Below are positions 1 to 64,000 of a stretch of 64,000 bases of DNA, piece after piece. How positions within the stretch are numbered: position 1 is the first letter of the stretch; each line of letters starts with the position of its first letter. The stretch is from Botryllus schlosseri (taxonomy: Eukaryota), in contig CM119371.1 in the NCBI GenBank assembly GCA_051294905.1, positions 5,954,001-6,018,000 of the forward strand, written 5' to 3'. The translations under genes were made by a program, and so were the position numbers. The notes beneath the pieces were generated by a model that saw nothing but the letters and a program-made list of their open reading frames with translations, ran no database searches and was not told the DNA's origin.

Positions 1-92
1 TTAACAAGCAATTATGTATGTTTGTACCGAACCGTAATATACCCAATTCGCAATGCATCCGCATCTTTTATTAGCATGCGTCTTATTTACAG

Positions 93-451
93 TTGTACGG
101 ACAGCGGTCGATGGTCACCAGATCCACAAACCTTACCGTGCCATCAACGCTTTGCCCAAGATATGTGAAAGTAGTTTGCATGTTCTGTACCATGAACCAG
201 CTATTCAAGCTCTAGGCCTAGTCTGTTTACCAACTTGCGTACCGTAATGCATTCTGAATATTACTTTCTATTCTGGCAGCGGTATGATGTTTCGAAAAGG
301 GCTTGGTTGCTAAATGCACTTCAGACGTCGAATGGGAGCCTACTATCCCAGATACCGAATGTGAAGAGATGTACTGACCTGAATTGCCCGAAGTTAAAAA
401 CAAGGTCATCGACAAAGACGCAGATAAGTTTACGTGCAAGACCGCTGTGAG
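93..451 (+). pseudogene. Disrupted exon encoding parts of tandem sushi/CCP (SCR) domains
   Basis: Acceptor tatttacAG (91-92) and donor AG|GTACGT (451/452). Stitched frames read CTDSGRWSPDPQTLPCHQRF/(C)P...NITFYSGSGMMF/EKGLVAKCTSDVEWEPTIPDTECEEMY*PELPEVKNKVIDKDADKFTCKTAVR. This gives two C-x3-4-W-x7-8-C..CP junctions typical of CCP repeats. Needs at least two frameshifts, and has TGA where the first Cys of a domain is expected. Confidence 0.75.
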
Positions 452-1267
452 GTACGTGCAAAATATTCCGATTTGTAAACTTACAGTAATCAAATTTACT
501 CTAAAACAGTGTTGCTCAACAGTCGTCAGTGTCAACTGTACAGCTCGTCTGCCAAATATATATGAATTAGATCCTCAATTCCAAAATGTAAGAGGTTTAA
601 GGCTTATCCACTAATTGGAGAAATAAAATGTAATCTAACGCTTTCTGACATTATCTAGGGTTCATGGTCTACTTTTGACTTATATTATGTGACAATAATG
701 CAACTAGCCTAGCTCACATTTCGATTAGGACCAGTGACAGCTAAGAAAACTTTTCTAGCAGAATTTGTGAAAATTCGGCTGTACGATTTAACGGCATTTA
801 ACAGTAGGCCCATAATAGAATCTAGCAAACAGTGAAAAAGTAATTCTTTCAAGGGCAACCCAACAGTCAAATCGAGTTGTTGGTTTTAACAGGAGTTTAC
901 CTTGTAGAAAGGTCATTACATTCTGGGCTGATTATAATTGGCATCGGTATCAAAATTTCACTGGTCCGCCAGTTGGAAAAGGATTAAGATCACTATTGTA
1001 AAATTAATGGGAAGTCCTTGTGTCAATCAAGAGCAGCAGAGCATTTTATTTCCTGTTCCGAAGTAATGCAAGGGTAGGGTGTGACCAGTATTTATTGTGT
1101 CCACACATAATGATGATAATCATTTTCAGATACACTTGTGCAGTAGGCTACTGGTACAGCCCGGCGTGACCTGGAAAGAAGCGTTTTGCGAAAAGACTGC
1201 TTTCTGGAAGCCGAGCCCGACTGGGTTTGTTTGCATCGGTATGATTCTTGTGATCAATATTCATGAC

Positions 1268-1441
1268 CAATGTTCCCTCTAATTTTGGACGAGTCTGCGC
1301 ACACTCACCAACTCACCGCGCGGTCCCTTGGGCAAGAGTGCGTGACGACTAAAAAAATGGTCACTACTTCGGATTTTCTGTGCGTGGAGACCGTGTCAGC
1401 ACTGCGCAATTGCGCACATGCGCAGTTTAGAGGGGACATTG
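1268..1441. mobile_element. Short hAT-type MITE
   Basis: TIRs CAATGTTCCCTCTAA / TTAGAGGGGACATTG; flanked by the 8-mers TTCATGAC and ATCATGAC (7/8 match, TSD). Confidence 0.75.
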
Positions 1442-2162
1442 ATCATGACATTGGCTATTGTACTTTTGTACTAGATTAATTTATTACAGTTCTGCTGGAG
1501 CACTAAAAGATATGGTACTGAACTTTACACTCGTGAATATGGCATCGACGCAATTCTGCGCAGTACCCATTGCAGTGGCATTGACTTCATTTTTGAATTA
1601 TATTCAAAAGTTTCGCTATGCACTATCTCTGCACATCCGTCATTGTGAAATCGAGTGATGTTGGTCAGATATTGTTTCCAAATTACCTGTCTTAGCCGTC
1701 GAAGTCTCGAGTACTGGTCAAGTCAATAAATACACAAATTGCTTCAAGTCGAGTGATTCTCGAGTCAGACTTAAGTCATTACAACTCTGGAAATAACATT
1801 ACCAAGTTCTAGTCAATTACAAGTAGAAATAACAATTTCCACGACGTGTCTTGTCTTCTTTCTATTGCAATTTGTAGTGTTTTGAAATGATCAAATTTCT
1901 TATTAAATGCGGATTTCCAGAGAGAGCATGCATGGAGCCGGATCCAATCCCATTCACGGGGGAACGGGGAATGGGGAATGGGGAACATTTGAAAACGTTC
2001 TCTTTTGTATTATATTTGACTTCTGTATCAATTGTTATACGGCAGTATTCTAAAACTGTTACACTCCGACATTTACTGCCTTGTTTTCATCGTAAATATT
2101 CCTCCTTACGGTTAGTGGTTGGTGTAAGCTTGATGTAAATAGCTGTGCACCCAGAGTATAGT

Positions 2163-2470
2163 TTCGACTCAAGTCAAGTCATTTTCAATTCACCACCGAG
2201 TCAACTCCGAGTCGAAGTCGGTGAGTAGAGGGCTAAGCCCGAGTCATAGTGATGTGACTCGAGTCCAAGTCATCGTGTTCACTGTTTAGTTTTCAGTTCA
2301 ACCTACTCTTTCCAACTCTGCTCGAGTGATATGAAATGGCTCGCATTCATAATATCGTAACTTTTCTCTGTCCTAATAGGTTCCGGCCCTATTTTCTAAG
2401 TAGCAGGACTGATAGGCAAAATACCAATCATGTGTTGACTTTACTATTCTTCGAAGTTACAATGAAATAT
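2163..2470. mobile_element. Internal fragment of the GACTCGAGTC-rich MITE family B
   Basis: Co-linear similarity to ~35390-35700 (gtcattttcaattc...gagtcata...ttccaactct...actttactattcttcgaa). Confidence 0.65.
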
Positions 2471-2555
2471 TAGCTCTATTTCAGCCTGCTTGGAAATTTC
2501 TTTCAACGAGCGTCCATATTCCCTCTGCTATTTTTTTGTCTCCTCATCTAAACTA

Positions 2556-2820
2556 GATCGACCTATGCTGCAGAATCATCGTTGAATTTGCCGTACCACC
2601 GGCCGTCTCCAAAGAAGCTGCAAGATTTCATGTCCAGACCCGTGCTGCAGCCCGAGAAAAAAATCGAGGTAAGACCGAATCTCTGTTGCAAAGTTGAAAT
2701 GCAATGTACGTCAGTGAAGTTTTGATTCAGCATTTGGAGTGGTTGCGCTTAAATCAGAGCTCTATACCAAGGAGCGGAGAAACAATGTCTGCCGCAGACT
2801 TCTTCGAACTTCCGATCTAA
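2556..2820 (+). other. Two candidate terminal exons of an unidentified gene (~2556-2668 and ~2731-2820)
   Basis: Pyrimidine tract plus TAG acceptor, GAG|GTAAG donor, short intron, ttcAG acceptor. The spliced frame STYAAESSLNLPYHRPSPKKLQDFMSRPVLQPEKKIE|HLEWLRLNQSSIPRSGETMSAADFFELPI* is open, but a second frame is also open. Product not recognised. Confidence 0.35.
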
Positions 2821-3810
2821 TCAGTTTAACGGTTTTTGAGTAGTTCTAGTTCTAGTCGCGCATCAAAAAAAATCGTGGGTAAATTGTAACACCGGTGTTC
2901 TGTCTTGTGGTGTTCTTATAGCCATTGCTGGCTCAGAGTCATCACCGCTAGCAGTTGCGTAGCCAGGGGATGAGTTTTGGGGGTCAAAGCCCAACTCTGT
3001 ATTCTTTGATCTTCCTCTGCCTGTAAGCTATAAGCGAAATGTCTATAGTCCCGGTCTAGTAGTCACAGATTATAGTTCTCCGACCTCCTATTACCATGCC
3101 GTGACTAAAAATTACCGATATATTTTTTCTACATCAGGGCTGTCAAACGTACAGCCATTCTGAGCAAATTGAAAGGTTTTCGCAATATCCATCAAATTTC
3201 TAATAGAAGTTGAGATTTTTAGTGATAGATACTTGGCCATAAATATTATAATCCGTCAAGACAGCAAATGTTGAACATGTTCGATTGTTCGTAGGCCACA
3301 TTATAGCCATCTGTGGCAGTTTTGAGAACGCAAAAAGTACACACCAAGGTCAGAGTTTTCTGAAAAATGGGCCAAATAATAGTTACTCGTAGAGGCGGAA
3401 ACGACACGTTGAATGTAAAATACATGGAGAGTTAAATTCAAATATCTTTGGTCGCACTGCTGTTTTACCTTACTCAGACCCGAAATGTCTCCACAGAAAA
3501 TAGAATAGGGATTTGGTGATATAAAATATTGAACAAAATTTTGACGCCGGCGTTTACGATCTCATGTATTCCTCACTACAGATACTCAGGGCCAATGACG
3601 CATCTCGACTAAATCGAGGGAATTATAGAGATATTTCAACTCATATCCTCGTTAGAGTCAATGTTGTAATGGTTTATGAGTGTATTCAATTGGCCAATTA
3701 TCGTATTGCATTTCAAATACTCCAAGTCTCATCAGAAGTGAACTCCATCGAAATATCTTTTATGTCACCCACCATGCTGATGCTGATGTCTGTTTCAGGT
3801 GAAGCATTAG

Positions 3811-3969
3811 ACTTCAGATGACGATTTGCCCGACTTGGGCCGTCCCGATTCGAACCTCCCTGAAATCGAAACGTCCGCAGACACCAACGCAGAACATCAG
3901 ACAGCTGCCGATTGCGAGGAGGCCGTAGCTCCAGACGCTGAATTTCGTAACTTTCGAGGCTTCTCCTGA
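3811..3969 (+). other. Acidic 52-codon open frame (probable last exon or ORF end) that runs into the first satellite unit
   Basis: TSDDDLPDLGRPDSNLPEIETSADTNAEHQTAADCEEAVAPDAEFRNFRGFS*. GC-richer than its surroundings and preceded by AG acceptors (3797-98, 3809-10). The last codons and the TGA lie inside satellite unit 1. Confidence 0.45.
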
Positions 3970-6900
3970 TTGGTCAAACTGTTCAAAATATCAACAGCTT
4001 TGATTTTCTCTTAAATTTCGTAACCTTCAAGGCTTCGCCTGATTGGTCGGACTGTTTTAAATATCAACAGCTTTGATTTTCTCTTAAATTTCGTAACTTT
4101 CGAGCCATCGCCTGATTGGTCGGACTGTTCAAAATATCAACAGCTTTGATTTTCTCTTAAATTTCGTAACCTTCAAGGCTTCGCCTGATTGGTCGGACTG
4201 TTTTAAATATCAACAGCTTTGATTTTCTATTAAATTTCGTAATTTTCAAGGCTTCGCCTGATTGGTCGGACTGTTTTAAATATCAACAGCTTTGATTTTC
4301 TCTTAAATTTCGTAACCTTCAAGGCTTCGCCTGATTGGTCGGACTGTTCAAAATATCAACAACTTTGATTTTCTCTTAAATTTCGTAACCTTCAAGGCTT
4401 CGCCTGATTGGTCGGACTGTTCAAAATATCAACAACTTTGATTTTCTCTTAAATTTCGTAACCTTCGAGGCTTCGTGTGATTGGTCGGACTGTTTTAAAT
4501 ATCAACAGCTTTGATTTTCTATTAAATTTCGTAACCTTCGAGGCTTCGTGTGATTGGTCGGACTGTTTTAAATATCAACAGCTTTGATTTTCTCTTAAAT
4601 TTCGTAACCTTCGAGGCTTCGTGTGATTGGTCGGACTGTTCAAAATATCAACAACTTTGATTTTCTCTTAAATTTCGTAACCTTCGAGGCTTCGTGTGAT
4701 TGGTCGGACTGTTTTAAATATCAACAGCTTTGATTTTCTATTAAATTTCGTAACCTTCGAGGCTTCGTGTGATTGGTCGGACTGTTTTAAATATCAACAG
4801 CTTTGATTTTCTATTAAATTTCGTAACCTTCGAGGCTTCGTGTGATTGGTCGGACTGTTTTAAATATCAACAGCTTTGATTTTCTCTTAAATTTCGTAAC
4901 CTTCGAGGCTTCGTGTGATTGGTCGGACTGTTCAAAATATCAACAACTTTGATTTTCTCTTAAATTTCGTAACCTTCAAGGCTTCGCCTGATTGGTCGGA
5001 CCGTTTTAAATATCAACAGCTTTGATTTTCTCTTAAATTTCGTAACTTTCGAGCCATCGCCTGATTGGTCGGACTGTTCAAAATATCAACAACTTTGATT
5101 TTCTCTTAAATTTCGTAACCTTCAAGGCTTCGCCTGATTGGTCGGACTGTTTTAAATATCAACAGCTTTGATTTTCTCTTAAATTTCGTAACCTTCAAGG
5201 CTTCGCCTGATTGGTCGGACTGTTTTAAATATCAACAGCTTTGATTTTCTCTTAAATTTCGTAACCTTCAAGGCTTCGCCTGATTGGTCGGACTGTTCAA
5301 AATATCAACAGCTTTGATTTTCTCTTAAATTTCGTAACCTTCAAGGCTTCGCCTGATTGGTCGGACTGTTCAAAATATCAACAACTTTGATTTTCTCTTA
5401 AATTTCGTAACCTTCAAGGCTTCGCCTGATTGGTCGGACCGTTTTAAATATCAACAGCTTTGATTTTCTCTTAAATTTCGTAACCTTCAAGGCTTCGCCT
5501 GATTGGTCGGACTGTTCAAAATATCAACAGCTTTGATTTTCTCTTAAATTTCGTAACCTTCAAGGCTTCGCCTGATTGGTCGGACTGTTCAAAATATCAA
5601 CAACTTTGATTTTCTCTTAAATTTCGTAACCTTCAAGGCTTCGCCTGATTGGTCGGACTGTTCAAAATATCAACAGCTTTGATTTTCTCTTAAATTTCGT
5701 AACCTTCAAGGCTTCGCCTGATTGGTCGGACTGTTTTAAATATCAACAGCTTTGATTTTCTATTAAATTTCGTAACCTTCAAGGCTTCGCCTGATTGGTC
5801 GGACTGTTTTAAATATCAACAGCTTTGATTTTCTATTAAATTTCGTAACCTTCAAGGCTTCGCCTGATTGGTCGGACTGTTTTAAATATCAACAGCTTTG
5901 ATTTTCTCTCAAATTTCGTAACCTTCAAGGCTTCGCCTGATTGGTCGGACTGTTTTAAATATCAACAGCTTTGATTTTCTCTTAAATTTCGTAACCTTCA
6001 AGGCTTCGCCTGATTGGTCGGACTGTTTTAAATATCAACAGCTTTGATTTTCTATTAAATTTCGTAACCTTCAAGGCTTCGCCTGATTGGTCGGACTGTT
6101 TTAAATATCAACAGCTTTGATTTTCTCTTAAATTTCGTAACCTTCAAGGCTTCGCCTGATTGGTCGGACTGTTTTAAATATCAACAGCTTTGATTTTCTC
6201 TCAAATTTCGTAACTTTCGAGGCTTCGCCTGATTGGTCGGACTGTTTTAAATATCAACAGCTTTGATTTTCTCTTAAATTTCGTAACCTTCAAGGCTTCG
6301 CCTGATTGGTCGGACTGTTTTAAATATCAACAGCTTTGATTTTCTCTTAAATTTCGTAACCTTCAAGGCTTCGCCTGATTGGTCGGACTGTTTTAAATAT
6401 CAACAGCTTTGATTTTCTATTAAATTTCGTAACCTTCAAGGCTTCGCCTGATTGGTCGGACTGTTTTAAATATCAACAGCTTTGATTTTCTATTAAATTT
6501 CGTAATTTTCAAGGCTTCGCCTGATTGGTCGGACTGTTTTAAATATCAACAGCTTTGATTTTCTATTAAATTTCGTAACCTTCAAGGCTTCGCCTGATTG
6601 GTCAGACTGTTTTAAATATCAACAGCTTTGATTTTCTATTAAATTTCGTAACCTTCAAGGCTTCGCCTGATTGGTCGGACTGTTCAAAATATCAACAGCT
6701 TTGATTTTCTATTAAATTTCGTAACCTTCAAGGCTTCGCCTGATTGGTCGGACTGTTTTAAATATCAACAGCTTTGATTTTCTATTAAATTTCGTAACCT
6801 TCAAGGCTTCGCCTGATTGGTCGGACTGTTCAAAATATCAACAGCTTTGATTTTCTATTAAATTTCGTAACCTTCAAGGCTTCGCCTGATTGGTCGGACT

Positions 6901-9900
6901 GTTTTAAATATCAACAGCTTTGATTTTCTATTAAATTTCGTAACCTTCAAGGCTTCGCCTGATTGGTCAGACTGTTTTAAATATCAACAGCTTTGATTTT
7001 CTCTCAAATTTCGTAACTTTCGAGGCTTCGCCTGATTGGTCGGACTGTTTTAAATATCAACAGCTTTGATTTTCTCTTAAATTTCGTAACCTTCAAGGCT
7101 TCGCCTGATTGGTCGGACTGTTTTAAATATCAACAGCTTTGATTTTCTCTTAAATTTCGTAACCTTCAAGGCTTCGCCTGATTGGTCGGACTGTTTTAAA
7201 TATCAACAGCTTTGATTTTCTCTTAAATTTCGTAACCTTCGAGGCTTCGCCTGATTGGTCGGACTGTTTTAAATATCAACAGCTTTGATTTTCTATTAAA
7301 TTTCGTAATTTTCAAGGCTTCGCCTGATTGGTCGGACTGTTTAAATATCAACAGCTTTGATTTTCTATTAAATTTCGTAACCTTCAAGGCTTCGCCTGAT
7401 TGGTCGGACTGTTTTAAATATCAACAGCTTTGATTTTCTATTAAATTTCGTAACCTTCAAGGCTTCGCCTGATTGGTCGGACTGTTTTAAATATCAACAG
7501 CTTTGATTTTCTATTAAATTTCGTAACCTTCAAGGCTTCGCCTGATTGGTCGGACTGTTTTAAATATCAACAGCTTTGATTTTCTCTCAAATTTCGTAAC
7601 CTTCAAGGCTTCGCCTGATTGGTCGGACTGTTTTAAATATCAACAGCTTTGATTTTCTCTTAAATTTCGTAACCTTCGAGGCTTCGCCTGATTGGTCGGA
7701 CTGTTTTAAATATCAACAGCTTTGATTTTCTATTAAATTTCGTAATTTTCAAGGCTTCGCCTGATTGGTCGGACTGTTTAAATATCAACAGCTTTGATTT
7801 TCTATTAAATTTCGTAACCTTCAAGGCTTCGCCTGATTGGTCGGACTGTTTTAAATATCAACAGCTTTGATTTTCTATTAAATTTCGTAATTTTCAAGGC
7901 TTCGCCTGATTGGTCGGACTGTTTTAAATATCAACAGCTTTGATTTTCTATTAAATTTCGTAACCTTCAAGGCTTCGCCTGATTGGTCGGACTGTTTTAA
8001 ATATCAACAGCTTTGATTTTCTATTAAATTTCGTAACCTTCAAGGCTTCGCCTGATTGGTCGGACTGTTTTAAATATCAACAGCTTTGATTTTCTCTCAA
8101 ATTTCGTAACCTTCAAGGCTTCGCCTGATTGGTCGGACTGTTTTAAATATCAACAGCTTTGATTTTCTATTAAATTTCGTAACCTTCAAGGCTTCGCCTG
8201 ATTGGTCGGACTGTTTTAAATATCAACAGCTTTGATTTTCTCTTAAATTTCGTAACCTTCAAGGCTTCGCCTGATTGGTCGGACTGTTTTAAATATCAAC
8301 AGCTTTGATTTTCTCTTAAATTTCGTAACCTTCGAGGCTTCGCCTGATTGGTCGGACTGTTTTAAATATCAACAGCTTTGATTTTCTATTAAATTTCGTA
8401 ATTTTCAAGGCTTCGCCTGATTGGTCGGACTGTTTAAATATCAACAGCTTTGATTTTCTATTAAATTTCGTAACCTTCGAGGCTTCGCCTGATTGGTCGG
8501 ACTGTTTTAAATATCAACAGCTTTGATTTTCTATTAAATTTCGTAATTTTCAAGGCTTCGCCTGATTGGTCGGACTGTTTTAAATATCAACAGCTTTGAT
8601 TTTCTATTAAATTTCGTAACCTTCAAGGCTTCGCCTGATTGGTCGGACTGTTTTAAATATCAACAGCTTTGATTTTCTATTAAATTTCGTAACCTTCAAG
8701 GCTTCGCCTGATTGGTCGGACTGTTTTAAATATCAACAGCTTTGATTTTCTATTAAATTTCGTAATTTTCAAGGCTTCGCCTGATTGGTCGGACTGTTTT
8801 AAATATCAACAGCTTTGATTTTCTATTAAATTTCGTAACCTTCGAGGCTTCGTGTGATTGGTCGGACTGTTTTAAATATCAACAGCTTTGATTTTCTCTT
8901 AAATTTCGTAACCTTCGAGGCTTCGCCTGATTGGTCGGACTGTTTTAAATATCAACAGCTTTGATTTTCTATTAAATTTCGTAATTTTCAAGGCTTCGCC
9001 TGATTGGTCGGACTGTTTAAATATCAACAGCTTTGATTTTCTATTAAATTTCGTAACCTTCAAGGCTTCGCCTGATTGGTCGGACTGTTTTAAATATCAA
9101 CAGCTTTGATTTTCTATTAAATTTCGTAATTTTCAAGGCTTCGCCTGATTGGTCGGACTGTTTTAAATATCAACAGCTTTGATTTTCTATTAAATTTCGT
9201 AACCTTCAAGGCTTCGCCTGATTGGTCAGACTGTTTTAAATATCAACAGCTTTGATTTTCTATTAAATTTCGTAACCTTCAAGGCTTCGCCTGATTGGTC
9301 GGACTGTTTTAAATATCAACAGCTTTGATTTTCTATTAAATTTCGTAACCTTCAAGGCTTCGCCTGATTGGTCGGACTGTTTTAAATATCAACAGCTTTG
9401 ATTTTCTCTTAAATTTCGTAACCTTCGAGGCTTCGCCTGATTGGTCGGACTGTTTTAAATATCAACAGCTTTGATTTTCTATTAAATTTCGTAATTTTCA
9501 AGGCTTCGCCTGATTGGTCGGACTGTTTAAATATCAACAGCTTTGATTTTCTATTAAATTTCGTAACCTTCAAGGCTTCGCCTGATTGGTCGGACTGTTT
9601 TAAATATCAACAGCTTTGATTTTCTATTAAATTTCGTAACCTTCAAGGCTTCGCCTGATTGGTCGGACTGTTTTAAATATCAACAGCTTTGATTTTCTCT
9701 TAAATTTCGTAACCTTCAAGGCTTCGCCTGATTGGTCGGACTGTTTTAAATATCAACAGCTTTGATTTTCTCTTAAATTTCGTAACCTTCGAGGCTTCGC
9801 CTGATTGGTCGGACTGTTTTAAATATCAACAGCTTTGATTTTCTATTAAATTTCGTAATTTTCAAGGCTTCGCCTGATTGGTCGGACTGTTTAAATATCA

Positions 9901-12900
9901 ACAGCTTTGATTTTCTATTAAATTTCGTAACCTTCAAGGCTTCGCCTGATTGGTCGGACTGTTTTAAATATCAACAGCTTTGATTTTCTATTAAATTTCG
10001 TAATTTTCAAGGCTTCGCCTGATTGGTCGGACTGTTTTAAATATCAACAGCTTTGATTTTCTATTAAATTTCGTAACCTTCAAGGCTTCGCCTGATTGGT
10101 CGGACTGTTTTAAATATCAACAGCTTTGATTTTCTATTAAATTTCGTAACCTTCAAGGCTTCGCCTGATTGGTCGGACTGTTTTAAATATCAACAGCTTT
10201 GATTTTCTCTCAAATTTCGTAACCTTCAAGGCTTCGCCTGATTGGTCGGACTGTTTTAAATATCAACAGCTTTGATTTTCTATTAAATTTCGTAACCTTC
10301 AAGGCTTCGCCTGATTGGTCGGACTGTTTTAAATATCAACAGCTTTGATTTTCTCTTAAATTTCGTAACCTTCAAGGCTTCGCCTGATTGGTCGGACTGT
10401 TTTAAATATCAACAGCTTTGATTTTCTCTTAAATTTCGTAACCTTCGAGGCTTCGCCTGATTGGTCGGACTGTTTTAAATATCAACAGCTTTGATTTTCT
10501 ATTAAATTTCGTAATTTTCAAGGCTTCGCCTGATTGGTCGGACTGTTTAAATATCAACAGCTTTGATTTTCTATTAAATTTCGTAACCTTCGAGGCTTCG
10601 CCTGATTGGTCGGACTGTTTTAAATATCAACAGCTTTGATTTTCTATTAAATTTCGTAATTTTCAAGGCTTCGCCTGATTGGTCGGACTGTTTTAAATAT
10701 CAACAGCTTTGATTTTCTATTAAATTTCGTAACCTTCAAGGCTTCGCCTGATTGGTCGGACTGTTTTAAATATCAACAGCTTTGATTTTCTATTAAATTT
10801 CGTAACCTTCAAGGCTTCGCCTGATTGGTCGGACTGTTTTAAATATCAACAGCTTTGATTTTCTATTAAATTTCGTAATTTTCAAGGCTTCGCCTGATTG
10901 GTCGGACTGTTTTAAATATCAACAGCTTTGATTTTCTATTAAATTTCGTAACCTTCGAGGCTTCGTGTGATTGGTCGGACTGTTTTAAATATCAACAGCT
11001 TTGATTTTCTCTTAAATTTCGTAACCTTCAAGGCTTCGCCTGATTGGTCGGACTGTTTTAAATATCAACAGCTTTGATTTTCTATTAAATTTCGTAATTT
11101 TCAAGGCTTCGCCTGATTGGTCGGACTGTTTTAAATATCAACAGCTTTGATTTTCTATTAAATTTCGTAATTTTCAAGGCTTCGCCTGATTGGTCGGACT
11201 GTTTTAAATATCAACAGCTTTGATTTTCTATTAAATTTCGTAACCTTCGAGGCTTCGTGTGATTGGTCGGACTGTTTTAAATATCAACAGCTTTGATTTT
11301 CTCTTAAATTTCGTAACCTTCGAGGCTTCGCCTGATTGGTCGGACTGTTTTAAATATCAACAGCTTTGATTTTCTATTAAATTTCGTAATTTTCAAGGCT
11401 TCGCCTGATTGGTCGGACTGTTTAAATATCAACAGCTTTGATTTTCTATTAAATTTCGTAACCTTCAAGGCTTCGCCTGATTGGTCGGACTGTTTTAAAT
11501 ATCAACATCTTTGATTTTCTATTAAATTTCGTAATTTTCAAGGCTTCGCCTGATTGGTCGGACTGTTTTAAATATCAACAGCTTTGATTTTCTATTAAAT
11601 TTCGTAACCTTCAAGGCTTCGCTTGATTGGTCAGACTGTTTTAAATATCAACAGCTTTGATTTTCTATTAAATTTCGTAACCTTCAAGGCTTCGCCTGAT
11701 TGGTCGGACTGTTTTAAATATCAACAGCTTTGATTTTCTATTAAATTTCGTAACCTTCAAGGCTTCGCCTGATTGGTCAGACTGTTTTAAATATCAACAG
11801 CTTTGATTTTCTATTAAATTTCGTAACCTTCAAGGCTTCGCCTGATTGGTCAGACTGTTTTAAATATCAACAGCTTTGATTTTCTCTCAAATTTCGTAAC
11901 TTTCGAGGCTTCGCCTGATTGGTCGGACTGTTTTAAATATCAACAGCTTTGATTTTCTCTTAAATTTCGTAACCTTCAAGGCTTCGCCTGATTGGTCGGA
12001 CTGTTTTAAATATCAACAGCTTTGATTTTCTCTTAAATTTCGTAACCTTCAAGGCTTCGCCTGATTGGTCGGACTGTTTTAAATATCAACAGCTTTGATT
12101 TTCTCTTAAATTTCGTAACCTTCAAGGCTTCGCCTGATTGGTCGGACTGTTTTAAATATCAACAGCTTTGATTTTCTATTAAATTTCGTAACTTTCAAGG
12201 CTTCGCCTGATTGGTCGGACTGTTTTAAATATCAACAGCTTTGATTTTCTCTTAAATTTCGTAACCTTCGAGGCTTCGCCTGATTGGTCGGACTGTTTTA
12301 AATATCAACAGCTTTGATTTTCTATTAAATTTCGTAATTTTCAAGGCTTCGCCTGATTGGTCGGACTGTTATAAATATCAACAGCTTTGATTTTCTATTA
12401 AATTTCGTAATTTTCAAGGCTTCGCCTGATTGGTCGGACTGTTATAAATATCAACAGCTTTGATTTTCTATTAAATTTCGTAATTTTCAAGGCTTCGCCT
12501 GATTGGTCGGACTGTTTTAAATATCAACAGCTTTGATTTTCTATTAAATTTCGTAACCTTCAAGGCTTCGCCTGATTGGTCGGACTGTTTTAAATATCAA
12601 CAGCTTTGATTTTCTCTTAAATTTCGTAACCTTCAAGGCTTCGCCTGATTGGTCGGACTGTTTTAAATGTCAACAGCTTTGATTTTCTCTTAAATTTCGT
12701 AACTTTCGAGGCATCGCCTGATTGGTCGAACTGTTATAAATATCAACAGCTTTGATTTTCTCTTAAATTTCGTAACTTTCGAGGCTTCGCCTGATTGGTC
12801 GGACTGTTTTAAATATCAACAGCTTTGATTTTCTCTTAAATTTCGTAACCTTCAAGGCTTCGCCTGATTGGTCGGACTGTTTTAAATATCAACAGCTTTG

Positions 12901-15900
12901 ATTTTCTCTTAAATTTCGTAACCTTCAAGGCTTCGCCTGATTGGTCGGACTGTTTTAAATATCAACAGCTTTGATTTTCTATTAAATTTCGTAACCTTCG
13001 AGGCTTCGTGTGATTGGTCGAACTGTTTTAAATATCAACAGCTTTGATTTTCTCTCAAATTTCGTAACTTTCGAGGCTTCGCCTGATTGGTCGGACTGTT
13101 TTAAATATCAACAGCTTTGATTTTCTCTTAAATTTCGTAACCTTCAAGGCTTCGCCTGATTGGTCGGACTGTTTTGAATATCAACAGCTTTGATTTTCTC
13201 TTAAATTTCGTAACCTTCAAGGCTTCGCCTGATTGGTCGGACTGTTTTAAATATCAACAGCTTTGATTTTCTATTAAATTTCGTAATTTTCAAGGCTTCC
13301 CCTGATTGGTCGGACTGTTTTAAATATCAACAGCTTTGATTTTCTCTTAAATTTCGTAACCTTCAAGGCTTCGCCTGATTGGTCGGACTGTTTTAAATAT
13401 CAACAGCTTTGATTTTCTCTTAAATTTCGTAACCTTCAAGGCTTCGCCTGATTGGTCGGACTGTTTTAAATATCAACAGCTTTGATTTTCTCTTAAATTT
13501 CGTAACCTTCAAGGCTTCGCCTGATTGGTCGGACTGTTTTAAATATCAACAGCTCTGATTTTCTATTAAATTTCGTAATTTTCAAGGCTTCGCCTGATTG
13601 GTCGGACTGTTTTAAATATCAACAGCTTTGATTTTCTCTTAAATTTCGTAACCTTCAAGGCTTCGCCTGATTGGTCGGACTGTTTTAAATATCAACAGCT
13701 TTGATTTTCTATTAAATTTCGTAACCTTCAAGGCTTCGCCTGATTGGTCAGACTGTTTTAAATATCAACAGCTTTGATTTTCTATTAAATTTCGTAATTT
13801 TCAAGGCTTCGCCTGATTGGTCGGACTGTTTTAAATATCAACAGCTTTGATTTTCTCTCAAATTTCGTAACCTTCGAGGCTTCGCCTGATTGGTCGGACT
13901 GTTTTAAATATCAACAGCTTTGATTTTCTCTTAAATTTCGTAACCTTCAAGGCTTCGCCTGATTGGTCGGACTGTTTTAAATATCAACAGCTTTGATTTT
14001 CTATTAAATTTCGTAATTTTCAAGGCTTCGCCTGATTGGTCGGACTGTTTTAAATATCAACAGCTTTGATTTTCTCTTAAATTTCGTAACCTTCAAGGCT
14101 TCGCCTGATTGGTCGGACTGTTCAAAATATCAACAACTTTGATTTTCTCTTAAATTTCGTAACCTTCAAGGCTTCGCCTGATTGGTCGGACTGTTCAAAA
14201 TATCAACAACTTTGATTTTCTCTTAAATTTCGTAACCTTCGAGGCTTCGTGTGATTGGTCGGACTGTTTTAAATATCAACAGCTTTGATTTTCTATTAAA
14301 TTTCGTAACCTTCGAGGCTTCGTGTGATTGGTCGGACTGTTTTAAATATCAACAGCTTTGATTTTCTCTTAAATTTCGTAACCTTCGAGGCTTCGTGTGA
14401 TTGGTCGGACTGTTTTAAATATCAACAGCTTTGATTTTCTCTCAAATTTCGTAACCTTCGAGGCTTCGCCTGATTGGTCGGACTGTTTTAAATATCAACA
14501 GCTTTGATTTTCTCTTAAATTTCGTAACCTTCAAGGCTTCGCCTGATTGGTCGGACTGTTTTAAATATCAACAGCTTTGATTTTCTATTAAATTTCGTAA
14601 TTTTCAAGGCTTCGCCTGATTGGTCGGACTGTTTTAAATATCAACAGCTTTGATTTTCTCTTAAATTTCGTAACCTTCAAGGCTTCGCCTGATTGGTCGG
14701 ACTGTTCAAAATATCAACAACTTTGATTTTCTCTTAAATTTCGTAACCTTCAAGGCTTCGCCTGATTGGTCGGACTGTTCAAAATATCAACAACTTTGAT
14801 TTTCTCTTAAATTTCGTAACCTTCGAGGCTTCGTGTGATTGGTCGGACTGTTTTAAATATCAACAGCTTTGATTTTCTATTAAATTTCGTAACCTTCGAG
14901 GCTTCGTGTGATTGGTCGGACTGTTTTAAATATCAACAGCTTTGATTTTCTCTTAAATTTCGTAACCTTCGAGGCTTCGTGTGATTGGTCGGACTGTTCA
15001 AAATATCAACAACTTTGATTTTCTCTTAAATTTCGTAACCTTCGAGGCTTCGTGTGATTGGTCGGACTGTTTTAAATATCAACAGCTTTGATTTTCTATT
15101 AAATTTCGTAACCTTCGAGGCTTCGTGTGATTGGTCGGACTGTTTTAAATATCAACAGCTTTGATTTTCTATTAAATTTCGTAACCTTCGAGGCTTCGTG
15201 TGATTGGTCGGACTGTTTTAAATATCAACAGCTTTGATTTTCTCTTAAATTTCGTAACCTTCGAGGCTTCGTGTGATTGGTCGGACTGTTCAAAATATCA
15301 ACAACTTTGATTTTCTCTTAAATTTCGTAACCTTCAAGGCTTCGCCTGATTGGTCGGACCGTTTTAAATATCAACAGCTTTGATTTTCTATTAAATTTCG
15401 TAACCTTCGAGGCTTCGTGTGATTGGTCGAACTGTTTTAAATATCAACAGCTTTGATTTTCTATTAAATTTCGTAACCTTCGAGGCTTCGTGTGATTGGT
15501 CGGACTGTTTTAAATATCAACAGCTTTGATTTTCTCTTAAATTTCGTAACCTTCGAGGCTTCGTGTGATTGGTCGGACTGTTCAAAATATCAACAACTTT
15601 GATTTTCTCTTAAATTTCGTAACCTTCAAGGCTTCGCCTGATTGGTCGGACCGTTTTAAATATCAACAGCTTTGATTTTCTCTTAAATTTCGTAACCTTC
15701 GAGGCTTCGTGTGATTGGTCGGACTGTTCAAAATATCAACAGCTTTGATTTTCTCTTAAATTTCGTAACCTTCAAGGCTTCGCCTGATTGGTCGGACCGT
15801 TTTAAATATCAACAGCTTTGATTTTCTATTAAGTTTCGTAACCTTCAAGGCTTCGCCTGATTGGTCGGACTGTTTTAAATATCAACAGCTTTGATTTTCT

Positions 15901-18900
15901 CTTAAATTTCGTAACCTTCAAGGCTTCGCCTGATTGGTCGGACCGTTTTAAATATCAACAGCTTTGATTTTCTATTAAGTTTCGTAACCTTCAAGGCTTC
16001 GCCTGATTGGTCGGACTGTTTTAAATATCAACAGCTTTGATTTTCTATTAAATTTCGTAACTTTCGAGCCATCGCCTGATTGGTCGGACTGTTCAAAATA
16101 TCAACAGCTTTGATTTTCTCTTAAAATTTCGTAACCTTCGAGGCTTCGTGTGATTGGTCGAACTGTTTTAAATATCAACAGCTTTGATTTTCTCTTAAAT
16201 TTCGTAACCTTCAAGGCTTCGCCTGATTGGTCGGACTGTTTTAAATATCAACAGCTTTGATTTTCTATTAAATTTTGTAACCTTCGAGGCTTCGCCTGAT
16301 TGGTCGGACTGTTTTAAATATCAACAGCTTTGATTTTCTATTAAATTTCGTAACCTTCAAGGCTTCGCCTGATTGGTCGGACTGTTCAAAATAACAACAA
16401 CTTTGATTTTCTCTTAAATTTCGTAACCTTCAAGGCTTCGCCTGATTGGTCGGACTGTTTTAAATATCAACAGCTTTGATTTTCTCTTAAATTTCGTAAC
16501 CTTCAAGGCTTCGCCTGATTGGTCGGACTGTTCAAAATATCAACAGCTTTGATTTTCTCTTAAATTTCGTAACTTTCGAGGCTTCGTGTGATTGGTCGGA
16601 CTGTTCAAAATATCAACAGCTTTGATTTTCTATTAAATTTCGTAACTTTCGAGCCATCGCCTGATTGGTCGGACTGTTCAAAATATCAACAGCTTTGATT
16701 TTCTCTTAAAATTTCGTAACCTTCGAGGCTTCGTGTGATTGGTCGAACTGTTTTAAATATCAACAGCTTTGATTTTCTCTTAAATTTCGTAACCTTCAAG
16801 GCTTCGCCTGATTGGTCGGACTGTTTTAAATATCAACAGCTTTGATTTTCTATTAAATTTCGTAACCTTCAAGGCTTCGCCTGATTGGTCGGACTGTTTT
16901 AAATATCAACAGCTTTGATTTTCTCTTAAATTTCGTAACCTTCAAGGCTTCGCCTGATTGGTCGGACTGTTTTAAATATCAACAGCTTTGATTTTCTCTT
17001 AAATTTCGTAACCTTCAAGGCTTCGCCTGATTGGTCGGACTGTTTTAAATATCAACAGCTTTGATTTTCTATTAAATTTCGTAACCTTCAAGGCTTCGCC
17101 TGATTGGTCGGACTGTTTTAAATATCAACAGCTTTGATTTTCTCTTAAATTTCGTAACCTTCAAGGCTTCGCCTGATTGGTCGGACTGTTTTAAATATCA
17201 ACAGCTTTGATTTTCTCTTAAATTTCGTAACCTTCAAGGCTTCGCCTGATTGGTCGGACTGTTTTAAATATCAACAGCTTTGATTTTCTCTTAAATTTCG
17301 TAACCTTCAAGGCTTCGCCTGATTGGTCGGACTGTTTTAAATATCAACAGCTTTGATTTTCTCTTAAATTTCGTAACCTTCAAGGCTTCGCCTGATTGGT
17401 CGGACTGTTTTAAATATCAACAGCTTTGATTTTCTATTAAATTTCGTAACCTTCAAGGCTTCGCCTGATTGGTCGGACTGTTCAAAATAACAACAACTTT
17501 GATTTTCTCTTAAATTTCGTAACTTTCAAGGCTTCGCCTGATTGGTCGGACTGTTTTAAATATCAACAGCTTTGATTTTCTCTTAAATTTCGTAACCTTC
17601 AAGGCTTCGCCTGATTGGTCGGACTGTTCAAAATATCAACAGCTTTGATTTTCTCTTAAATTTCGTAACTTTCGAGGCTTCGCCTGATTGGTCGGACTGT
17701 TCAAAATATCAACAGCTTTGATTTTCTATTAAATTTCGTAACTTTCGAGCCATCGCCTGATTGGTCGGACTGTTCAAAATATCAACAGCTTTGATTTTCT
17801 CTTAAAATTTCGTAACCTTCGAGGCTTCGTGTGATTGGTCGAACTGTTTTAAATATCAACAGCTTTGATTTTCTCTTAAATTTCGTAACCTTCAAGGCTT
17901 CGCCTGATTGGTCGGACTGTTTTAAATATCAACAGCTTTGATTTTCTATTAAATTTCGTAACCTTCAAGGCTTCGCCTGATTGGTCGGACTGTTTTAAAT
18001 ATCAACAGCTTTGATTTTCTATTAAATTTTGTAACCTTCGAGGCTTCGCCTGATTGGTCGGACTGTTCAAAATATCAACAGCTTTGATTTTCTCTTAAAT
18101 TTCGTAACCTTCAAGGCTTCGCCTGATTGGTCGGACCGTTTTAAATATCAACAGCTTTGATTTTCTATTAAGTTTCGTAACCTTCAAGGCTTCGCCTGAT
18201 TGGTCGGACTGTTTTAAATATCAACAGCTTTGATTTTCTATTAAATTTCGTAACTATCGATCCATCGCCTGATTGGTCGGACTGTTCAAAATAACAACAG
18301 CTTTGATTTTCTCTTAAAATTTCGTAACCTTCGAGGCTTCGTGTGATTGGTCGAACTGTTTTAAATATCAACAGCTTTGATTTTCTCTTAAATTTCGTAA
18401 CCTTCAAGGCTTCGCCTGATTGGTCGGACTGTTTTAAATATCAACAGCTTTGATTTTCTCTTAAATTTCGTAACCTTCAAGGCTTCGCCTGATTGGTCGG
18501 ACTGTTTTAAATATCAACAGCTTTGATTTTCTATTAAATTTCGTAACTTTCGAGCCATCGCCTGATTGGTCGGACTGTTCAAAATATCAACAGCTTTGAT
18601 TTTCTCTTAAAATTTCGTAACCTTCGAGGCTTCGTGTGATTGGTCGAACTGTTTTAAATATCAACAGCTTTGATTTTCTCTTAAATTTCGTAACCTTCAA
18701 GGCTTCGCCTGATTGGTCGGACTGTTTTAAATATCAACAGCTTTGATTTTCTATTAAATTTTGTAACCTTCGAGGCTTCGCCTGATTGGTCGGACTGTTT
18801 TAAATATCAACAGCTTTGATTTTCTATTAAATTTCGTAACCTTCAAGGCTTCGCCTGATTGGTCGGACTGTTCAAAATAACAACAACTTTGATTTTCTCT

Positions 18901-21900
18901 TAAATTTCGTAACCTTCAAGGCTTCGCCTGATTGGTCGGACTGTTTTAAATATCAACAGCTTTGATTTTCTCTTAAATTTCGTAACCTTCAAGGCTTCGC
19001 CTGATTGGTCGGACTGTTCAAAATATCAACAGCTTTGATTTTCTCTTAAATTTCGTAACTTTCGAGGCTTCGTGTGATTGGTCGGACTGTTCAAAATATC
19101 AACAGCTTTGATTTTCTATTAAATTTCGTAACTTTCGAGCCATCGCCTGATTGGTCGGACTGTTCAAAATATCAACAGCTTTGATTTTCTCTTAAAATTT
19201 CGTAACCTTCGAGGCTTCGTGTGATTGGTCGAACTGTTTTAAATATCAACAGCTTTGATTTTCTCTTAAATTTCGTAACCTTCAAGGCTTCGCCTGATTG
19301 GTCGGACTGTTTTAAATATCAACAGCTTTGATTTTCTCTTAAATTTCGTAACCTTCAAGGCTTCGCCTGATTGGTCGGACTGTTTTAAATATCAACAGCT
19401 TTGATTTTCTCTTAAATTTCGTAACCTTCAAGGCTTCGCCTGATTGGTCGGACTGTTTTAAATATCAACAGCTTTGATTTTCTATTAAATTTCGTAACCT
19501 TCAAGGCTTCGCCTGATTGGTCGGACTGTTTTAAATATCAACAGCTTTGATTTTCTCTTAAATTTCGTAACCTTCAAGGCTTCGCCTGATTGGTCGGACT
19601 GTTTTAAATATCAACAGCTTTGATTTTCTCTTAAATTTCGTAACCTTCAAGGCTTCGCCTGATTGGTCGGACTGTTTTAAATATCAACAGCTTTGATTTT
19701 CTCTTAAATTTCGTAACCTTCAAGGCTTCGCCTGATTGGTCGAACTGTTTTAAATATCAACAGCTTTGATTTTCTCTTAAATTTCGTAACCTTCAAGGCT
19801 TCGCCTGATTGGTCGGACTGTTTTAAATATCAACAGCTTTGATTTTCTATTAAATTTTGTAACCTTCGAGGCTTCGCCTGATTGGTCGGACTGTTTTAAA
19901 TATCAACAGCTTTGATTTTCTATTAAATTTCGTAACCTTCAAGGCTTCGCCTGATTGGTCGGACTGTTCAAAATAACAACAACTTTGATTTTCTCTTAAA
20001 TTTCGTAACCTTCAAGGCTTCGCCTGATTGGTCGGACTGTTTTAAATATCAACAGCTTTGATTTTCTCTTAAATTTCGTAACCTTCAAGGCTTCGCCTGA
20101 TTGGTCGGACTGTTCAAAATATCAACAGCTTTGATTTTCTCTTAAATTTCGTAACTTTCGAGGCTTCGTGTGATTGGTCGGACTGTTCAAAATATCAACA
20201 GCTTTGATTTTCTCTTAAATTTCGTAACTTTCGAGGCTTCGCCTGATTGGTCGGACTGTTCAAAATATCAACAGCTTTGATTTTCTCTTAAAATTTCGTA
20301 ACCTTCGAGGCTTCGTGTGATTGGTCGAACTGTTTTAAATATCAACAGCTTTGATTTTCTCTTAAATTTCGTAACCTTCAAGGCTTCGCCTGATTGGTCG
20401 GACTGTTTTAAATATCAACAGCTTTGATTTTCTATTAAATTTCGTAACCTTCAAGGCTTCGCCTGATTGGTCGGACTGTTTTAAATATCAACAGCTTTGA
20501 TTTTCTCTTAAATTTCGTAACCTTCAAGGCTTCGCCTGATTGGTCGGACTGTTCAAAATATCAACAGCTTTGATTTTCTCTTAAATTTCGTAACTTTCAA
20601 GGCTTCGCCTGATTGGTCGGACTGTTCAAAATATCAACAGCTTTGATTTTCTCTTAAATTTCATAACTTTCGAGGCTTCGTGTGATTGGTCGGACTGTTC
20701 AAAATATCAACAGCTTTGATTTTCTCTTAAATTTCGTAACCTTCGAGTCATCTCCTGATTGGTCGGACTGTCCAAAATATCAACAGCTTTGATTTTCTCT
20801 TAAATTTCGTAACCTTCGAGTCATCTCCTGATTGGTCGGACTGTTCAAAATATCAACAGCTTTGATTTTCTCTTAAATTTCGTAACCTTCGAGTCATCTC
20901 CTGATTGGTCGGACTGTCCAAAATATCAACAGCTTTGATTTTCTCTTAAATTTCGTAACCTTCAAGGCTTCGCCTGATTGGTCGGACTGTTCAAAATATC
21001 AACAGCTTTGATTTTCTCTTAAATTTCGTAACTTTCAAGGCTTCGCCTGATTGGTCGGACTGTTCAAAATATCAACAGCTTTGATTTTCTCTTAAATTTC
21101 ATAACTTTCGAGGCTTCGTGTGATTGGTCGGACTGTTCAAAATATCAACAGCTTTGATTTTCTCTTAAATTTCGTAACCTTCGAGTCATCTCCTGATTGG
21201 TCGGACTGTCCAAAATATCAACAGCTTTGATTTTCTCTTAAATTTCGTAACCTTCAAGGCTTCGCCTGATTGGTCGGACTGTTCAAAATATCAACAGCTT
21301 TGATTTTCTCTTAAATTTCGTAACCTTCAAGGCTTCGCCTGATTGGTCGGACTGTTCAAAATATCAACAGCTTTGATTTTCTCTTAAATTTCGTAACTTT
21401 CAAGGCTTCGCCTGATTGGTCGGACTGTTCAAAATATCAACAGCTTTGATTTTCTCTTAAATTTCGTAACCTTCAAGGCTTCGCCTGATTGGTCGGACTG
21501 TTCAAAATATCAACAGCTTTGATTTTCTCTTAAATTTCGTAACCTTCAAGGCTTCGCCTGATTGGTCGGACTGTTCAAAATATCAACAGCTTTGATTTTC
21601 TCTTAAATTTCGTAACTTTCAAGGCTTCGCCTGATTGGTCGGACTGTTCAAAATATCAACAGCTTTGATTTTCTCTTAAATTTCGTAACCTTCAAGGCTT
21701 CGCCTGATTGGTCGGACTGTTCAAAATATCAACAGCTTTGATTTTCTCTTAAATTTCGTAACCTTCAAGGCTTCGCCTGATTGGTCGGACTGTTCAAAAT
21801 ATCAACAGCTTTGATTTTCTCTTAAATTTCGTAACTTTCAAGGCTTCGCCTGATTGGTCGGACTGTTCAAAATATCAACAGCTTTGATTTTCTCTTAAAT

Positions 21901-24900
21901 TTCATAACTTTCGAGGCTTCGTGTGATTGGTCGGACTGTTCAAAATATCAACAGCTTTGATTTTCTCTTAAATTTCGTAACCTTCGAGTCATCTCCTGAT
22001 TGGTCGGACTGTCCAAAATATCAACAGCTTTGATTTTCTCTTAAATTTCGTAACCTTCGAGTCATCTCCTGATTGGTCGGACTGTTCAAAATATCAACAG
22101 CTTTGATTTTCTCTTAAATTTCGTAACCTTCGAGTCATCTCCTGATTGGTCGGACTGTCCAAAATATCAACAGCTTTGATTTTCTCTTAAATTTCGTAAC
22201 CTTCGAGTCATCTCCTGATTGGTCGGACTGTTCAAAATATCAACAGCTTTGATTTTCTCTTAAATTTCGTAACCTTCGAGTCATCTCCTGATTGGTCGGA
22301 CTGTCCAAAATATCAACAGCTTTGATTTTCTCTTAAATTTCGTAACCTTCAAGGCTTCGCCTGATTGGTCGGACTGTTCAAAATATCAACAGCTTTGATT
22401 TTCTCTTAAATTTCGTAACTTTCAAGGCTTCGCCTGATTGGTCGGACTGTTCAAAATATCAACAGCTTTGATTTTCTCTTAAATTTCATAACTTTCGAGG
22501 CTTCGTGTGATTGGTCGGACTGTTCAAAATATCAACAGCTTTGATTTTCTCTTAAATTTCGTAACCTTCGAGTCATCTCCTGATTGGTCGGACTGTCCAA
22601 AATATCAACAGCTTTGATTTTCTCTTAAATTTCGTAACCTTCAAGGCTTCGCCTGATTGGTCGGACTGTTCAAAATATCAACAGCTTTGATTTTCTCTTA
22701 AATTTCGTAACCTTCAAGGCTTCGCCTGATTGGTCGGACTGTTCAAAATATCAACAGCTTTGATTTTCTCTTAAATTTCGTAACTTTCAAGGCTTCGCCT
22801 GATTGGTCGGACTGTTCAAAATATCAACAGCTTTGATTTTCTCTTAAATTTCGTAACCTTCAAGGCTTCGCCTGATTGGTCGGACTGTTCAAAATATCAA
22901 CAGCTTTGATTTTCTCTTAAATTTCGTAACCTTCAAGGCTTCGCCTGATTGGTCGGACTGTTCAAAATATCAACAGCTTTGATTTTCTCTTAAATTTCGT
23001 AACTTTCAAGGCTTCGCCTGATTGGTCGGACTGTTCAAAATATCAACAGCTTTGATTTTCTCTTAAATTTCATAACTTTCGAGGCTTCGTGTGATTGGTC
23101 GGACTGTTCAAAATATCAACAGCTTTGATTTTCTCTTAAATTTCGTAACCTTCGAGTCATCTCCTGATTGGTCGGACTGTCCAAAATATCAACAGCTTTG
23201 ATTTTCTCTTAAATTTCGTAACCTTCGAGTCATCTCCTGATTGGTCGGACTGTTCAAAATATCAACAGCTTTGATTTTCTCTTAAATTTCGTAACCTTCG
23301 AGTCATCTCCTGATTGGTCGGACTGTCCAAAATATCAACAGCTTTGATTTTCTCTTAAATTTCGTAACCTTCAAGGCTTCGCCTGATTGGTCGGACTGTT
23401 CAAAATATCAACAGCTTTGATTTTCTCTTAAATTTCGTAACTTTCAAGGCTTCGCCTGATTGGTCGGACTGTTCAAAATATCAACAGCTTTGATTTTCTC
23501 TTAAATTTCATAACTTTCGAGGCTTCGTGTGATTGGTCGGACTGTTCAAAATATCAACAGCTTTGATTTTCTCTTAAATTTCGTAACCTTCGAGTCATCT
23601 CCTGATTGGTCGGACTGTCCAAAATATCAACAGCTTTGATTTTCTCTTAAATTTCGTAACCTTCAAGGCTTCGCCTGATTGGTCGGACTGTTCAAAATAT
23701 CAACAGCTTTGATTTTCTCTTAAATTTCGTAACCTTCAAGGCTTCGCCTGATTGGTCGGACTGTTCAAAATATCAACAGCTTTGATTTTCTCTTAAATTT
23801 CGTAACCTTCGAGTCATCTCCTGATTGGTCGGACTGTCCAAAATATCAACAGCTTTGATTTTCTCTTAAATTTCGTAACCTTCGAGTCATCTCCTGATTG
23901 GTCGGACTGTTCAAAATATCAACAGCTTTGATTTTCTCTTAAATTTCGTAACCTTCGAGTCATCTCCTGATTGGTCGGACTGTCCAAAATATCAACAGCT
24001 TTGATTTTCTCTTAAATTTCGTAACCTTCAAGGCTTCGCCTGATTGGTCGGACTGTTCAAAATATCAACAGCTTTGATTTTCTCTTAAATTTCGTAACTT
24101 TCAAGGCTTCGCCTGATTGGTCGGACTGTTCAAAATATCAACAGCTTTGATTTTCTCTTAAATTTCATAACTTTCGAGGCTTCGTGTGATTGGTCGGACT
24201 GTTCAAAATATCAACAGCTTTGATTTTCTCTTAAATTTCGTAACCTTCGAGTCATCTCCTGATTGGTCGGACTGTTCAAAATATCAACAGCTTTGATTTT
24301 CTCTTAAATTTCGTAACCTTCGAGTCATCTCCTGATTGGTCGGACTGTCCAAAATATCAACAGCTTTGATTTTCTCTTAAATTTCGTAACCTTCAAGGCT
24401 TCGCCTGATTGGTCGGACTGTTCAAAATATCAACAGCTTTGATTTTCTCTTAAATTTCGTAACTTTCAAGGCTTCGCCTGATTGGTCGGACTGTTCAAAA
24501 TATCAACAGCTTTGATTTTCTCTTAAATTTCATAACTTTCGAGGCTTCGTGTGATTGGTCGGACTGTTCAAAATATCAACAGCTTTGATTTTCTCTTAAA
24601 TTTCGTAACCTTCGAGTCATCTCCTGATTGGTCGGACTGTCCAAAATATCAACAGCTTTGATTTTCTCTTAAATTTCGTAACCTTCAAGGCTTCGCCTGA
24701 TTGGTCGGACTGTTCAAAATATCAACAGCTTTGATTTTCTCTTAAATTTCGTAACTTTCAAGGCTTCGCCTGATTGGTCGGACTGTTCAAAATATCAACA
24801 GCTTTGATTTTCTCTTAAATTTCATAACTTTCGAGGCTTCGTGTGATTGGTCGGACTGTTCAAAATATCAACAGCTTTGATTTTCTCTTAAATTTCGTAA

Positions 24901-25753
24901 CCTTCGAGTCATCTCCTGATTGGTCGGACTGTCCAAAATATCAACAGCTTTGATTTTCTCTTAAATTTCGTAACCTTCAAGGCTTCGCCTGATTGGTCGG
25001 ACTGTTCAAAATATCAACAGCTTTGATTTTCTCTTAAATTTCGTAACCTTCAAGGCTTCGCCTGATTGGTCGGACTGTTCAAAATATCAACAGCTTTGAT
25101 TTTCTCTTAAATTTCGTAACTTTCAAGGCTTCGCCTGATTGGTCGGACTGTTCAAAATATCAACAGCTTTGATTTTCTCTTAAATTTCGTAACCTTCGAG
25201 TCATCTCCTGATTGGTCGGACTGTCCAAAATATCAACAGCTTTGATTTTCTCTTAAATTTCGTAACCTTCAAGGCTTCGCCTGATTGGTCGGACTGTTCA
25301 AAATATCAACAGCTTTGATTTTCTCTTAAATTTCGTAACCTTCAAGGCTTCGCCTGATTGGTCGGACTGTTCAAAATATCAACAGCTTTGATTTTCTCTT
25401 AAATTTCGTAACTTTCAAGGCTTCGCCTGATTGGTCGGACTGTTCAAAATATCAACAGCTTTGATTTTCTCTTAAATTTCATAACTTTCGAGGCTTCGTG
25501 TGATTGGTCGGACTGTTCAAAATATCAACAGCTTTGATTTTCTCTTAAATTTCGTAACCTTCGAGTCATCTCCTGATTGGTCGGACTGTCCAAAATATCA
25601 ACAGCTTTGATTTTATCTTAAATTTCGTAACCTTCGAGTCATCTCCTGATTGGTCGGACTGTCCAAAATATCAACAGCTTTGATTTTATCTTAAATTTCG
25701 TAACCTTCGAGGCTTCAACTGATTGGTCGGCCTGTTCAAAATATCAACAGCTT
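3941..25753. repeat. 73-bp tandem satellite array, ~21.8 kb, ~299 copies
   Basis: Consensus AAATTTCGTAACCTTCAAGGCTTCGCCTGATTGGTCGGACTGTTTTAAATATCAACAGCTTTGATTTTCT(C/A)TT. Period 73 measured directly (taac at 4021 and 4094). Occasional 72- and 74-bp units; no interruptions seen. Confidence 0.99.
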
Positions 25754-26484
25754 ATGGTTATGCCCAGGTCCGAGTTACTGTGATACAGGGGCTACTACAC
25801 CCATGACAATTTCACTGATATAAGTGATCAAATATTTCTATTCTTTAAAATGCAAATTGTTTTGGCTTAAAAAACGTGTGAACTAGAAGTGGGATTAGGC
25901 TAACCTAAAACATAAATACTAGAGTAAGTATTGCAAGTAGGCAAAACCTGCTTCAGTACTCTTAAAAAATAGAAGCACTTGGATACTTGACCACCTGTAA
26001 CTATGATCAATAATATGACGGTTGATAGTACTTCGGTATGCCTCTTCTTTGGTCATTTTCCAGTAAATTTATCCTTTCACCTCCACTTTTCTGGTCGAAT
26101 TATGTAAATGATAGGAATATGAAACATTATATGCTTCATTTTCTTTCAAGAAAATCTGACTATCTTGTCACTTTCGAGAAATTTGATCAAGAACTTGAAC
26201 AGTCTGGTGAGTGATTTTGTGATTGAGTTGTGAGGTATAGTCTCTTCATATGGAGTTGCGTCTCGTGTATAGGAAGCGGTCGGTTACACTCTGAAGGAAC
26301 TGTGGATCTCGTACAACAACATTGAAAAACTGAAAGGCGTTCACGTGCTCAAGAAACTAGAGGTAAGCTTTCGACTAATTTGAGCAAAATCGCAGTAATG
26401 TAATTTTCATCGAACTTGTGAAATGTTTCTTAGCTCTCATTTCAATTCAAATATCATTTCTGGTTTTCCTGAAATTGCTACAGG

Positions 26485-28691
26485 CAGGGTTGTAATGACT
26501 CGACTCGAGTCACGATTTTTTGATGATTCGACTCGACTCGAGTCAATTAGTGTATTGACTCGACTTGGACTCAAGTCATTGCGCATGACTCGGACTGAGT
26601 CATATGACTCGAGACTCATACGGCCAAGACCGAGATTTCATTGTAATTTTGGAGAATAGTAAGGTAACCACACTCTTGGGTTTTTGTCTATTGGCACTGG
26701 TACTTGAAAATGCAACCAGAAACTGCTAAAAGTGACAAAAATCATTTTTTCTGAATGCAAACCACTCGATATCACCAGACAAAGTTACAAAAAGTGGATT
26801 TAAAAAGACTTTAACTGGAAACTGAGCAGTCAACACAATGACTTGGACTCGGACTCGAGTCATAATACCATGACTTGGACTCAAACCTCTAATCGCTGAC
26901 TCGGACTCGGTCTTGACTCGGTGGTGCATTGAAAATGACTCGACTTGACTCGAGTCAAAACTGTAAAAGTGAGATTGACTTGTGTCACTTTGCAAAAATT
27001 ACTTGACTTGACTTGACTCGACGACTCAGAAATGCGGATTGACTCGTGACTCGGAGCAAAATTCACGAGTCAATTTCAAGTCATTAAGTAAACGGTGTCG
27101 ATTAAATCACCCTATATTATGTATGTTTTGGTTGTTAGCGATACGCCGCTGTCACTTGCCAGAGCAACCAGTCTTCAATAATTATAAGTTTCACTGATCA
27201 TCCATCGTTACATCACAAATAAATTGACCGCTTACGAAACCATCACACCTACTTTGCAGTGTTGGGATGACTCGAGTCAGACTCGAGTCGCCTTTTTCGT
27301 ATGACTTGACTTGACTCGAGTCACTTTGCTAAAATGACTTGACTTGACTTGACTCGGCGTATCAGAAATGTGGATTGACTCGTGACTCGGAGCAAAATTC
27401 ACGAGTCAATTTCAAGTCATCAAGTAATCTGTGACGATAAAAATCACTGTATCTTGCGCATGTGCGGATTGTTCGCGAGACGCTGGTGTAACCCGTGACA
27501 GCGACCAATCACTCAATGATCGTGCGTTTTACTGAGCCTCCATTGTCCTCTCACAAATTAATTGACCGCAAACGAAGTGATCGAAGCTTGCATCCTACGT
27601 TGTCGTAAACTAGTATAGTGAAGTAATATAGCAAAATGTCTATTTCTGTTCTGTGTTCTTACCTTAACGAAACCTCTTGTAGTATTGAAATTGATTTCGA
27701 ATATAGTTTATATAGTCCTCAACCATTGGCGCAGGCTCGAATTGTATCATATAAATTTGCAAATGGGTAATGCATTGCATCTTATCAATTCGTTTATCCA
27801 TTCTCTATTTTGGCTGGTGACTATAAACAGAGGCTATGCCATTACTTACGTAGTTTAGCAGTTCTACGTATATGTGAACGAGACAGCGCCTTATTGCGTG
27901 TATATTAACCCTATTTTCGGTCATCGGTTCATAATCAATGACCGCTCGCCAATCTGTAAACCAGACCACTAGCAAAATGCAATGACGTAATCATACCTCA
28001 TACTTCGAAAAGGCAACTTGATTTGAATTGTGACTTGACTCGTGACTTGACTTGACTTGACCCGACTTGACTCGAGTCACCTCCAAAAATCGAGTGACTT
28101 GACTTGACTCGAGTCACCTTCGAAAATCGATTGACTTGACTTGACTCGAGTCAAAATATGCAATGACTCGAAATGACTCGTGACTCGAAGGTAGTGACTT
28201 GATCCCAACACTGCTACTTTGTTGTAGTAGCAGTAGATTTATCTAATCGCATCGTATCTCTGTTTCTTGGGCAGCTTAGTGCTTACATTGCGCAGTGCTC
28301 ACCTTTACCAACACTCTTGTATGATTTAAATCGAACGAATATAGTTTATGCCTTTATATTCTCACATAGGTGTAGGTGGGTAGGGCCTATTGTACTAAAT
28401 CAATTTGTTGAACTTCTCGAAGCTTCGTATTCGATCCATTATTGGCTGATAAAATCAGACTGTAGTATGTAGTTATGCAGTTACTCACGTATTTTATTAT
28501 CAGTTCTACGTGTGCGTGAGCGATACAACACCTTTTTGCATGAACATTTAACTTCCTAATCGTCATTTGATTCAAGATAAATGGCCAATTAATCTATCCT
28601 TCACACAGTTAACTAAATGTAATGACTTTGGGTCATCACATATACTTCGAAAATTCAATTTGACTCGAATCGTGACTTGATCCCAACACTG
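26485..28691. mobile_element. Composite of GACTCGAGTC-rich hAT-like MITEs (family B end joined to a family A copy) in a DNAL1 intron
   Basis: Begins CAGGGTTGTAATGACTCG (26485). 26485-~26985 is the inverse of 35330-35893. From ~26990 the sequence is co-linear with family A (27257-28213) and ends GATCCCAACACTG at 28691. Confidence 0.7.
27257..28213. mobile_element. Complete hAT-type MITE (family A), 957 bp
   Basis: TIRs CAGTGTTGGGAT / ATCCCAACACTG; perfect 8-bp TSD CTACTTTG (27249-27256 and 28214-28221); dense subterminal GACTT/GACTCGAGTC motifs. Confidence 0.92.
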
Positions 28692-28823
28692 CTACCCAGT
28701 AAACTACCAATAAGAATATCAAAATTTTGTGAGCCTCGGGTATCGAAAATATGACAACATGAGTTACGACTTGTGCGATTAAAATAAATTACGAAAAGTG
28801 ACCCTTAGCAGTACCTGAGACTC

Positions 28824-29107
28824 AATGTTGTAATGACTCGAGTTCCCTGTTTGTATATATTATGAATGTGAAGCCTTCGATACCACCCAAGACTTTCTCA
28901 GAAGTGAGTTGACCCCGTCGTGAACTCTATGACATGGACTCTAGTCTCAACACCGTGACTCGTACTCGAACCGTTGCTCCCTGACTTGGAATGGGACGTG
29001 ATTCAACGGTGAAGTGGAAAAGACTCGAGTATGACTCAAGAGGACTCGAGTCGAAACTAAAAAAATTGACTTGTGACTCAGAACCTTGGGACTTGGTTAC
29101 AACCCTG
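28824..29107. mobile_element. Degenerate short member of MITE family B
   Basis: Starts caatgttgtaatgactcgag and ends gacttggttacaaccctg, the inverse of the start of 35330. Confidence 0.6.
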
Positions 29108-31035
29108 CGAATTGTGGTTTGTTTTTTAATACGCAATCTAGCATGACCGACCACATCATGCTGCAAACATAGAAAATCAGTAATGAACTTGAGCTAGTCG
29201 CTGATCAGAACGTTGCTGTGCAGATGTTTGGATTTCGCAATTCTAGCTCTTATCATTTTCATGTTCTGTGCAGATTTTGTACATGAGCAATAATGCTGTC
29301 AAGGAGCTTCCGGAATTCAGAAAACTGGCCGACCTACCATGCCTTGTCGATCTCTTGTTTGAAGGTAATTCAATTTATTCAAGACCATGATGTAACTTGT
29401 ACCAAACTTGAATGGTCGAAGTGAATGTAACATATTACACCTGAATTCAACAATTCTTGAATAAAATTTGGCGCTCAGTCTCAAGGTGAAGGATTAGCTG
29501 GCAAAGGAAACCAAGGGAAGAGGGTTATTCTCCTTCCTGGTCGATTTGTAATCGGCTTTGGCATTATCTCTTTTCAATAAGCGATAGTGTCCTTTAGTCC
29601 TTTAAGACTGCTAAAATTTGAAAAACATATTTTTCGGACTGTCCACATTTTTAAAATCAATATCAACCCCGAATGTGATTATGATTAAATTATGCAACAC
29701 GAAAAATGAATTGTAACTTTTATTTAACGTGAAATTTGCTCCTGTCTTTTTGGTACAAATATCCCGTTAAAACCACCGACTCTCCTTTGGCTGTTGGGTT
29801 TCTTTTTGAAGAAATATTTGCTAGATTCTATAATGCAGTCAAATGTCGCTAAATTATACTGTTGAATGTTTTATAATATATATTTCATTCTTGAGCAAGT
29901 TATACCGGTGGGCTAGTTTTCAACAGTTTGAAGCATTTGCAGCATTGACACTTGGTATAGATTTGGCTGACTGGTTGATAAGTTGGCGTGGGCCAGCAGT
30001 GGTCCAAGAACCAGTGTGCTATTGAGACAAGTAACAAAATAATAAGAATTTCACTTTCTTTCTAATGACGTCACTACTTGCTCTCATATATCAACTCACA
30101 GTATTTTACCTTTTCGAAATTCACTTGTAACAATGATGCAAATCTATTCAAAATCCACTTATTATGTATGCAGAAATGACTTTGGCTTTGAAAGGCCTTG
30201 AAGTAGAAGCTGTCTTGAAAGGTTGAAACATAATGACTCGAATAAGTTGTAAAAGTAAACTTGATGGTAAGGGAGGCGATAATGATATGTTGAGATGAAT
30301 GAGGGCACGACAAGGCCAAAAAGTTTGAGGATCACTGCTCTAGGTTTCGCGAGGCCAATCCTGGCAGTTGGCTGAGACTTATTTCAATATTTTTGTATTC
30401 TAGGTAATCCATTGAAAGAAAACCTCGCGGATCCTACTGTTTACTTGGAGATGGTTATGAAGGAACTTCCGAAATAGAAAAAACTTGACAATACACCGAT
30501 TGCCCGCAATGACGACGAAGACTAACCTTGATCCATTTAACGCAGAGAGTTTTGAATAAATTATATTTTATTTTTTGTTGTTGCCTGATAGCTTACAAAG
30601 AACCCTGGCTAGCAGTTTGTAAACTTCGTCAGGGGTAATTGCCAGCACCTAGCTCTATGCTAGGGTTACCAACTTACCATAATACATCCTGGATTCCCCG
30701 GCCATGCCTGGAATTTTGAAGGCCTGAAGCGGCGCCTACGAATATCGCACATTACAGTTGCAGGATATGAGAGGCCGACGCTTACAAAACAGACATCACG
30801 ACTGACTCAATGATTGCTTGCAATCTCACTTCTCGATACCAGACGCCTAGCCATTCAAGTAAGTCTTGTAACAGCCAAAATTAGTACTTTCAGACGAAAC
30901 AACCCAATTAAGAGCCAAGTGACAGCGTCGCAATATCCACCAACACATCACAAGAAGACAATGTAATGAGAATCGCCAACTTGGGCATGTAAAAGTATTT
31001 TAAAGCGTGGTAAAACGAATTCAAGCACGTGAAAA

Positions 31036-32870
31036 TGTTGTGGAATTACTTTGCGTTTGCCGATGATGACTCGTGCTCGTTGATTGTTTTCCTGTGTTCC
31101 TACCGTCGTTAGTATTTCGTGTGTCGTAGTTCTGTTAAGGTTTGGTCGTGAATGAACGTGGTCGTACTTGTGCTGCATCGGTGTAGCCTTTTTCGGTATA
31201 TGATCTAGAAATAGTTCAAGAGGAACACAACAGAGCGTTTCTGGCGACGAGGACGGGATCCTGTGATATATGTGGGATCTGAGCTATTTCAACATTTCCA
31301 GGAAGAGGTTGCAGTGCGACTAAGGTTTATTCGTGAGACGTACATATTTTCAAGTGCGTGACTACCACACCCAACATGTCTGAAGAAGTCGTTAACGTTC
31401 TTAAAGAACAATTAGAACAGCAGCGGGATCAATTAGAACTGCAGCGTAAAGAGTTGGACGAACAGAAGGCATATAACGAACATCAGATGAAAGCGTGGAT
31501 GGAGACACTGCGTCAAATATCTTCTCAGGCGGTCTCCACTGCGCCGGTCAGCAATGTGTTAGTTCTGCCATTTGCTCGATTTGACTCCACAACAGAACTC
31601 TGGACCGATTATTGGGAACGCTTCAGTACATTCATGAGCGCGAGCTCTGTGCCGAATGATAAAGTGGCCCATGTATTCCTTACGAATCAAAGCCCAGTGG
31701 TCTACAAGATGTTGCAGGACATAGCTGCGCAGCAGGCCGATCCAAGAAGATTAATGATCTAAAGGCAGTATTTAAACTGAAAAGCGATTCTTTGAACTTC
31801 GAGACTGTTGTCAAAACAGCAACTGATACGGAAGATGCCGCCAAAGTAGCAGAAGAAACCGTTTATAGTGCAAATCCGAAAACCCGTTTCAAACTAACGT
31901 GGTAAAGTCTTCTTATACAAAGAAAAGTAAAGGAGATGCCCAGAACTCAGAGAGTCGAGTTGCTGGAGATGAAGGGGAAGGAAGAAATCTCTCTGAAAAG
32001 GCGTGTTTTCGATGTGACAAGTGCGGACACTCTCCTGATGAATGCAAATAGCCTGTAGATGCTGTCTGTCATTACTGCGACAAAAGAGGTCACATTCAAC
32101 CAGCATGTCGTATCAAAAAGAAAGATAGGTTGACGGAGAAAGGTGTTAGAAGTGTTAAACATACACGATCTTATCCAGAAATCAAAATCGACGTGCATAT
32201 CAATGAAGACATCCAGTCATTTGAGTTGGATACTGGCGCGAGAGAAAATTTCATGTCCAAAGACAGATGGATCGCTCTGGGAAGACCTGCTATGCAAAAA
32301 GTGAATGCTGAGTTCGAATCTGCATCCTTGAATAAACTGGACACTCTAGGTATACATTCACACCTATAGGTATACATTCACACCTAAGAATGTTTCACTG
32401 ACAGATGTGAACAATCGGTCAGAAATATCTGATTTCTCATTTATAGTTACCGATATACCGAATTTGAACTTGATAGGCCGTAGTGGAATGTTGAAGTTGG
32501 GAATTTCAATTGATGCGCTGCTATACGGTAACAGTGTTGTAAAATCACTTTCCAATGTTGATTTTTCGGAATTGGCCAAACGCTGTGAGGATCAGAAACG
32601 AATTCCCAGAACTTTTCAAATCTGAATTGAGATGTTAAGTTATAGACATTCGATTTAAAAATGATGCGAAACCTATTTTCTGTAAATATCGCCCAGTACC
32701 GTTTGCTATCCGTGATGAGTTATCCCAAGCGTATGATGTAGGGACAGCCAAAGGTGTGTGGCAACATGTCGATTTTAATGATTATGGTACGCCTGTTGTT
32801 CCAATTCGTAAACGATCGCTTCCTGGTAGTAAATCGGGAAAGATTCGTGTGTGCGGCGATTATTCTTCCC
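31036..32870 (+). mobile_element. Truncated, decayed Ty3/Gypsy LTR retrotransposon (Mag-like): 5' LTR, PBS, gag, protease, start of RT
   Basis: Candidate LTR 31036-31232 bounded by TGTTGTG…CACAACA. PBS TGGCGACGAGGACGGGAT at 31242, complementary to a tRNA-Ser 3' end. Gag N-terminus 31358-31762 (FARFDSTTELWTDYWERF), decayed Zn knuckles ~31960-32065, aspartic protease FELDTGA (32130-32369), RT start TPVVPIRK…GKIRVCGDYS (~32790-32866). Rest of pol and 3' LTR absent. Confidence 0.88.
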
Positions 32871-33249
32871 CAGCACATAGGCCGAATGCCACAATGCACT
32901 TGGTACCCCGTGATGTGGTGCTCCGTACCCCGAAGGGGTCTACGGTTCCTGGTTAAGAATAGAAATGTCCAATCGCCGATGAATTCATTGGTGTTACAGC
33001 TGTGAAGCGTATTACTATACCTTACTCGCCACCGATAATAAGATGGATAAAGAGATCAGACAGCACCTAGCATGTAACCAATTATAAGTCACGGGGGTCA
33101 CATAATGCCAATGGATGCCATACTGACCTGACTAGATAGATAGATATATATACCCTACGCAACGCAAGCTTCTCTGAGAAGCGGAAATTTATTTCATGAC
33201 TTTTGCTCATAAAGCTTCAAACGCGATCTGCTAAAATACGTGTATAAAG

Positions 33250-34565
33250 TTAAAAAAAATCCGGATTTTCCAGATCAACAGGACACGTCAGGGGCTGCTA
33301 GATTTCGATATGATGGGTAACGGCTAGATTGCGAAACGGTAGTTTCAAACGTTATTATGGGCCATATTTACTGTGATGAAATATTTGATATGGGTGACAG
33401 ACAATGCGGTTTGAGCGGAACCAAGCAATCCGGTACCTAATTATATTCGCTGATACTTTCGTGAAAACATATATTTGTCACTCCACAACTACTGTGCGAG
33501 AAGCGCAACAAAATTTTTGGGCTTTACTGGACTTTTATGAATAACATAGGTGGTCAAAGTAGTCAAGAAAGCTACTCAAGTGGAAGTAGAGGTAGCGACA
33601 AAAAATTTTAATCAAGTACAAGTAGAAGTACTTCAACAAGCCACCGAAAACTACTTGAAGTAGAAGTAGAATTGACTGACTTTAAATCTACTCAAGTAAG
33701 TAAGTAGTTTTGAAACCAGTCTTTATTCGTTCGCATGGATTGTCAAAAGCTGCAAATTGAGCTATTCATAAGGTGCAGAGAACTTGATTCGTAGTGATGC
33801 ATACCAGAAGGTATCAATTGCCGGCAAAATAAGCATTCTTTCGCATCACGGGATGCAAATTATAGTATTGATATGAAAATGCGATACTAAGCCTCTATAT
33901 ACTAGAAGACCCCGTTTTAGATAATACCATGGCATGGTGCCCTACCCCAGTTTAGGCGAAGAGCAATACGGAGAACTTGAATCGGATACGGTTTCAACAC
34001 TTTGTGCGATTAGTATATGTTAATAACAAATATTGCGGATCGTAAAATTTGTATTGAGTGTAGCTTTATTTTCGGATAATAGAGGCATTACTACACTCGC
34101 TTTTATGCTTCAACATGTAGCCTATGTTCTGCAGACAAACGAACTACAATTAATTAGAACTGAAAGTATGATACTAGCAATTGAAAGCGTAATACAAATA
34201 CCACCTAAAAAGAGCGGAAAATATATTTCTTGTCTTTGTACATAAAGCTGCAAAGGTGATCTGCTAGAACAGGTGTAGGTTAAAAAAGCTGGATTTTCCA
34301 GATTAGCAGGACACGTCATGGGCTGCTAGATTTCGATATGCTGGGTAACTGCTAGATTGCGAAACGGTAGTTTCAAACGTTATTGTGGGCCATATTTACT
34401 GTGTTGAAATATTTGATATAGGCGACAATGCGGTGTGAGCGGGACCAAGCAATCCGGTACCTAAATTATATTCACTGATACTTTCGTGAAAACATATTTG
34501 CCACTCCATAACTGCTGTGCGCGAAGCGCCAAAAAATTTCTGGGATTTTATTTGACTTTAATGAA
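33250..34565 (+). repeat. Diverged direct duplication of ~290 bp (33250-33545 and 34284-34565)
   Basis: Both read ggattttccagat..caggacacgtca.gggctgctagatttcgatatg…aagcaatccggtaccta…ctgtgcg.gaagcgc…gacttt.atgaata. Confidence 0.85.
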
Positions 34566-35250
34566 TATTAAATGTTGGTACTACGTGAAAACAGTCCCAA
34601 AATTTCTCAGGCTATCTTTCGTATTGGGGGAATAAGCTATAACTTCTACTTGACAAACTGAAAATAGCGAAAAGTAAGTAAGTAGATTACTAAATATTAC
34701 GAAGTAGAAGTAGAAGTAGAGAAAATCTTGATCAAGTACCAGAAGTAGAGGAAAACTACTTGAGTACTTCCAAAAAGTAGAAGTACATCGTTACTGACCA
34801 CCTCTGAATATTAAATGTTGGTACTACGTGAAAACAGTCCCAAAATTTCTCAGGCTATCTTTCGTATTGGGGGAATAAGCTACTTCTACTTGACAAACTG
34901 AAAATAGCGAAAAGTAAGTAAGTAGATTACTAAATATTACGAAGTAGAAGTAGAGAAAATCTTGATTAAGTACCAGAAGTAGAGGAAAACTACTTGAGTA
35001 CTTCCAAAAAGTAGAAGTACATCGTTACTGACCACCTCTGAATATTAAATGTTGGTACTACGTGAAAACAGTCCCAAAATTCCTCAGGGGATATTTCGTA
35101 TTGGGGGATTAAACTACTTCTACTTAACAAACTGAAAATAGCGAAAAGTAAGTAAGAGGAAACAAACTGAAAATAGCGAAAAGTAAGTAAGACGAAAACT
35201 ACTTCAGTATTTCCAAAAAGTAGAAGTACTTCGTTACTGATCACCTCTAC
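33547..35250. mobile_element. AGTAGAAGTAG-rich non-autonomous DNA element with its right end triplicated in tandem
   Basis: Left end aggtggtcaaagtag; right ends tactgaccacctctg / tactgatcacctcta at ~34806, ~35040 and ~35250. A ~235-245-bp unit starting gaatattaaatgttggtactacg repeats three times (34563, 34806, 35040). Confidence 0.65.
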
Positions 35251-35329
35251 AAGTAATTCAATGATCATGCGTTTTACTGAACCTGCATCACAATAAATTG
35301 ACCGCAAACGAAGTAATCGGAGCTTACAG

Positions 35330-35893
35330 CGGGGTTGTAACCAAGTCACAAGGTTCAGAGTCACAAGCCAATCTCACTTTTATAGTTTTGTCGCGGGTCA
35401 AGTCGAGTCATTTTCAATTCCCTGCCGAGTCAAGTCCGATTCCAAGTTCAAGTCCGAGTCGCGGATTAGACTGCCGAGTCCGAGTCATAATCATTGTGTT
35501 AACTGTTCAGTTCCAATTTAATATCATTCGAAACCCACTTTTTCCAACTCTTGCTCGGTGATATCGAAAGCTTCGCATTCATAATATACTTATTTTCCTC
35601 ACTTTTAACTGTTTCTCGTAGCATTTTCAAGTACCAGTACTGATAGACGCAATAATAATAGTGTGATAACTTTACTATTCTTCGAAATTAAAATGAAATG
35701 CATGTCTTGGTAGACCCAGTCTCGGGTCATGTGACCTGATCCGAGTCATGCGCAATGACTCGAGTAGCCTACAAGTCGAGTCAATACAAAAAGCGACTCA
35801 ACTCGAGTCGAGTCATTTTTCATTTTTAAGAAAATGACTCGAGTCAAGTCGACTCACCCAAAAATCGCGACTCGAGTCGTCATTTCAACCCTG
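35330..35893. mobile_element. MITE family B, full-length copy inserted in a family A remnant (~35258-36335)
   Basis: Ends CGGGGTTG…CAACCCTG; flanks GCTTACAG / GCTTAACC (eroded TSD). The flanking sequence on both sides is co-linear with 27515-28090. Confidence 0.75.
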
Positions 35894-36936
35894 GCTTAAC
35901 CTACATTGTTGTAAACTGGTAGTAAAGTAATCTAATAGCAAATTATCTATTTCTGTACTATAGACTGCTAAGTGTGCTCTCTGTTCTAACCTTAAACAAA
36001 CCTTATGTTTGATTCATATAGAATTAGAATGGTTTTTAATGCTCGTCAATCATTGTCGAAAACTTAAATTGTATATCATGGATGTGTAGGTGGGTAGTGT
36101 TTTGCATCATATCAATTCGTTTTTAATTTCTGAGGTTGCGTATTCTTTCTATTCTCTATTTTGGCTGATAATTGTAGACTGGGGCTACTACAGTTACTTA
36201 CGTAGTCTATAGGCGCAGTTCTACGTATGGGTCAGCAATACAACGCCAATCTGTATTTCAAACAGCTAACATAAGGCAATGACGTAATCATGCCCCGTGC
36301 TCCGAAATGGAACTTGACTCGAGTCACCTTAAAAAATCAAGTGACATTCTAATCAATCGCCTTCCGCCGCATGCCACCTCATTTTGTTGCTTGCCTTTTT
36401 CAGATTATCTGCTCTTTTCATTCAGTTTGCATGCCCCTTCTCTACTTCGCCTATAGGCCAGGGGGGGCCAAGCTTTTTGACATCCACGGCCCCATTCCAG
36501 GGCATAGTCGTAATGAACCAGCTGAACGCTAAATGCCCATGTTAGTGTGTCTATGTCCATTTCTGGTGAACTACGGACTAATCTATTTCATGATATAGGT
36601 CAACACCATACCCACCGAAAACGCGAATGGTCATTATGGTCATGTTAATAAGGTGCTGCATCTAATCGCGCAAAGCGCGAAAAATTTACATACTTAATAA
36701 TGAATTTCACGATTAATATAGGAAGTTTTACATATTACTATCAAACATTTATCCTTTCTCAACACATGGGCGTGATGAGATTCACCGGTGGAGTTGGATG
36801 GGGTGTTTTCGAAAATCCAGGGCTAGTTATAAATGATGATGTATCTTCGGGCGGGCCTACTGTTATTAGTCACATTGTTGCATGCTGTTATTTCATGACC
36901 TCACATCAGGATTGTCGGTATAGTGAGAAGCAGAGC

Positions 36937-37045
36937 ATGGTATGGTATGGTATGGAAGTATGTTATGGTACGAAATTTCAGTATGGAATATGGAAGAGTG
37001 CAAGTATGGTATGGTATGGAACTTTCCCAAGTATATGGTATGGTG
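36937..37045. repeat. Imperfect (TGGTA)n simple repeat
   Basis: atggtatggtatggtatggaagtatg… interrupted pentamers. Confidence 0.7.
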
Positions 37046-37471
37046 TTTTCCATACTTTGACAGTTTTGCTAGAACCATGACAATAGTCCTAGTTTTGATT
37101 TGTCAAATTGATTGCATACCATCATAACCGTAAACGGTCGACATCTATTTGAAGGCAACGAAGTTTTGCGCCGCGCATATGATGAAAATAATATTATTGA
37201 TGATTATTCCGATTTAACTATCATAAAATGAATGATATTCGACCACTGTCACGTTACAATTGCATTTCTCTTATCGCAACTCCCACTACGTAAATAACCG
37301 AGGTAGAAGTTAACATCGATATTTTTATCAATTTGTTGAACTTCGAAATAATTTTCTGCACTTTAGGAGGATGATCATTATTGATCATCACGCAATATCT
37401 ATTTGACAGAATCACCATTGTAATTCAAAAATATGTTGCTTTTTGAAGCGACGTTACGATATGCAGGCCTA

Positions 37472-40390
37472 GGGGAGACCGGGGACAAATGTAACTAGGG
37501 GCAAATGTAACAATCGACCTCACCGCTAGTAGGATGGAGAAATATCCTTGGTATTTTGACTGCGCATGCGCTAGTTGTTTCTCCTAACATACCTGGAGTC
37601 ACGTTGAGCTGCAGCATGAAACCTCGGAATTATTTGGAAAAAACGAAATTTTCAACACGTGAGTAAAGATTTTCTGATCTAGAATAATTTGTTCTGAAGA
37701 ATAATACCTCAAGTGATTGCAACTTACTATAGGCCGCTGGAACAATGTTACCATAGTCCACCGTGATGATAGGAAAACTAGGATTGGCATCGCCAGGAAA
37801 GTACCGTACGGAGACAGTAATCATGGTCGAACGTGTCAGGGGCAGTTGTAACTCTCTGTTACTTTTGCCCCGTTACAATTTTTATTTTTAGTGCTAAATA
37901 TATTTATTTATATGCTAGTATAATACCCATTTATCTACTACAGATTGTTCTTGCAATAGCTGGACGTTCAATACCAGCATAGATACTGCCTTTGATATAC
38001 CAATTATAACCGTTAACGACCATCCACAGGAGTGATGATGTGAATCTTCTGGTTCAGTTATTTCTCTATGAGTTTCTTCCATCCTTTCTCATGTTGATTG
38101 AGTTTTGGTGTGTCGAATTCAATACTGATTTTACAAATAATCCATGTCTGAACTACGGAATCCCGATCTTCTGAAGTTGGGCGGTTCTCACTTAGCCTAC
38201 ACTTTCTCATTTTCCGTGAACATTTTTTCTAATTTTCTCCAGAATAAAGAATGGTTCGTGAAAGAAAAAGAACTACAGAGCGTGGAAAGGAGCTTCATAA
38301 CTTGACCGAAGCCATTCATCAAGTACTAGACTGTGGGAAGCCTTTAAGATTCGTGGCTCGGAATTTCGGGATTTGTCATGTCACATTGTATCGACACTGT
38401 AAGAAATCTACCAAAGATCAACGGAATAGACCAGCACCAACATGGGGTTACAGCCCACATAACCGTGTATTCAATGAAACCCACGAGAAGATATTGGTTG
38501 AGTATCTTATACAAGCTGCTGACCTATACTATGGTTTGACGCCACGAGAAGTCAGAAAGCTTGCTTTCAACTGTGCTGTAAAGCATCAGCTTAACTTCCC
38601 TTCTAAGTGGAACGATAATCAAATGGCTGGATGTGATTGGTTTAGTAGTTTCTTGAAACGCCATCCTTCCCTGTCAATCAGGAAACCCCAGGCCACTAGT
38701 GTAGCTCGCGCGACTGCATTCAACCGCACTACCGTCAATGAATTCTTCAATAACTTGAAGGATGTGATGTGCCGTTATAAGTTTCCTCCTCAAAATATAT
38801 ACAACGTTGACGAAACAGGCGTGACAACAGTGCAGAGGCTCGATCGGATTGTGGCACAAAAAGGAAAGAAACAGATTGGATCAATGACATCACAAGAAAG
38901 AGGAACGTTGGTTACATGTGCCGTAGCAATCAATGCAACAGGTAACAGTGTTCCCCCCTTTTCGTTTTTCCCAGGAAAAAATTTCATCAACACTTTATAA
39001 GAGATGGGCCGATCGGTTGCACTGGAACGGCCAATGAGTCCGGATGGATGCAGGAAGAAGACTTTGTTGTCTTCTTGAAGCACTTTTCCGATCATGCCAA
39101 GCCTACAAAAGAGCGGCCAGTTCTTCTATTACTAGATAATCATGAGTCACACCTATCCATCAATGCCCTGGAATTTTGTAAGGCGTCACATATTGTCATG
39201 CTCACTTTCCCTCCCCATACATCACACAAGCTGCAGCCTTTGGATAGAGGAGTTTTTGGTCCATTTAAGAAAGCTATCAATTCGGCATGTGATAGCTGGA
39301 TGATGGGGAATCCTGGCACTACTATGACAATCTACCATGTCCCTGGAATTGTTAGCAAAGCGCTGCCATTGGCTTTGAAGCCACAAAATGTTGTGTCCTC
39401 GTTCTCCTGCACCGGCATTGTCCCATTTAACGAAGATATTTTCAGTGAGGTCGATTTCGCACCTTCTCGGGTGACCGACAGACCCAATCCGTTATGCACG
39501 ATAAGCAACGGGACCTCCGGGGAAGGAGCCGAACATGATCAGGGAGATGTGGGAGCAGCTATGGTTCCCGATACGGAGACGATTTGTCAAAATATCCCAT
39601 CGCCGGCTGTTTTGCAGAATGCACCAGAGGCATATTTTAATTTGGAACCTTCCACAAGTCTCGGAAATGATGAAATATTTTCCCCAGTTAAAGTCCGGCC
39701 ATTTCCAAAAGCAGCACCTCGGAAAGTTACAAATAGAAAAAGGCGTAAATCAGCCATAGTTACTGACACACCAGTGAAAAACCAAATCATTGAAGCTAGG
39801 CGGAAAACGATGGCGAACAGATTTCAAAAAAAACTTTTCCCAAAGAAGAAAGGATCTTCGCAATCATCCCAAACATCAGAAACAGACGAATCTAACATAT
39901 GTCTGATTTGTGATGAGCATTTCAGCAACAGTCGCCCAGGAGAGAAATGGATCAAATGTGTCTCTTGTACACTTTGGGCGCATGAGGAATGCACGACGGG
40001 AGACGCAGTATTTAACTGCCAAAACTGCGAGGAGGCATAGCCTGGAAGCTTTCCAATATTTCTTTTGTCAGTCTTTTTTGCAATGTTAACATTTATGTTC
40101 ACATTTCCGTTTTCAATTTCGTTCGTTCTAAGTTATATTGAAAACTGTTACAATTGCCCCACATCGGTGGTACAATTGCCCCGGGGTACGGGGCGATTGT
40201 AACGTTTGAGCGACGATTTTCGCGATCAAAAATTTCCATGATGTATTGTTGATTGATTTTCTTTGTTGTTCTTGTATGAACTATTGAGTTCATAGTTTCT
40301 TTGTGTAAAACTTTGGAAAAAAAATTTTCATGAAAAATACACCAAATGTCCAAAAATACGAAAAGTGTTACAATTGTCCCCGGTCTCCCC
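37472..40390 (+). mobile_element. pogo-superfamily (Fot1-like, DD35D) DNA transposon, full length 2919 bp
   Basis: 24-bp TIRs GGGGAGACCGGGGACAA(A/T)TGTAAC with one mismatch; TA duplication at 37470-71 and 40391-92; subterminal GGGCAANTGTAAC repeats at both ends. Confidence 0.96.
38251..40040 (+). pseudogene. pogo transposase (HTH-psq + CENP-B HTH + DDE_1 + PHD finger) split by one frameshift
   Basis: ORFs 38251-39000 and 39048-40040 join through a 1-nt shift near 38960 to give VPPFFVFPRKKF…ANESGWMQ. Catalytic motifs NVDETG, LLLLDNH and QPLD, with 35 residues between D2 and D3. C-terminal C4HC3 motif CLIC…WIKCVSC…AHEEC…CQNC. Confidence 0.92.
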
Positions 40391-40507
40391 TACAACACGC
40401 ATTGTAACTTCATGAAAACTGGTTATATCTGGGACAAAGGACATATACCTTGATGTTGGCTGATGAAGCTAACGAGTGTGACCCACAGATTAGCGGAGGA
40501 AATAGAC

Positions 40508-40580
40508 CAGTGGTTCTCAACCTTTTTGGCTTCGCGGACCCCTTTTGACTGTCACGGACCCTCGCGGACCCCCTCAGGTT
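40508..40580 (+). mobile_element. Left end of a hAT (Charlie/Buster-like) non-autonomous element
   Basis: CAGTGGTTCTCAACCTTTTTGG…CGCGGACCCC x2; a similar end occurs at 63662 (CAGTGGTTCCTAACCTTTTTGG). Matching right end not located. Confidence 0.55.
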
Positions 40581-41094
40581 TTAGTTCAATTTTAGCTCTA
40601 TCATGGTGCAACCTTCATCTGCCTTGTACAAATATGAACTGTAGGCTTGTGATAAACAGCAAAATTATGATTTTTCTTGAAAATTACATCATACTATTTA
40701 TGTAGAAATTAGTAGACCTTTATTATTCCAAAGCTAATTTTGCTGCTGTATTTCTTAAAGTACGTGGTCGTGTCTTGAAAATCCGCGTCTTCGTTTTGAT
40801 ATGAACGAGGAGTGCCGAAAACCATTTCCGCAAAGATAGATGGATGCTAATCCAAGATTAACGCATAACGCTTCCGACAATACTTTTGGTGTGATCGCAA
40901 CATTTAGGGCACCAAAATGAAGAAACATATATTTTATGAACATATCACGTCCAGCATCTAGCGCAGGGACAGGCCACATACGGACCGCGGGCCGAATTCG
41001 TTGTGCATCATTCTTTCACACAATCAATAATTATAGTAAGCTTTTTTCTACATAGCAATCCCACTTGTGTCAAAATTTGTGTGAAGCGTTTTTT

Positions 41095-41362
41095 AGGTAA
41101 CCTAGCAATTTTATCAAGTAGCCAGTACAATTTTTAAAAAAGTCATTTTTGAAACCCCTGGGTCTTGCGATCAGCGTTCACGTTTGAGTCATTTGATTTC
41201 TTTATTAGATGAAGGGAAGACATCAACTGCTGATGGCTGCGGAGGTGAACCTCCATCCTGTAGCACCACTAGTCAAGTCTAGTCAAGGTGCCTGTGTTAT
41301 GTAGAAGTGTGCGAGATTGACTGTTTCTTGAATTGTAGTGACTACTTGATAGAATTGTTAGG
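41095..41362. mobile_element. ~275-bp MITE whose right TIR is split by the Polinton-like insertion (TIR completes at 54987-54993); a second partial copy lies at ~55265-55420
   Basis: ttaggtaacctagcaattttatcaagtagccagtacaatt (41093-41132) is the imperfect inverse of aattgtagtgactacttgatagaattgttagg (41331-41362) + ttacctaa (54987-54994). 55265-55420 repeats 41093-41252 directly. Confidence 0.75.
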
Positions 41363-41380
41363 AGTAGTTATATAGATCGC

Positions 41381-41800
41381 TGGTGACCTGGCAGGGGCTC
41401 TTATGGGCGGGGTGGTGACCTGCCTGAAAACCCGGGGTGATGACCCCACCCTTTTAGACCCCCTATGTGGTGGTGACCTGCCATTGTTTCTTATGGGCGC
41501 GGTGATGACCCCACCCTTTCAGGTATAGGCTGCGGTGATGATATACCTTGAAAACTCGTGTTGGTGACCCCACCCTTTCGGTATAGGCTGCGGTGATGAC
41601 CTGCCGTCTGGTATTCGAGGGAATCCTAACGTTTACGGTGAATACGACTTCGATATATCGTTATTCTTATGGACGCGGCGATGATTCGTACTTTCGGGTA
41701 TAGACCGCGGCGGTATGTTAACTTAGCTGATATAGCCATGATAACGTTACAGGTATAGGCTGTGGTGGTGATTCGCCATGTGTTCTTATGGGTGCGCTCG
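41381..41800. repeat. GC-rich subterminal motif cluster (mirrored at ~54543-54962)
   Basis: Recurring GGTG(A/G)TGACC, CCCACCCTTT, TCTTATGGGCG and GTATAGGCTGCGGTG modules. Confidence 0.8.
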
Positions 41801-44800
41801 CACGTCGTACTTTCAAGTATAGGTATCTCTCGCATGTCGTATACCGCCAGTGTCGGTAACTTGAATAGCGACAAATTGTCACTTATTTCCGCTCTAACCC
41901 TAATCCTTTGTGAAGTGAACGCTTATTCAAAAGGGTGTGATATAATATTAAAATCCAACGACCACTCACCGGATAATGCTTCAGACATATAGCAATCCCT
42001 CATACCCGCTCACAAGGTAATATTTCGGTAATAAGTTTGTCACAGTGCCGTCGCAGACGGTGATTCGAAAACCAACAATTTGTCACTCGCCCGCGATCGC
42101 TATATGTTTCACGCCTCCAGAATAGTGGCTGACTTTAGTTGCGTGATAAGATCCATGAAAATATTCAATCAATGTGTTAGTTTATCAACTTGAAATGAAA
42201 CTCACTACACAAATCAAGTCGATTCGTATCTGAATGTTTTAAATCGGTACAACTCTAATCCTTTGACAAATCCCTTAACGCGCTTTTGTTGAATCGAACG
42301 TAACCCGAATATTACTGACGCCGACTTTCAGCCGCATCGAATTATTCGCACATTCCGCGCCACTGTTTTCACACTTATAGAATCAATACCAACTATAACT
42401 CTACAAGAACCAAGAATCACAAGTATGTGCATTACACAGTTATTGTCTTTATTAACTTGAAATCAAACACTTAACAAAAACACGCAACTAATCATTTGGC
42501 AACTCTAACATTACCAAAAAATTCCAGTATTGTTGATTGAAAATCCTTGATTCATTATTATCAAAAATGTTATAGTACCGCATCGGAATCCATTCGCGGG
42601 ATGTACTGAAGGTAAATCCAGATAATCCAAAATGAAATATTTGGACTTTGACATAGTCTGAATTGAAATATATTGACAAACATGACTACCAACTTTGATC
42701 CAGTCACATTTCAAGATCATACTTTGAAACAATCCTTGAAACTTACAACTCTATTCACGACTGAGTTTTCCGTTTACCAAATAGAGTTTCAGTAAATACT
42801 ATCGCGATATTTTAATGTGTTACTACACACAATAGAATCAATCAATGAAATAGCACCTGTTGTAAATATTTCTAACTTGACAACCACTTGTGCATACCGC
42901 GATCGAGTTGCGACACGATGAGTTAAATCGGAATATTTCAATCTATTTGTCGAAACCTTGAACAAGCTATCTGGTTATTTTTTCGTTGCAATTGAGTTAA
43001 CGGAAATAGTATTACGTCTCGACATCTTACCATCTTACCATACTCCAAAGAGCCAACAAGGAAAAACCTTGTCAAGTAAATCGTTTGTAACTCACCCAAT
43101 CAACTCAAACAGTATCAGTATGAAAACATTCAAGCATACACGAGTAATCGCTACAATCTAAAATCCATAGCATGTTCGGTTTTAGGCATATACCGTCAAC
43201 TCGTCTTTTTTGTTCAACTGTAAAAGTCGTTACTATTCTGCGAGACAAAGAAATTACTCTGCGGTATATTTTGTAAGATAAAAGTAATTACTTCTCGGTG
43301 CCGGTGACTTGAGATTAACATAATATGTTTGAGTATGCGAGATTTGAAAGTCTGCCCAACATGTTGAGAATTCATTTCTTACAATCGAACACAGGTGTTA
43401 TATTGAAAATTATCATGATGTAAACATAAGGATTGACACATTGATTTGACATATGTAATAGTTGATCATGACTTGATTATTAAATTATTCGCGTTAATTA
43501 GACCCGGCGTTGTGGTAAAGATCATTGTGACAGCAACAAACTTTTCAGTACCATTGTTATTAACATATTGAGTTGTAAACTATGTGTGTCTAAAATGTTC
43601 TTGATAGGAAAATTACTCCACCTTTGTACAAACCACGCAGCGTATTGTAGATATCAGGAAATATTTTACAAATGTAATTGTCTCCACTAACCAAGACTAA
43701 AGATGAAACAACAATTTCCTTTGTTGAACAATAACCGGTACAACACTTTATCATCGTAATCAGCAGTGAGAATTGAAACACTTTCGTACATTATCCGGTG
43801 TCAAGATATCACGCTAGGTGAATTGACATACCGCCGCTTGATTAATACTTATTCCATTCGCACCATTTCACATACTTTGATCATTACAAAAGTAAATTGG
43901 GATATGTTTGCTAGATGCATTCAATTCAGTTAGAAATATCTGGTACACAACAATCGTAATATCAAGGAAGTACTTGCTACGCTGTAATTCACTTAACGTG
44001 TTTTGCATTGTTGTTCATTTGTAGTATTGATTGTTTTTGAACCCCCAAATAATAATTCCCGACATGAAACCAAACCACTGAAAGTCGTTACCATCACAAC
44101 GAAACAATTTGTACGATGTTTGCCAAATGTATCCTATAGTTAGGTGTACTAAAATTATTTGTCTAACACATACACCGATAATGCAGCCGAAAATTTTTCC
44201 GTTATCATTCGCTAAAGTAGATGTAATCATAGTCACTAAAAGACGGTACTTGCATGCGATTGAATCCCTAGCAACTCACTAAACCGAACTCCAAATAAAT
44301 TTTACTCACTCGACGGATATGAAACAGCGTCGCTTAATCGATCTATATCGTTTTTCTAAATGCAAATCATATACACCCAGCAGAAAACAATTTTCACTCG
44401 CTTGGTAATGAAACCGAAGTCTCCATTTGATATTTTATTTTTGGTCAAATACTTTGCAATGAACACATTTGAGTGGTTGAGCTTTACATCATCAAGCTGT
44501 AATCTGTAAATCAAGCTTACATCCGATTTGTAACTGTATCGTTTAACTACCGGGTTGCATCAGTTTGCCATTTTTGTCATTTAGCGACTGCTGAACATAC
44601 CAAACGATACACATTCACTTACGAAATACTGTGTTGATCGTAATTTCCATCATCGTGATAATCGAAGTACATTTGTTTCGAGTTCAAAACAACCGACTAC
44701 TTCTCTATGACATGACGAATTTTTGAAAAGTTATGCTTAGAAGATTGGTGCATCTCGCGAAAAATAATATACCACTCATATTGATACTGTTACTCCATTG

Positions 44801-46334
44801 ACCGGTATTTTCAAACGAGTCGATTTTCAACCGAGCAAAATTTATTACTTGAGTTGTCCCGCTTACTATATTTAAGTGTAAACTCACCCGTCTTTCAAAA
44901 CCACAACAAACAATGATAAAAAGTACACAAGCGAACACAACAAGTTTTACTTTTGTAGGACATTAATTATTATTCCACGCATCTCATTTCATACTAAGTG
45001 TATATGAAAGATATTCATGGTACACGAAAATATTCGATATTCCATGCTACGAACATACGCAATGATTGGTGACGCTTTCACACTATTTCGATTTAGTGTA
45101 TCATAAACAACAACAACAATTTTCACTCTCTTGACTTATGAAAACAACAGACGAACCTTCATTCAATATTTGGTTTTTGTCAACTAGTTACTTTTTCATG
45201 AGACCCCCACAACTCTTACAAAAGTACGAAGGATATTTACATCACACAAAGTAATCAACTTTACTCGATATTCTCACATTACGAAACTAAAGAAAAGTTG
45301 GTTTGACTCTACAAACTGTTTTGTTACCTCAAGACCTTTATTGTCTGAATGGTTGTTCATGTGTCTTAAGAACCAAATAGTTCAACACAGCACTAGTACC
45401 AACAGCAACATCAGAGTTGTTTACACAAAAGTTTGTATGTGCGCAGTATGTGAATACCGCGTGTAAGTCCAACACAATTGCAGTATCCAGCCGAGATTAG
45501 TTAACACCAATTTATTACAACGGAACCACGTAAACTTTCGTGAATGTAAGGCATACTCACCTCTCGAGATTATGTCAATGTCATAGCAATAAACCAGCTA
45601 CTCCAACAACAGAGTACATATGTTTTCTAGTTACGGTGCTTACATCTTACACACAAATCGACCTACTTTGCTAACGAAAAGCGCTGAGTCATCACATGGT
45701 TATCCTCACAACAATACAACTAAAACATACTATCATACAAATTGGTCGTTATAGTTTGCCCACCAACGATACATCGTACAAGTAGCAAGTCTCGAGAATC
45801 CAGTTATTCAAAAAACGTGAAAGTGTTTCTACACCAAGTCGGTATGTTGACGAAAGCATATATTGTAATATCATGATCGATTTACATTCGTTGGTCACAA
45901 AATGTCACTACTCTAAATAATTATTTTTCACTCAAAGCCTACTTGTCACCATTCGTTTCATCAAGCACGAGTTCAAGAAACCTGCTACGACATGAATTGT
46001 TATTTTTATGTTGTGTAAATAGGTAATAATTAATTTTAGTAACACTATATCAACATCATCGAGTTGTGCGAATAGATTTACATGTGGTCTTGTGGTTTTA
46101 ATCGAAGTATACAGCACGGTCTAATGTAGAGTCATCTCTACTGTACAGCAACTCGGTAATCGAAATGCATTCAAATTTAAACAACGATCTTGTTTCGTCG
46201 CACCAAAAATATGTTTACTATCGCGATACTCTGCACAAGCCGTGCAAATCCTTTTCACACTCGTAATAGTATACAAACAGCTACCGGCGACAACGTTTAA
46301 CAATACCAACGACACTAAACATACGATACCTACC

Positions 46335-46950
46335 CAAGTAAAATTACCATTTTCACCTGGAGGTCGGTCGTTACCCGAGTAGAAATACCATTGTCCTTTG
46401 GAGATTTATCGTTTACCCAGTGTAACAAACCCCTTTTCCTTTATAAATCTATTTTTTCTCTGTGTAACAAACCTTTTTCACTTGGAAATATATTTTTCTC
46501 TGGTTAACAAACCTTTTTCACTTGGAAATATATTTTTTCTCTGGTTAACAAACCTTTTTCACTTGGAAATATATTTTTTTTTTCTGGGTAACAAACCTTT
46601 TTCACTTGGAAATATATTTTTTCTCTGGGTAACAAACCTTTTTCACTTGGAAATATATTTTTTCCCCGCGTAACAAACCTTTTTCCCTGAGCAACAAACC
46701 ATTTTCACTTGGTGGTCCATCGTTTACCCGAGTAAAAATATCATTTTCTTTTGGAGATCCGGCGTTTATCCAGTGTAACAATTCATTTTCACTTGAAAAA
46801 ATACTTTTACCTAGAGTAACTAATCATTTTCTCCTGGGTAACAAACCCTTTTCGTTTGGAAACTATCATTTACCTGAGTACCAATACAGTTTTCACTTGG
46901 AAATCTACCTTCTCCCTGGGTAACAATATCATTTTCGTTTTGAAAACCGA
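46335..46950. repeat. ~40-bp minisatellite inside the element arm (mirrored at ~49393-50008)
   Basis: Core unit AACAAACCTTTTTCACTTGGAAATATATTTTTTCTCTGG(G/T)T; near-perfect at ~46465-46680 and degenerate outward. Confidence 0.9.
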
Positions 46951-48340
46951 CAACCACACCGGACAATTTGATATTTTTGTATATTGTTACAACGGGCAGT
47001 GACAAAATATACACCAACAACGACTCCGATACATTTGTCTAATCAAATATTCACTTGCTCTGATGCATCCCATCAAAATCATTGGTTACTCACGTACAAT
47101 AACAATGTGCTATTGTACATCGACATGTATGTTTTCGGAATTGGTGAATAAAGGGGTTTCCGATATGTCCGTGATGTCCGGGTTTGTGCTTTGGATTTTC
47201 CAGAGTCAAAATGTCTGAATAAAACACCTCCTCGACTTTGGTAACTGGTTGATACACGGATAATGGTGTTCGGAAAACGGATGAATTTATGTTCCCCATC
47301 GCGCTGACAACATCGGGTTACTTGTGAGTTTCCTCGGGTCTGTTTACTATATTGTGTCTTTACTGGTCAATACATGTCGCTCCAGTCAGCTGAAACCGGA
47401 TCACCAATATGAGAAAGTGTGGGGGCCGGATCCGGATATTCACTCATGACCCAACGACCGATATTCAAGTAAACATGTTACAGACCGTGTTTTGTCTCCA
47501 TGAAAAATGCCAATGCATACACCATCACATCAAGTTCGTCACGATTGTTCACAAGTATTCGCGTAAACCAGGTGTATATACAATGTGTCGGTGTACAAAC
47601 ATCACGGAAAACAAATTCATGTTCTCAAGTCTCATCATGCGACGACTCTGTACATTCAATGTGGGCATAGATGACTTGGGGACAAGCAAGCAGCCATATT
47701 TGGACGTAACATGGTCTTAGTTTGAACCGACCGCCACCCAACTTGTGAAAAATCAATCTCACACGAGTACAACCCTTTCACGGATTCACACCTTGATTTT
47801 GCAAGATTGTTCGGATTCTCAGGTAGACTTGTATGGCGATACAGACTTCGACATAATCGAGTTGCGTAACTCGCTCAATCCCTCCACGTATTGTTCGTCC
47901 TAACCTGCGAACTTTTTTGCTGCGACCGCAGTGTTTCACCTGGTATAATGTATTTGGCGATCACCATCGTTATCAATCTTTCACGCGATGAATATGTCAG
48001 ATGTCGCTACTCCCACATAACGACTGCAGATAAACATCGTGAGCAGTGACTCCAGATTGAAATCGTAAACAGGGACTCTGTGTGTGTGAATCTCGAGTTC
48101 GATTACGATTAGATAATGTAATCCAAAGTGTGTCTCTGCAAGTTGGAGGCTTATTTCGTCTTAAAGGTTTATTTCGTGTTAATCACACCGCAAGAGGGTG
48201 CTGTCTCGTAATTCTACATGTCGTTATAAAACGCGGATGGAAACTTTTGGTCTAGTTGATCCAGCTACGTATTGAAACGGTTCACCCACGCAGACCACTG
48301 AGAAAACGTTGTCGTTACCTGACTATATGCACGAGTAAAT

Positions 48341-48619
48341 ATGGGACTACGCGTAACTGTCCATCGGTTTCTTTGGCCTCACACCGTGGTTTTACGACAC
48401 AGACAAGATGCAGCGGTGGAAATATTGAAAATGAAAAACGATACCTTGGTGACATTTGATATGGATTTTACACCTGATGAACCATACACTCGATTGGTAC
48501 ATTGGGATGACAACTCTATCGTCGAGGTCGAGGGAAAAGAAATGTACAGATTTGTTGGTGTTGTGGATATTCAGCGAAAATCAGGGTATATGGTTGTAAT
48601 GGTTCGCATATTTGACTGA
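48341..48619 (+). CDS. Intact 92-aa ORF of unknown function in the unique spacer
   Basis: ATG start, protein-like composition (…DTLVTFDMDFTPDEPYTRLVHWDDNSIVEVEGKEMYRFVGVVDIQ…), flanked by same-strand stop-interrupted frames. Confidence 0.45.
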   Translation: MGLRVTVHRFLWPHTVVLRHRQDAAVEILKMKNDTLVTFDMDFTPDEPYTRLVHWDDNSIVEVEGKEMYRFVGVVDIQRKSGYMVVMVRIFD

Positions 48620-48658
48620 GAATATATCGGTACGCATAATGCACTGTCCATTGTATCA

Positions 48659-51600
48659 TGTCCCCAAGTCATCTATGCCCACATTGAATGTACAGAGTCG
48701 TCGCATGATGAGACTTGAGAACATGAATTTGTTTTCCGTGATGTTTGTACACCGACACATTGTATGTACACCTGGTTTACGCGAATACTTGTGAACAATC
48801 GTGACGAACTTGATGTGATGGTGTATGCATTGGCATTTTTCATGGAGACAAAACACGGTCTGTAACATGTTTACTTGAATATCGGTCGTTGGGTCATGAG
48901 TGAATATCCGGATCCGGCCCCCACACTTTCTCATATTGGTGATCCGGTTTCAGCTGACTGGAGCGACATGTATTGACCAGTAAAGACACAATATAGTAAA
49001 CAGACCCGAGGAAACTCACAAGTAACCCGATGTTGTCAGCGCGATGGGGAACATAAATTCATCCGTTTTCCGAACACCATTATCCGTGTATCAACCAGTT
49101 ACCAAAGTCGAGGAGGTGTTTTATTCAGACATTTTGACTCTGGAAAATCCAAAGCACAAACCCGGACATCACGGACATATCGGAAACCCCTTTATTCACC
49201 AATTCCGAAAACATACATGTCGATGTACAATAGCACATTGTTATTGTACGTGAGTAACCAATGATTTTGATGGGATGCATCAGAGCAAGTGAATATTTGA
49301 TTAGACAAATGTATCGGAGTCGTTGTTGGTGTATATTTTGTCACTGCCCGTTGTAACAATATACAAAAATATCAAATTGTCCGGTGTGGTTGTCGGTTTT
49401 CAAAACGAAAATGATATTGTTACCCAGGGAGAAGGTAGATTTCCAAGTGAAAACTGTATTGGTACTCAGGTAAATGATAGTTTCCAAACGAAAAGGGTTT
49501 GTTACCCAGGAGAAAATGATTAGTTACTCTAGGTAAAAGTATTTTTTCAAGTGAAAATGAATTGTTACACTGGATAAACGCCGGATCTCCAAAAGAAAAT
49601 GATATTTTTACTCGGGTAAACGATGGACCACCAAGTGAAAATGGTTTGTTGCTCAGGGAAAAAGGTTTGTTACGCGGGGAAAAAATATATTTCCAAGTGA
49701 AAAAGGTTTGTTACCCAGAGAAAAAATATATTTCCAAGTGAAAAAGGTTTGTTACCCAGAAAAAAAAAATATATTTCCAAGTGAAAAAGGTTTGTTAACC
49801 AGAGAAAAAATATATTTCCAAGTGAAAAAGGTTTGTTAACCAGAGAAAAATATATTTCCAAGTGAAAAAGGTTTGTTACACAGAGAAAAAATAGATTTAT
49901 AAAGGAAAAGGGGTTTGTTACACTGGGTAAACGATAAATCTCCAAAGGACAATGGTATTTCTACTCGGGTAACGACCGACCTCCAGGTGAAAATGGTAAT
50001 TTTACTTGGGTAGGTATCGTATGTTTAGTGTCGTTGGTATTGTTAAACGTTGTCGCCGGTAGCTGTTTGTATACTATTACGAGTGTGAAAAGGATTTGCA
50101 CGGCTTGTGCAGAGTATCGCGATAGTAAACATATTTTTGGTGCGACGAAACAAGATCGTTGTTTAAATTTGAATGCATTTCGATTACCGAGTTGCTGTAC
50201 AGTAGAGATGACTCTACATTAGACCGTGCTGTATACTTCGATTAAAACCACAAGACCACATGTAAATCTATTCGCACAACTCGATGATGTTGATATAGTG
50301 TTACTAAAATTAATTATTACCTATTTACACAACATAAAAATAACAATTCATGTCGTAGCAGGTTTCTTGAACTCGTGCTTGATGAAACGAATGGTGACAA
50401 GTAGGCTTTGAGTGAAAAATAATTATTTAGAGTAGTGACATTTTGTGACCAACGAATGTAAATCGATCATGATATTACAATATATGCTTTCGTCAACATA
50501 CCGACTTGGTGTAGAAACACTTTCACGTTTTTTGAATAACTGGATTCTCGAGACTTGCTACTTGTACGATGTATCGTTGGTGGGCAAACTATAACGACCA
50601 ATTTGTATGATAGTATGTTTTAGTTGTATTGTTGTGAGGATAACCATGTGATGACTCAGCGCTTTTCGTTAGCAAAGTAGGTCGATTTGTGTGTAAGATG
50701 TAAGCACCGTAACTAGAAAACATATGTACTCTGTTGTTGGAGTAGCTGGTTTATTGCTATGACATTGACATAATCTCGAGAGGTGAGTATGCCTTACATT
50801 CACGAAAGTTTACGTGGTTCCGTTGTAATAAATTGGTGTTAACTAATCTCGGCTGGATACTGCAATTGTGTTGGACTTACACGCGGTATTCACATACTGC
50901 GCACATACAAACTTTTGTGTAAACAACTCTGATGTTGCTGTTGGTACTAGTGCTGTGTTGAACTATTTGGTTCTTAAGACACATGAACAACCATTCAGAC
51001 AATAAAGGTCTTGAGGTAACGAAACAGTTTGTAGAGTCAAACCAACTTTTCTTTAGTTTCGTAATGTGAGAATATCGAGTAAAGTTGATTACTTTGTGTG
51101 ATGTAAATATCCTTCGTACTTTTGTAAGAGTTGTGGGGGTCTCATGAAAAAGTAACTAGTTGACAAAAACCAAATATTGAATGAAGGTTCGTCTGTTGTT
51201 TTCATAAGTCAAGAGAGTGAAAATTGTTGTTGTTGTTTATGATACACTAAATCGAAATAGTGTGAAAGCGTCACCAATCATTGCGTATGTTCGTAGCATG
51301 GAATATCGAATATTTTCGTGTACCATGAATATCTTTCATATACACTTAGTATGAAATGAGATGCGTGGAATAATAATTAATGTCCTACAAAAGTAAAACT
51401 TGTTGTGTTCGCTTGTGTACTTTTTATCATTGTTTGTTGTGGTTTTGAAAGACGGGTGAGTTTACACTTAAATATAGTAAGCGGGACAACTCAAGTAATA
51501 AATTTTGCTCGGTTGAAAATCGACTCGTTTGAAAATACCGGTCAATGGAGTAACAGTATCAATATGAGTGGTATATTATTTTTCGCGAGATGCACCAATC

Positions 51601-54600
51601 TTCTAAGCATAACTTTTCAAAAATTCGTCATGTCATAGAGAAGTAGTCGGTTGTTTTGAACTCGAAACAAATGTACTTCGATTATCACGATGATGGAAAT
51701 TACGATCAACACAGTATTTCGTAAGTGAATGTGTATCGTTTGGTATGTTCAGCAGTCGCTAAATGACAAAAATGGCAAACTGATGCAACCCGGTAGTTAA
51801 ACGATACAGTTACAAATCGGATGTAAGCTTGATTTACAGATTACAGCTTGATGATGTAAAGCTCAACCACTCAAATGTGTTCATTGCAAAGTATTTGACC
51901 AAAAATAAAATATCAAATGGAGACTTCGGTTTCATTACCAAGCGAGTGAAAATTGTTTTCTGCTGGGTGTATATGATTTGCATTTAGAAAAACGATATAG
52001 ATCGATTAAGCGACGCTGTTTCATATCCGTCGAGTGAGTAAAATTTATTTGGAGTTCGGTTTAGTGAGTTGCTAGGGATTCAATCGCATGCAAGTACCGT
52101 CTTTTAGTGACTATGATTACATCTACTTTAGCGAATGATAACGGAAAAATTTTCGGCTGCATTATCGGTGTATGTGTTAGACAAATAATTTTAGTACACC
52201 TAACTATAGGATACATTTGGCAAACATCGTACAAATTGTTTCGTTGTGATGGTAACGACTTTCAGTGGTTTGGTTTCATGTCGGGAATTATTATTTGGGG
52301 GTTCAAAAACAATCAATACTACAAATGAACAACAATGCAAAACACGTTAAGTGAATTACAGCGTAGCAAGTACTTCCTTGATATTACGATTGTTGTGTAT
52401 CAGATATTTCTAACTGAATTGAATGCATCTAGCAAACATATCCCAATTTACTTTTGTAATGATCAAAGTATGTGAAATGGTGCGAATGGAATAAGTATTA
52501 ATCAAGCGGCGGTATGTCAATTCACCTAGCGTGATATCTTGACACCGGATAATGTACGAAAGTGTTTCAATTCTCACTGCTGATTACGATGATAAAGTGT
52601 TGTACCGGTTATTGTTCAACAAAGGAAATTGTTGTTTCATCTTTAGTCTTGGTTAGTGGAGACAATTACATTTGTAAAATATTTCCTGATATCTACAATA
52701 CGCTGCGTGGTTTGTACAAAGGTGGAGTAATTTTCCTATCAAGAACATTTTAGACACACATAGTTTACAACTCAATATGTTAATAACAATGGTACTGAAA
52801 AGTTTGTTGCTGTCACAATGATCTTTACCACAACGCCGGGTCTAATTAACGCGAATAATTTAATAATCAAGTCATGATCAACTATTACATATGTCAAATC
52901 AATGTGTCAATCCTTATGTTTACATCATGATAATTTTCAATATAACACCTGTGTTCGATTGTAAGAAATGAATTCTCAACATGTTGGGCAGACTTTCAAA
53001 TCTCGCATACTCAAACATATTATGTTAATCTCAAGTCACCGGCACCGAGAAGTAATTACTTTTATCTTACAAAATATACCGCAGAGTAATTTCTTTGTCT
53101 CGCAGAATAGTAACGACTTTTACAGTTGAACAAAAAAGACGAGTTGACGGTATATGCCTAAAACCGAACATGCTATGGATTTTAGATTGTAGCGATTACT
53201 CGTGTATGCTTGAATGTTTTCATACTGATACTGTTTGAGTTGATTGGGTGAGTTACAAACGATTTACTTGACAAGGTTTTTCCTTGTTGGCTCTTTGGAG
53301 TATGGTAAGATGGTAAGATGTCGAGACGTAATACTATTTCCGTTAACTCAATTGCAACGAAAAAATAACCAGATAGCTTGTTCAAGGTTTCGACAAATAG
53401 ATTGAAATATTCCGATTTAACTCATCGTGTCGCAACTCGATCGCGGTATGCACAAGTGGTTGTCAAGTTAGAAATATTTACAACAGGTGCTATTTCATTG
53501 ATTGATTCTATTGTGTGTAGTAACACATTAAAATATCGCGATAGTATTTACTGAAACTCTATTTGGTAAACGGAAAACTCAGTCGTGAATAGAGTTGTAA
53601 GTTTCAAGGATTGTTTCAAAGTATGATCTTGAAATGTGACTGGATCAAAGTTGGTAGTCATGTTTGTCAATATATTTCAATTCAGACTATGTCAAAGTCC
53701 AAATATTTCATTTTGGATTATCTGGATTTACCTTCAGTACATCCCGCGAATGGATTCCGATGCGGTACTATAACATTTTTGATAATAATGAATCAAGGAT
53801 TTTCAATCAACAATACTGGAATTTTTTGGTAATGTTAGAGTTGCCAAATGATTAGTTGCGTGTTTTTGTTAAGTGTTTGATTTCAAGTTAATAAAGACAA
53901 TAACTGTGTAATGCACATACTTGTGATTCTTGGTTCTTGTAGAGTTATAGTTGGTATTGATTCTATAAGTGTGAAAACAGTGGCGCGGAATGTGCGAATA
54001 ATTCGATGCGGCTGAAAGTCGGCGTCAGTAATATTCGGGTTACGTTCGATTCAACAAAAGCGCGTTAAGGGATTTGTCAAAGGATTAGAGTTGTACCGAT
54101 TTAAAACATTCAGATACGAATCGACTTGATTTGTGTAGTGAGTTTCATTTCAAGTTGATAAACTAACACATTGATTGAATATTTTCATGGATCTTATCAC
54201 GCAACTAAAGTCAGCCACTATTCTGGAGGCGTGAAACATATAGCGATCGCGGGCGAGTGACAAATTGTTGGTTTTCGAATCACCGTCTGCGACGGCACTG
54301 TGACAAACTTATTACCGAAATATTACCTTGTGAGCGGGTATGAGGGATTGCTATATGTCTGAAGCATTATCCGGTGAGTGGTCGTTGGATTTTAATATTA
54401 TATCACACCCTTTTGAATAAGCGTTCACTTCACAAAGGATTAGGGTTAGAGCGGAAATAAGTGACAATTTGTCGCTATTCAAGTTACCGACACTGGCGGT
54501 ATACGACATGCGAGAGATACCTATACTTGAAAGTACGACGTGCGAGCGCACCCATAAGAACACATGGCGAATCACCACCACAGCCTATACCTGTAACGTT

Positions 54601-54980
54601 ATCATGGCTATATCAGCTAAGTTAACATACCGCCGCGGTCTATACCCGAAAGTACGAATCATCGCCGCGTCCATAAGAATAACGATATATCGAAGTCGTA
54701 TTCACCGTAAACGTTAGGATTCCCTCGAATACCAGACGGCAGGTCATCACCGCAGCCTATACCGAAAGGGTGGGGTCACCAACACGAGTTTTCAAGGTAT
54801 ATCATCACCGCAGCCTATACCTGAAAGGGTGGGGTCATCACCGCGCCCATAAGAAACAATGGCAGGTCACCACCACATAGGGGGTCTAAAAGGGTGGGGT
54901 CATCACCCCGGGTTTTCAGGCAGGTCACCACCCCGCCCATAAGAGCCCCTGCCAGGTCACCAGCGATCTATATAACTATT
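48659..54980. repeat. Right arm of giant inverted repeat (6322 bp)
   Basis: Reverse complement of 41363-47684. I spotted only four mismatches (41364/54979, 43943/52400, 45322/51021, 47577/48766). Confidence 0.98.
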
Positions 54981-54995
54981 GTTAGGTTACCTAAT

Positions 54996-55181
54996 TTAAG
55001 GCTGCTGGTTCAATTTAATCCAATAGCCGCATTGCTAGGAGAGACGAAAGTTATTCATGACTTGATAATAAATTTCAAAATTTTATTCATAATCCATGAA
55101 ATTGACATTGACATCTCTGTAGAAACAATGATCACCGAATATGGTCCAATTCCGACTAGTGGAAGCGGAGTTATTTTCTAA
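54996..55181 (-). pseudogene. Possible decayed C-type-lectin-like exon
   Basis: After acceptor ttcttaattAG it reads NNSASTSRNWTIFGDHCFYRDVNVNFMDYE*NFEIYYQVMNNFRLS*QCGYWIKL. W-x2-FG-x2-C-(F/Y) and YWI-x-L resemble CTLD motifs; in-frame stops, and the middle looks deleted. Confidence 0.4.
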
Positions 55182-57499
55182 TTAAGAAATTTAGATTTGA
55201 AAAAAATAGTTTTTACCCTGGCACATTCCGAAGTATTTACCAATATAGTTCTTAGTCAAATTCATTAGGTAACCCAACAATTGTAGCCAGTACAATTTGA
55301 CAGAAAAAGTCCTTTTTGAACACCCTTGTGTCCTGCGATGATCATTCACGTTTGAGTCATTTGATTTCTTTATTAGATGAAGGGAAGACATCAACTGCTG
55401 ATGGATGCGAAGGTGAACCTGAATGTATTATAATAATAATGTATTATTCTGATTGATAGTGTATGGCACCATTCAGGATTACATGGATGGCAAGAACAAT
55501 CCGACCGCACATGAAAATATGGATCGCATATTTGTTCGCCTGGGATCAATTTTGACCCAGCCTTAGTGATGGCGGGTTGGGGTCATAATGCATTCACTAT
55601 TTGTTACTTACTTCAGAGATAGGGGCGGCTAGGCCTGTATTGAACGGTATGTGCTGCGAACCTTTGTGTTCGGTCATCGCGGACCATAGCTTTGTTGGAA
55701 AAACGACCTATCGTATCATAAGGCCACGTATAAATATCGTCATTCCATGACGTTCTAAATACTGCTATCTCTGTCTAAGGAAACGTGCGATCACGCCTCG
55801 AAAGCTGCTGAATAGGGCCAACGGACTGGTGGTGATTAGACTACCAGACAAGCCGAGACAACTAAATTATTAAGGCTATGGCTGACAGGGAATTAGGACA
55901 AACACAATAATTCGGCATCCCTGTTTAGCTCAACTTAACGGAAGAAGAATTTGAGTCAGAATACAGTGTAACTGGAGAATAGCTCTAAAGTAGAAGCTGT
56001 ATTCTTGTATTTCATTTATTATATACACGGATTTATTATACCGATACACAAAATTTATGTTAAGTTCCAGAAAGTAAAAGACATTTTATTGTGATTGAAT
56101 CGCTAAGTGTGCCCCTGAAAAAAAAAACATCTCGGGGACTATGGAGAGTTCATTTACTCGAATGCAAGGCTGCTCAATTTCCACCTTATAGGAAAAATGA
56201 TTTTTCGCAAAGAACATGTTTGTCTTTAATGAAAGTCTGTTATACGGTTATTGTCTATTAAGTAGAGTGTTTATATTAAATTGCAGGGTACAAATCCAAT
56301 TAGGGATGCACATTGTAGTGAATGTGCAGCAGCGCAGCGCAGCGCGAAAAATTTTAGAAAATATTGCATAAATTTTCAAAAAATACTCTATAATTTATGC
56401 TAATTCACGAAATAATTTGGGGCCCCCTTCGAGCTCGCCCCCCCCCAATTGGGGGGTTTGGGGTGGGGCAGTTACGGTGCTGGTGGTTTGTTAATACTGG
56501 AATCAAAATTTCCTGTCCCCGCGACACCATATTACCAAAAACTAGAACTGGGAGAAAATCAACTTTGAAAATTGAAAAATATTTTGGTGAAAAAGTAGAG
56601 CAAGTATTTGAAATCCCTTGCTTTTAAATGGTGCAGGCATGCTGTATTTAGTACATAGCCAAATTTGAAGACAATTGAATGTGCCTAAATGCAAAATTAG
56701 TCATATAAAGTATGAGTGATTCGATGATTTTTTACTCAAAACTGCTATACCATATTCGAAAAATTTGCAAACCTTGAATTGGACATCAGTTAGATGTTGT
56801 AAAGATGAAACAACATATCAAGAATACTGCAACATTGTCAAAATACCCATTTCAGTTGGTATGGGTGAAGATACTACATCCATATTTCCCCCCGAGACCT
56901 TTCAAACATACAATTTTTAGCATCAATTTCATCATGTCACTCCAATACGAATTTGAGTTGCGCAACCCTTATGCAGTATCCTGGGCGCTTGTGCATGGAA
57001 AACCGTAACTCGTACTTTTTAAAGGAAAAAGAGGGCCTATTCCATAGGTGTAAGTGTAATTTTCACCGATCTATCTGGTGTCATGGGGGCGCACTATAGC
57101 CTATGACGACAGCGTGATGCAAATGATCGCATGATCGAAGGCTTCATATGATTCATATTTCCGACTGTTAATCACCGAGCATATGGATATTTTTTCACAA
57201 GAGCTCCCTCATTTTAGATTACCAATCCACCGAATATTAGCCAATCTCCAGGGCATCAGAATTGCGCCAATTTTCGCTTTGCAGATCTAAATTATACACT
57301 AACAGGTTGCGGCATTATGCTACTCAGATAGTCAATTCATATTTACCATTATATACAATAATAGGACGTTCAGAAACTCTATTTTGCGTTATTCGCTATA
57401 TACTATATACATGGATATACGGTACTATATAACCATAGAAATGATAGAATAAATCACTTTATTTCATAAATTTTAATAATACACTGTGATTGACTCCTA

Positions 57500-59030
57500 G
57501 CCCAAAATCACTTATGGATCAGGAATTGGCTATATAATCCAAATTCGAGCATTGCTGATTGCGATTTCAAATGTAAGGCCTTCGGTCGATTTCCAGTTTT
57601 GTCATCACGTTTAGTAGTGAAGTAAATATATCGACGATACATTCCTATCAATTCACCCATTAATCTGGATGTATAGAGCATTTGCGAGTTGAACCATTTT
57701 ATATAGAATCTCATTACGTTTGTAGCAATCCTATTCAGACGTTTGTCCTATCGCATGACCATACCTAGACGGTTATCACTCTCCTCCCACTTTTTAAAAG
57801 GGTAGGCTATTTTATATATTACCTAATACATTCTGCTTTTGTTTAATTGTGAAACTCGGTTATTGACTTCATCGCTGCATTCAGTTGTTCTATCCCCATT
57901 CAACGCGCGCTCCGAAACACGAGACTTTGTCGAATCACGAGGAAAATAATTTGGCTGCCCACTTGTCGTTATGGAGGAGGCGAGATTACCTACCTTATAG
58001 GTAATCGAGGCATGCCTGCCTCTACAGTCACTGTATGGCCTCTGGTCTGAAAGAACTTGCATCCTAAAACTTCCAGACCTATCGCACTCACATCCCACAA
58101 TGGATGTGCCCAGATTCCGTGCTTGCCCTCGAACTCATTTTCATCATCACATTTGTTAGCGCGTATCCTAATGGCGCTTCCGAGAGGATGGCACGTGTGC
58201 GACTTAAAATATAACACATGACATATAACGACCTAATATTCAAATCAACTTCGCGAATGCTGTTCCCAATATTAGCATGTTGTGCAGCCATCGTCAAATA
58301 TCCAATTGTTCAACCCGTATCCGCCCACGGAACACGTTATGAATGCGAAATTATACTTCCGAAATGCACCAATTCCTTGTTTACCAACAATTGCATTTTA
58401 TCATTCGATCAGATTCAAAGCGTCATGAGCACTTTGTCTGCACATTGCCGTATTTTCACGAAACGATCCACCTTTATATAATGATTGTCGATGTAGCCAA
58501 TTACCCGTGTACAAAGCTAATTTCCACTACGATCGGATAATTATCTGCCAAAACTTCAATTTTGTATTTCCATCGAGTAAATTCATGAACTCTCCACTTA
58601 ATGACTTAGTCGACTCGAATCATAGCTGTTCAATAAGGAAATAGTCTACTATCCCAGAATACTACTCAAATAGGTTTTTCATACATGCAGACATATACAA
58701 CGGTATTTCTACTTCTACTTGAGTATCAACGCTGACTACTTTGACCAGCGTAAAATTTATTTCCTCTATCTAATCAAGTTCTCCGGACAAACTTAATAGA
58801 ATTGAAGATAATAATTGTTGATGCGTCTTTATATCGACTTCATGGGCATCAGCAGTGTACAATGTAGGCCTACGACATTTTCTAAAATACTATCGGCAAC
58901 TGTATCGACATGTAACATATATCGGAAAACAGCTATCATGAACCAAATAAGCAGCCTATTACTGGGTGATATCAATATTGCTTCTTCCGCAGTAATATAT
59001 TGTTTTTTATCGAACATTTTTGGACGCTGA
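57500..59030 (-). pseudogene. Candidate endogenous viral element: decayed L (RdRp) gene fragment of a negative-strand RNA virus
   Basis: Intronless, frameshifted segments in L-protein order: RLLIWFMIAVFRYMLHVDTVADSILENVVGL/YTAD (pre-motif A-like), DGNTKLKFWQII (motif B-like, ~58574-58540), VIGYIDNHYI (motif C-like, 58498-58484), NKELVHFGSII (~58375-58355), ITYKVGNL…YFPRD…VSE (~58000-57910). By-eye similarity only. Confidence 0.4.
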
Positions 59031-59563
59031 GAAGGTAATAATACCTGTGGCACCTTCTCTCGTTCGAGGGGCGTTAAGAAAGTCCCCTGTACAATGTGAT
59101 GATTTGCGTTCGCATTGAGCGACACTCTTTCTGTCATTGACCGTGGTGTCGGGTGATTTCCAGATTCCAACTTCATATCTTCTGTGACTCCGGGCGACGA
59201 CTGAAGGGACCCACACTTCGGAAGAGGTGTCACTGGTTCGACTTTTGCCGGCGTCGGCATTTCTAACAGATTTGAAACCCGGTCCATGATTTCACTCCTG
59301 GCCACTGCAGATTTTGCTTGGCTCCTTAAGACTGGTTCTAGCGAATCGGCAGTATTTTTGGTAGGCCTACTCACTTTCCGGACGGTAGTCAAATAGGTTC
59401 TCGCTTGTTTGACGTCTCTTCTGGCTTTTTTGAACAGTTTTGCCGTCTTGTGTAGAATAGACGTCACCTTTTTCACGAATTTTGCTTGATGCTGATGGAC
59501 ACGTGCTGTCACCTGACCTTCATTAGCCCGAGTCGATAGCTGTCGTTGTTGAGTGGTCTTCAT
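58829..59563 (-). CDS. 244-aa ORF, apparently chimeric: basic/Pro-Ser-rich N-terminal ~180 aa of unknown origin fused to the L-like segment
   Basis: Longest ORF outside the pogo transposase; ATG start; composition changes abruptly near 59030 (…LLPSQRP|KMFDKKQYIT…). Confidence 0.4.
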   Translation of the reverse strand: MKTTQQRQLSTRANEGQVTARVHQHQAKFVKKVTSILHKTAKLFKKARRDVKQARTYLTTVRKVSRPTKNTADSLEPVLRSQAKSAVARSEIMDRVSNLLEMPTPAKVEPVTPLPKCGSLQSSPGVTEDMKLESGNHPTPRSMTERVSLNANANHHIVQGTFLTPLEREKVPQVLLPSQRPKMFDKKQYITAEEAILISPSNRLLIWFMIAVFRYMLHVDTVADSILENVVGLHCTLLMPMKSI

Positions 59564-60060
59564 CAGTTGGGTGTTTTTGCGAAGGGTGCGAGTGTCCTCG
59601 TTACGTTTTCGTAGCCAAAATAAGTTTCACAGCAGGCGAACACGTAAGTGCAGGCCTGAAATAACAAAAGAATGCATCGATATCGTGAAAATAAATAGAA
59701 AAATTAACATATTTCCAGGATTTCTTTCCAATTGAAGCTATCCTCTTTGAACCATTCACTTTTGCCCCTCTACCATTCAACTTCCCAATATAGCCAGACC
59801 CTCCCGACATTTTCTCCCTTAAATATCCAGTATTTCTTATTTCCAATAGCTTATTGCTGCTATCGTCTAAACTGGCTTGAAGGTATAGCGACTCCATCCT
59901 AACCCTGATATTACCTGGAACTCTATCTGCTGGGGTTCATGCAGGGGGTCTGTTCAAGATGTTTCATCTATGGGAAGAGCATGAGTAATAATAATAATCG
60001 TTAAGTTATATTATTCATCTGAACAAGTCACACACAATGTAGAAGGCGATAAGAGACAAT

Positions 60061-60180
60061 GCGAGTGGCGCAGTTGGTTAAGCGCCAGTGTCACGACACC
60101 AATGGTAGTGGTTCGAATCCCGATTCGGACCAACTTCTATGTGTCGGAGGTTTCTCTGGGCTCCTCATCGCCGACCTCAC
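60061..60180 (+). mobile_element. tRNA-derived SINE head
   Basis: Pol III A box TGGCGCAGTTGG (60066) and B box GGTTCGAATCC (60110) at tRNA-like spacing, but no canonical anticodon arm or acceptor stem; continues into non-tRNA body sequence. Confidence 0.7.
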
Positions 60181-60972
60181 TGCAGTTACAGTGTTTTGAA
60201 AAGCCCTGACTGAAAGTGAGCCGTGCTACAAGCTATTTTACGTTCACTGACAAAATGAGAATACCTAGAAATAGAAGTAGAAATGTCAAATCCATACTTG
60301 ACTAAACTTGAGAAACGCAAGGCCATTACAAAATCAAAAATATTCATCTTCATGACGAGAGTAAATTTCTACCCTACCTAGTTTTCTTTATTGGCGGCTT
60401 GCGGTTTCTCCAGTTTCTCCAGCTCATAAGCATAAAATGTCACTTCCAAAACTGTTGCATTGCAATCTAAACAATAACTTACCGATTGCGATCAAGAACG
60501 GATGATTTGGAGCCTCCTCCACGAAGTCTCCTCGAACACTTTCCTGAAAACAGATATGGATTATCATTACAGCACACCTTCATCGACATCACTTGGATGG
60601 CGAGTAATGACTGGCGCAGGGGACAATGATTCGACCACTCGAATCTGAATCGAGTATCAATTTTAATCGTGTACTGAAAGTATACGCTTCTTACCACTGA
60701 AAGTTGATTTAGCAACGAGAATTATTGGAGGTGACTAGAGTCAAGTCAAGTCAAGTCGAATTTTTAAAGTACGATACGGGTACATTGAGTGATTGGTTAG
60801 CAATCCGAACTTATACCTGATGCAGCGATTTAGTCGGCATTGATTACTTACGACTTGAAATTGATCCCTAAATTTGCTTCGAGTAAATCTGCATTTCTGT
60901 AGCATCGAGTCAAGTCGTGACTCGAGTCATCCCAACAATGCGGTATCGTAGCATACGAAACATATAGTACAA

Positions 60973-61530
60973 TAGGCTTACCATACGTCCTCTTTTAAGA
61001 GGATTTGTCCTCTTTTTTGACTTTTTTGAAAGTGTCCTCGGAGGACGCCCTTTTGTCCTCTTTTTTGAGATTTTGTCCTCTTTTTTGAAAATTGAGGTCA
61101 GATATAGAGGAAATTGCGAGTGATATGACGTAAAATAGCGCAGAAGTGAAGCTCCGGCGGGTATTTCGGAGGAAAAGCGGTGATTTCAGCTCTGAGCGAA
61201 ATGAAGACCTTTTTTTTTTTTTTTTTTTTTTTTTTCAGTCATCCACCAAGCAATGTGGAGTGGAAAACGTGTTTTTGAGCTCTGAGCGGAAGTGATGACT
61301 TTTTTTTTTTTTTTTTTTTTTTTAGTCATCCACCTGGCAATGTAGAGTAAAAAACGTTATTTTGAGATCTGAGCGGAAGTGAAGACCTTTTTTTTTGTTT
61401 TTTTTTTTTAGTCAACCGACCGCAAAGTGGGAAAAATTCACCGGTATTTGGGAATTCTACTCCGGTTTTGTATCTTGCAAATTTCTGAAAAAGTGTCCTC
61501 TTTTTGCATTTTCAAAATATGGTAAGCCTA
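60973..61530. mobile_element. Complete hAT-type MITE, 558 bp
   Basis: 13-bp TIR TAGGCTTACCATA / TATGGTAAGCCTA; perfect 8-bp TSD TAGTACAA (60965-72 and 61531-38); subterminal TGTCCTCTTTTT motifs; three internal ~90-bp units each carrying a poly-T tract. Confidence 0.93.
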
Positions 61531-63039
61531 TAGTACAAAGGCTACCATTTTATGATTTGAGGAATGGTGGACAAGAAGGCACGCAAGGGAAATTCACACA
61601 CAAATCCTGGTATAGGCGTATTACTACGTATAAAATGTGAATATATGCTTCGGTGTTGTGGCCCGAGTCGTTGCTAGGTACCTAGGTACCATATATAGTC
61701 TATCACTCCACTGAAATGTACGGTGTAGCATTTACTATTACGCTTCGCATAGGTCAAAAACGTGATTATGACGCCATAGGCAGGTGTTGCACAACGTTAC
61801 GATTGTCGGGTTGTTAGTCACGTGACTAGCGCTTCTCTGCGCGTCATTGTCCACAACAGATTCGAATTTGGCATTCACTGAAGATTGTGTGTACTACCCT
61901 CCGTATCATTCTGGCCTTAGCGGATTGCAGTTCATGAGAAAAGCCGCACACCGCGCCTTCAGTCGACCAAAATTTTTCAACCTTCATGTGTGCTTTGCCA
62001 AGTCTCTGAAAAAGCAATTGTGAATTTTAAGGGCAGCAGAAAGGAAATTTATATTACATATTTGAAATTAGCTTTAGCTTACGCTCTGTTTATGTTTCAG
62101 GGAAAAGGCTTTGTGAGCCGGGGCCGAAAGGGATAGGCTGCGTCTTCAGTTATGTAGGCTAGTACGGAACCCTCTGGCTCCCAATCATGAAGTCATCCTG
62201 AAAAAACTTAATGCAGCAGCAAATGCATGTTTGGTACAAATGTTGCTGTGGTCATTTTTTATCGACCCCCAACACTCAGACTTGTACGAAGTACTGGAAT
62301 TTCAAAATGCGCAACTTCAACTAGAACCACTCAATTTTTTAAACTAGCAACTAGAACAGTGGTGGTCGGTCAACGTTTTCAACCAAATCACCACATTCGA
62401 TTGACGAACTATTCTGCCGGCCACTAGCCGCGCGAAAATTTATTGAGGTTGATCAATTAATAATATTGTCACTTGACTATATTGCAAGCCTGCTGTATAT
62501 CGCTGGGCTCAGTTTGCAAGGACTGGACTATTCGGCACCTGGACATATCGATATCGAAAGCTTCGTCCAACATGCGGCAATCATTTTGTGCCTAGGTTTC
62601 ATAGTCGACGGTCTTTCTGCGAGCGCAAACGGGAGGTCGCGAATATATATATAGTGCATGAAGATCTACGAAAATGTGACTGGTTCATAGACCTACCAAT
62701 GCGTAGGAACTGATATTTCAGTCATCACATCTCAAGTGTTGCGGCCAGACTAATCAAATTTTTGGTTGGCCTTGTAATTACATATATAACTCGCTATAAA
62801 CTTTTTATCCTCTCAGCCCACGTAATCAGATTTACCAGTAGCACTGAGTGAGCTGTTGTATAGGAAAATAAAGGGCACGTAATTAATAATTAAACATATT
62901 CGGGCGTGCCCGCAGGTACAATTATTCGTTACCAGGGCCGTAGCAACACTTCGTCAGCACCCCTCTGTGCAACTTTGCATTTATTCATAGGTTAAATACC
63001 GTAATAAATGATCAAACTGAAATAAAAAATAACAGTTGC

Positions 63040-63480
63040 ATCGACTAGCCTAATCCCTATTGCTCCAACAACACACAAGACGTGGGTGCCAATACATACA
63101 TGCACGCACGCACGCACGTCGCACAATCACAACAACAAGAAGACGAGATCGCTCATGCGTTTAGGGAACCTATTAGATAGAGAGATAGTAGTAAGAGATA
63201 ATCACACATCCCCCCCAACTCCTAACAAAATCAACGAGCATTGAGTGAGGAGTTCAAAATACAGCGAGTAGAGAACGTCCAACCAAATACTCTAATGGCG
63301 ATTGAAGCGGGAATCAACATAAAATTTGTGCCCCAATAACGTAGTCCTTGTGCCATACTGGCGGAGTAACATTTCTGCCCGAGCGCTGGCGTCTATCATT
63401 AGACGGTGCGGCAACACTAGTGTCGTCGATCGGTACTTCAACTGGTTGGTTCTGGTTCTGGTTGTGTTCTTTCATTCTGT
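63040..63480 (-). mobile_element. 3' end of an LTR retrotransposon: pol C-terminus, PPT and start of 3' LTR
   Basis: Minus-strand RRQRSGRNVTPPVWHKDYV, the R-S-x-R…P-x-W-x2-DY tail common in Gypsy/Bel pol. Then a purine tract AGGAGTTGGGGGGGA followed directly by TGTGTG at 63208. Far end of LTR not defined. Confidence 0.7.
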
Positions 63481-64000
63481 TATTTATTGCATGATATGTT
63501 TGTGTAGTTGTAAAATGCATAAGATGTGAAAAGCCTTACTATGTCTTCTTTTGTTTTTACCTATAATAATGAAAAAGAAGTCATCCAAACTTTTTCCATA
63601 CATCTGCGCCGTAACCAAGTTGAAATACTTGTAGTGAATTGAGTTTTAGTGTTTACTAAACCAGTGGTTCCTAACCTTTTTGGATGTCAGAGCCGCATTT
63701 CAAAGTTAAGAGTACGTATGTGTTATGTTCGTGCATTTACGTTCAGTGTTGTTCAACTCCTACTTTTTATAGGACTAGTAATTACGGCCAATCATTATTT
63801 CCTCGTGTGTCGTGCTTGTATTTATACCCTGTGTTCTGTTGTCTACTGGTCTTTCGTTTAACTGCACTCTGGATCGTGTCGCCTGTCTTAAAGTTATTCC
63901 GCTGTATAATATACGATTAATTTGCGAGTTCAGTATTTAAATATAATTTATTTCGGAAAAGCTGAGAAGACCGTATCCTAGTTGTCCTCCTCTACCAAAC

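Follow-up and report, generated by a model that had tools for sequence, protein, structure and literature searches.

Which machinery would move a 13.6-kb element that ends much like a Maverick/Polinton, folds almost completely onto itself and has no recognizable gene? The question is posed by positions 41363-54980 (13,618 bp) of the window, the whole 64,000-nucleotide stretch of DNA analyzed here. Maverick/Polinton elements (reportedly the subject of Kapitonov and Jurka 2006, cited here through Barreat and Katzourakis 2021) had been named in the initial annotation, which took the locus for one Polinton end copied back on itself. The analysis confirmed a real mobile-DNA insertion that is almost entirely palindrome.

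Arms were located by self-alignment of the window, which at first pass paired 41365-47684 with 48659-54978, 974 nt apart. After end extension, the left arm ran from 41363 to 47684 (forward strand, beginning AGTAGTTATATAG) and the right arm from 48659 to 54980 (reverse strand, ending in CTATATAACTATT), each 6322 bp long, at 99.94% identity. The two 6322-bp inverted arms around a 974-bp spacer were thus borne out, but the identity claimed for them was not, as four transitions separate the arms (41364 G/A, 43943 G/A, 45322 T/C and 47577 T/C) and the right terminus reads ACTATT, not ACTACT. Pairing stops at the inner arm ends (5 of 14 positions beyond), and the junction shows no microhomology. The loop, or unique middle domain (47685-48658, 974 bp), is single copy in the 64-kb window. 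Each arm comprises an outer domain with sub-repeats, a long body, an internal tandem array and an inner domain. On the forward strand the outer domain spans 41363-41830 (mirror 54572-54932) and holds degenerate direct sub-repeats of 30-40 nt, together with seven copies of GGTGRTGA in a single orientation; 14 of the 17 GGTGRTGA sites of the window fall in the two outer domains, against a whole-window expectation of 2.8. The non-coding, high-copy arm body was placed at approximately 41843-47600 (forward strand) from depth bins and a loose end that recurs before 41843, and the tandem array, of 21-, 41- and 42-bp units, at 46346-46946 (forward strand, mirror 49398-49997). Long composite terminal inverted repeats (TIRs) with sub-repeats or arrays around a short, usually non-coding middle domain are the architecture of foldback elements, and the present element has it. 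No second pair of Maverick-type ends with a 6-bp target-site duplication (TSD) was present in the window.

The tips and flanks can be read in several ways. The AGTAGT-type termini proposed initially hold at the left end, which is AGTAGT, and not at the right, where ACTATT lies one transition from ACTACT; an AT-rich stretch follows the tips. GTTAGG does flank the element on both sides, at 41357-41362 and 54981-54986, as had been claimed, but this 6-bp duplication is just one parse of a perfect 9-bp direct repeat, ATTGTTAGG, at 41354-41362 and 54978-54986. The 9-bp reading arises because the right tip carries a T (ACTATT), and its right copy overlaps the last three bases of the arm. Taken as 9 bp, the TSD leaves three unpaired extra bases at the left tip; taken as 6 bp, the extra 3-bp match becomes a 1-in-64 coincidence and a mutation must also have struck the second base of the tip, in arms with 3 other differences over 6316 sites. 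The length of the TSD is thus ambiguous, between 6 and 9 bp.

Both flanks belong to one interrupted repeat, so the different DNA that the initial annotation noted beyond the two ends is not unrelated. The host is a TA-flanked, MITE-like repeat (41093-41362, with its last 8 bases at 54987-54994), of which a partial copy, 85% similar, lies at 55265-55420. Its left TIR (41093-41145) was aligned to the reverse complement of 41291-41362 joined with 54987-55060. Excision of 41363-54980 together with one copy of the flanking repeat restored the MITE TIR at 44 of 53 positions (36 among the first 40). This alignment, with one repeat copy removed, scored 61, compared with 46 when both were kept and 39 when neither was, and the reconstructed empty site suits every TSD length equally. 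Since the inverted repeat of the MITE is restored, the outer ends are the true integration ends, which upholds the proposal of integration as a unit: the insertion is genuine and came in, or is at any rate present, as one piece.

Coding capacity was assessed over arm and loop, where the longest stop-to-stop frame is 108 aa and 75 frames reach at least 45 aa. An apparent excess of ORFs over mononucleotide shuffles vanished under a second-order Markov null (75 frames were reached in 32 of 300 simulations) and against other stretches of the window, which the element resembles in ORF density. Pfam searches of the 75 frames gave no match better than E 0.009, all below the gathering score, and Rfam and tRNA scans of the window were empty. 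The absence of core genes stated in the initial annotation is therefore sustained: none of the protein-primed PolB (pPolB), integrase, capsid, protease or ATPase of an autonomous Maverick/Polinton was detected, and no Maverick gene remnant was found by Pfam across the 7.3 kb of arm plus loop. As 6.3 kb copied from an autonomous Polinton end should hold polymerase, integrase or capsid genes, this result weakens the copy-back idea. One candidate coding frame of 92 codons lies in the loop (48341-48619, forward strand) and belongs to a single cluster of 70-76% identical, unnamed relatives; by a rough estimate, its retention at the divergence of these relatives is not significant. It matched no Pfam family, 72 pattern matches in viral_contigs included none confirmed as a relative, the best score in Atlas (0.79) was below a meaningful level, and its AlphaFold2 model had a mean pLDDT of 40.7. 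A second match to this frame was discarded as a spurious repeat protein. For the junction-spanning ORF at 47394-47717, no relative was found among sequences of 59-189 aa. Elsewhere in the window, a Pogo-like ORF at 38946-40040 reached a best identity of 54%, with matches in insects and fishes alike, and thus pointed to no particular lineage for the host.

Twenty public sequencing runs, drawn from 10 studies and filed under 3 organism codes, gave family matches, with no RNA runs among those listed. Contig pieces placed on the element numbered 163,852, 11,987, 1,415 and 797 from runs X1, X4, X8 and X14, respectively, and the contigs of these four runs show, for three species labels, an arm body repeated at very high copy number. 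Its abundance exceeds that of the tips and loop about 10-fold; therefore, most family members are not full palindromes with these tips. Both loop junctions recur, each under at least one other species label. Junction 47684/47685, which had been singled out for a recurrence check, proved multi-copy and not single-copy, with contigs at 47685 numbering 55 in X1, 8 in X4, 3 in X8 and 3 in X14; one X8 contig, which carries another species label, extends from 47641 to 47729 or beyond. Junction 48658/48659 is covered by record 16 of X14 (another species label) over 48532-48697, with 127 and 39 letters on either side, 6 differences and 2 gaps. Record 24 of X4 matches the loop as far as 48660, beyond which its next 44 letters do not resemble the right arm. 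At many listed positions (e.g., 42046 and 42608), the two arms together differ from the letter found in nearly all other family copies. The consensus of the recurrent loose end before 41843 had no match in the window. Exact searches with the terminal 22-mer returned nothing in metagenome_contigs or viral_contigs, nor did a 22-mer of the 41-bp array in metagenome_contigs or a subterminal 19-mer in viral_contigs. The element is thus a foldback-structured, non-autonomous member of a large family, and with its high-copy arm body and recurring loop junctions it looks like part of a propagating foldback family, not the one-off copy-back defective genome first suggested.

The favored explanation, to which we assign a probability of roughly 0.45, is a gene-less foldback element mobilized by a Maverick/Polinton-type integrase. 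Under this explanation, the element would have entered the inverted repeat of the small MITE as one piece, through a staggered cut made by a DDE-type enzyme supplied in trans; an integrase of Maverick/Polinton type is favored by the (AGT)2 left tip, the (ACT)2 right tip with one transition, the AT-rich stretch and the 6-bp duplication. The very long arms would most likely be elongated TIRs, grown perhaps by a strand switch (copy-back) or by panhandle-templated repair during strand-displacement replication, and the palindromic form itself may have been propagated afterwards. In this scheme we infer the enzyme family, the mode of replication, the origin and upkeep of the likeness between the arms, and the existence of a helper.

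Several comparisons argue for Maverick-type mobilization. In vertebrates, the commonest Maverick end motif given in the cited survey is 5'-(AGT)2//(ACT)2-3', with (AG)3//(CT)3 as an alternative, and TSDs are perfect and 6 bp long (Barreat and Katzourakis 2021, PMC8097293). The left tip is this commonest motif, and the mismatch at the right tip is a transition, like the three other differences between the arms. Other superfamilies with 6-bp TSDs end differently in the sources cited (IS3EU TA..TA; GingerRoot TA..TA or TG..CA; Ginger2 TGTNR), whereas the tips here are AG...(C/T)T. At 13,618 bp, the near-genome length noted initially agrees with the range of 12,723-24,620 bp given for intact Mavericks (PMC8097293). 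Growth of TIRs also has a precedent, as Polintons of Pieris are described with gene-bearing TIRs of about 2 kb (preprint 10.1101/2025.02.07.637071). The arms, at 6322 bp, differ from the published TIRs cited other than those of Pieris, which measure 46-1,447 bp. Against Maverick-type mobilization stands the lack of the pPolB, integrase, capsid, protease and ATPase described for autonomous elements (PMC5499653), down to any gene remnant. Counting the last three bases of the right arm lengthens the flanking repeat to 9 bp, and the anatomy (modular TIRs, internal tandem repeats and a non-coding middle) is that of classical foldbacks. Non-autonomous families of the cut-and-paste type usually reach very high copy number; our literature search found no report of this in Maverick derivatives, and one vertebrate survey describes an apparent absence of non-autonomous Maverick copies. 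Moreover, the (AGT)2 motif was published for vertebrates, and the host is probably not one, the window being without CpG depletion (observed/expected 0.7-1.4). The tenfold excess of arm body over tips and loop, too, leaves most copies without the full palindrome and its tips.

It is quite possible that the element is instead a classical cut-and-paste foldback transposon, mobilized in trans by the transposase of its superfamily, its likeness to the Maverick motif being chance. Within this alternative, a Mutator/Foldback element with the 9-bp TSD ATTGTTAGG would be most likely, and hAT (8 bp) or P/Galileo-like (7 bp) elements less so. The perfect 9-bp direct repeat favors it, and the empty site is as compatible with 9 bp as with any other length. 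Published foldback transposons, as described in the cited papers, are mostly of Mutator type with 8-10-bp (mostly 9-bp) TSDs, composite TIRs and no ORFs, and one of them, Tm1, has asymmetric terminal motifs outside its TIR (PMC3169594, PMC4079207). Drosophila FB and Tetris, Meloidogyne Tm1 and Galileo, as far as these sources describe them, share with the present element modular TIRs of great length that contain sub-repeats and internal tandem arrays, a middle domain that is short and non-coding, non-autonomy and many rearranged members. The 41/42-bp arrays and outer sub-repeats, and the very high copy number under several species labels, fit such a family. However, the TSDs of those elements are 7-10 bp and their tips are different, and their TIRs mostly measure hundreds of bp to about 1-2 kb and consist largely of tandem repeats, whereas each arm here holds 5.7 kb of complex unique sequence behind a tip with the Maverick motif. 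For independent insertions of such a family, 8-10-bp TSDs with flush AGTTATATAG tips would be predicted; at this copy the tips would have to be unequal, with 1-3 extra bases on the left (G, AG or AGT) that happen to complete exactly AGTAGT, a chance of about 1 in 4096 for a hexamer if tips are arbitrary. The two tips are a single transition apart, as are the arms at the three other sites where they differ, and this also speaks against cut-and-paste mobilization. It is distinctly improbable that the palindrome arose in situ and itself never moved, a short-TIR element having been inserted and a later break repaired inward from the opposite TIR by break-induced replication or gene conversion, with the TSD left intact. 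Large chromosomal palindromes, such as those of sex chromosomes, have arms kept alike by arm-to-arm gene conversion. They resemble the present element in that a unique spacer separates arms of kilobase length with over 99.9% identity, but they are not bounded by a TSD and are not mobile. An origin in situ would account for arms that differ at just 4 of 6322 sites, for junctions without microhomology, as after end joining, and for the departure of X4 record 24 from the loop. Because both arms jointly differ from most family copies, they became alike late relative to the spread of the family, which also favors this origin. The multi-copy state of junction 47684/47685 in all four runs weighs against it, as does the bridging of 48658/48659 in X14; a possible orthologous locus shared with the sister species would, however, rescue it. 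That the assembly is at fault, with a chimeric foldback read or collapsed repeat built into the contig, is hardly credible. The family is highly repeated, and no contig or read among the pieces listed for the four runs spans the whole structure, but an artefactual foldback would also have inverted the flank. The flanks instead differ and, joined, make up a single MITE TIR with a clean duplication, the arms carry four real differences around a unique 974-bp loop, and each of the loop junctions was also found among the contigs of other runs.

Palindromic defective genomes occur in adenovirus, and hairpin or palindromic deletion derivatives occur in yeast linear killer plasmids. A stronger form of the Maverick explanation, which we regard as rather unlikely, is that a Maverick/Polinton virus has a true satellite in this family. 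Such a satellite would be a palindrome of near-genome length, without genes, that keeps no more than the ends for protein-primed replication and integration, has its arms regenerated as identical copies by snap-back or panhandle replication, is integrated (perhaps also packaged) by a helper, and has been amplified to very high copy number in several related animal species. Loci of this kind might also give rise to long hairpin RNA that silences the family. Copy-back and snap-back defective viral genomes, as described in the cited article (PMC13506859), are likewise formed by inverted duplication of one end, with no coding capacity and two identical replication or integration ends. They are, however, extrachromosomal, occur in infected cells and derive from recognizable helper sequence, whereas the present element is integrated, heritable, part of a large family and without similarity to helper genes.

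If the favored Maverick-type mobilization is correct, Maverick/Polinton integrases can mobilize passengers without genes until these reach very high copy number, and the TIRs of virus-like elements could grow into near-complete palindromes that propagate. This would bear on replication, for which panhandle and copy-back intermediates have so far merely been proposed, and on defective-interfering parasites. With a satellite, Polintons would have their first high-copy parasite, and snap-back defective-interfering genomes a heritable counterpart in DNA. If mobilization was of the foldback/Mutator type, the family would be an ordinary, though unusually long-armed, foldback family, and a 6-bp TSD with an AG tip would be insufficient to call a Polinton. 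With either type of mobilization, the 6.3-kb inverted repeat is a likely rearrangement hotspot and a possible source of hairpin RNA.

The element at 41363-54980 (13,618 bp) belongs to a large repeat family; it is gene-less, foldback-structured and non-autonomous, and is here a clean insertion. Its inverted arms were placed by a repeat finder at 41365-47684 and 48659-54978, 974 nt apart, and were extended by direct arm comparison to 41363-47684 and 48659-54980 (6322 bp each), bearing out the long inverted arms around a spacer, with GTTAGG outside both ends, described in the initial annotation. The direct comparison gave only four arm-arm differences, all transitions (41364, 43943, 45322, 47577). 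Pairing breaks off sharply at the inner arm ends (only 5 pairs over the following 14 positions), with no microhomology, and no second copy of the loop (47685-48658) or of the arms was found elsewhere within the window.

Within the window, the left flank at 41093-41252 was 85% identical to 55265-55420, and both start with identical terminal sequence. The former is part of a TA-flanked, MITE-like element (41093-41362 and 54987-54994) with TIRs of ~40 bp starting TTAGGTAACC; the latter is a second partial copy. With the element removed, the left-adjacent sequence joined to the 8 bases after the right GTTAGG matched the reverse complement of the MITE terminal sequence at 44/53 positions, and at 36/40 over the first 40 positions. 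Empty-site alignment, an internal proxy built from the element's own flanks, scored 61 when a single repeat copy was removed along with the element, 46 with both copies retained and 39 with none. As this removal rebuilds the MITE terminus, the element interrupts the MITE inverted repeat, and its outer ends are genuine integration ends. The MITE itself was highly repeated in the compared runs, and a loose-end consensus suggests that this repeat reaches further on both sides. A pogo/Tigger-like transposase remnant lies at 38248-40040 (+), in two overlapping frames (250 and 364 aa) with a DDE_1 domain (E 1.8e-17); its best relatives (~54% identity) were from insects and fishes alike.

The annotated AGTAGT-type termini held for the left tip, AGTAGT; the right tip is ACTATT instead of ACTACT. 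Because of the T in the latter, the flanking direct repeat, which adjoins both ends as the annotated 6-bp duplication GTTAGG, is also readable as 9 bp (ATTGTTAGG at 41354-41362 and 54978-54986). A 6-bp parse gives tips AGTAGT//ACTATT, which places a transition at tip position 2, and 7-, 8- and 9-bp parses give a left tip with 1, 2 and 3 extra bases, respectively. Empty-site reconstruction was identical under all parses and therefore cannot choose the TSD length. By rough estimate, a 6-bp parse would cost one tip mutation and a 1-in-64 coincidence, and a 9-bp parse unequal tips spelling AGTAGT by chance (a hexamer probability of roughly 1 in 4096), suggesting likelihoods of the same order. The 6-bp parse would be somewhat favoured if tips mutate faster than interiors, as would be expected of protein-primed ends; conversion tracts unable to reach the edge would have the same effect.

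Across arm and loop, the longest stop-to-stop frame was 108 aa, and only 4 ATG-started ORFs of at least 70 aa were present, one mirroring another. None of the 75 frames of at least 45 aa matched Pfam above gathering score (best E-value 0.009), and Rfam and tRNA scans were empty. The frame count exceeded mononucleotide shuffles and showed no excess over a second-order Markov null (32/300 simulations reached 75); frame density was 10.3 per kb in the element vs. 9.1-9.5 per kb in other window stretches. A 92-codon ORF in the loop (48341-48619, +) is unproven as a coding gene. Its relatives formed one cluster (70-76% identity) on short Logan and ENA contigs, and contig comparison indicated that their C-terminus would result from a 1-base insertion at 48598, which many other copies have. 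This ORF had no Pfam family, no relative among viral contigs and no meaningful Atlas match, and its AlphaFold2 model had a mean pLDDT of 40.7. Elsewhere, an open frame of 265 aa at 58829-59626 (-) had no Pfam family.

In each arm the outermost 470 bp contain degenerate direct sub-repeats, with seven GGTGRTGA cores in one orientation; 14/17 window sites fall within these two domains (2.8 expected for the whole window). A tandem array of 21/41/42-bp units lies at 46346-46946. Other repeats in the window were a 21.8-kb satellite at 3941-25753 (73-bp units, 298.8 copies, 95% matches, strong AT skew of about -0.25), a tandem repeat at 34562-35156 (234-bp units, 2.5 copies, 95% matches), and a short local tandem duplication at 61173-61417 (offset ~90 bp, 85% identity).

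The stretch 41000-48800 was partly present in 20 public sequencing runs from 10 studies and three organism codes. Contigs of runs X1 and X4 (organism label A), X8 (B) and X14 (C) were placed on 40800-48800 at a likeness of at least 90%, giving 163,852, 11,987, 1,415 and 797 pieces, respectively; none among the pieces listed spanned the whole stretch, and the table rows listed showed neither outer junction. Summed word depth in X1 was about 26 thousand in the tip bin (41334-41600), 125-470 thousand in the arm body (41601-47474), 76 thousand at 47475-47741 and 24-59 thousand in the loop, and X4, X8 and X14 gave profiles of like shape. Arm-body sequence is therefore roughly ten times commoner than tips and loop, and full palindromes bearing the element's tips are a minority of the family. 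A loose end recurred before 41843 in X1, X8 and X14; X1 and X14 yielded closely similar consensus sequences, absent from the window, and X8 a different one. For many tabulated positions, the letter carried by nearly all of the other copies was that of neither arm, and at 45322 the family letter was that of the right arm.

Contigs at 47685 numbered 55 (X1), 8 (X4), 3 (X8) and 3 (X14). From_end values placed an X8 contig from 47641 to at least 47729, and an X14 contig that starts no later than 47648 and ends at 47712, leaving just 28 letters within the loop. Junction 48658/9 was crossed by X14 record 16 (48532-48697; 127 + 39 letters, 6 differences, 2 gaps); X4 record 24 tracked the loop up to 48660, followed by 44 letters unlike the arm. 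Both loop junctions were each found outside the source assembly, and organisms B and C may carry an orthologous locus.

A palindrome produced as an artefact is very improbable: MITE reconstruction argues against an assembly foldback, which would invert the flank too, without four arm differences or a unique loop. An origin of the palindrome in situ is unlikely. The initial proposal of a Polinton end copied back and parasitising a helper was not refuted but was weakened on two counts: a 6.3-kb copy of such an end would be expected to include capsid genes and those for polymerase or integrase, of which no remnant exists, and the family is very abundant. A possible but less favoured alternative is that the element is a foldback of the ordinary cut-and-paste kind, in which case Mutator-type with a 9-bp TSD is the likeliest; the element shares the modular anatomy of foldback transposons (outer sub-repeats and an internal tandem array), for which published accounts give TSDs of 8-10 bp and, for Tm1, asymmetric terminal motifs (PMC4079207, PMC3169594).

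In a vertebrate survey, Mavericks have perfect 6-bp TSDs, TIRs of 46-1,447 bp and sizes of 12,723-24,620 bp (Barreat and Katzourakis, 2021, PMC8097293), and their commonest end motif, 5'-(AGT)2//(ACT)2-3', used here for comparison, is from vertebrates, probably a host group other than the element's. CpG observed/expected was 0.7-1.4 in each 1-kb bin of 36001-60000, repeats included; with no CpG depletion the host is probably not a vertebrate, and this interval had no sign of methylation-driven CpG loss. The remaining 6-bp-TSD superfamilies have TA..TA, TG..CA or TGTNR tips, which do not fit the element. Gene-bearing TIRs of ~2 kb are described for Polintons in butterflies in a preprint. The literature searched yielded no non-autonomous Maverick derivative described as palindromic or high-copy. 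Palindromic defectives of adenovirus and of yeast linear plasmids are possible analogues of the element. Our preferred, still tentative reading (probability about 0.45) is that it was mobilised by a Maverick/Polinton-type integrase, in which case its arms would be hugely elongated TIRs.

Follow-up and report, generated by a model that had tools for sequence, protein, structure and literature searches.

The element at positions 41,363-54,980 of the window (the whole stretch of 64,000 nucleotides analysed here, positions 5,954,001 to 6,018,000 of Botryllus schlosseri contig CM119371.1, assembly GCA_051294905.1) is one insertion of an old, diversified, and abundant family. This family probably represents a lineage of non-autonomous, palindromic, Polinton-ended satellites that are mobilised in trans, and whose replication and packaging by a helper Polinton we infer. 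Its architecture is that of arms of around 6.3-7.1 kb inverted around a unique centre of around 0.9-1.0 kb.

The palindrome, its ends, and the resident Polintons

The first-pass annotation described two inverted arms of 6,322 bp around a 974-bp spacer, with Polinton-type AGTAGT termini and the 6-bp duplication GTTAGG on both outer sides, and this description holds (Table 1). The inverted repeat was delimited as 41365-47684 and 48659-54978 (6,320 nt each, with 974 nt between), and when 41363-47684 is set directly against the reverse-complemented 48659-54980, four of 6,322 positions differ. One of these is at terminal position 2, where the left end has AG and the right end AA when read inward; the others, at 43943/52400, 45322/51021, and 47577/48766, are internal transitions. 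Within the terminal repeat, 41363-41703, there are repeated subterminal motifs of the GGTGACCTG type.

The nature of the ends is confirmed by the paired ends of other family copies. AGTAGT starts all of the paired ends examined, the right end of the window copy having one base changed, and the duplication is a perfect 6 bp in 11 of 12 pairs and matches at five of six positions in the other; the duplication sequences of the copies are all different. An 8-bp duplication, TTGTTAGG, can formally be read at the window copy alone but is excluded because the family pairs show 6-bp duplications and AGTAGT starts. The window copy itself may have lost its mobility, since one of its ends has a changed second base and the C-terminus of its ORF is altered.

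Table 1. Features of the palindromic element in the window (positions are those of the 64,000-nucleotide stretch)
Feature	Position	Strand	Basis or remark
Target-site duplication, left copy, GTTAGG	41357..41362		6 bp, as is the rule in the family
Left arm, 6,322 bp, non-coding	41363..47684	+	self-comparison and reading-frame comparison
Polinton-type terminal repeat, starting AGTAGT	41363..41703	+	93% over 341 bp to autonomous Polinton
Polinton-like patch in left arm	42287..42575	+	69% over 295 aligned positions
Tandem-repeat array, 41/42-bp units, inner arm	46412..46936	+	mirrored at 49398-49997
Unique centre ("spacer"), 974 bp	47685..48658	+	kept as a unit across the family
TATA-box-like motif, putative promoter	48225..48231	+	conserved in 6/6 subfamily-A copies
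Small conserved ORF, 92 aa here	48341..48619	+	open frame, dN/dS, motif count
Right arm, 6,322 bp, left arm mirrored	48659..54980	-	end reads AATAGT inward, not AGTAGT
Target-site duplication, right copy, GTTAGG	54981..54986		6 bp, as is the rule in the family

The terminal 340 bp or so are shared with autonomous Polintons that reside in this genome. An autonomous copy of 18,542 bp (L042/L043), which has genes for PolB (PF03175), an rve+chromo integrase, and an ATPase and TIRs of 588 bp, is 93% identical at both of its ends to the outer 341 bp of the window element, and the first 18 nt are identical in the satellite and the autonomous Polinton. The genome contains at least 54 PolB loci (the best 54 of 313 candidates were scored), 44 of these 54 being without stops in the matched part. 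As is required of a derivative mobilised in trans, the family shares its ends with an integrase-encoding element and exists as many insertions with differing duplications.

Further inward, a 289-bp patch (arm positions 925-1213) matches the subterminal left end of this autonomous copy (L042 1060-1328) at 69%, and in the copies L029 and L006/L033, the outer arms contain 0.9 kb of the autonomous left or right subterminal region at 93-96%, both arms of such a copy opening with a single helper end, which may be the left or the right one. Beyond the ends and these outer-arm patches of 0.3-1.3 kb, the arms are non-coding and are not derived from Polintons: tblastn with the autonomous ORFs detected no remnants of Polinton proteins in the arms (only a frame overlapping the TIR matched), the sole arm frame of at least 45 codons that is open in all three diverged copies lies within the terminal repeat (95-99% identical), and Rfam and tRNA scans of the arm and the centre gave no match. 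The window element has no genes for PolB, integrase, capsid, protease, or ATPase and no ORF longer than 108 aa. It falls outside the autonomous Polintons/Mavericks as the abstract of PMC5499653 defines them and has no rve integrase, whereas the duplication and the ends are those of the group. It resembles Polintons/Mavericks in its AG-type ends, its TIRs, its 6-bp duplication, and its 93% identity over 341 bp to copies in the same genome but differs from the autonomous ones in the absence of core genes, in arms of 6.3 kb rather than a few hundred bp, and in the possession of a conserved gene of its own.

A family of copies whose arms evolve in concert

All of the counts for the family are lower bounds. 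The terminal sequence, for which the best 40 of 2,253 genome candidates were scored, occurs mostly as inverted pairs 13-15 kb apart, and the full-length centre has an identity of 86-99% in the best 40 of 1,077 candidates scored. Eight genomic loci besides the window were inspected, one being an autonomous Polinton and seven being satellite copies, each of which has its inverted arms paired. The arms are uninterrupted in four copies (the window copy and three of the inspected loci), where they are 6.3-7.1 kb long with 99.8-100% identity; there is an insertion in one arm of the C7 and C3 copies, and the C14 and C2 copies are interrupted by a LINE. The C2 copy, in which only a 2.2-kb repeat is apparent, was considered as a non-palindromic progenitor but is actually a LINE-disrupted copy. 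Copy lengths of 13,618, 13,450, 13,502, and 15,147 bp compare with 18,542 bp for the helper. The arm/centre junctions are identical in the six of six copies examined, while their insertion sites and duplications differ. Subfamilies are 13-26% apart in their arms, and copies diverge and recombine into mosaics in which blocks with 99% identity adjoin blocks with 50-80%.

The left and right arms of any one copy evolve concertedly. Substitutions number 777-1,479 between copies as against 0-12 within a copy. Of the differences that separate the window copy from its closest relative, 17 are symmetric, and one is confined to one arm; with the next-closest copy, 59 substitutions and 13 gap columns are symmetric, and two differences are in one arm only.

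One possible explanation, which turns the mechanism of the first-pass annotation into a recurrent step, is that the palindrome is rebuilt in each replication cycle by copy-back, such that one arm and the centre are copied and the polymerase then turns on the nascent strand. This would account for the 0-12 arm differences in copies without nested insertions as opposed to the 13-26% between copies and for the symmetry of the differences even with respect to the closest copy. It would also account for the tendency of copies with LINEs or large one-arm insertions to have more arm differences (around 0.4% in C14 and around 0.5% in C3), which is expected if arms diverge only after insertion. However, the repair of mismatches in a hairpin, or conversion in the chromosome, predicts the same pattern; moreover, the C7 and C2 copies have nearly identical arms despite their nested insertions, and the innermost 10 bp or so of the arms have been inherited in an asymmetric state in three copies, which fits the plain inheritance of a fixed junction. 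Rebuilding by copy-back in every cycle is an unlikely explanation.

In the case of satellites mobilised in trans, which is the reading that we prefer, arm identity would be restored once a displaced single strand has folded back into a hairpin, an extreme form of the TIR panhandle, in which mismatches are repaired or an arm is re-copied. Alternatively, gene conversion between the arms of the integrated copy might restore it; indeed, chromosomal gene conversion alone could homogenise the arms without a viral phase.

The gene in the centre, a sister family, and the origin of the palindrome

The only conserved gene of the window family is, on sequence comparison, an orphan ORF of 91-93 aa under purifying selection (92 aa in the window copy). 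No stop is present in 146 of the 150 genome copies of this ORF that were scored, a 26-mer motif taken from it has at least 311 matches in the genome versus one in the control, and its dN/dS is 0.24-0.35 between subfamilies, in comparison with subfamily B. Close to the 3' end of the ORF in the window copy, an indel alters the last few residues. The TATA-box-like motif is located around 110 bp upstream of the ATG and is a putative promoter. A bulk RNA run contained 18 reads at the element, 17 of which match only partly, and a single-cell RNA run contained 77, mostly at 49100-49390 in the arm.

The ORF is absent from the autonomous Polinton copy. Its protein has no Pfam match, no PHROG below E 0.03, no Atlas match, and no relatives among solved structures below E 1. 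Four homologues are found on public contigs of around 1 kb, whereas none are found in the viral_contigs and metagenome_contigs collections, which may not sample this host. A profile search of 1.84 billion representatives returned two entries only, P0002 and, at E 7.6e-6 across five repeats, a WD40-repeat protein; the latter was rejected as a homologue and taken as repeat inflation. The protein is predicted to be all-beta, the AlphaFold models having a mean pLDDT of 40 and 46, too low to support a fold search. With neither a recognisable family nor a confident fold, the role of the protein can only be guessed at, and one such guess is that it serves the propagation of the satellite itself.

A sister family, the DNA of which is unrelated to that of the window family, has the same ends, duplication length, and size, its lengths clustering at 11-17 kb. 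Here, each arm contains the small gene, and there is a Bcl-2-like gene besides, and the protein of the window ORF is identical to its sister-family homologue at 52 of 86 aa, with synonymous sites saturated. One of its copies, L058, is a palindrome whose centre measures 42 bp; another, L057, is 99.9% identical to L058 but lacks 884 bp to one side of this centre, and its 834-bp "spacer" is unpaired inner arm. An asymmetric central deletion is seen directly between these two sister-family copies only and not in the window family. On the reading that we prefer, the unique centre of the window family would similarly be the unpaired remainder left after an asymmetric deletion in a fuller palindrome with the ORF in both arms. 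On contig C8, window-type ORFs form an inverted pair 744 bp apart, an arrangement that could represent a member of the window family carrying the gene in each of its arms.

Another possibility is an internal deletion in an autonomous element with multi-kb TIRs, in which case the arms would be the old TIRs and the centre a remnant of the core. Non-autonomous elements usually come about in this way, and the small ORF also has homologues arranged in inverted pairs that point outward and are separated by 10-43 kb, possibly the traces of larger parents. However, the TIRs measured in the autonomous Polinton are only 588 bp long, no PolB match lies between the wide ORF pairs (the best 54 of 313 candidates being scored), and in the 10 kb inside one such pair, there is no core gene and only a Bcl-2-like ORF. 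An origin by internal deletion seems distinctly improbable.

The first-pass annotation had proposed that one end of a Polinton was copied back on itself; taken literally, this would be a one-off snap-back or copy-back event that gave a defective genome of a helper shortly before insertion. The near-identical arms and the intact duplication would be consistent with such an event, but it is refuted by the junctions, which are the same in six of six copies, by the minimum of 311 copies of the motif of the centre gene, and by the distances of 13-26% between subfamilies, and it also has against it the arms, which resemble the helper only in the 341 bp of the end and the 289-bp patch (69%) and contain no protein remnants. 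A single defective-interfering molecule is at odds with these subfamily distances and with a sister family without DNA similarity. The same annotation had suggested looking for an autonomous Polinton with the same termini and for other insertions with the same junction but different duplications; a Polinton with related ends, PolB, and integrase was indeed found, as were such insertions. Its statement that core genes are absent is correct for those of Polintons but would not hold if read as meaning a gene-less element, as the centre carries a conserved gene. The lineage may have started with a copy-back or inverted-dimer event. Finally, near-perfect palindromes can be read artefacts and TTGTTAGG is readable on both sides of the window copy, but we give virtually no credence to an assembly artefact (a chimeric palindromic read) or to a foldback element from some other superfamily that makes 8-bp duplications, given that the architecture recurs at many loci, that LINEs are nested in single arms, and that there are 6-bp duplications in 11 of 12 pairs, AGTAGT ends, and homology to Polinton TIRs.

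Propagation and comparable elements

For satellites mobilised in trans, the helper integrase would insert the element via the shared ends, and the protein-primed polymerase of the helper would copy it, with the helper capsid possibly packaging it. The inverted-dimer form would raise a unit of around 7 kb to 72-82% of the helper length, a size match in which one autonomous copy was measured end to end and the length threshold is one established for adenovirus only. Palindromic adenovirus recombinants and the genomes of incomplete particles are comparable forms. According to PMC4189039, adenovirus genomes below around 75% of the wild-type length rearrange, and a 15-kb helper-dependent vector was packaged as direct and inverted dimers. 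The satellite is like a gutless adenovirus in having helper ends, no helper genes, and the form of an inverted dimer of around three quarters of the helper length. Unlike these laboratory or sporadic products, it occurs naturally as an integrated lineage of many copies, has a gene of its own and a long evolutionary history, and is known from genome sequence.

The foldback transposons FB of Drosophila and Galileo have ends and duplications of the P or a related transposase type. The satellite is similar to them in its very long inverted arms with tandem repeats and its short, variable centre but has Polinton-type ends with a 6-bp duplication and arms that are several-fold longer and mostly of unique sequence, the TIRs of Galileo being described in an abstract as long and internally repetitive. 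Transpovirons and other satellites of large DNA viruses are, according to PMC5499653, small, TIR-bearing, dependent on another virus, and able to integrate. The satellite is like transpovirons in being a small linear-type element with TIRs; it is unlike them in that they are around 7 kb long, non-palindromic, and carry a fusion of a helicase to an inactivated polymerase. With copy-back or snap-back defective-interfering genomes, it shares the same terminus at both ends and a self-complementary body; unlike in those genomes, the arms beyond the ends and patches are not helper sequence, and the lineage is heritable, diversified, and protein-encoding. Large chromosomal palindromes are kept identical by arm-to-arm gene conversion, and deletions at the centre stabilise palindromes. 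The satellite resembles them in that its arms are far more alike than its copies are among themselves and, in the sister family, in an asymmetric central deletion that makes a spacer, whereas they are host structures that are not mobile and have no target-site duplications.

No descriptions of such elements were found in the full-text literature, a scope that leaves out the founding Polinton paper, the old adenovirus papers, and Repbase. Short-read assembly easily collapses or breaks such palindromes, and the public homologues of the centre are all on contigs of around 1 kb; likewise, the Logan contigs of the DNA run fall short of the length of the structure and do not span it. At least 311 copies of around 13.6 kb would occupy roughly 4 Mb of the 495-Mb genome, a figure extrapolated from few inspected copies, most being uninspected.

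To our knowledge, the replication and movement of Polintons have never been directly shown. The family described here needs Polinton ends and keeps 6-kb arms identical while a quarter of the sites come to differ between its lineages, and two unrelated sequence families converge on around three quarters of the helper length. With identical arms and convergent lengths, a panhandle or hairpin step and a possible packaging limit become testable predictions. Non-autonomous Polinton derivatives can, moreover, be long-lived, gene-carrying lineages, with an orphan protein in one case and a Bcl-2-like one in the other, rather than mere products of decay.

A bolder idea, which we advance only tentatively and with more doubt than conviction, is that of a true satellite virus of Polintons: a self-complementary dimer would be size-matched to the helper capsid, a hairpin would restore the arms in each cycle and rebuild the replication origin, the 91-aa protein would be a tool for exploiting the helper, and the Bcl-2-like gene of the sister lineage would spare the host cell. 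If this were true, the satellite would be the first natural counterpart in an animal genome of phage satellites and of "gutless" adenovirus dimers, and the single-strand "racket" step proposed for Polinton replication would gain a readable genomic signature.

The palindrome and its copies in the genome

The two arms of the window element, which were found by a repeat search (table) and then aligned directly (41363-47684 against the reverse complement of 48659-54980), differ at 4 of 6,322 positions. One of these is the second base of the end, where the inward reading gives AG on the left and AA on the right; the remaining three lie inside the arms and are all transitions, with a CpG as the site of one. 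The hexamer GTTAGG abuts both outer ends. The first-pass annotation described the palindrome, its termini and its duplication accurately. Given the 117-nt repeat in the flanks, the landing site may lie inside or beside another repeat. Elsewhere in the window, a 73-bp satellite array explains why its region is strongly AT-skewed, and a transposase frame precedes the palindrome.

All copy searches were made in the 495-Mb eukaryotic assembly to which the window belongs, and whose LINE and Bcl-2-family genes point to an animal. With the terminal 400 bp, 40 matches were scored among 2,253 candidates, mostly as inverted pairs spaced by 13-15 kb, and seven of the eight end-pair loci retrieved were related to the window element, all seven having paired inverted arms. 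The 974-bp centre gave 40 scored full-length matches (86-99%) among 1,077 candidates. In 12 paired ends, every end starts with AGTAGT and the duplications all differ from one another; 11 of them are perfect, and the remaining pair agrees at 5 of 6 bases. On both sides, the arm/centre junctions fall on the same nucleotides in all six copies examined, three of which have inherited the innermost ~10 bp of one arm unpaired. Shared junctions with differing duplications, a combination that the first-pass annotation had proposed to look for, indicate a mobile palindrome. A reading of the element as a one-off copy-back molecule is not supported, since the junctions recur and related insertions are many.

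Features and copies discussed in the text (contig or sequence handle given for those outside the window)
Feature	Location	Strand	Properties
Inverted arms (repeat search)	41365-47684; 48659-54978		6,320 nt, with 974 nt between
Small ORF in centre	48341-48619	+	92 aa
Direct repeat	41136-41252; 55304-55420		117 nt, 87% identity, one unit per flank of insertion
Satellite array	3941-25753		21.8 kb, 73-bp unit, ~299 copies, 95% matches
DDE_1 (pogo/Tigger-type) transposase domain	38946-40037	+	364-aa frame, ~1.3 kb upstream of palindrome
C11 copy			arms 7,120 bp, 10 mismatches, centre 915 bp
C1a copy			arms 6,258 bp, 12 mismatches, centre 934 bp
C1b copy			arms 6,285 bp, 0 mismatches, centre 932 bp
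C7 and C3 copies			insertion in a single arm
C14 and C2 copies			LINE-interrupted (endonuclease-RT-RNase H frames)
PolB frame	G000:C1:5934715-5937237		open over 1,214 aa; ~17 kb before first base of window; 95% identical, autonomous Polinton family
Inverted pair of window-type ORF motifs	G000:C8:28154828-28155597		744 bp apart
Sister-family element	C2:27208911-27229685		AGTAGT ends, perfect 6-bp duplication CACGTC
Bcl-2-family ORF, sister-family arm	L059:8474-9052	+	single exon
Mirror of the same ORF	L060:918-1496	-	single exon
Bcl-2-like ORF homologue	L062:5851-6393		
Tandem repeat, sister-family inner arms	L057:150-1519 and mirror		274-bp unit, ~five units

The autonomous Polinton and the shared ends

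The eighth retrieved locus (C5) is an autonomous Polinton, here called the helper, of 18,542 bp with TIRs of 588 bp (95.6% identity) and the duplication AACACC. It encodes PolB (PF03175), an integrase with rve and chromo domains and, on weak matches only, an A32-like ATPase; further frames resemble protease and capsid genes in their position, with no Pfam match. A genome search for PolB scored 54 loci among 313 candidates, 44 of the 54 being stop-free in the matched part, with frames mostly of 1,200-1,300 aa. A PolB frame also lies upstream of the window (table).

The first 341 bp of the window element match both helper ends at 93%, the first 18 nt being identical, which upholds the Polinton link made earlier. 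Past this point, the likeness comes down to one 289-bp patch at 69%, and a search with the ORFs of the autonomous copy found no Polinton protein remnant in the window element. A Polinton, as defined in one account (PMC5499653), encodes PolB and integrase; the window element, which lacks both, is a non-autonomous derivative. In two other copies, both arms carry ~0.9 kb of helper subterminal sequence, of the right-end type in C14 (95.6%) and of the left-end type in C14b (92.8%). Exchange between outer arms and the ends of the helper thus goes on. The rest of each arm (~5 kb) is non-coding: no frame of at least 45 codons is open across three diverged copies, except one within the nearly identical TIR, and Rfam and tRNA scans of arm plus centre gave zero matches.

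The central gene and the sister family

The first-pass annotation gave the element no core genes. A reading of it as gene-less is not supported: by its pattern of conservation, the small ORF in the centre is a gene. All 150 scored genome matches (1,194 candidates) have E < 1e-49, and 146 are stop-free, the open frame usually being 97 codons. When up to 3 mismatches are allowed, a 26-nt word from the ORF has 311 occurrences and its reversed control has one. The centres of four subfamily-B copies (C11, C1a, C1b and C3) align to that of the window across the ORF only, and dN/dS between the window ORF and these four is 0.24-0.35 at dS 0.84-1.1. Six of six subfamily-A copies keep a TATA-like motif at ~110 bp before the ATG; the window copy departs in its last residues, owing to an indel close to the 3' end. 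Four public homologues (90-91 aa, 66-97% identity) lie on contigs of 0.9-1.1 kb, a length that short-read assemblies broken at the arms would be expected to give. Searches of Pfam, PHROG and solved structures, and a profile search of 1.84 billion representatives, gave no family or credible distant relative, AlphaFold gave no usable model, and the ORF is absent from the C5 Polinton. The inverted ORF pair on C8 may be a window-family copy with its palindrome centre upstream of the gene.

A genome search with P0004, the most distant public homologue, returned many outward-pointing inverted ORF pairs, 1.3-43 kb apart. One such element, on C2 (table), has arms of ~7.26 kb, one with a ~5.4-kb insertion, an 834-bp centre, an ORF in each arm 127 bp from the centre, and zero nucleotide similarity to the window family. 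The ends of this sister family are multi-copy, as inverted pairs 11-17 kb apart. A second copy (L058) is a palindrome with a centre of only 42 bp; it is 99.9% identical to the first, except for 884 bp beside the centre, on one side only, that the first lacks, so the 834-bp "spacer" of the first is inner arm missing its partner. By analogy, the centre of the window family would most simply be what was left when an ancestor with the gene in both arms lost central sequence asymmetrically, which fits the outward-pointing ORF ending 39 bp from one arm. The two families, unrelated in DNA, have in common AGTAGT ends, a 6-bp duplication, a palindromic plan of ~13-15 kb and the small gene, in which 52 of 86 aa are identical and synonymous sites are saturated. 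The plan is therefore old and maintained.

Some ORF pairs (10-43 kb; e.g., on C5, C12, C9 and C11) are spaced more widely than a 14-kb element, and the 10 kb examined within one (L062) held only a Bcl-2-like ORF. Its homologue in sister-family arms matches PF00452 (E 1e-21), and herpesvirus BALF1 more weakly, and has a hydrophobic tail; the proteins of the two elements are 77% identical, with dN/dS 0.39. This ORF is absent from the window element, and in the literature searched no Polinton-ended element with a Bcl-2-like cargo gene came up. At the place of the sister family's 274-bp repeat, the window family has 41/42-bp repeats.

Concerted arms and probable mobilisation by a helper

Pairwise, the left arms of four copies differ by 777-1,479 substitutions (13-26%) and more than 1,600 gap columns, and the two arms within one copy differ at 0-12 positions. 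One simple explanation, decay after insertion, would give one-arm differences only. In a 2-kb segment, however, 17 of the 18 sites at which the window copy differs from its closest relative (C15) are symmetric and 1 is one-armed; against the next relative, 59 substitutions and 13 gap columns are symmetric and 2 differences are one-armed. A one-arm change is thus either copied to the partner or lost. Homogenisation may take place in the chromosome, as conversion from arm to arm, in a single strand that snaps back during helper-driven replication, or through copy-back synthesis. Arm differences tend to be more numerous in copies that hold a LINE or a large insertion in one arm (C14, ~0.4%; C3, ~0.5%); in C7 and C2, also interrupted, they are not raised. 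Moreover, identity between copies is mosaic: in L031, L036 and L038 compared with 41363-47684, blocks of 97-100% adjoin blocks of 45-80%, and the shared blocks differ from one pair to another. Recombination among satellite lineages therefore appears to be frequent.

The Polinton integrase would very probably insert the satellite in trans, as the shared ends, the 6-bp duplications and the abundant helper suggest, in support of the trans-mobilisation idea put forward earlier. The helper would also replicate, and might package, the satellite, a step for which the chances are even at best. According to the literature, protein-primed replication is common to adenoviruses and Polintons. Intact satellite copies are 72-82% of helper length (one helper measured). 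According to a review of adenovirus vectors (PMC4189039), genomes shorter than ~75% of the wild-type length undergo rearrangement in order to grow, and packaging of a 15-kb vector takes the form of direct and inverted dimers. The first palindrome may plausibly have arisen by copy-back or inverted dimerisation.

The full-text literature searched describes no such elements; an earlier description under a different name may exist. In its way of working, the window element would match a helper-dependent inverted-dimer genome, and in its build it resembles a giant foldback element; unlike either, its family is a natural, diversified, high-copy lineage that has its own conserved gene and whose arms evolve in concert.
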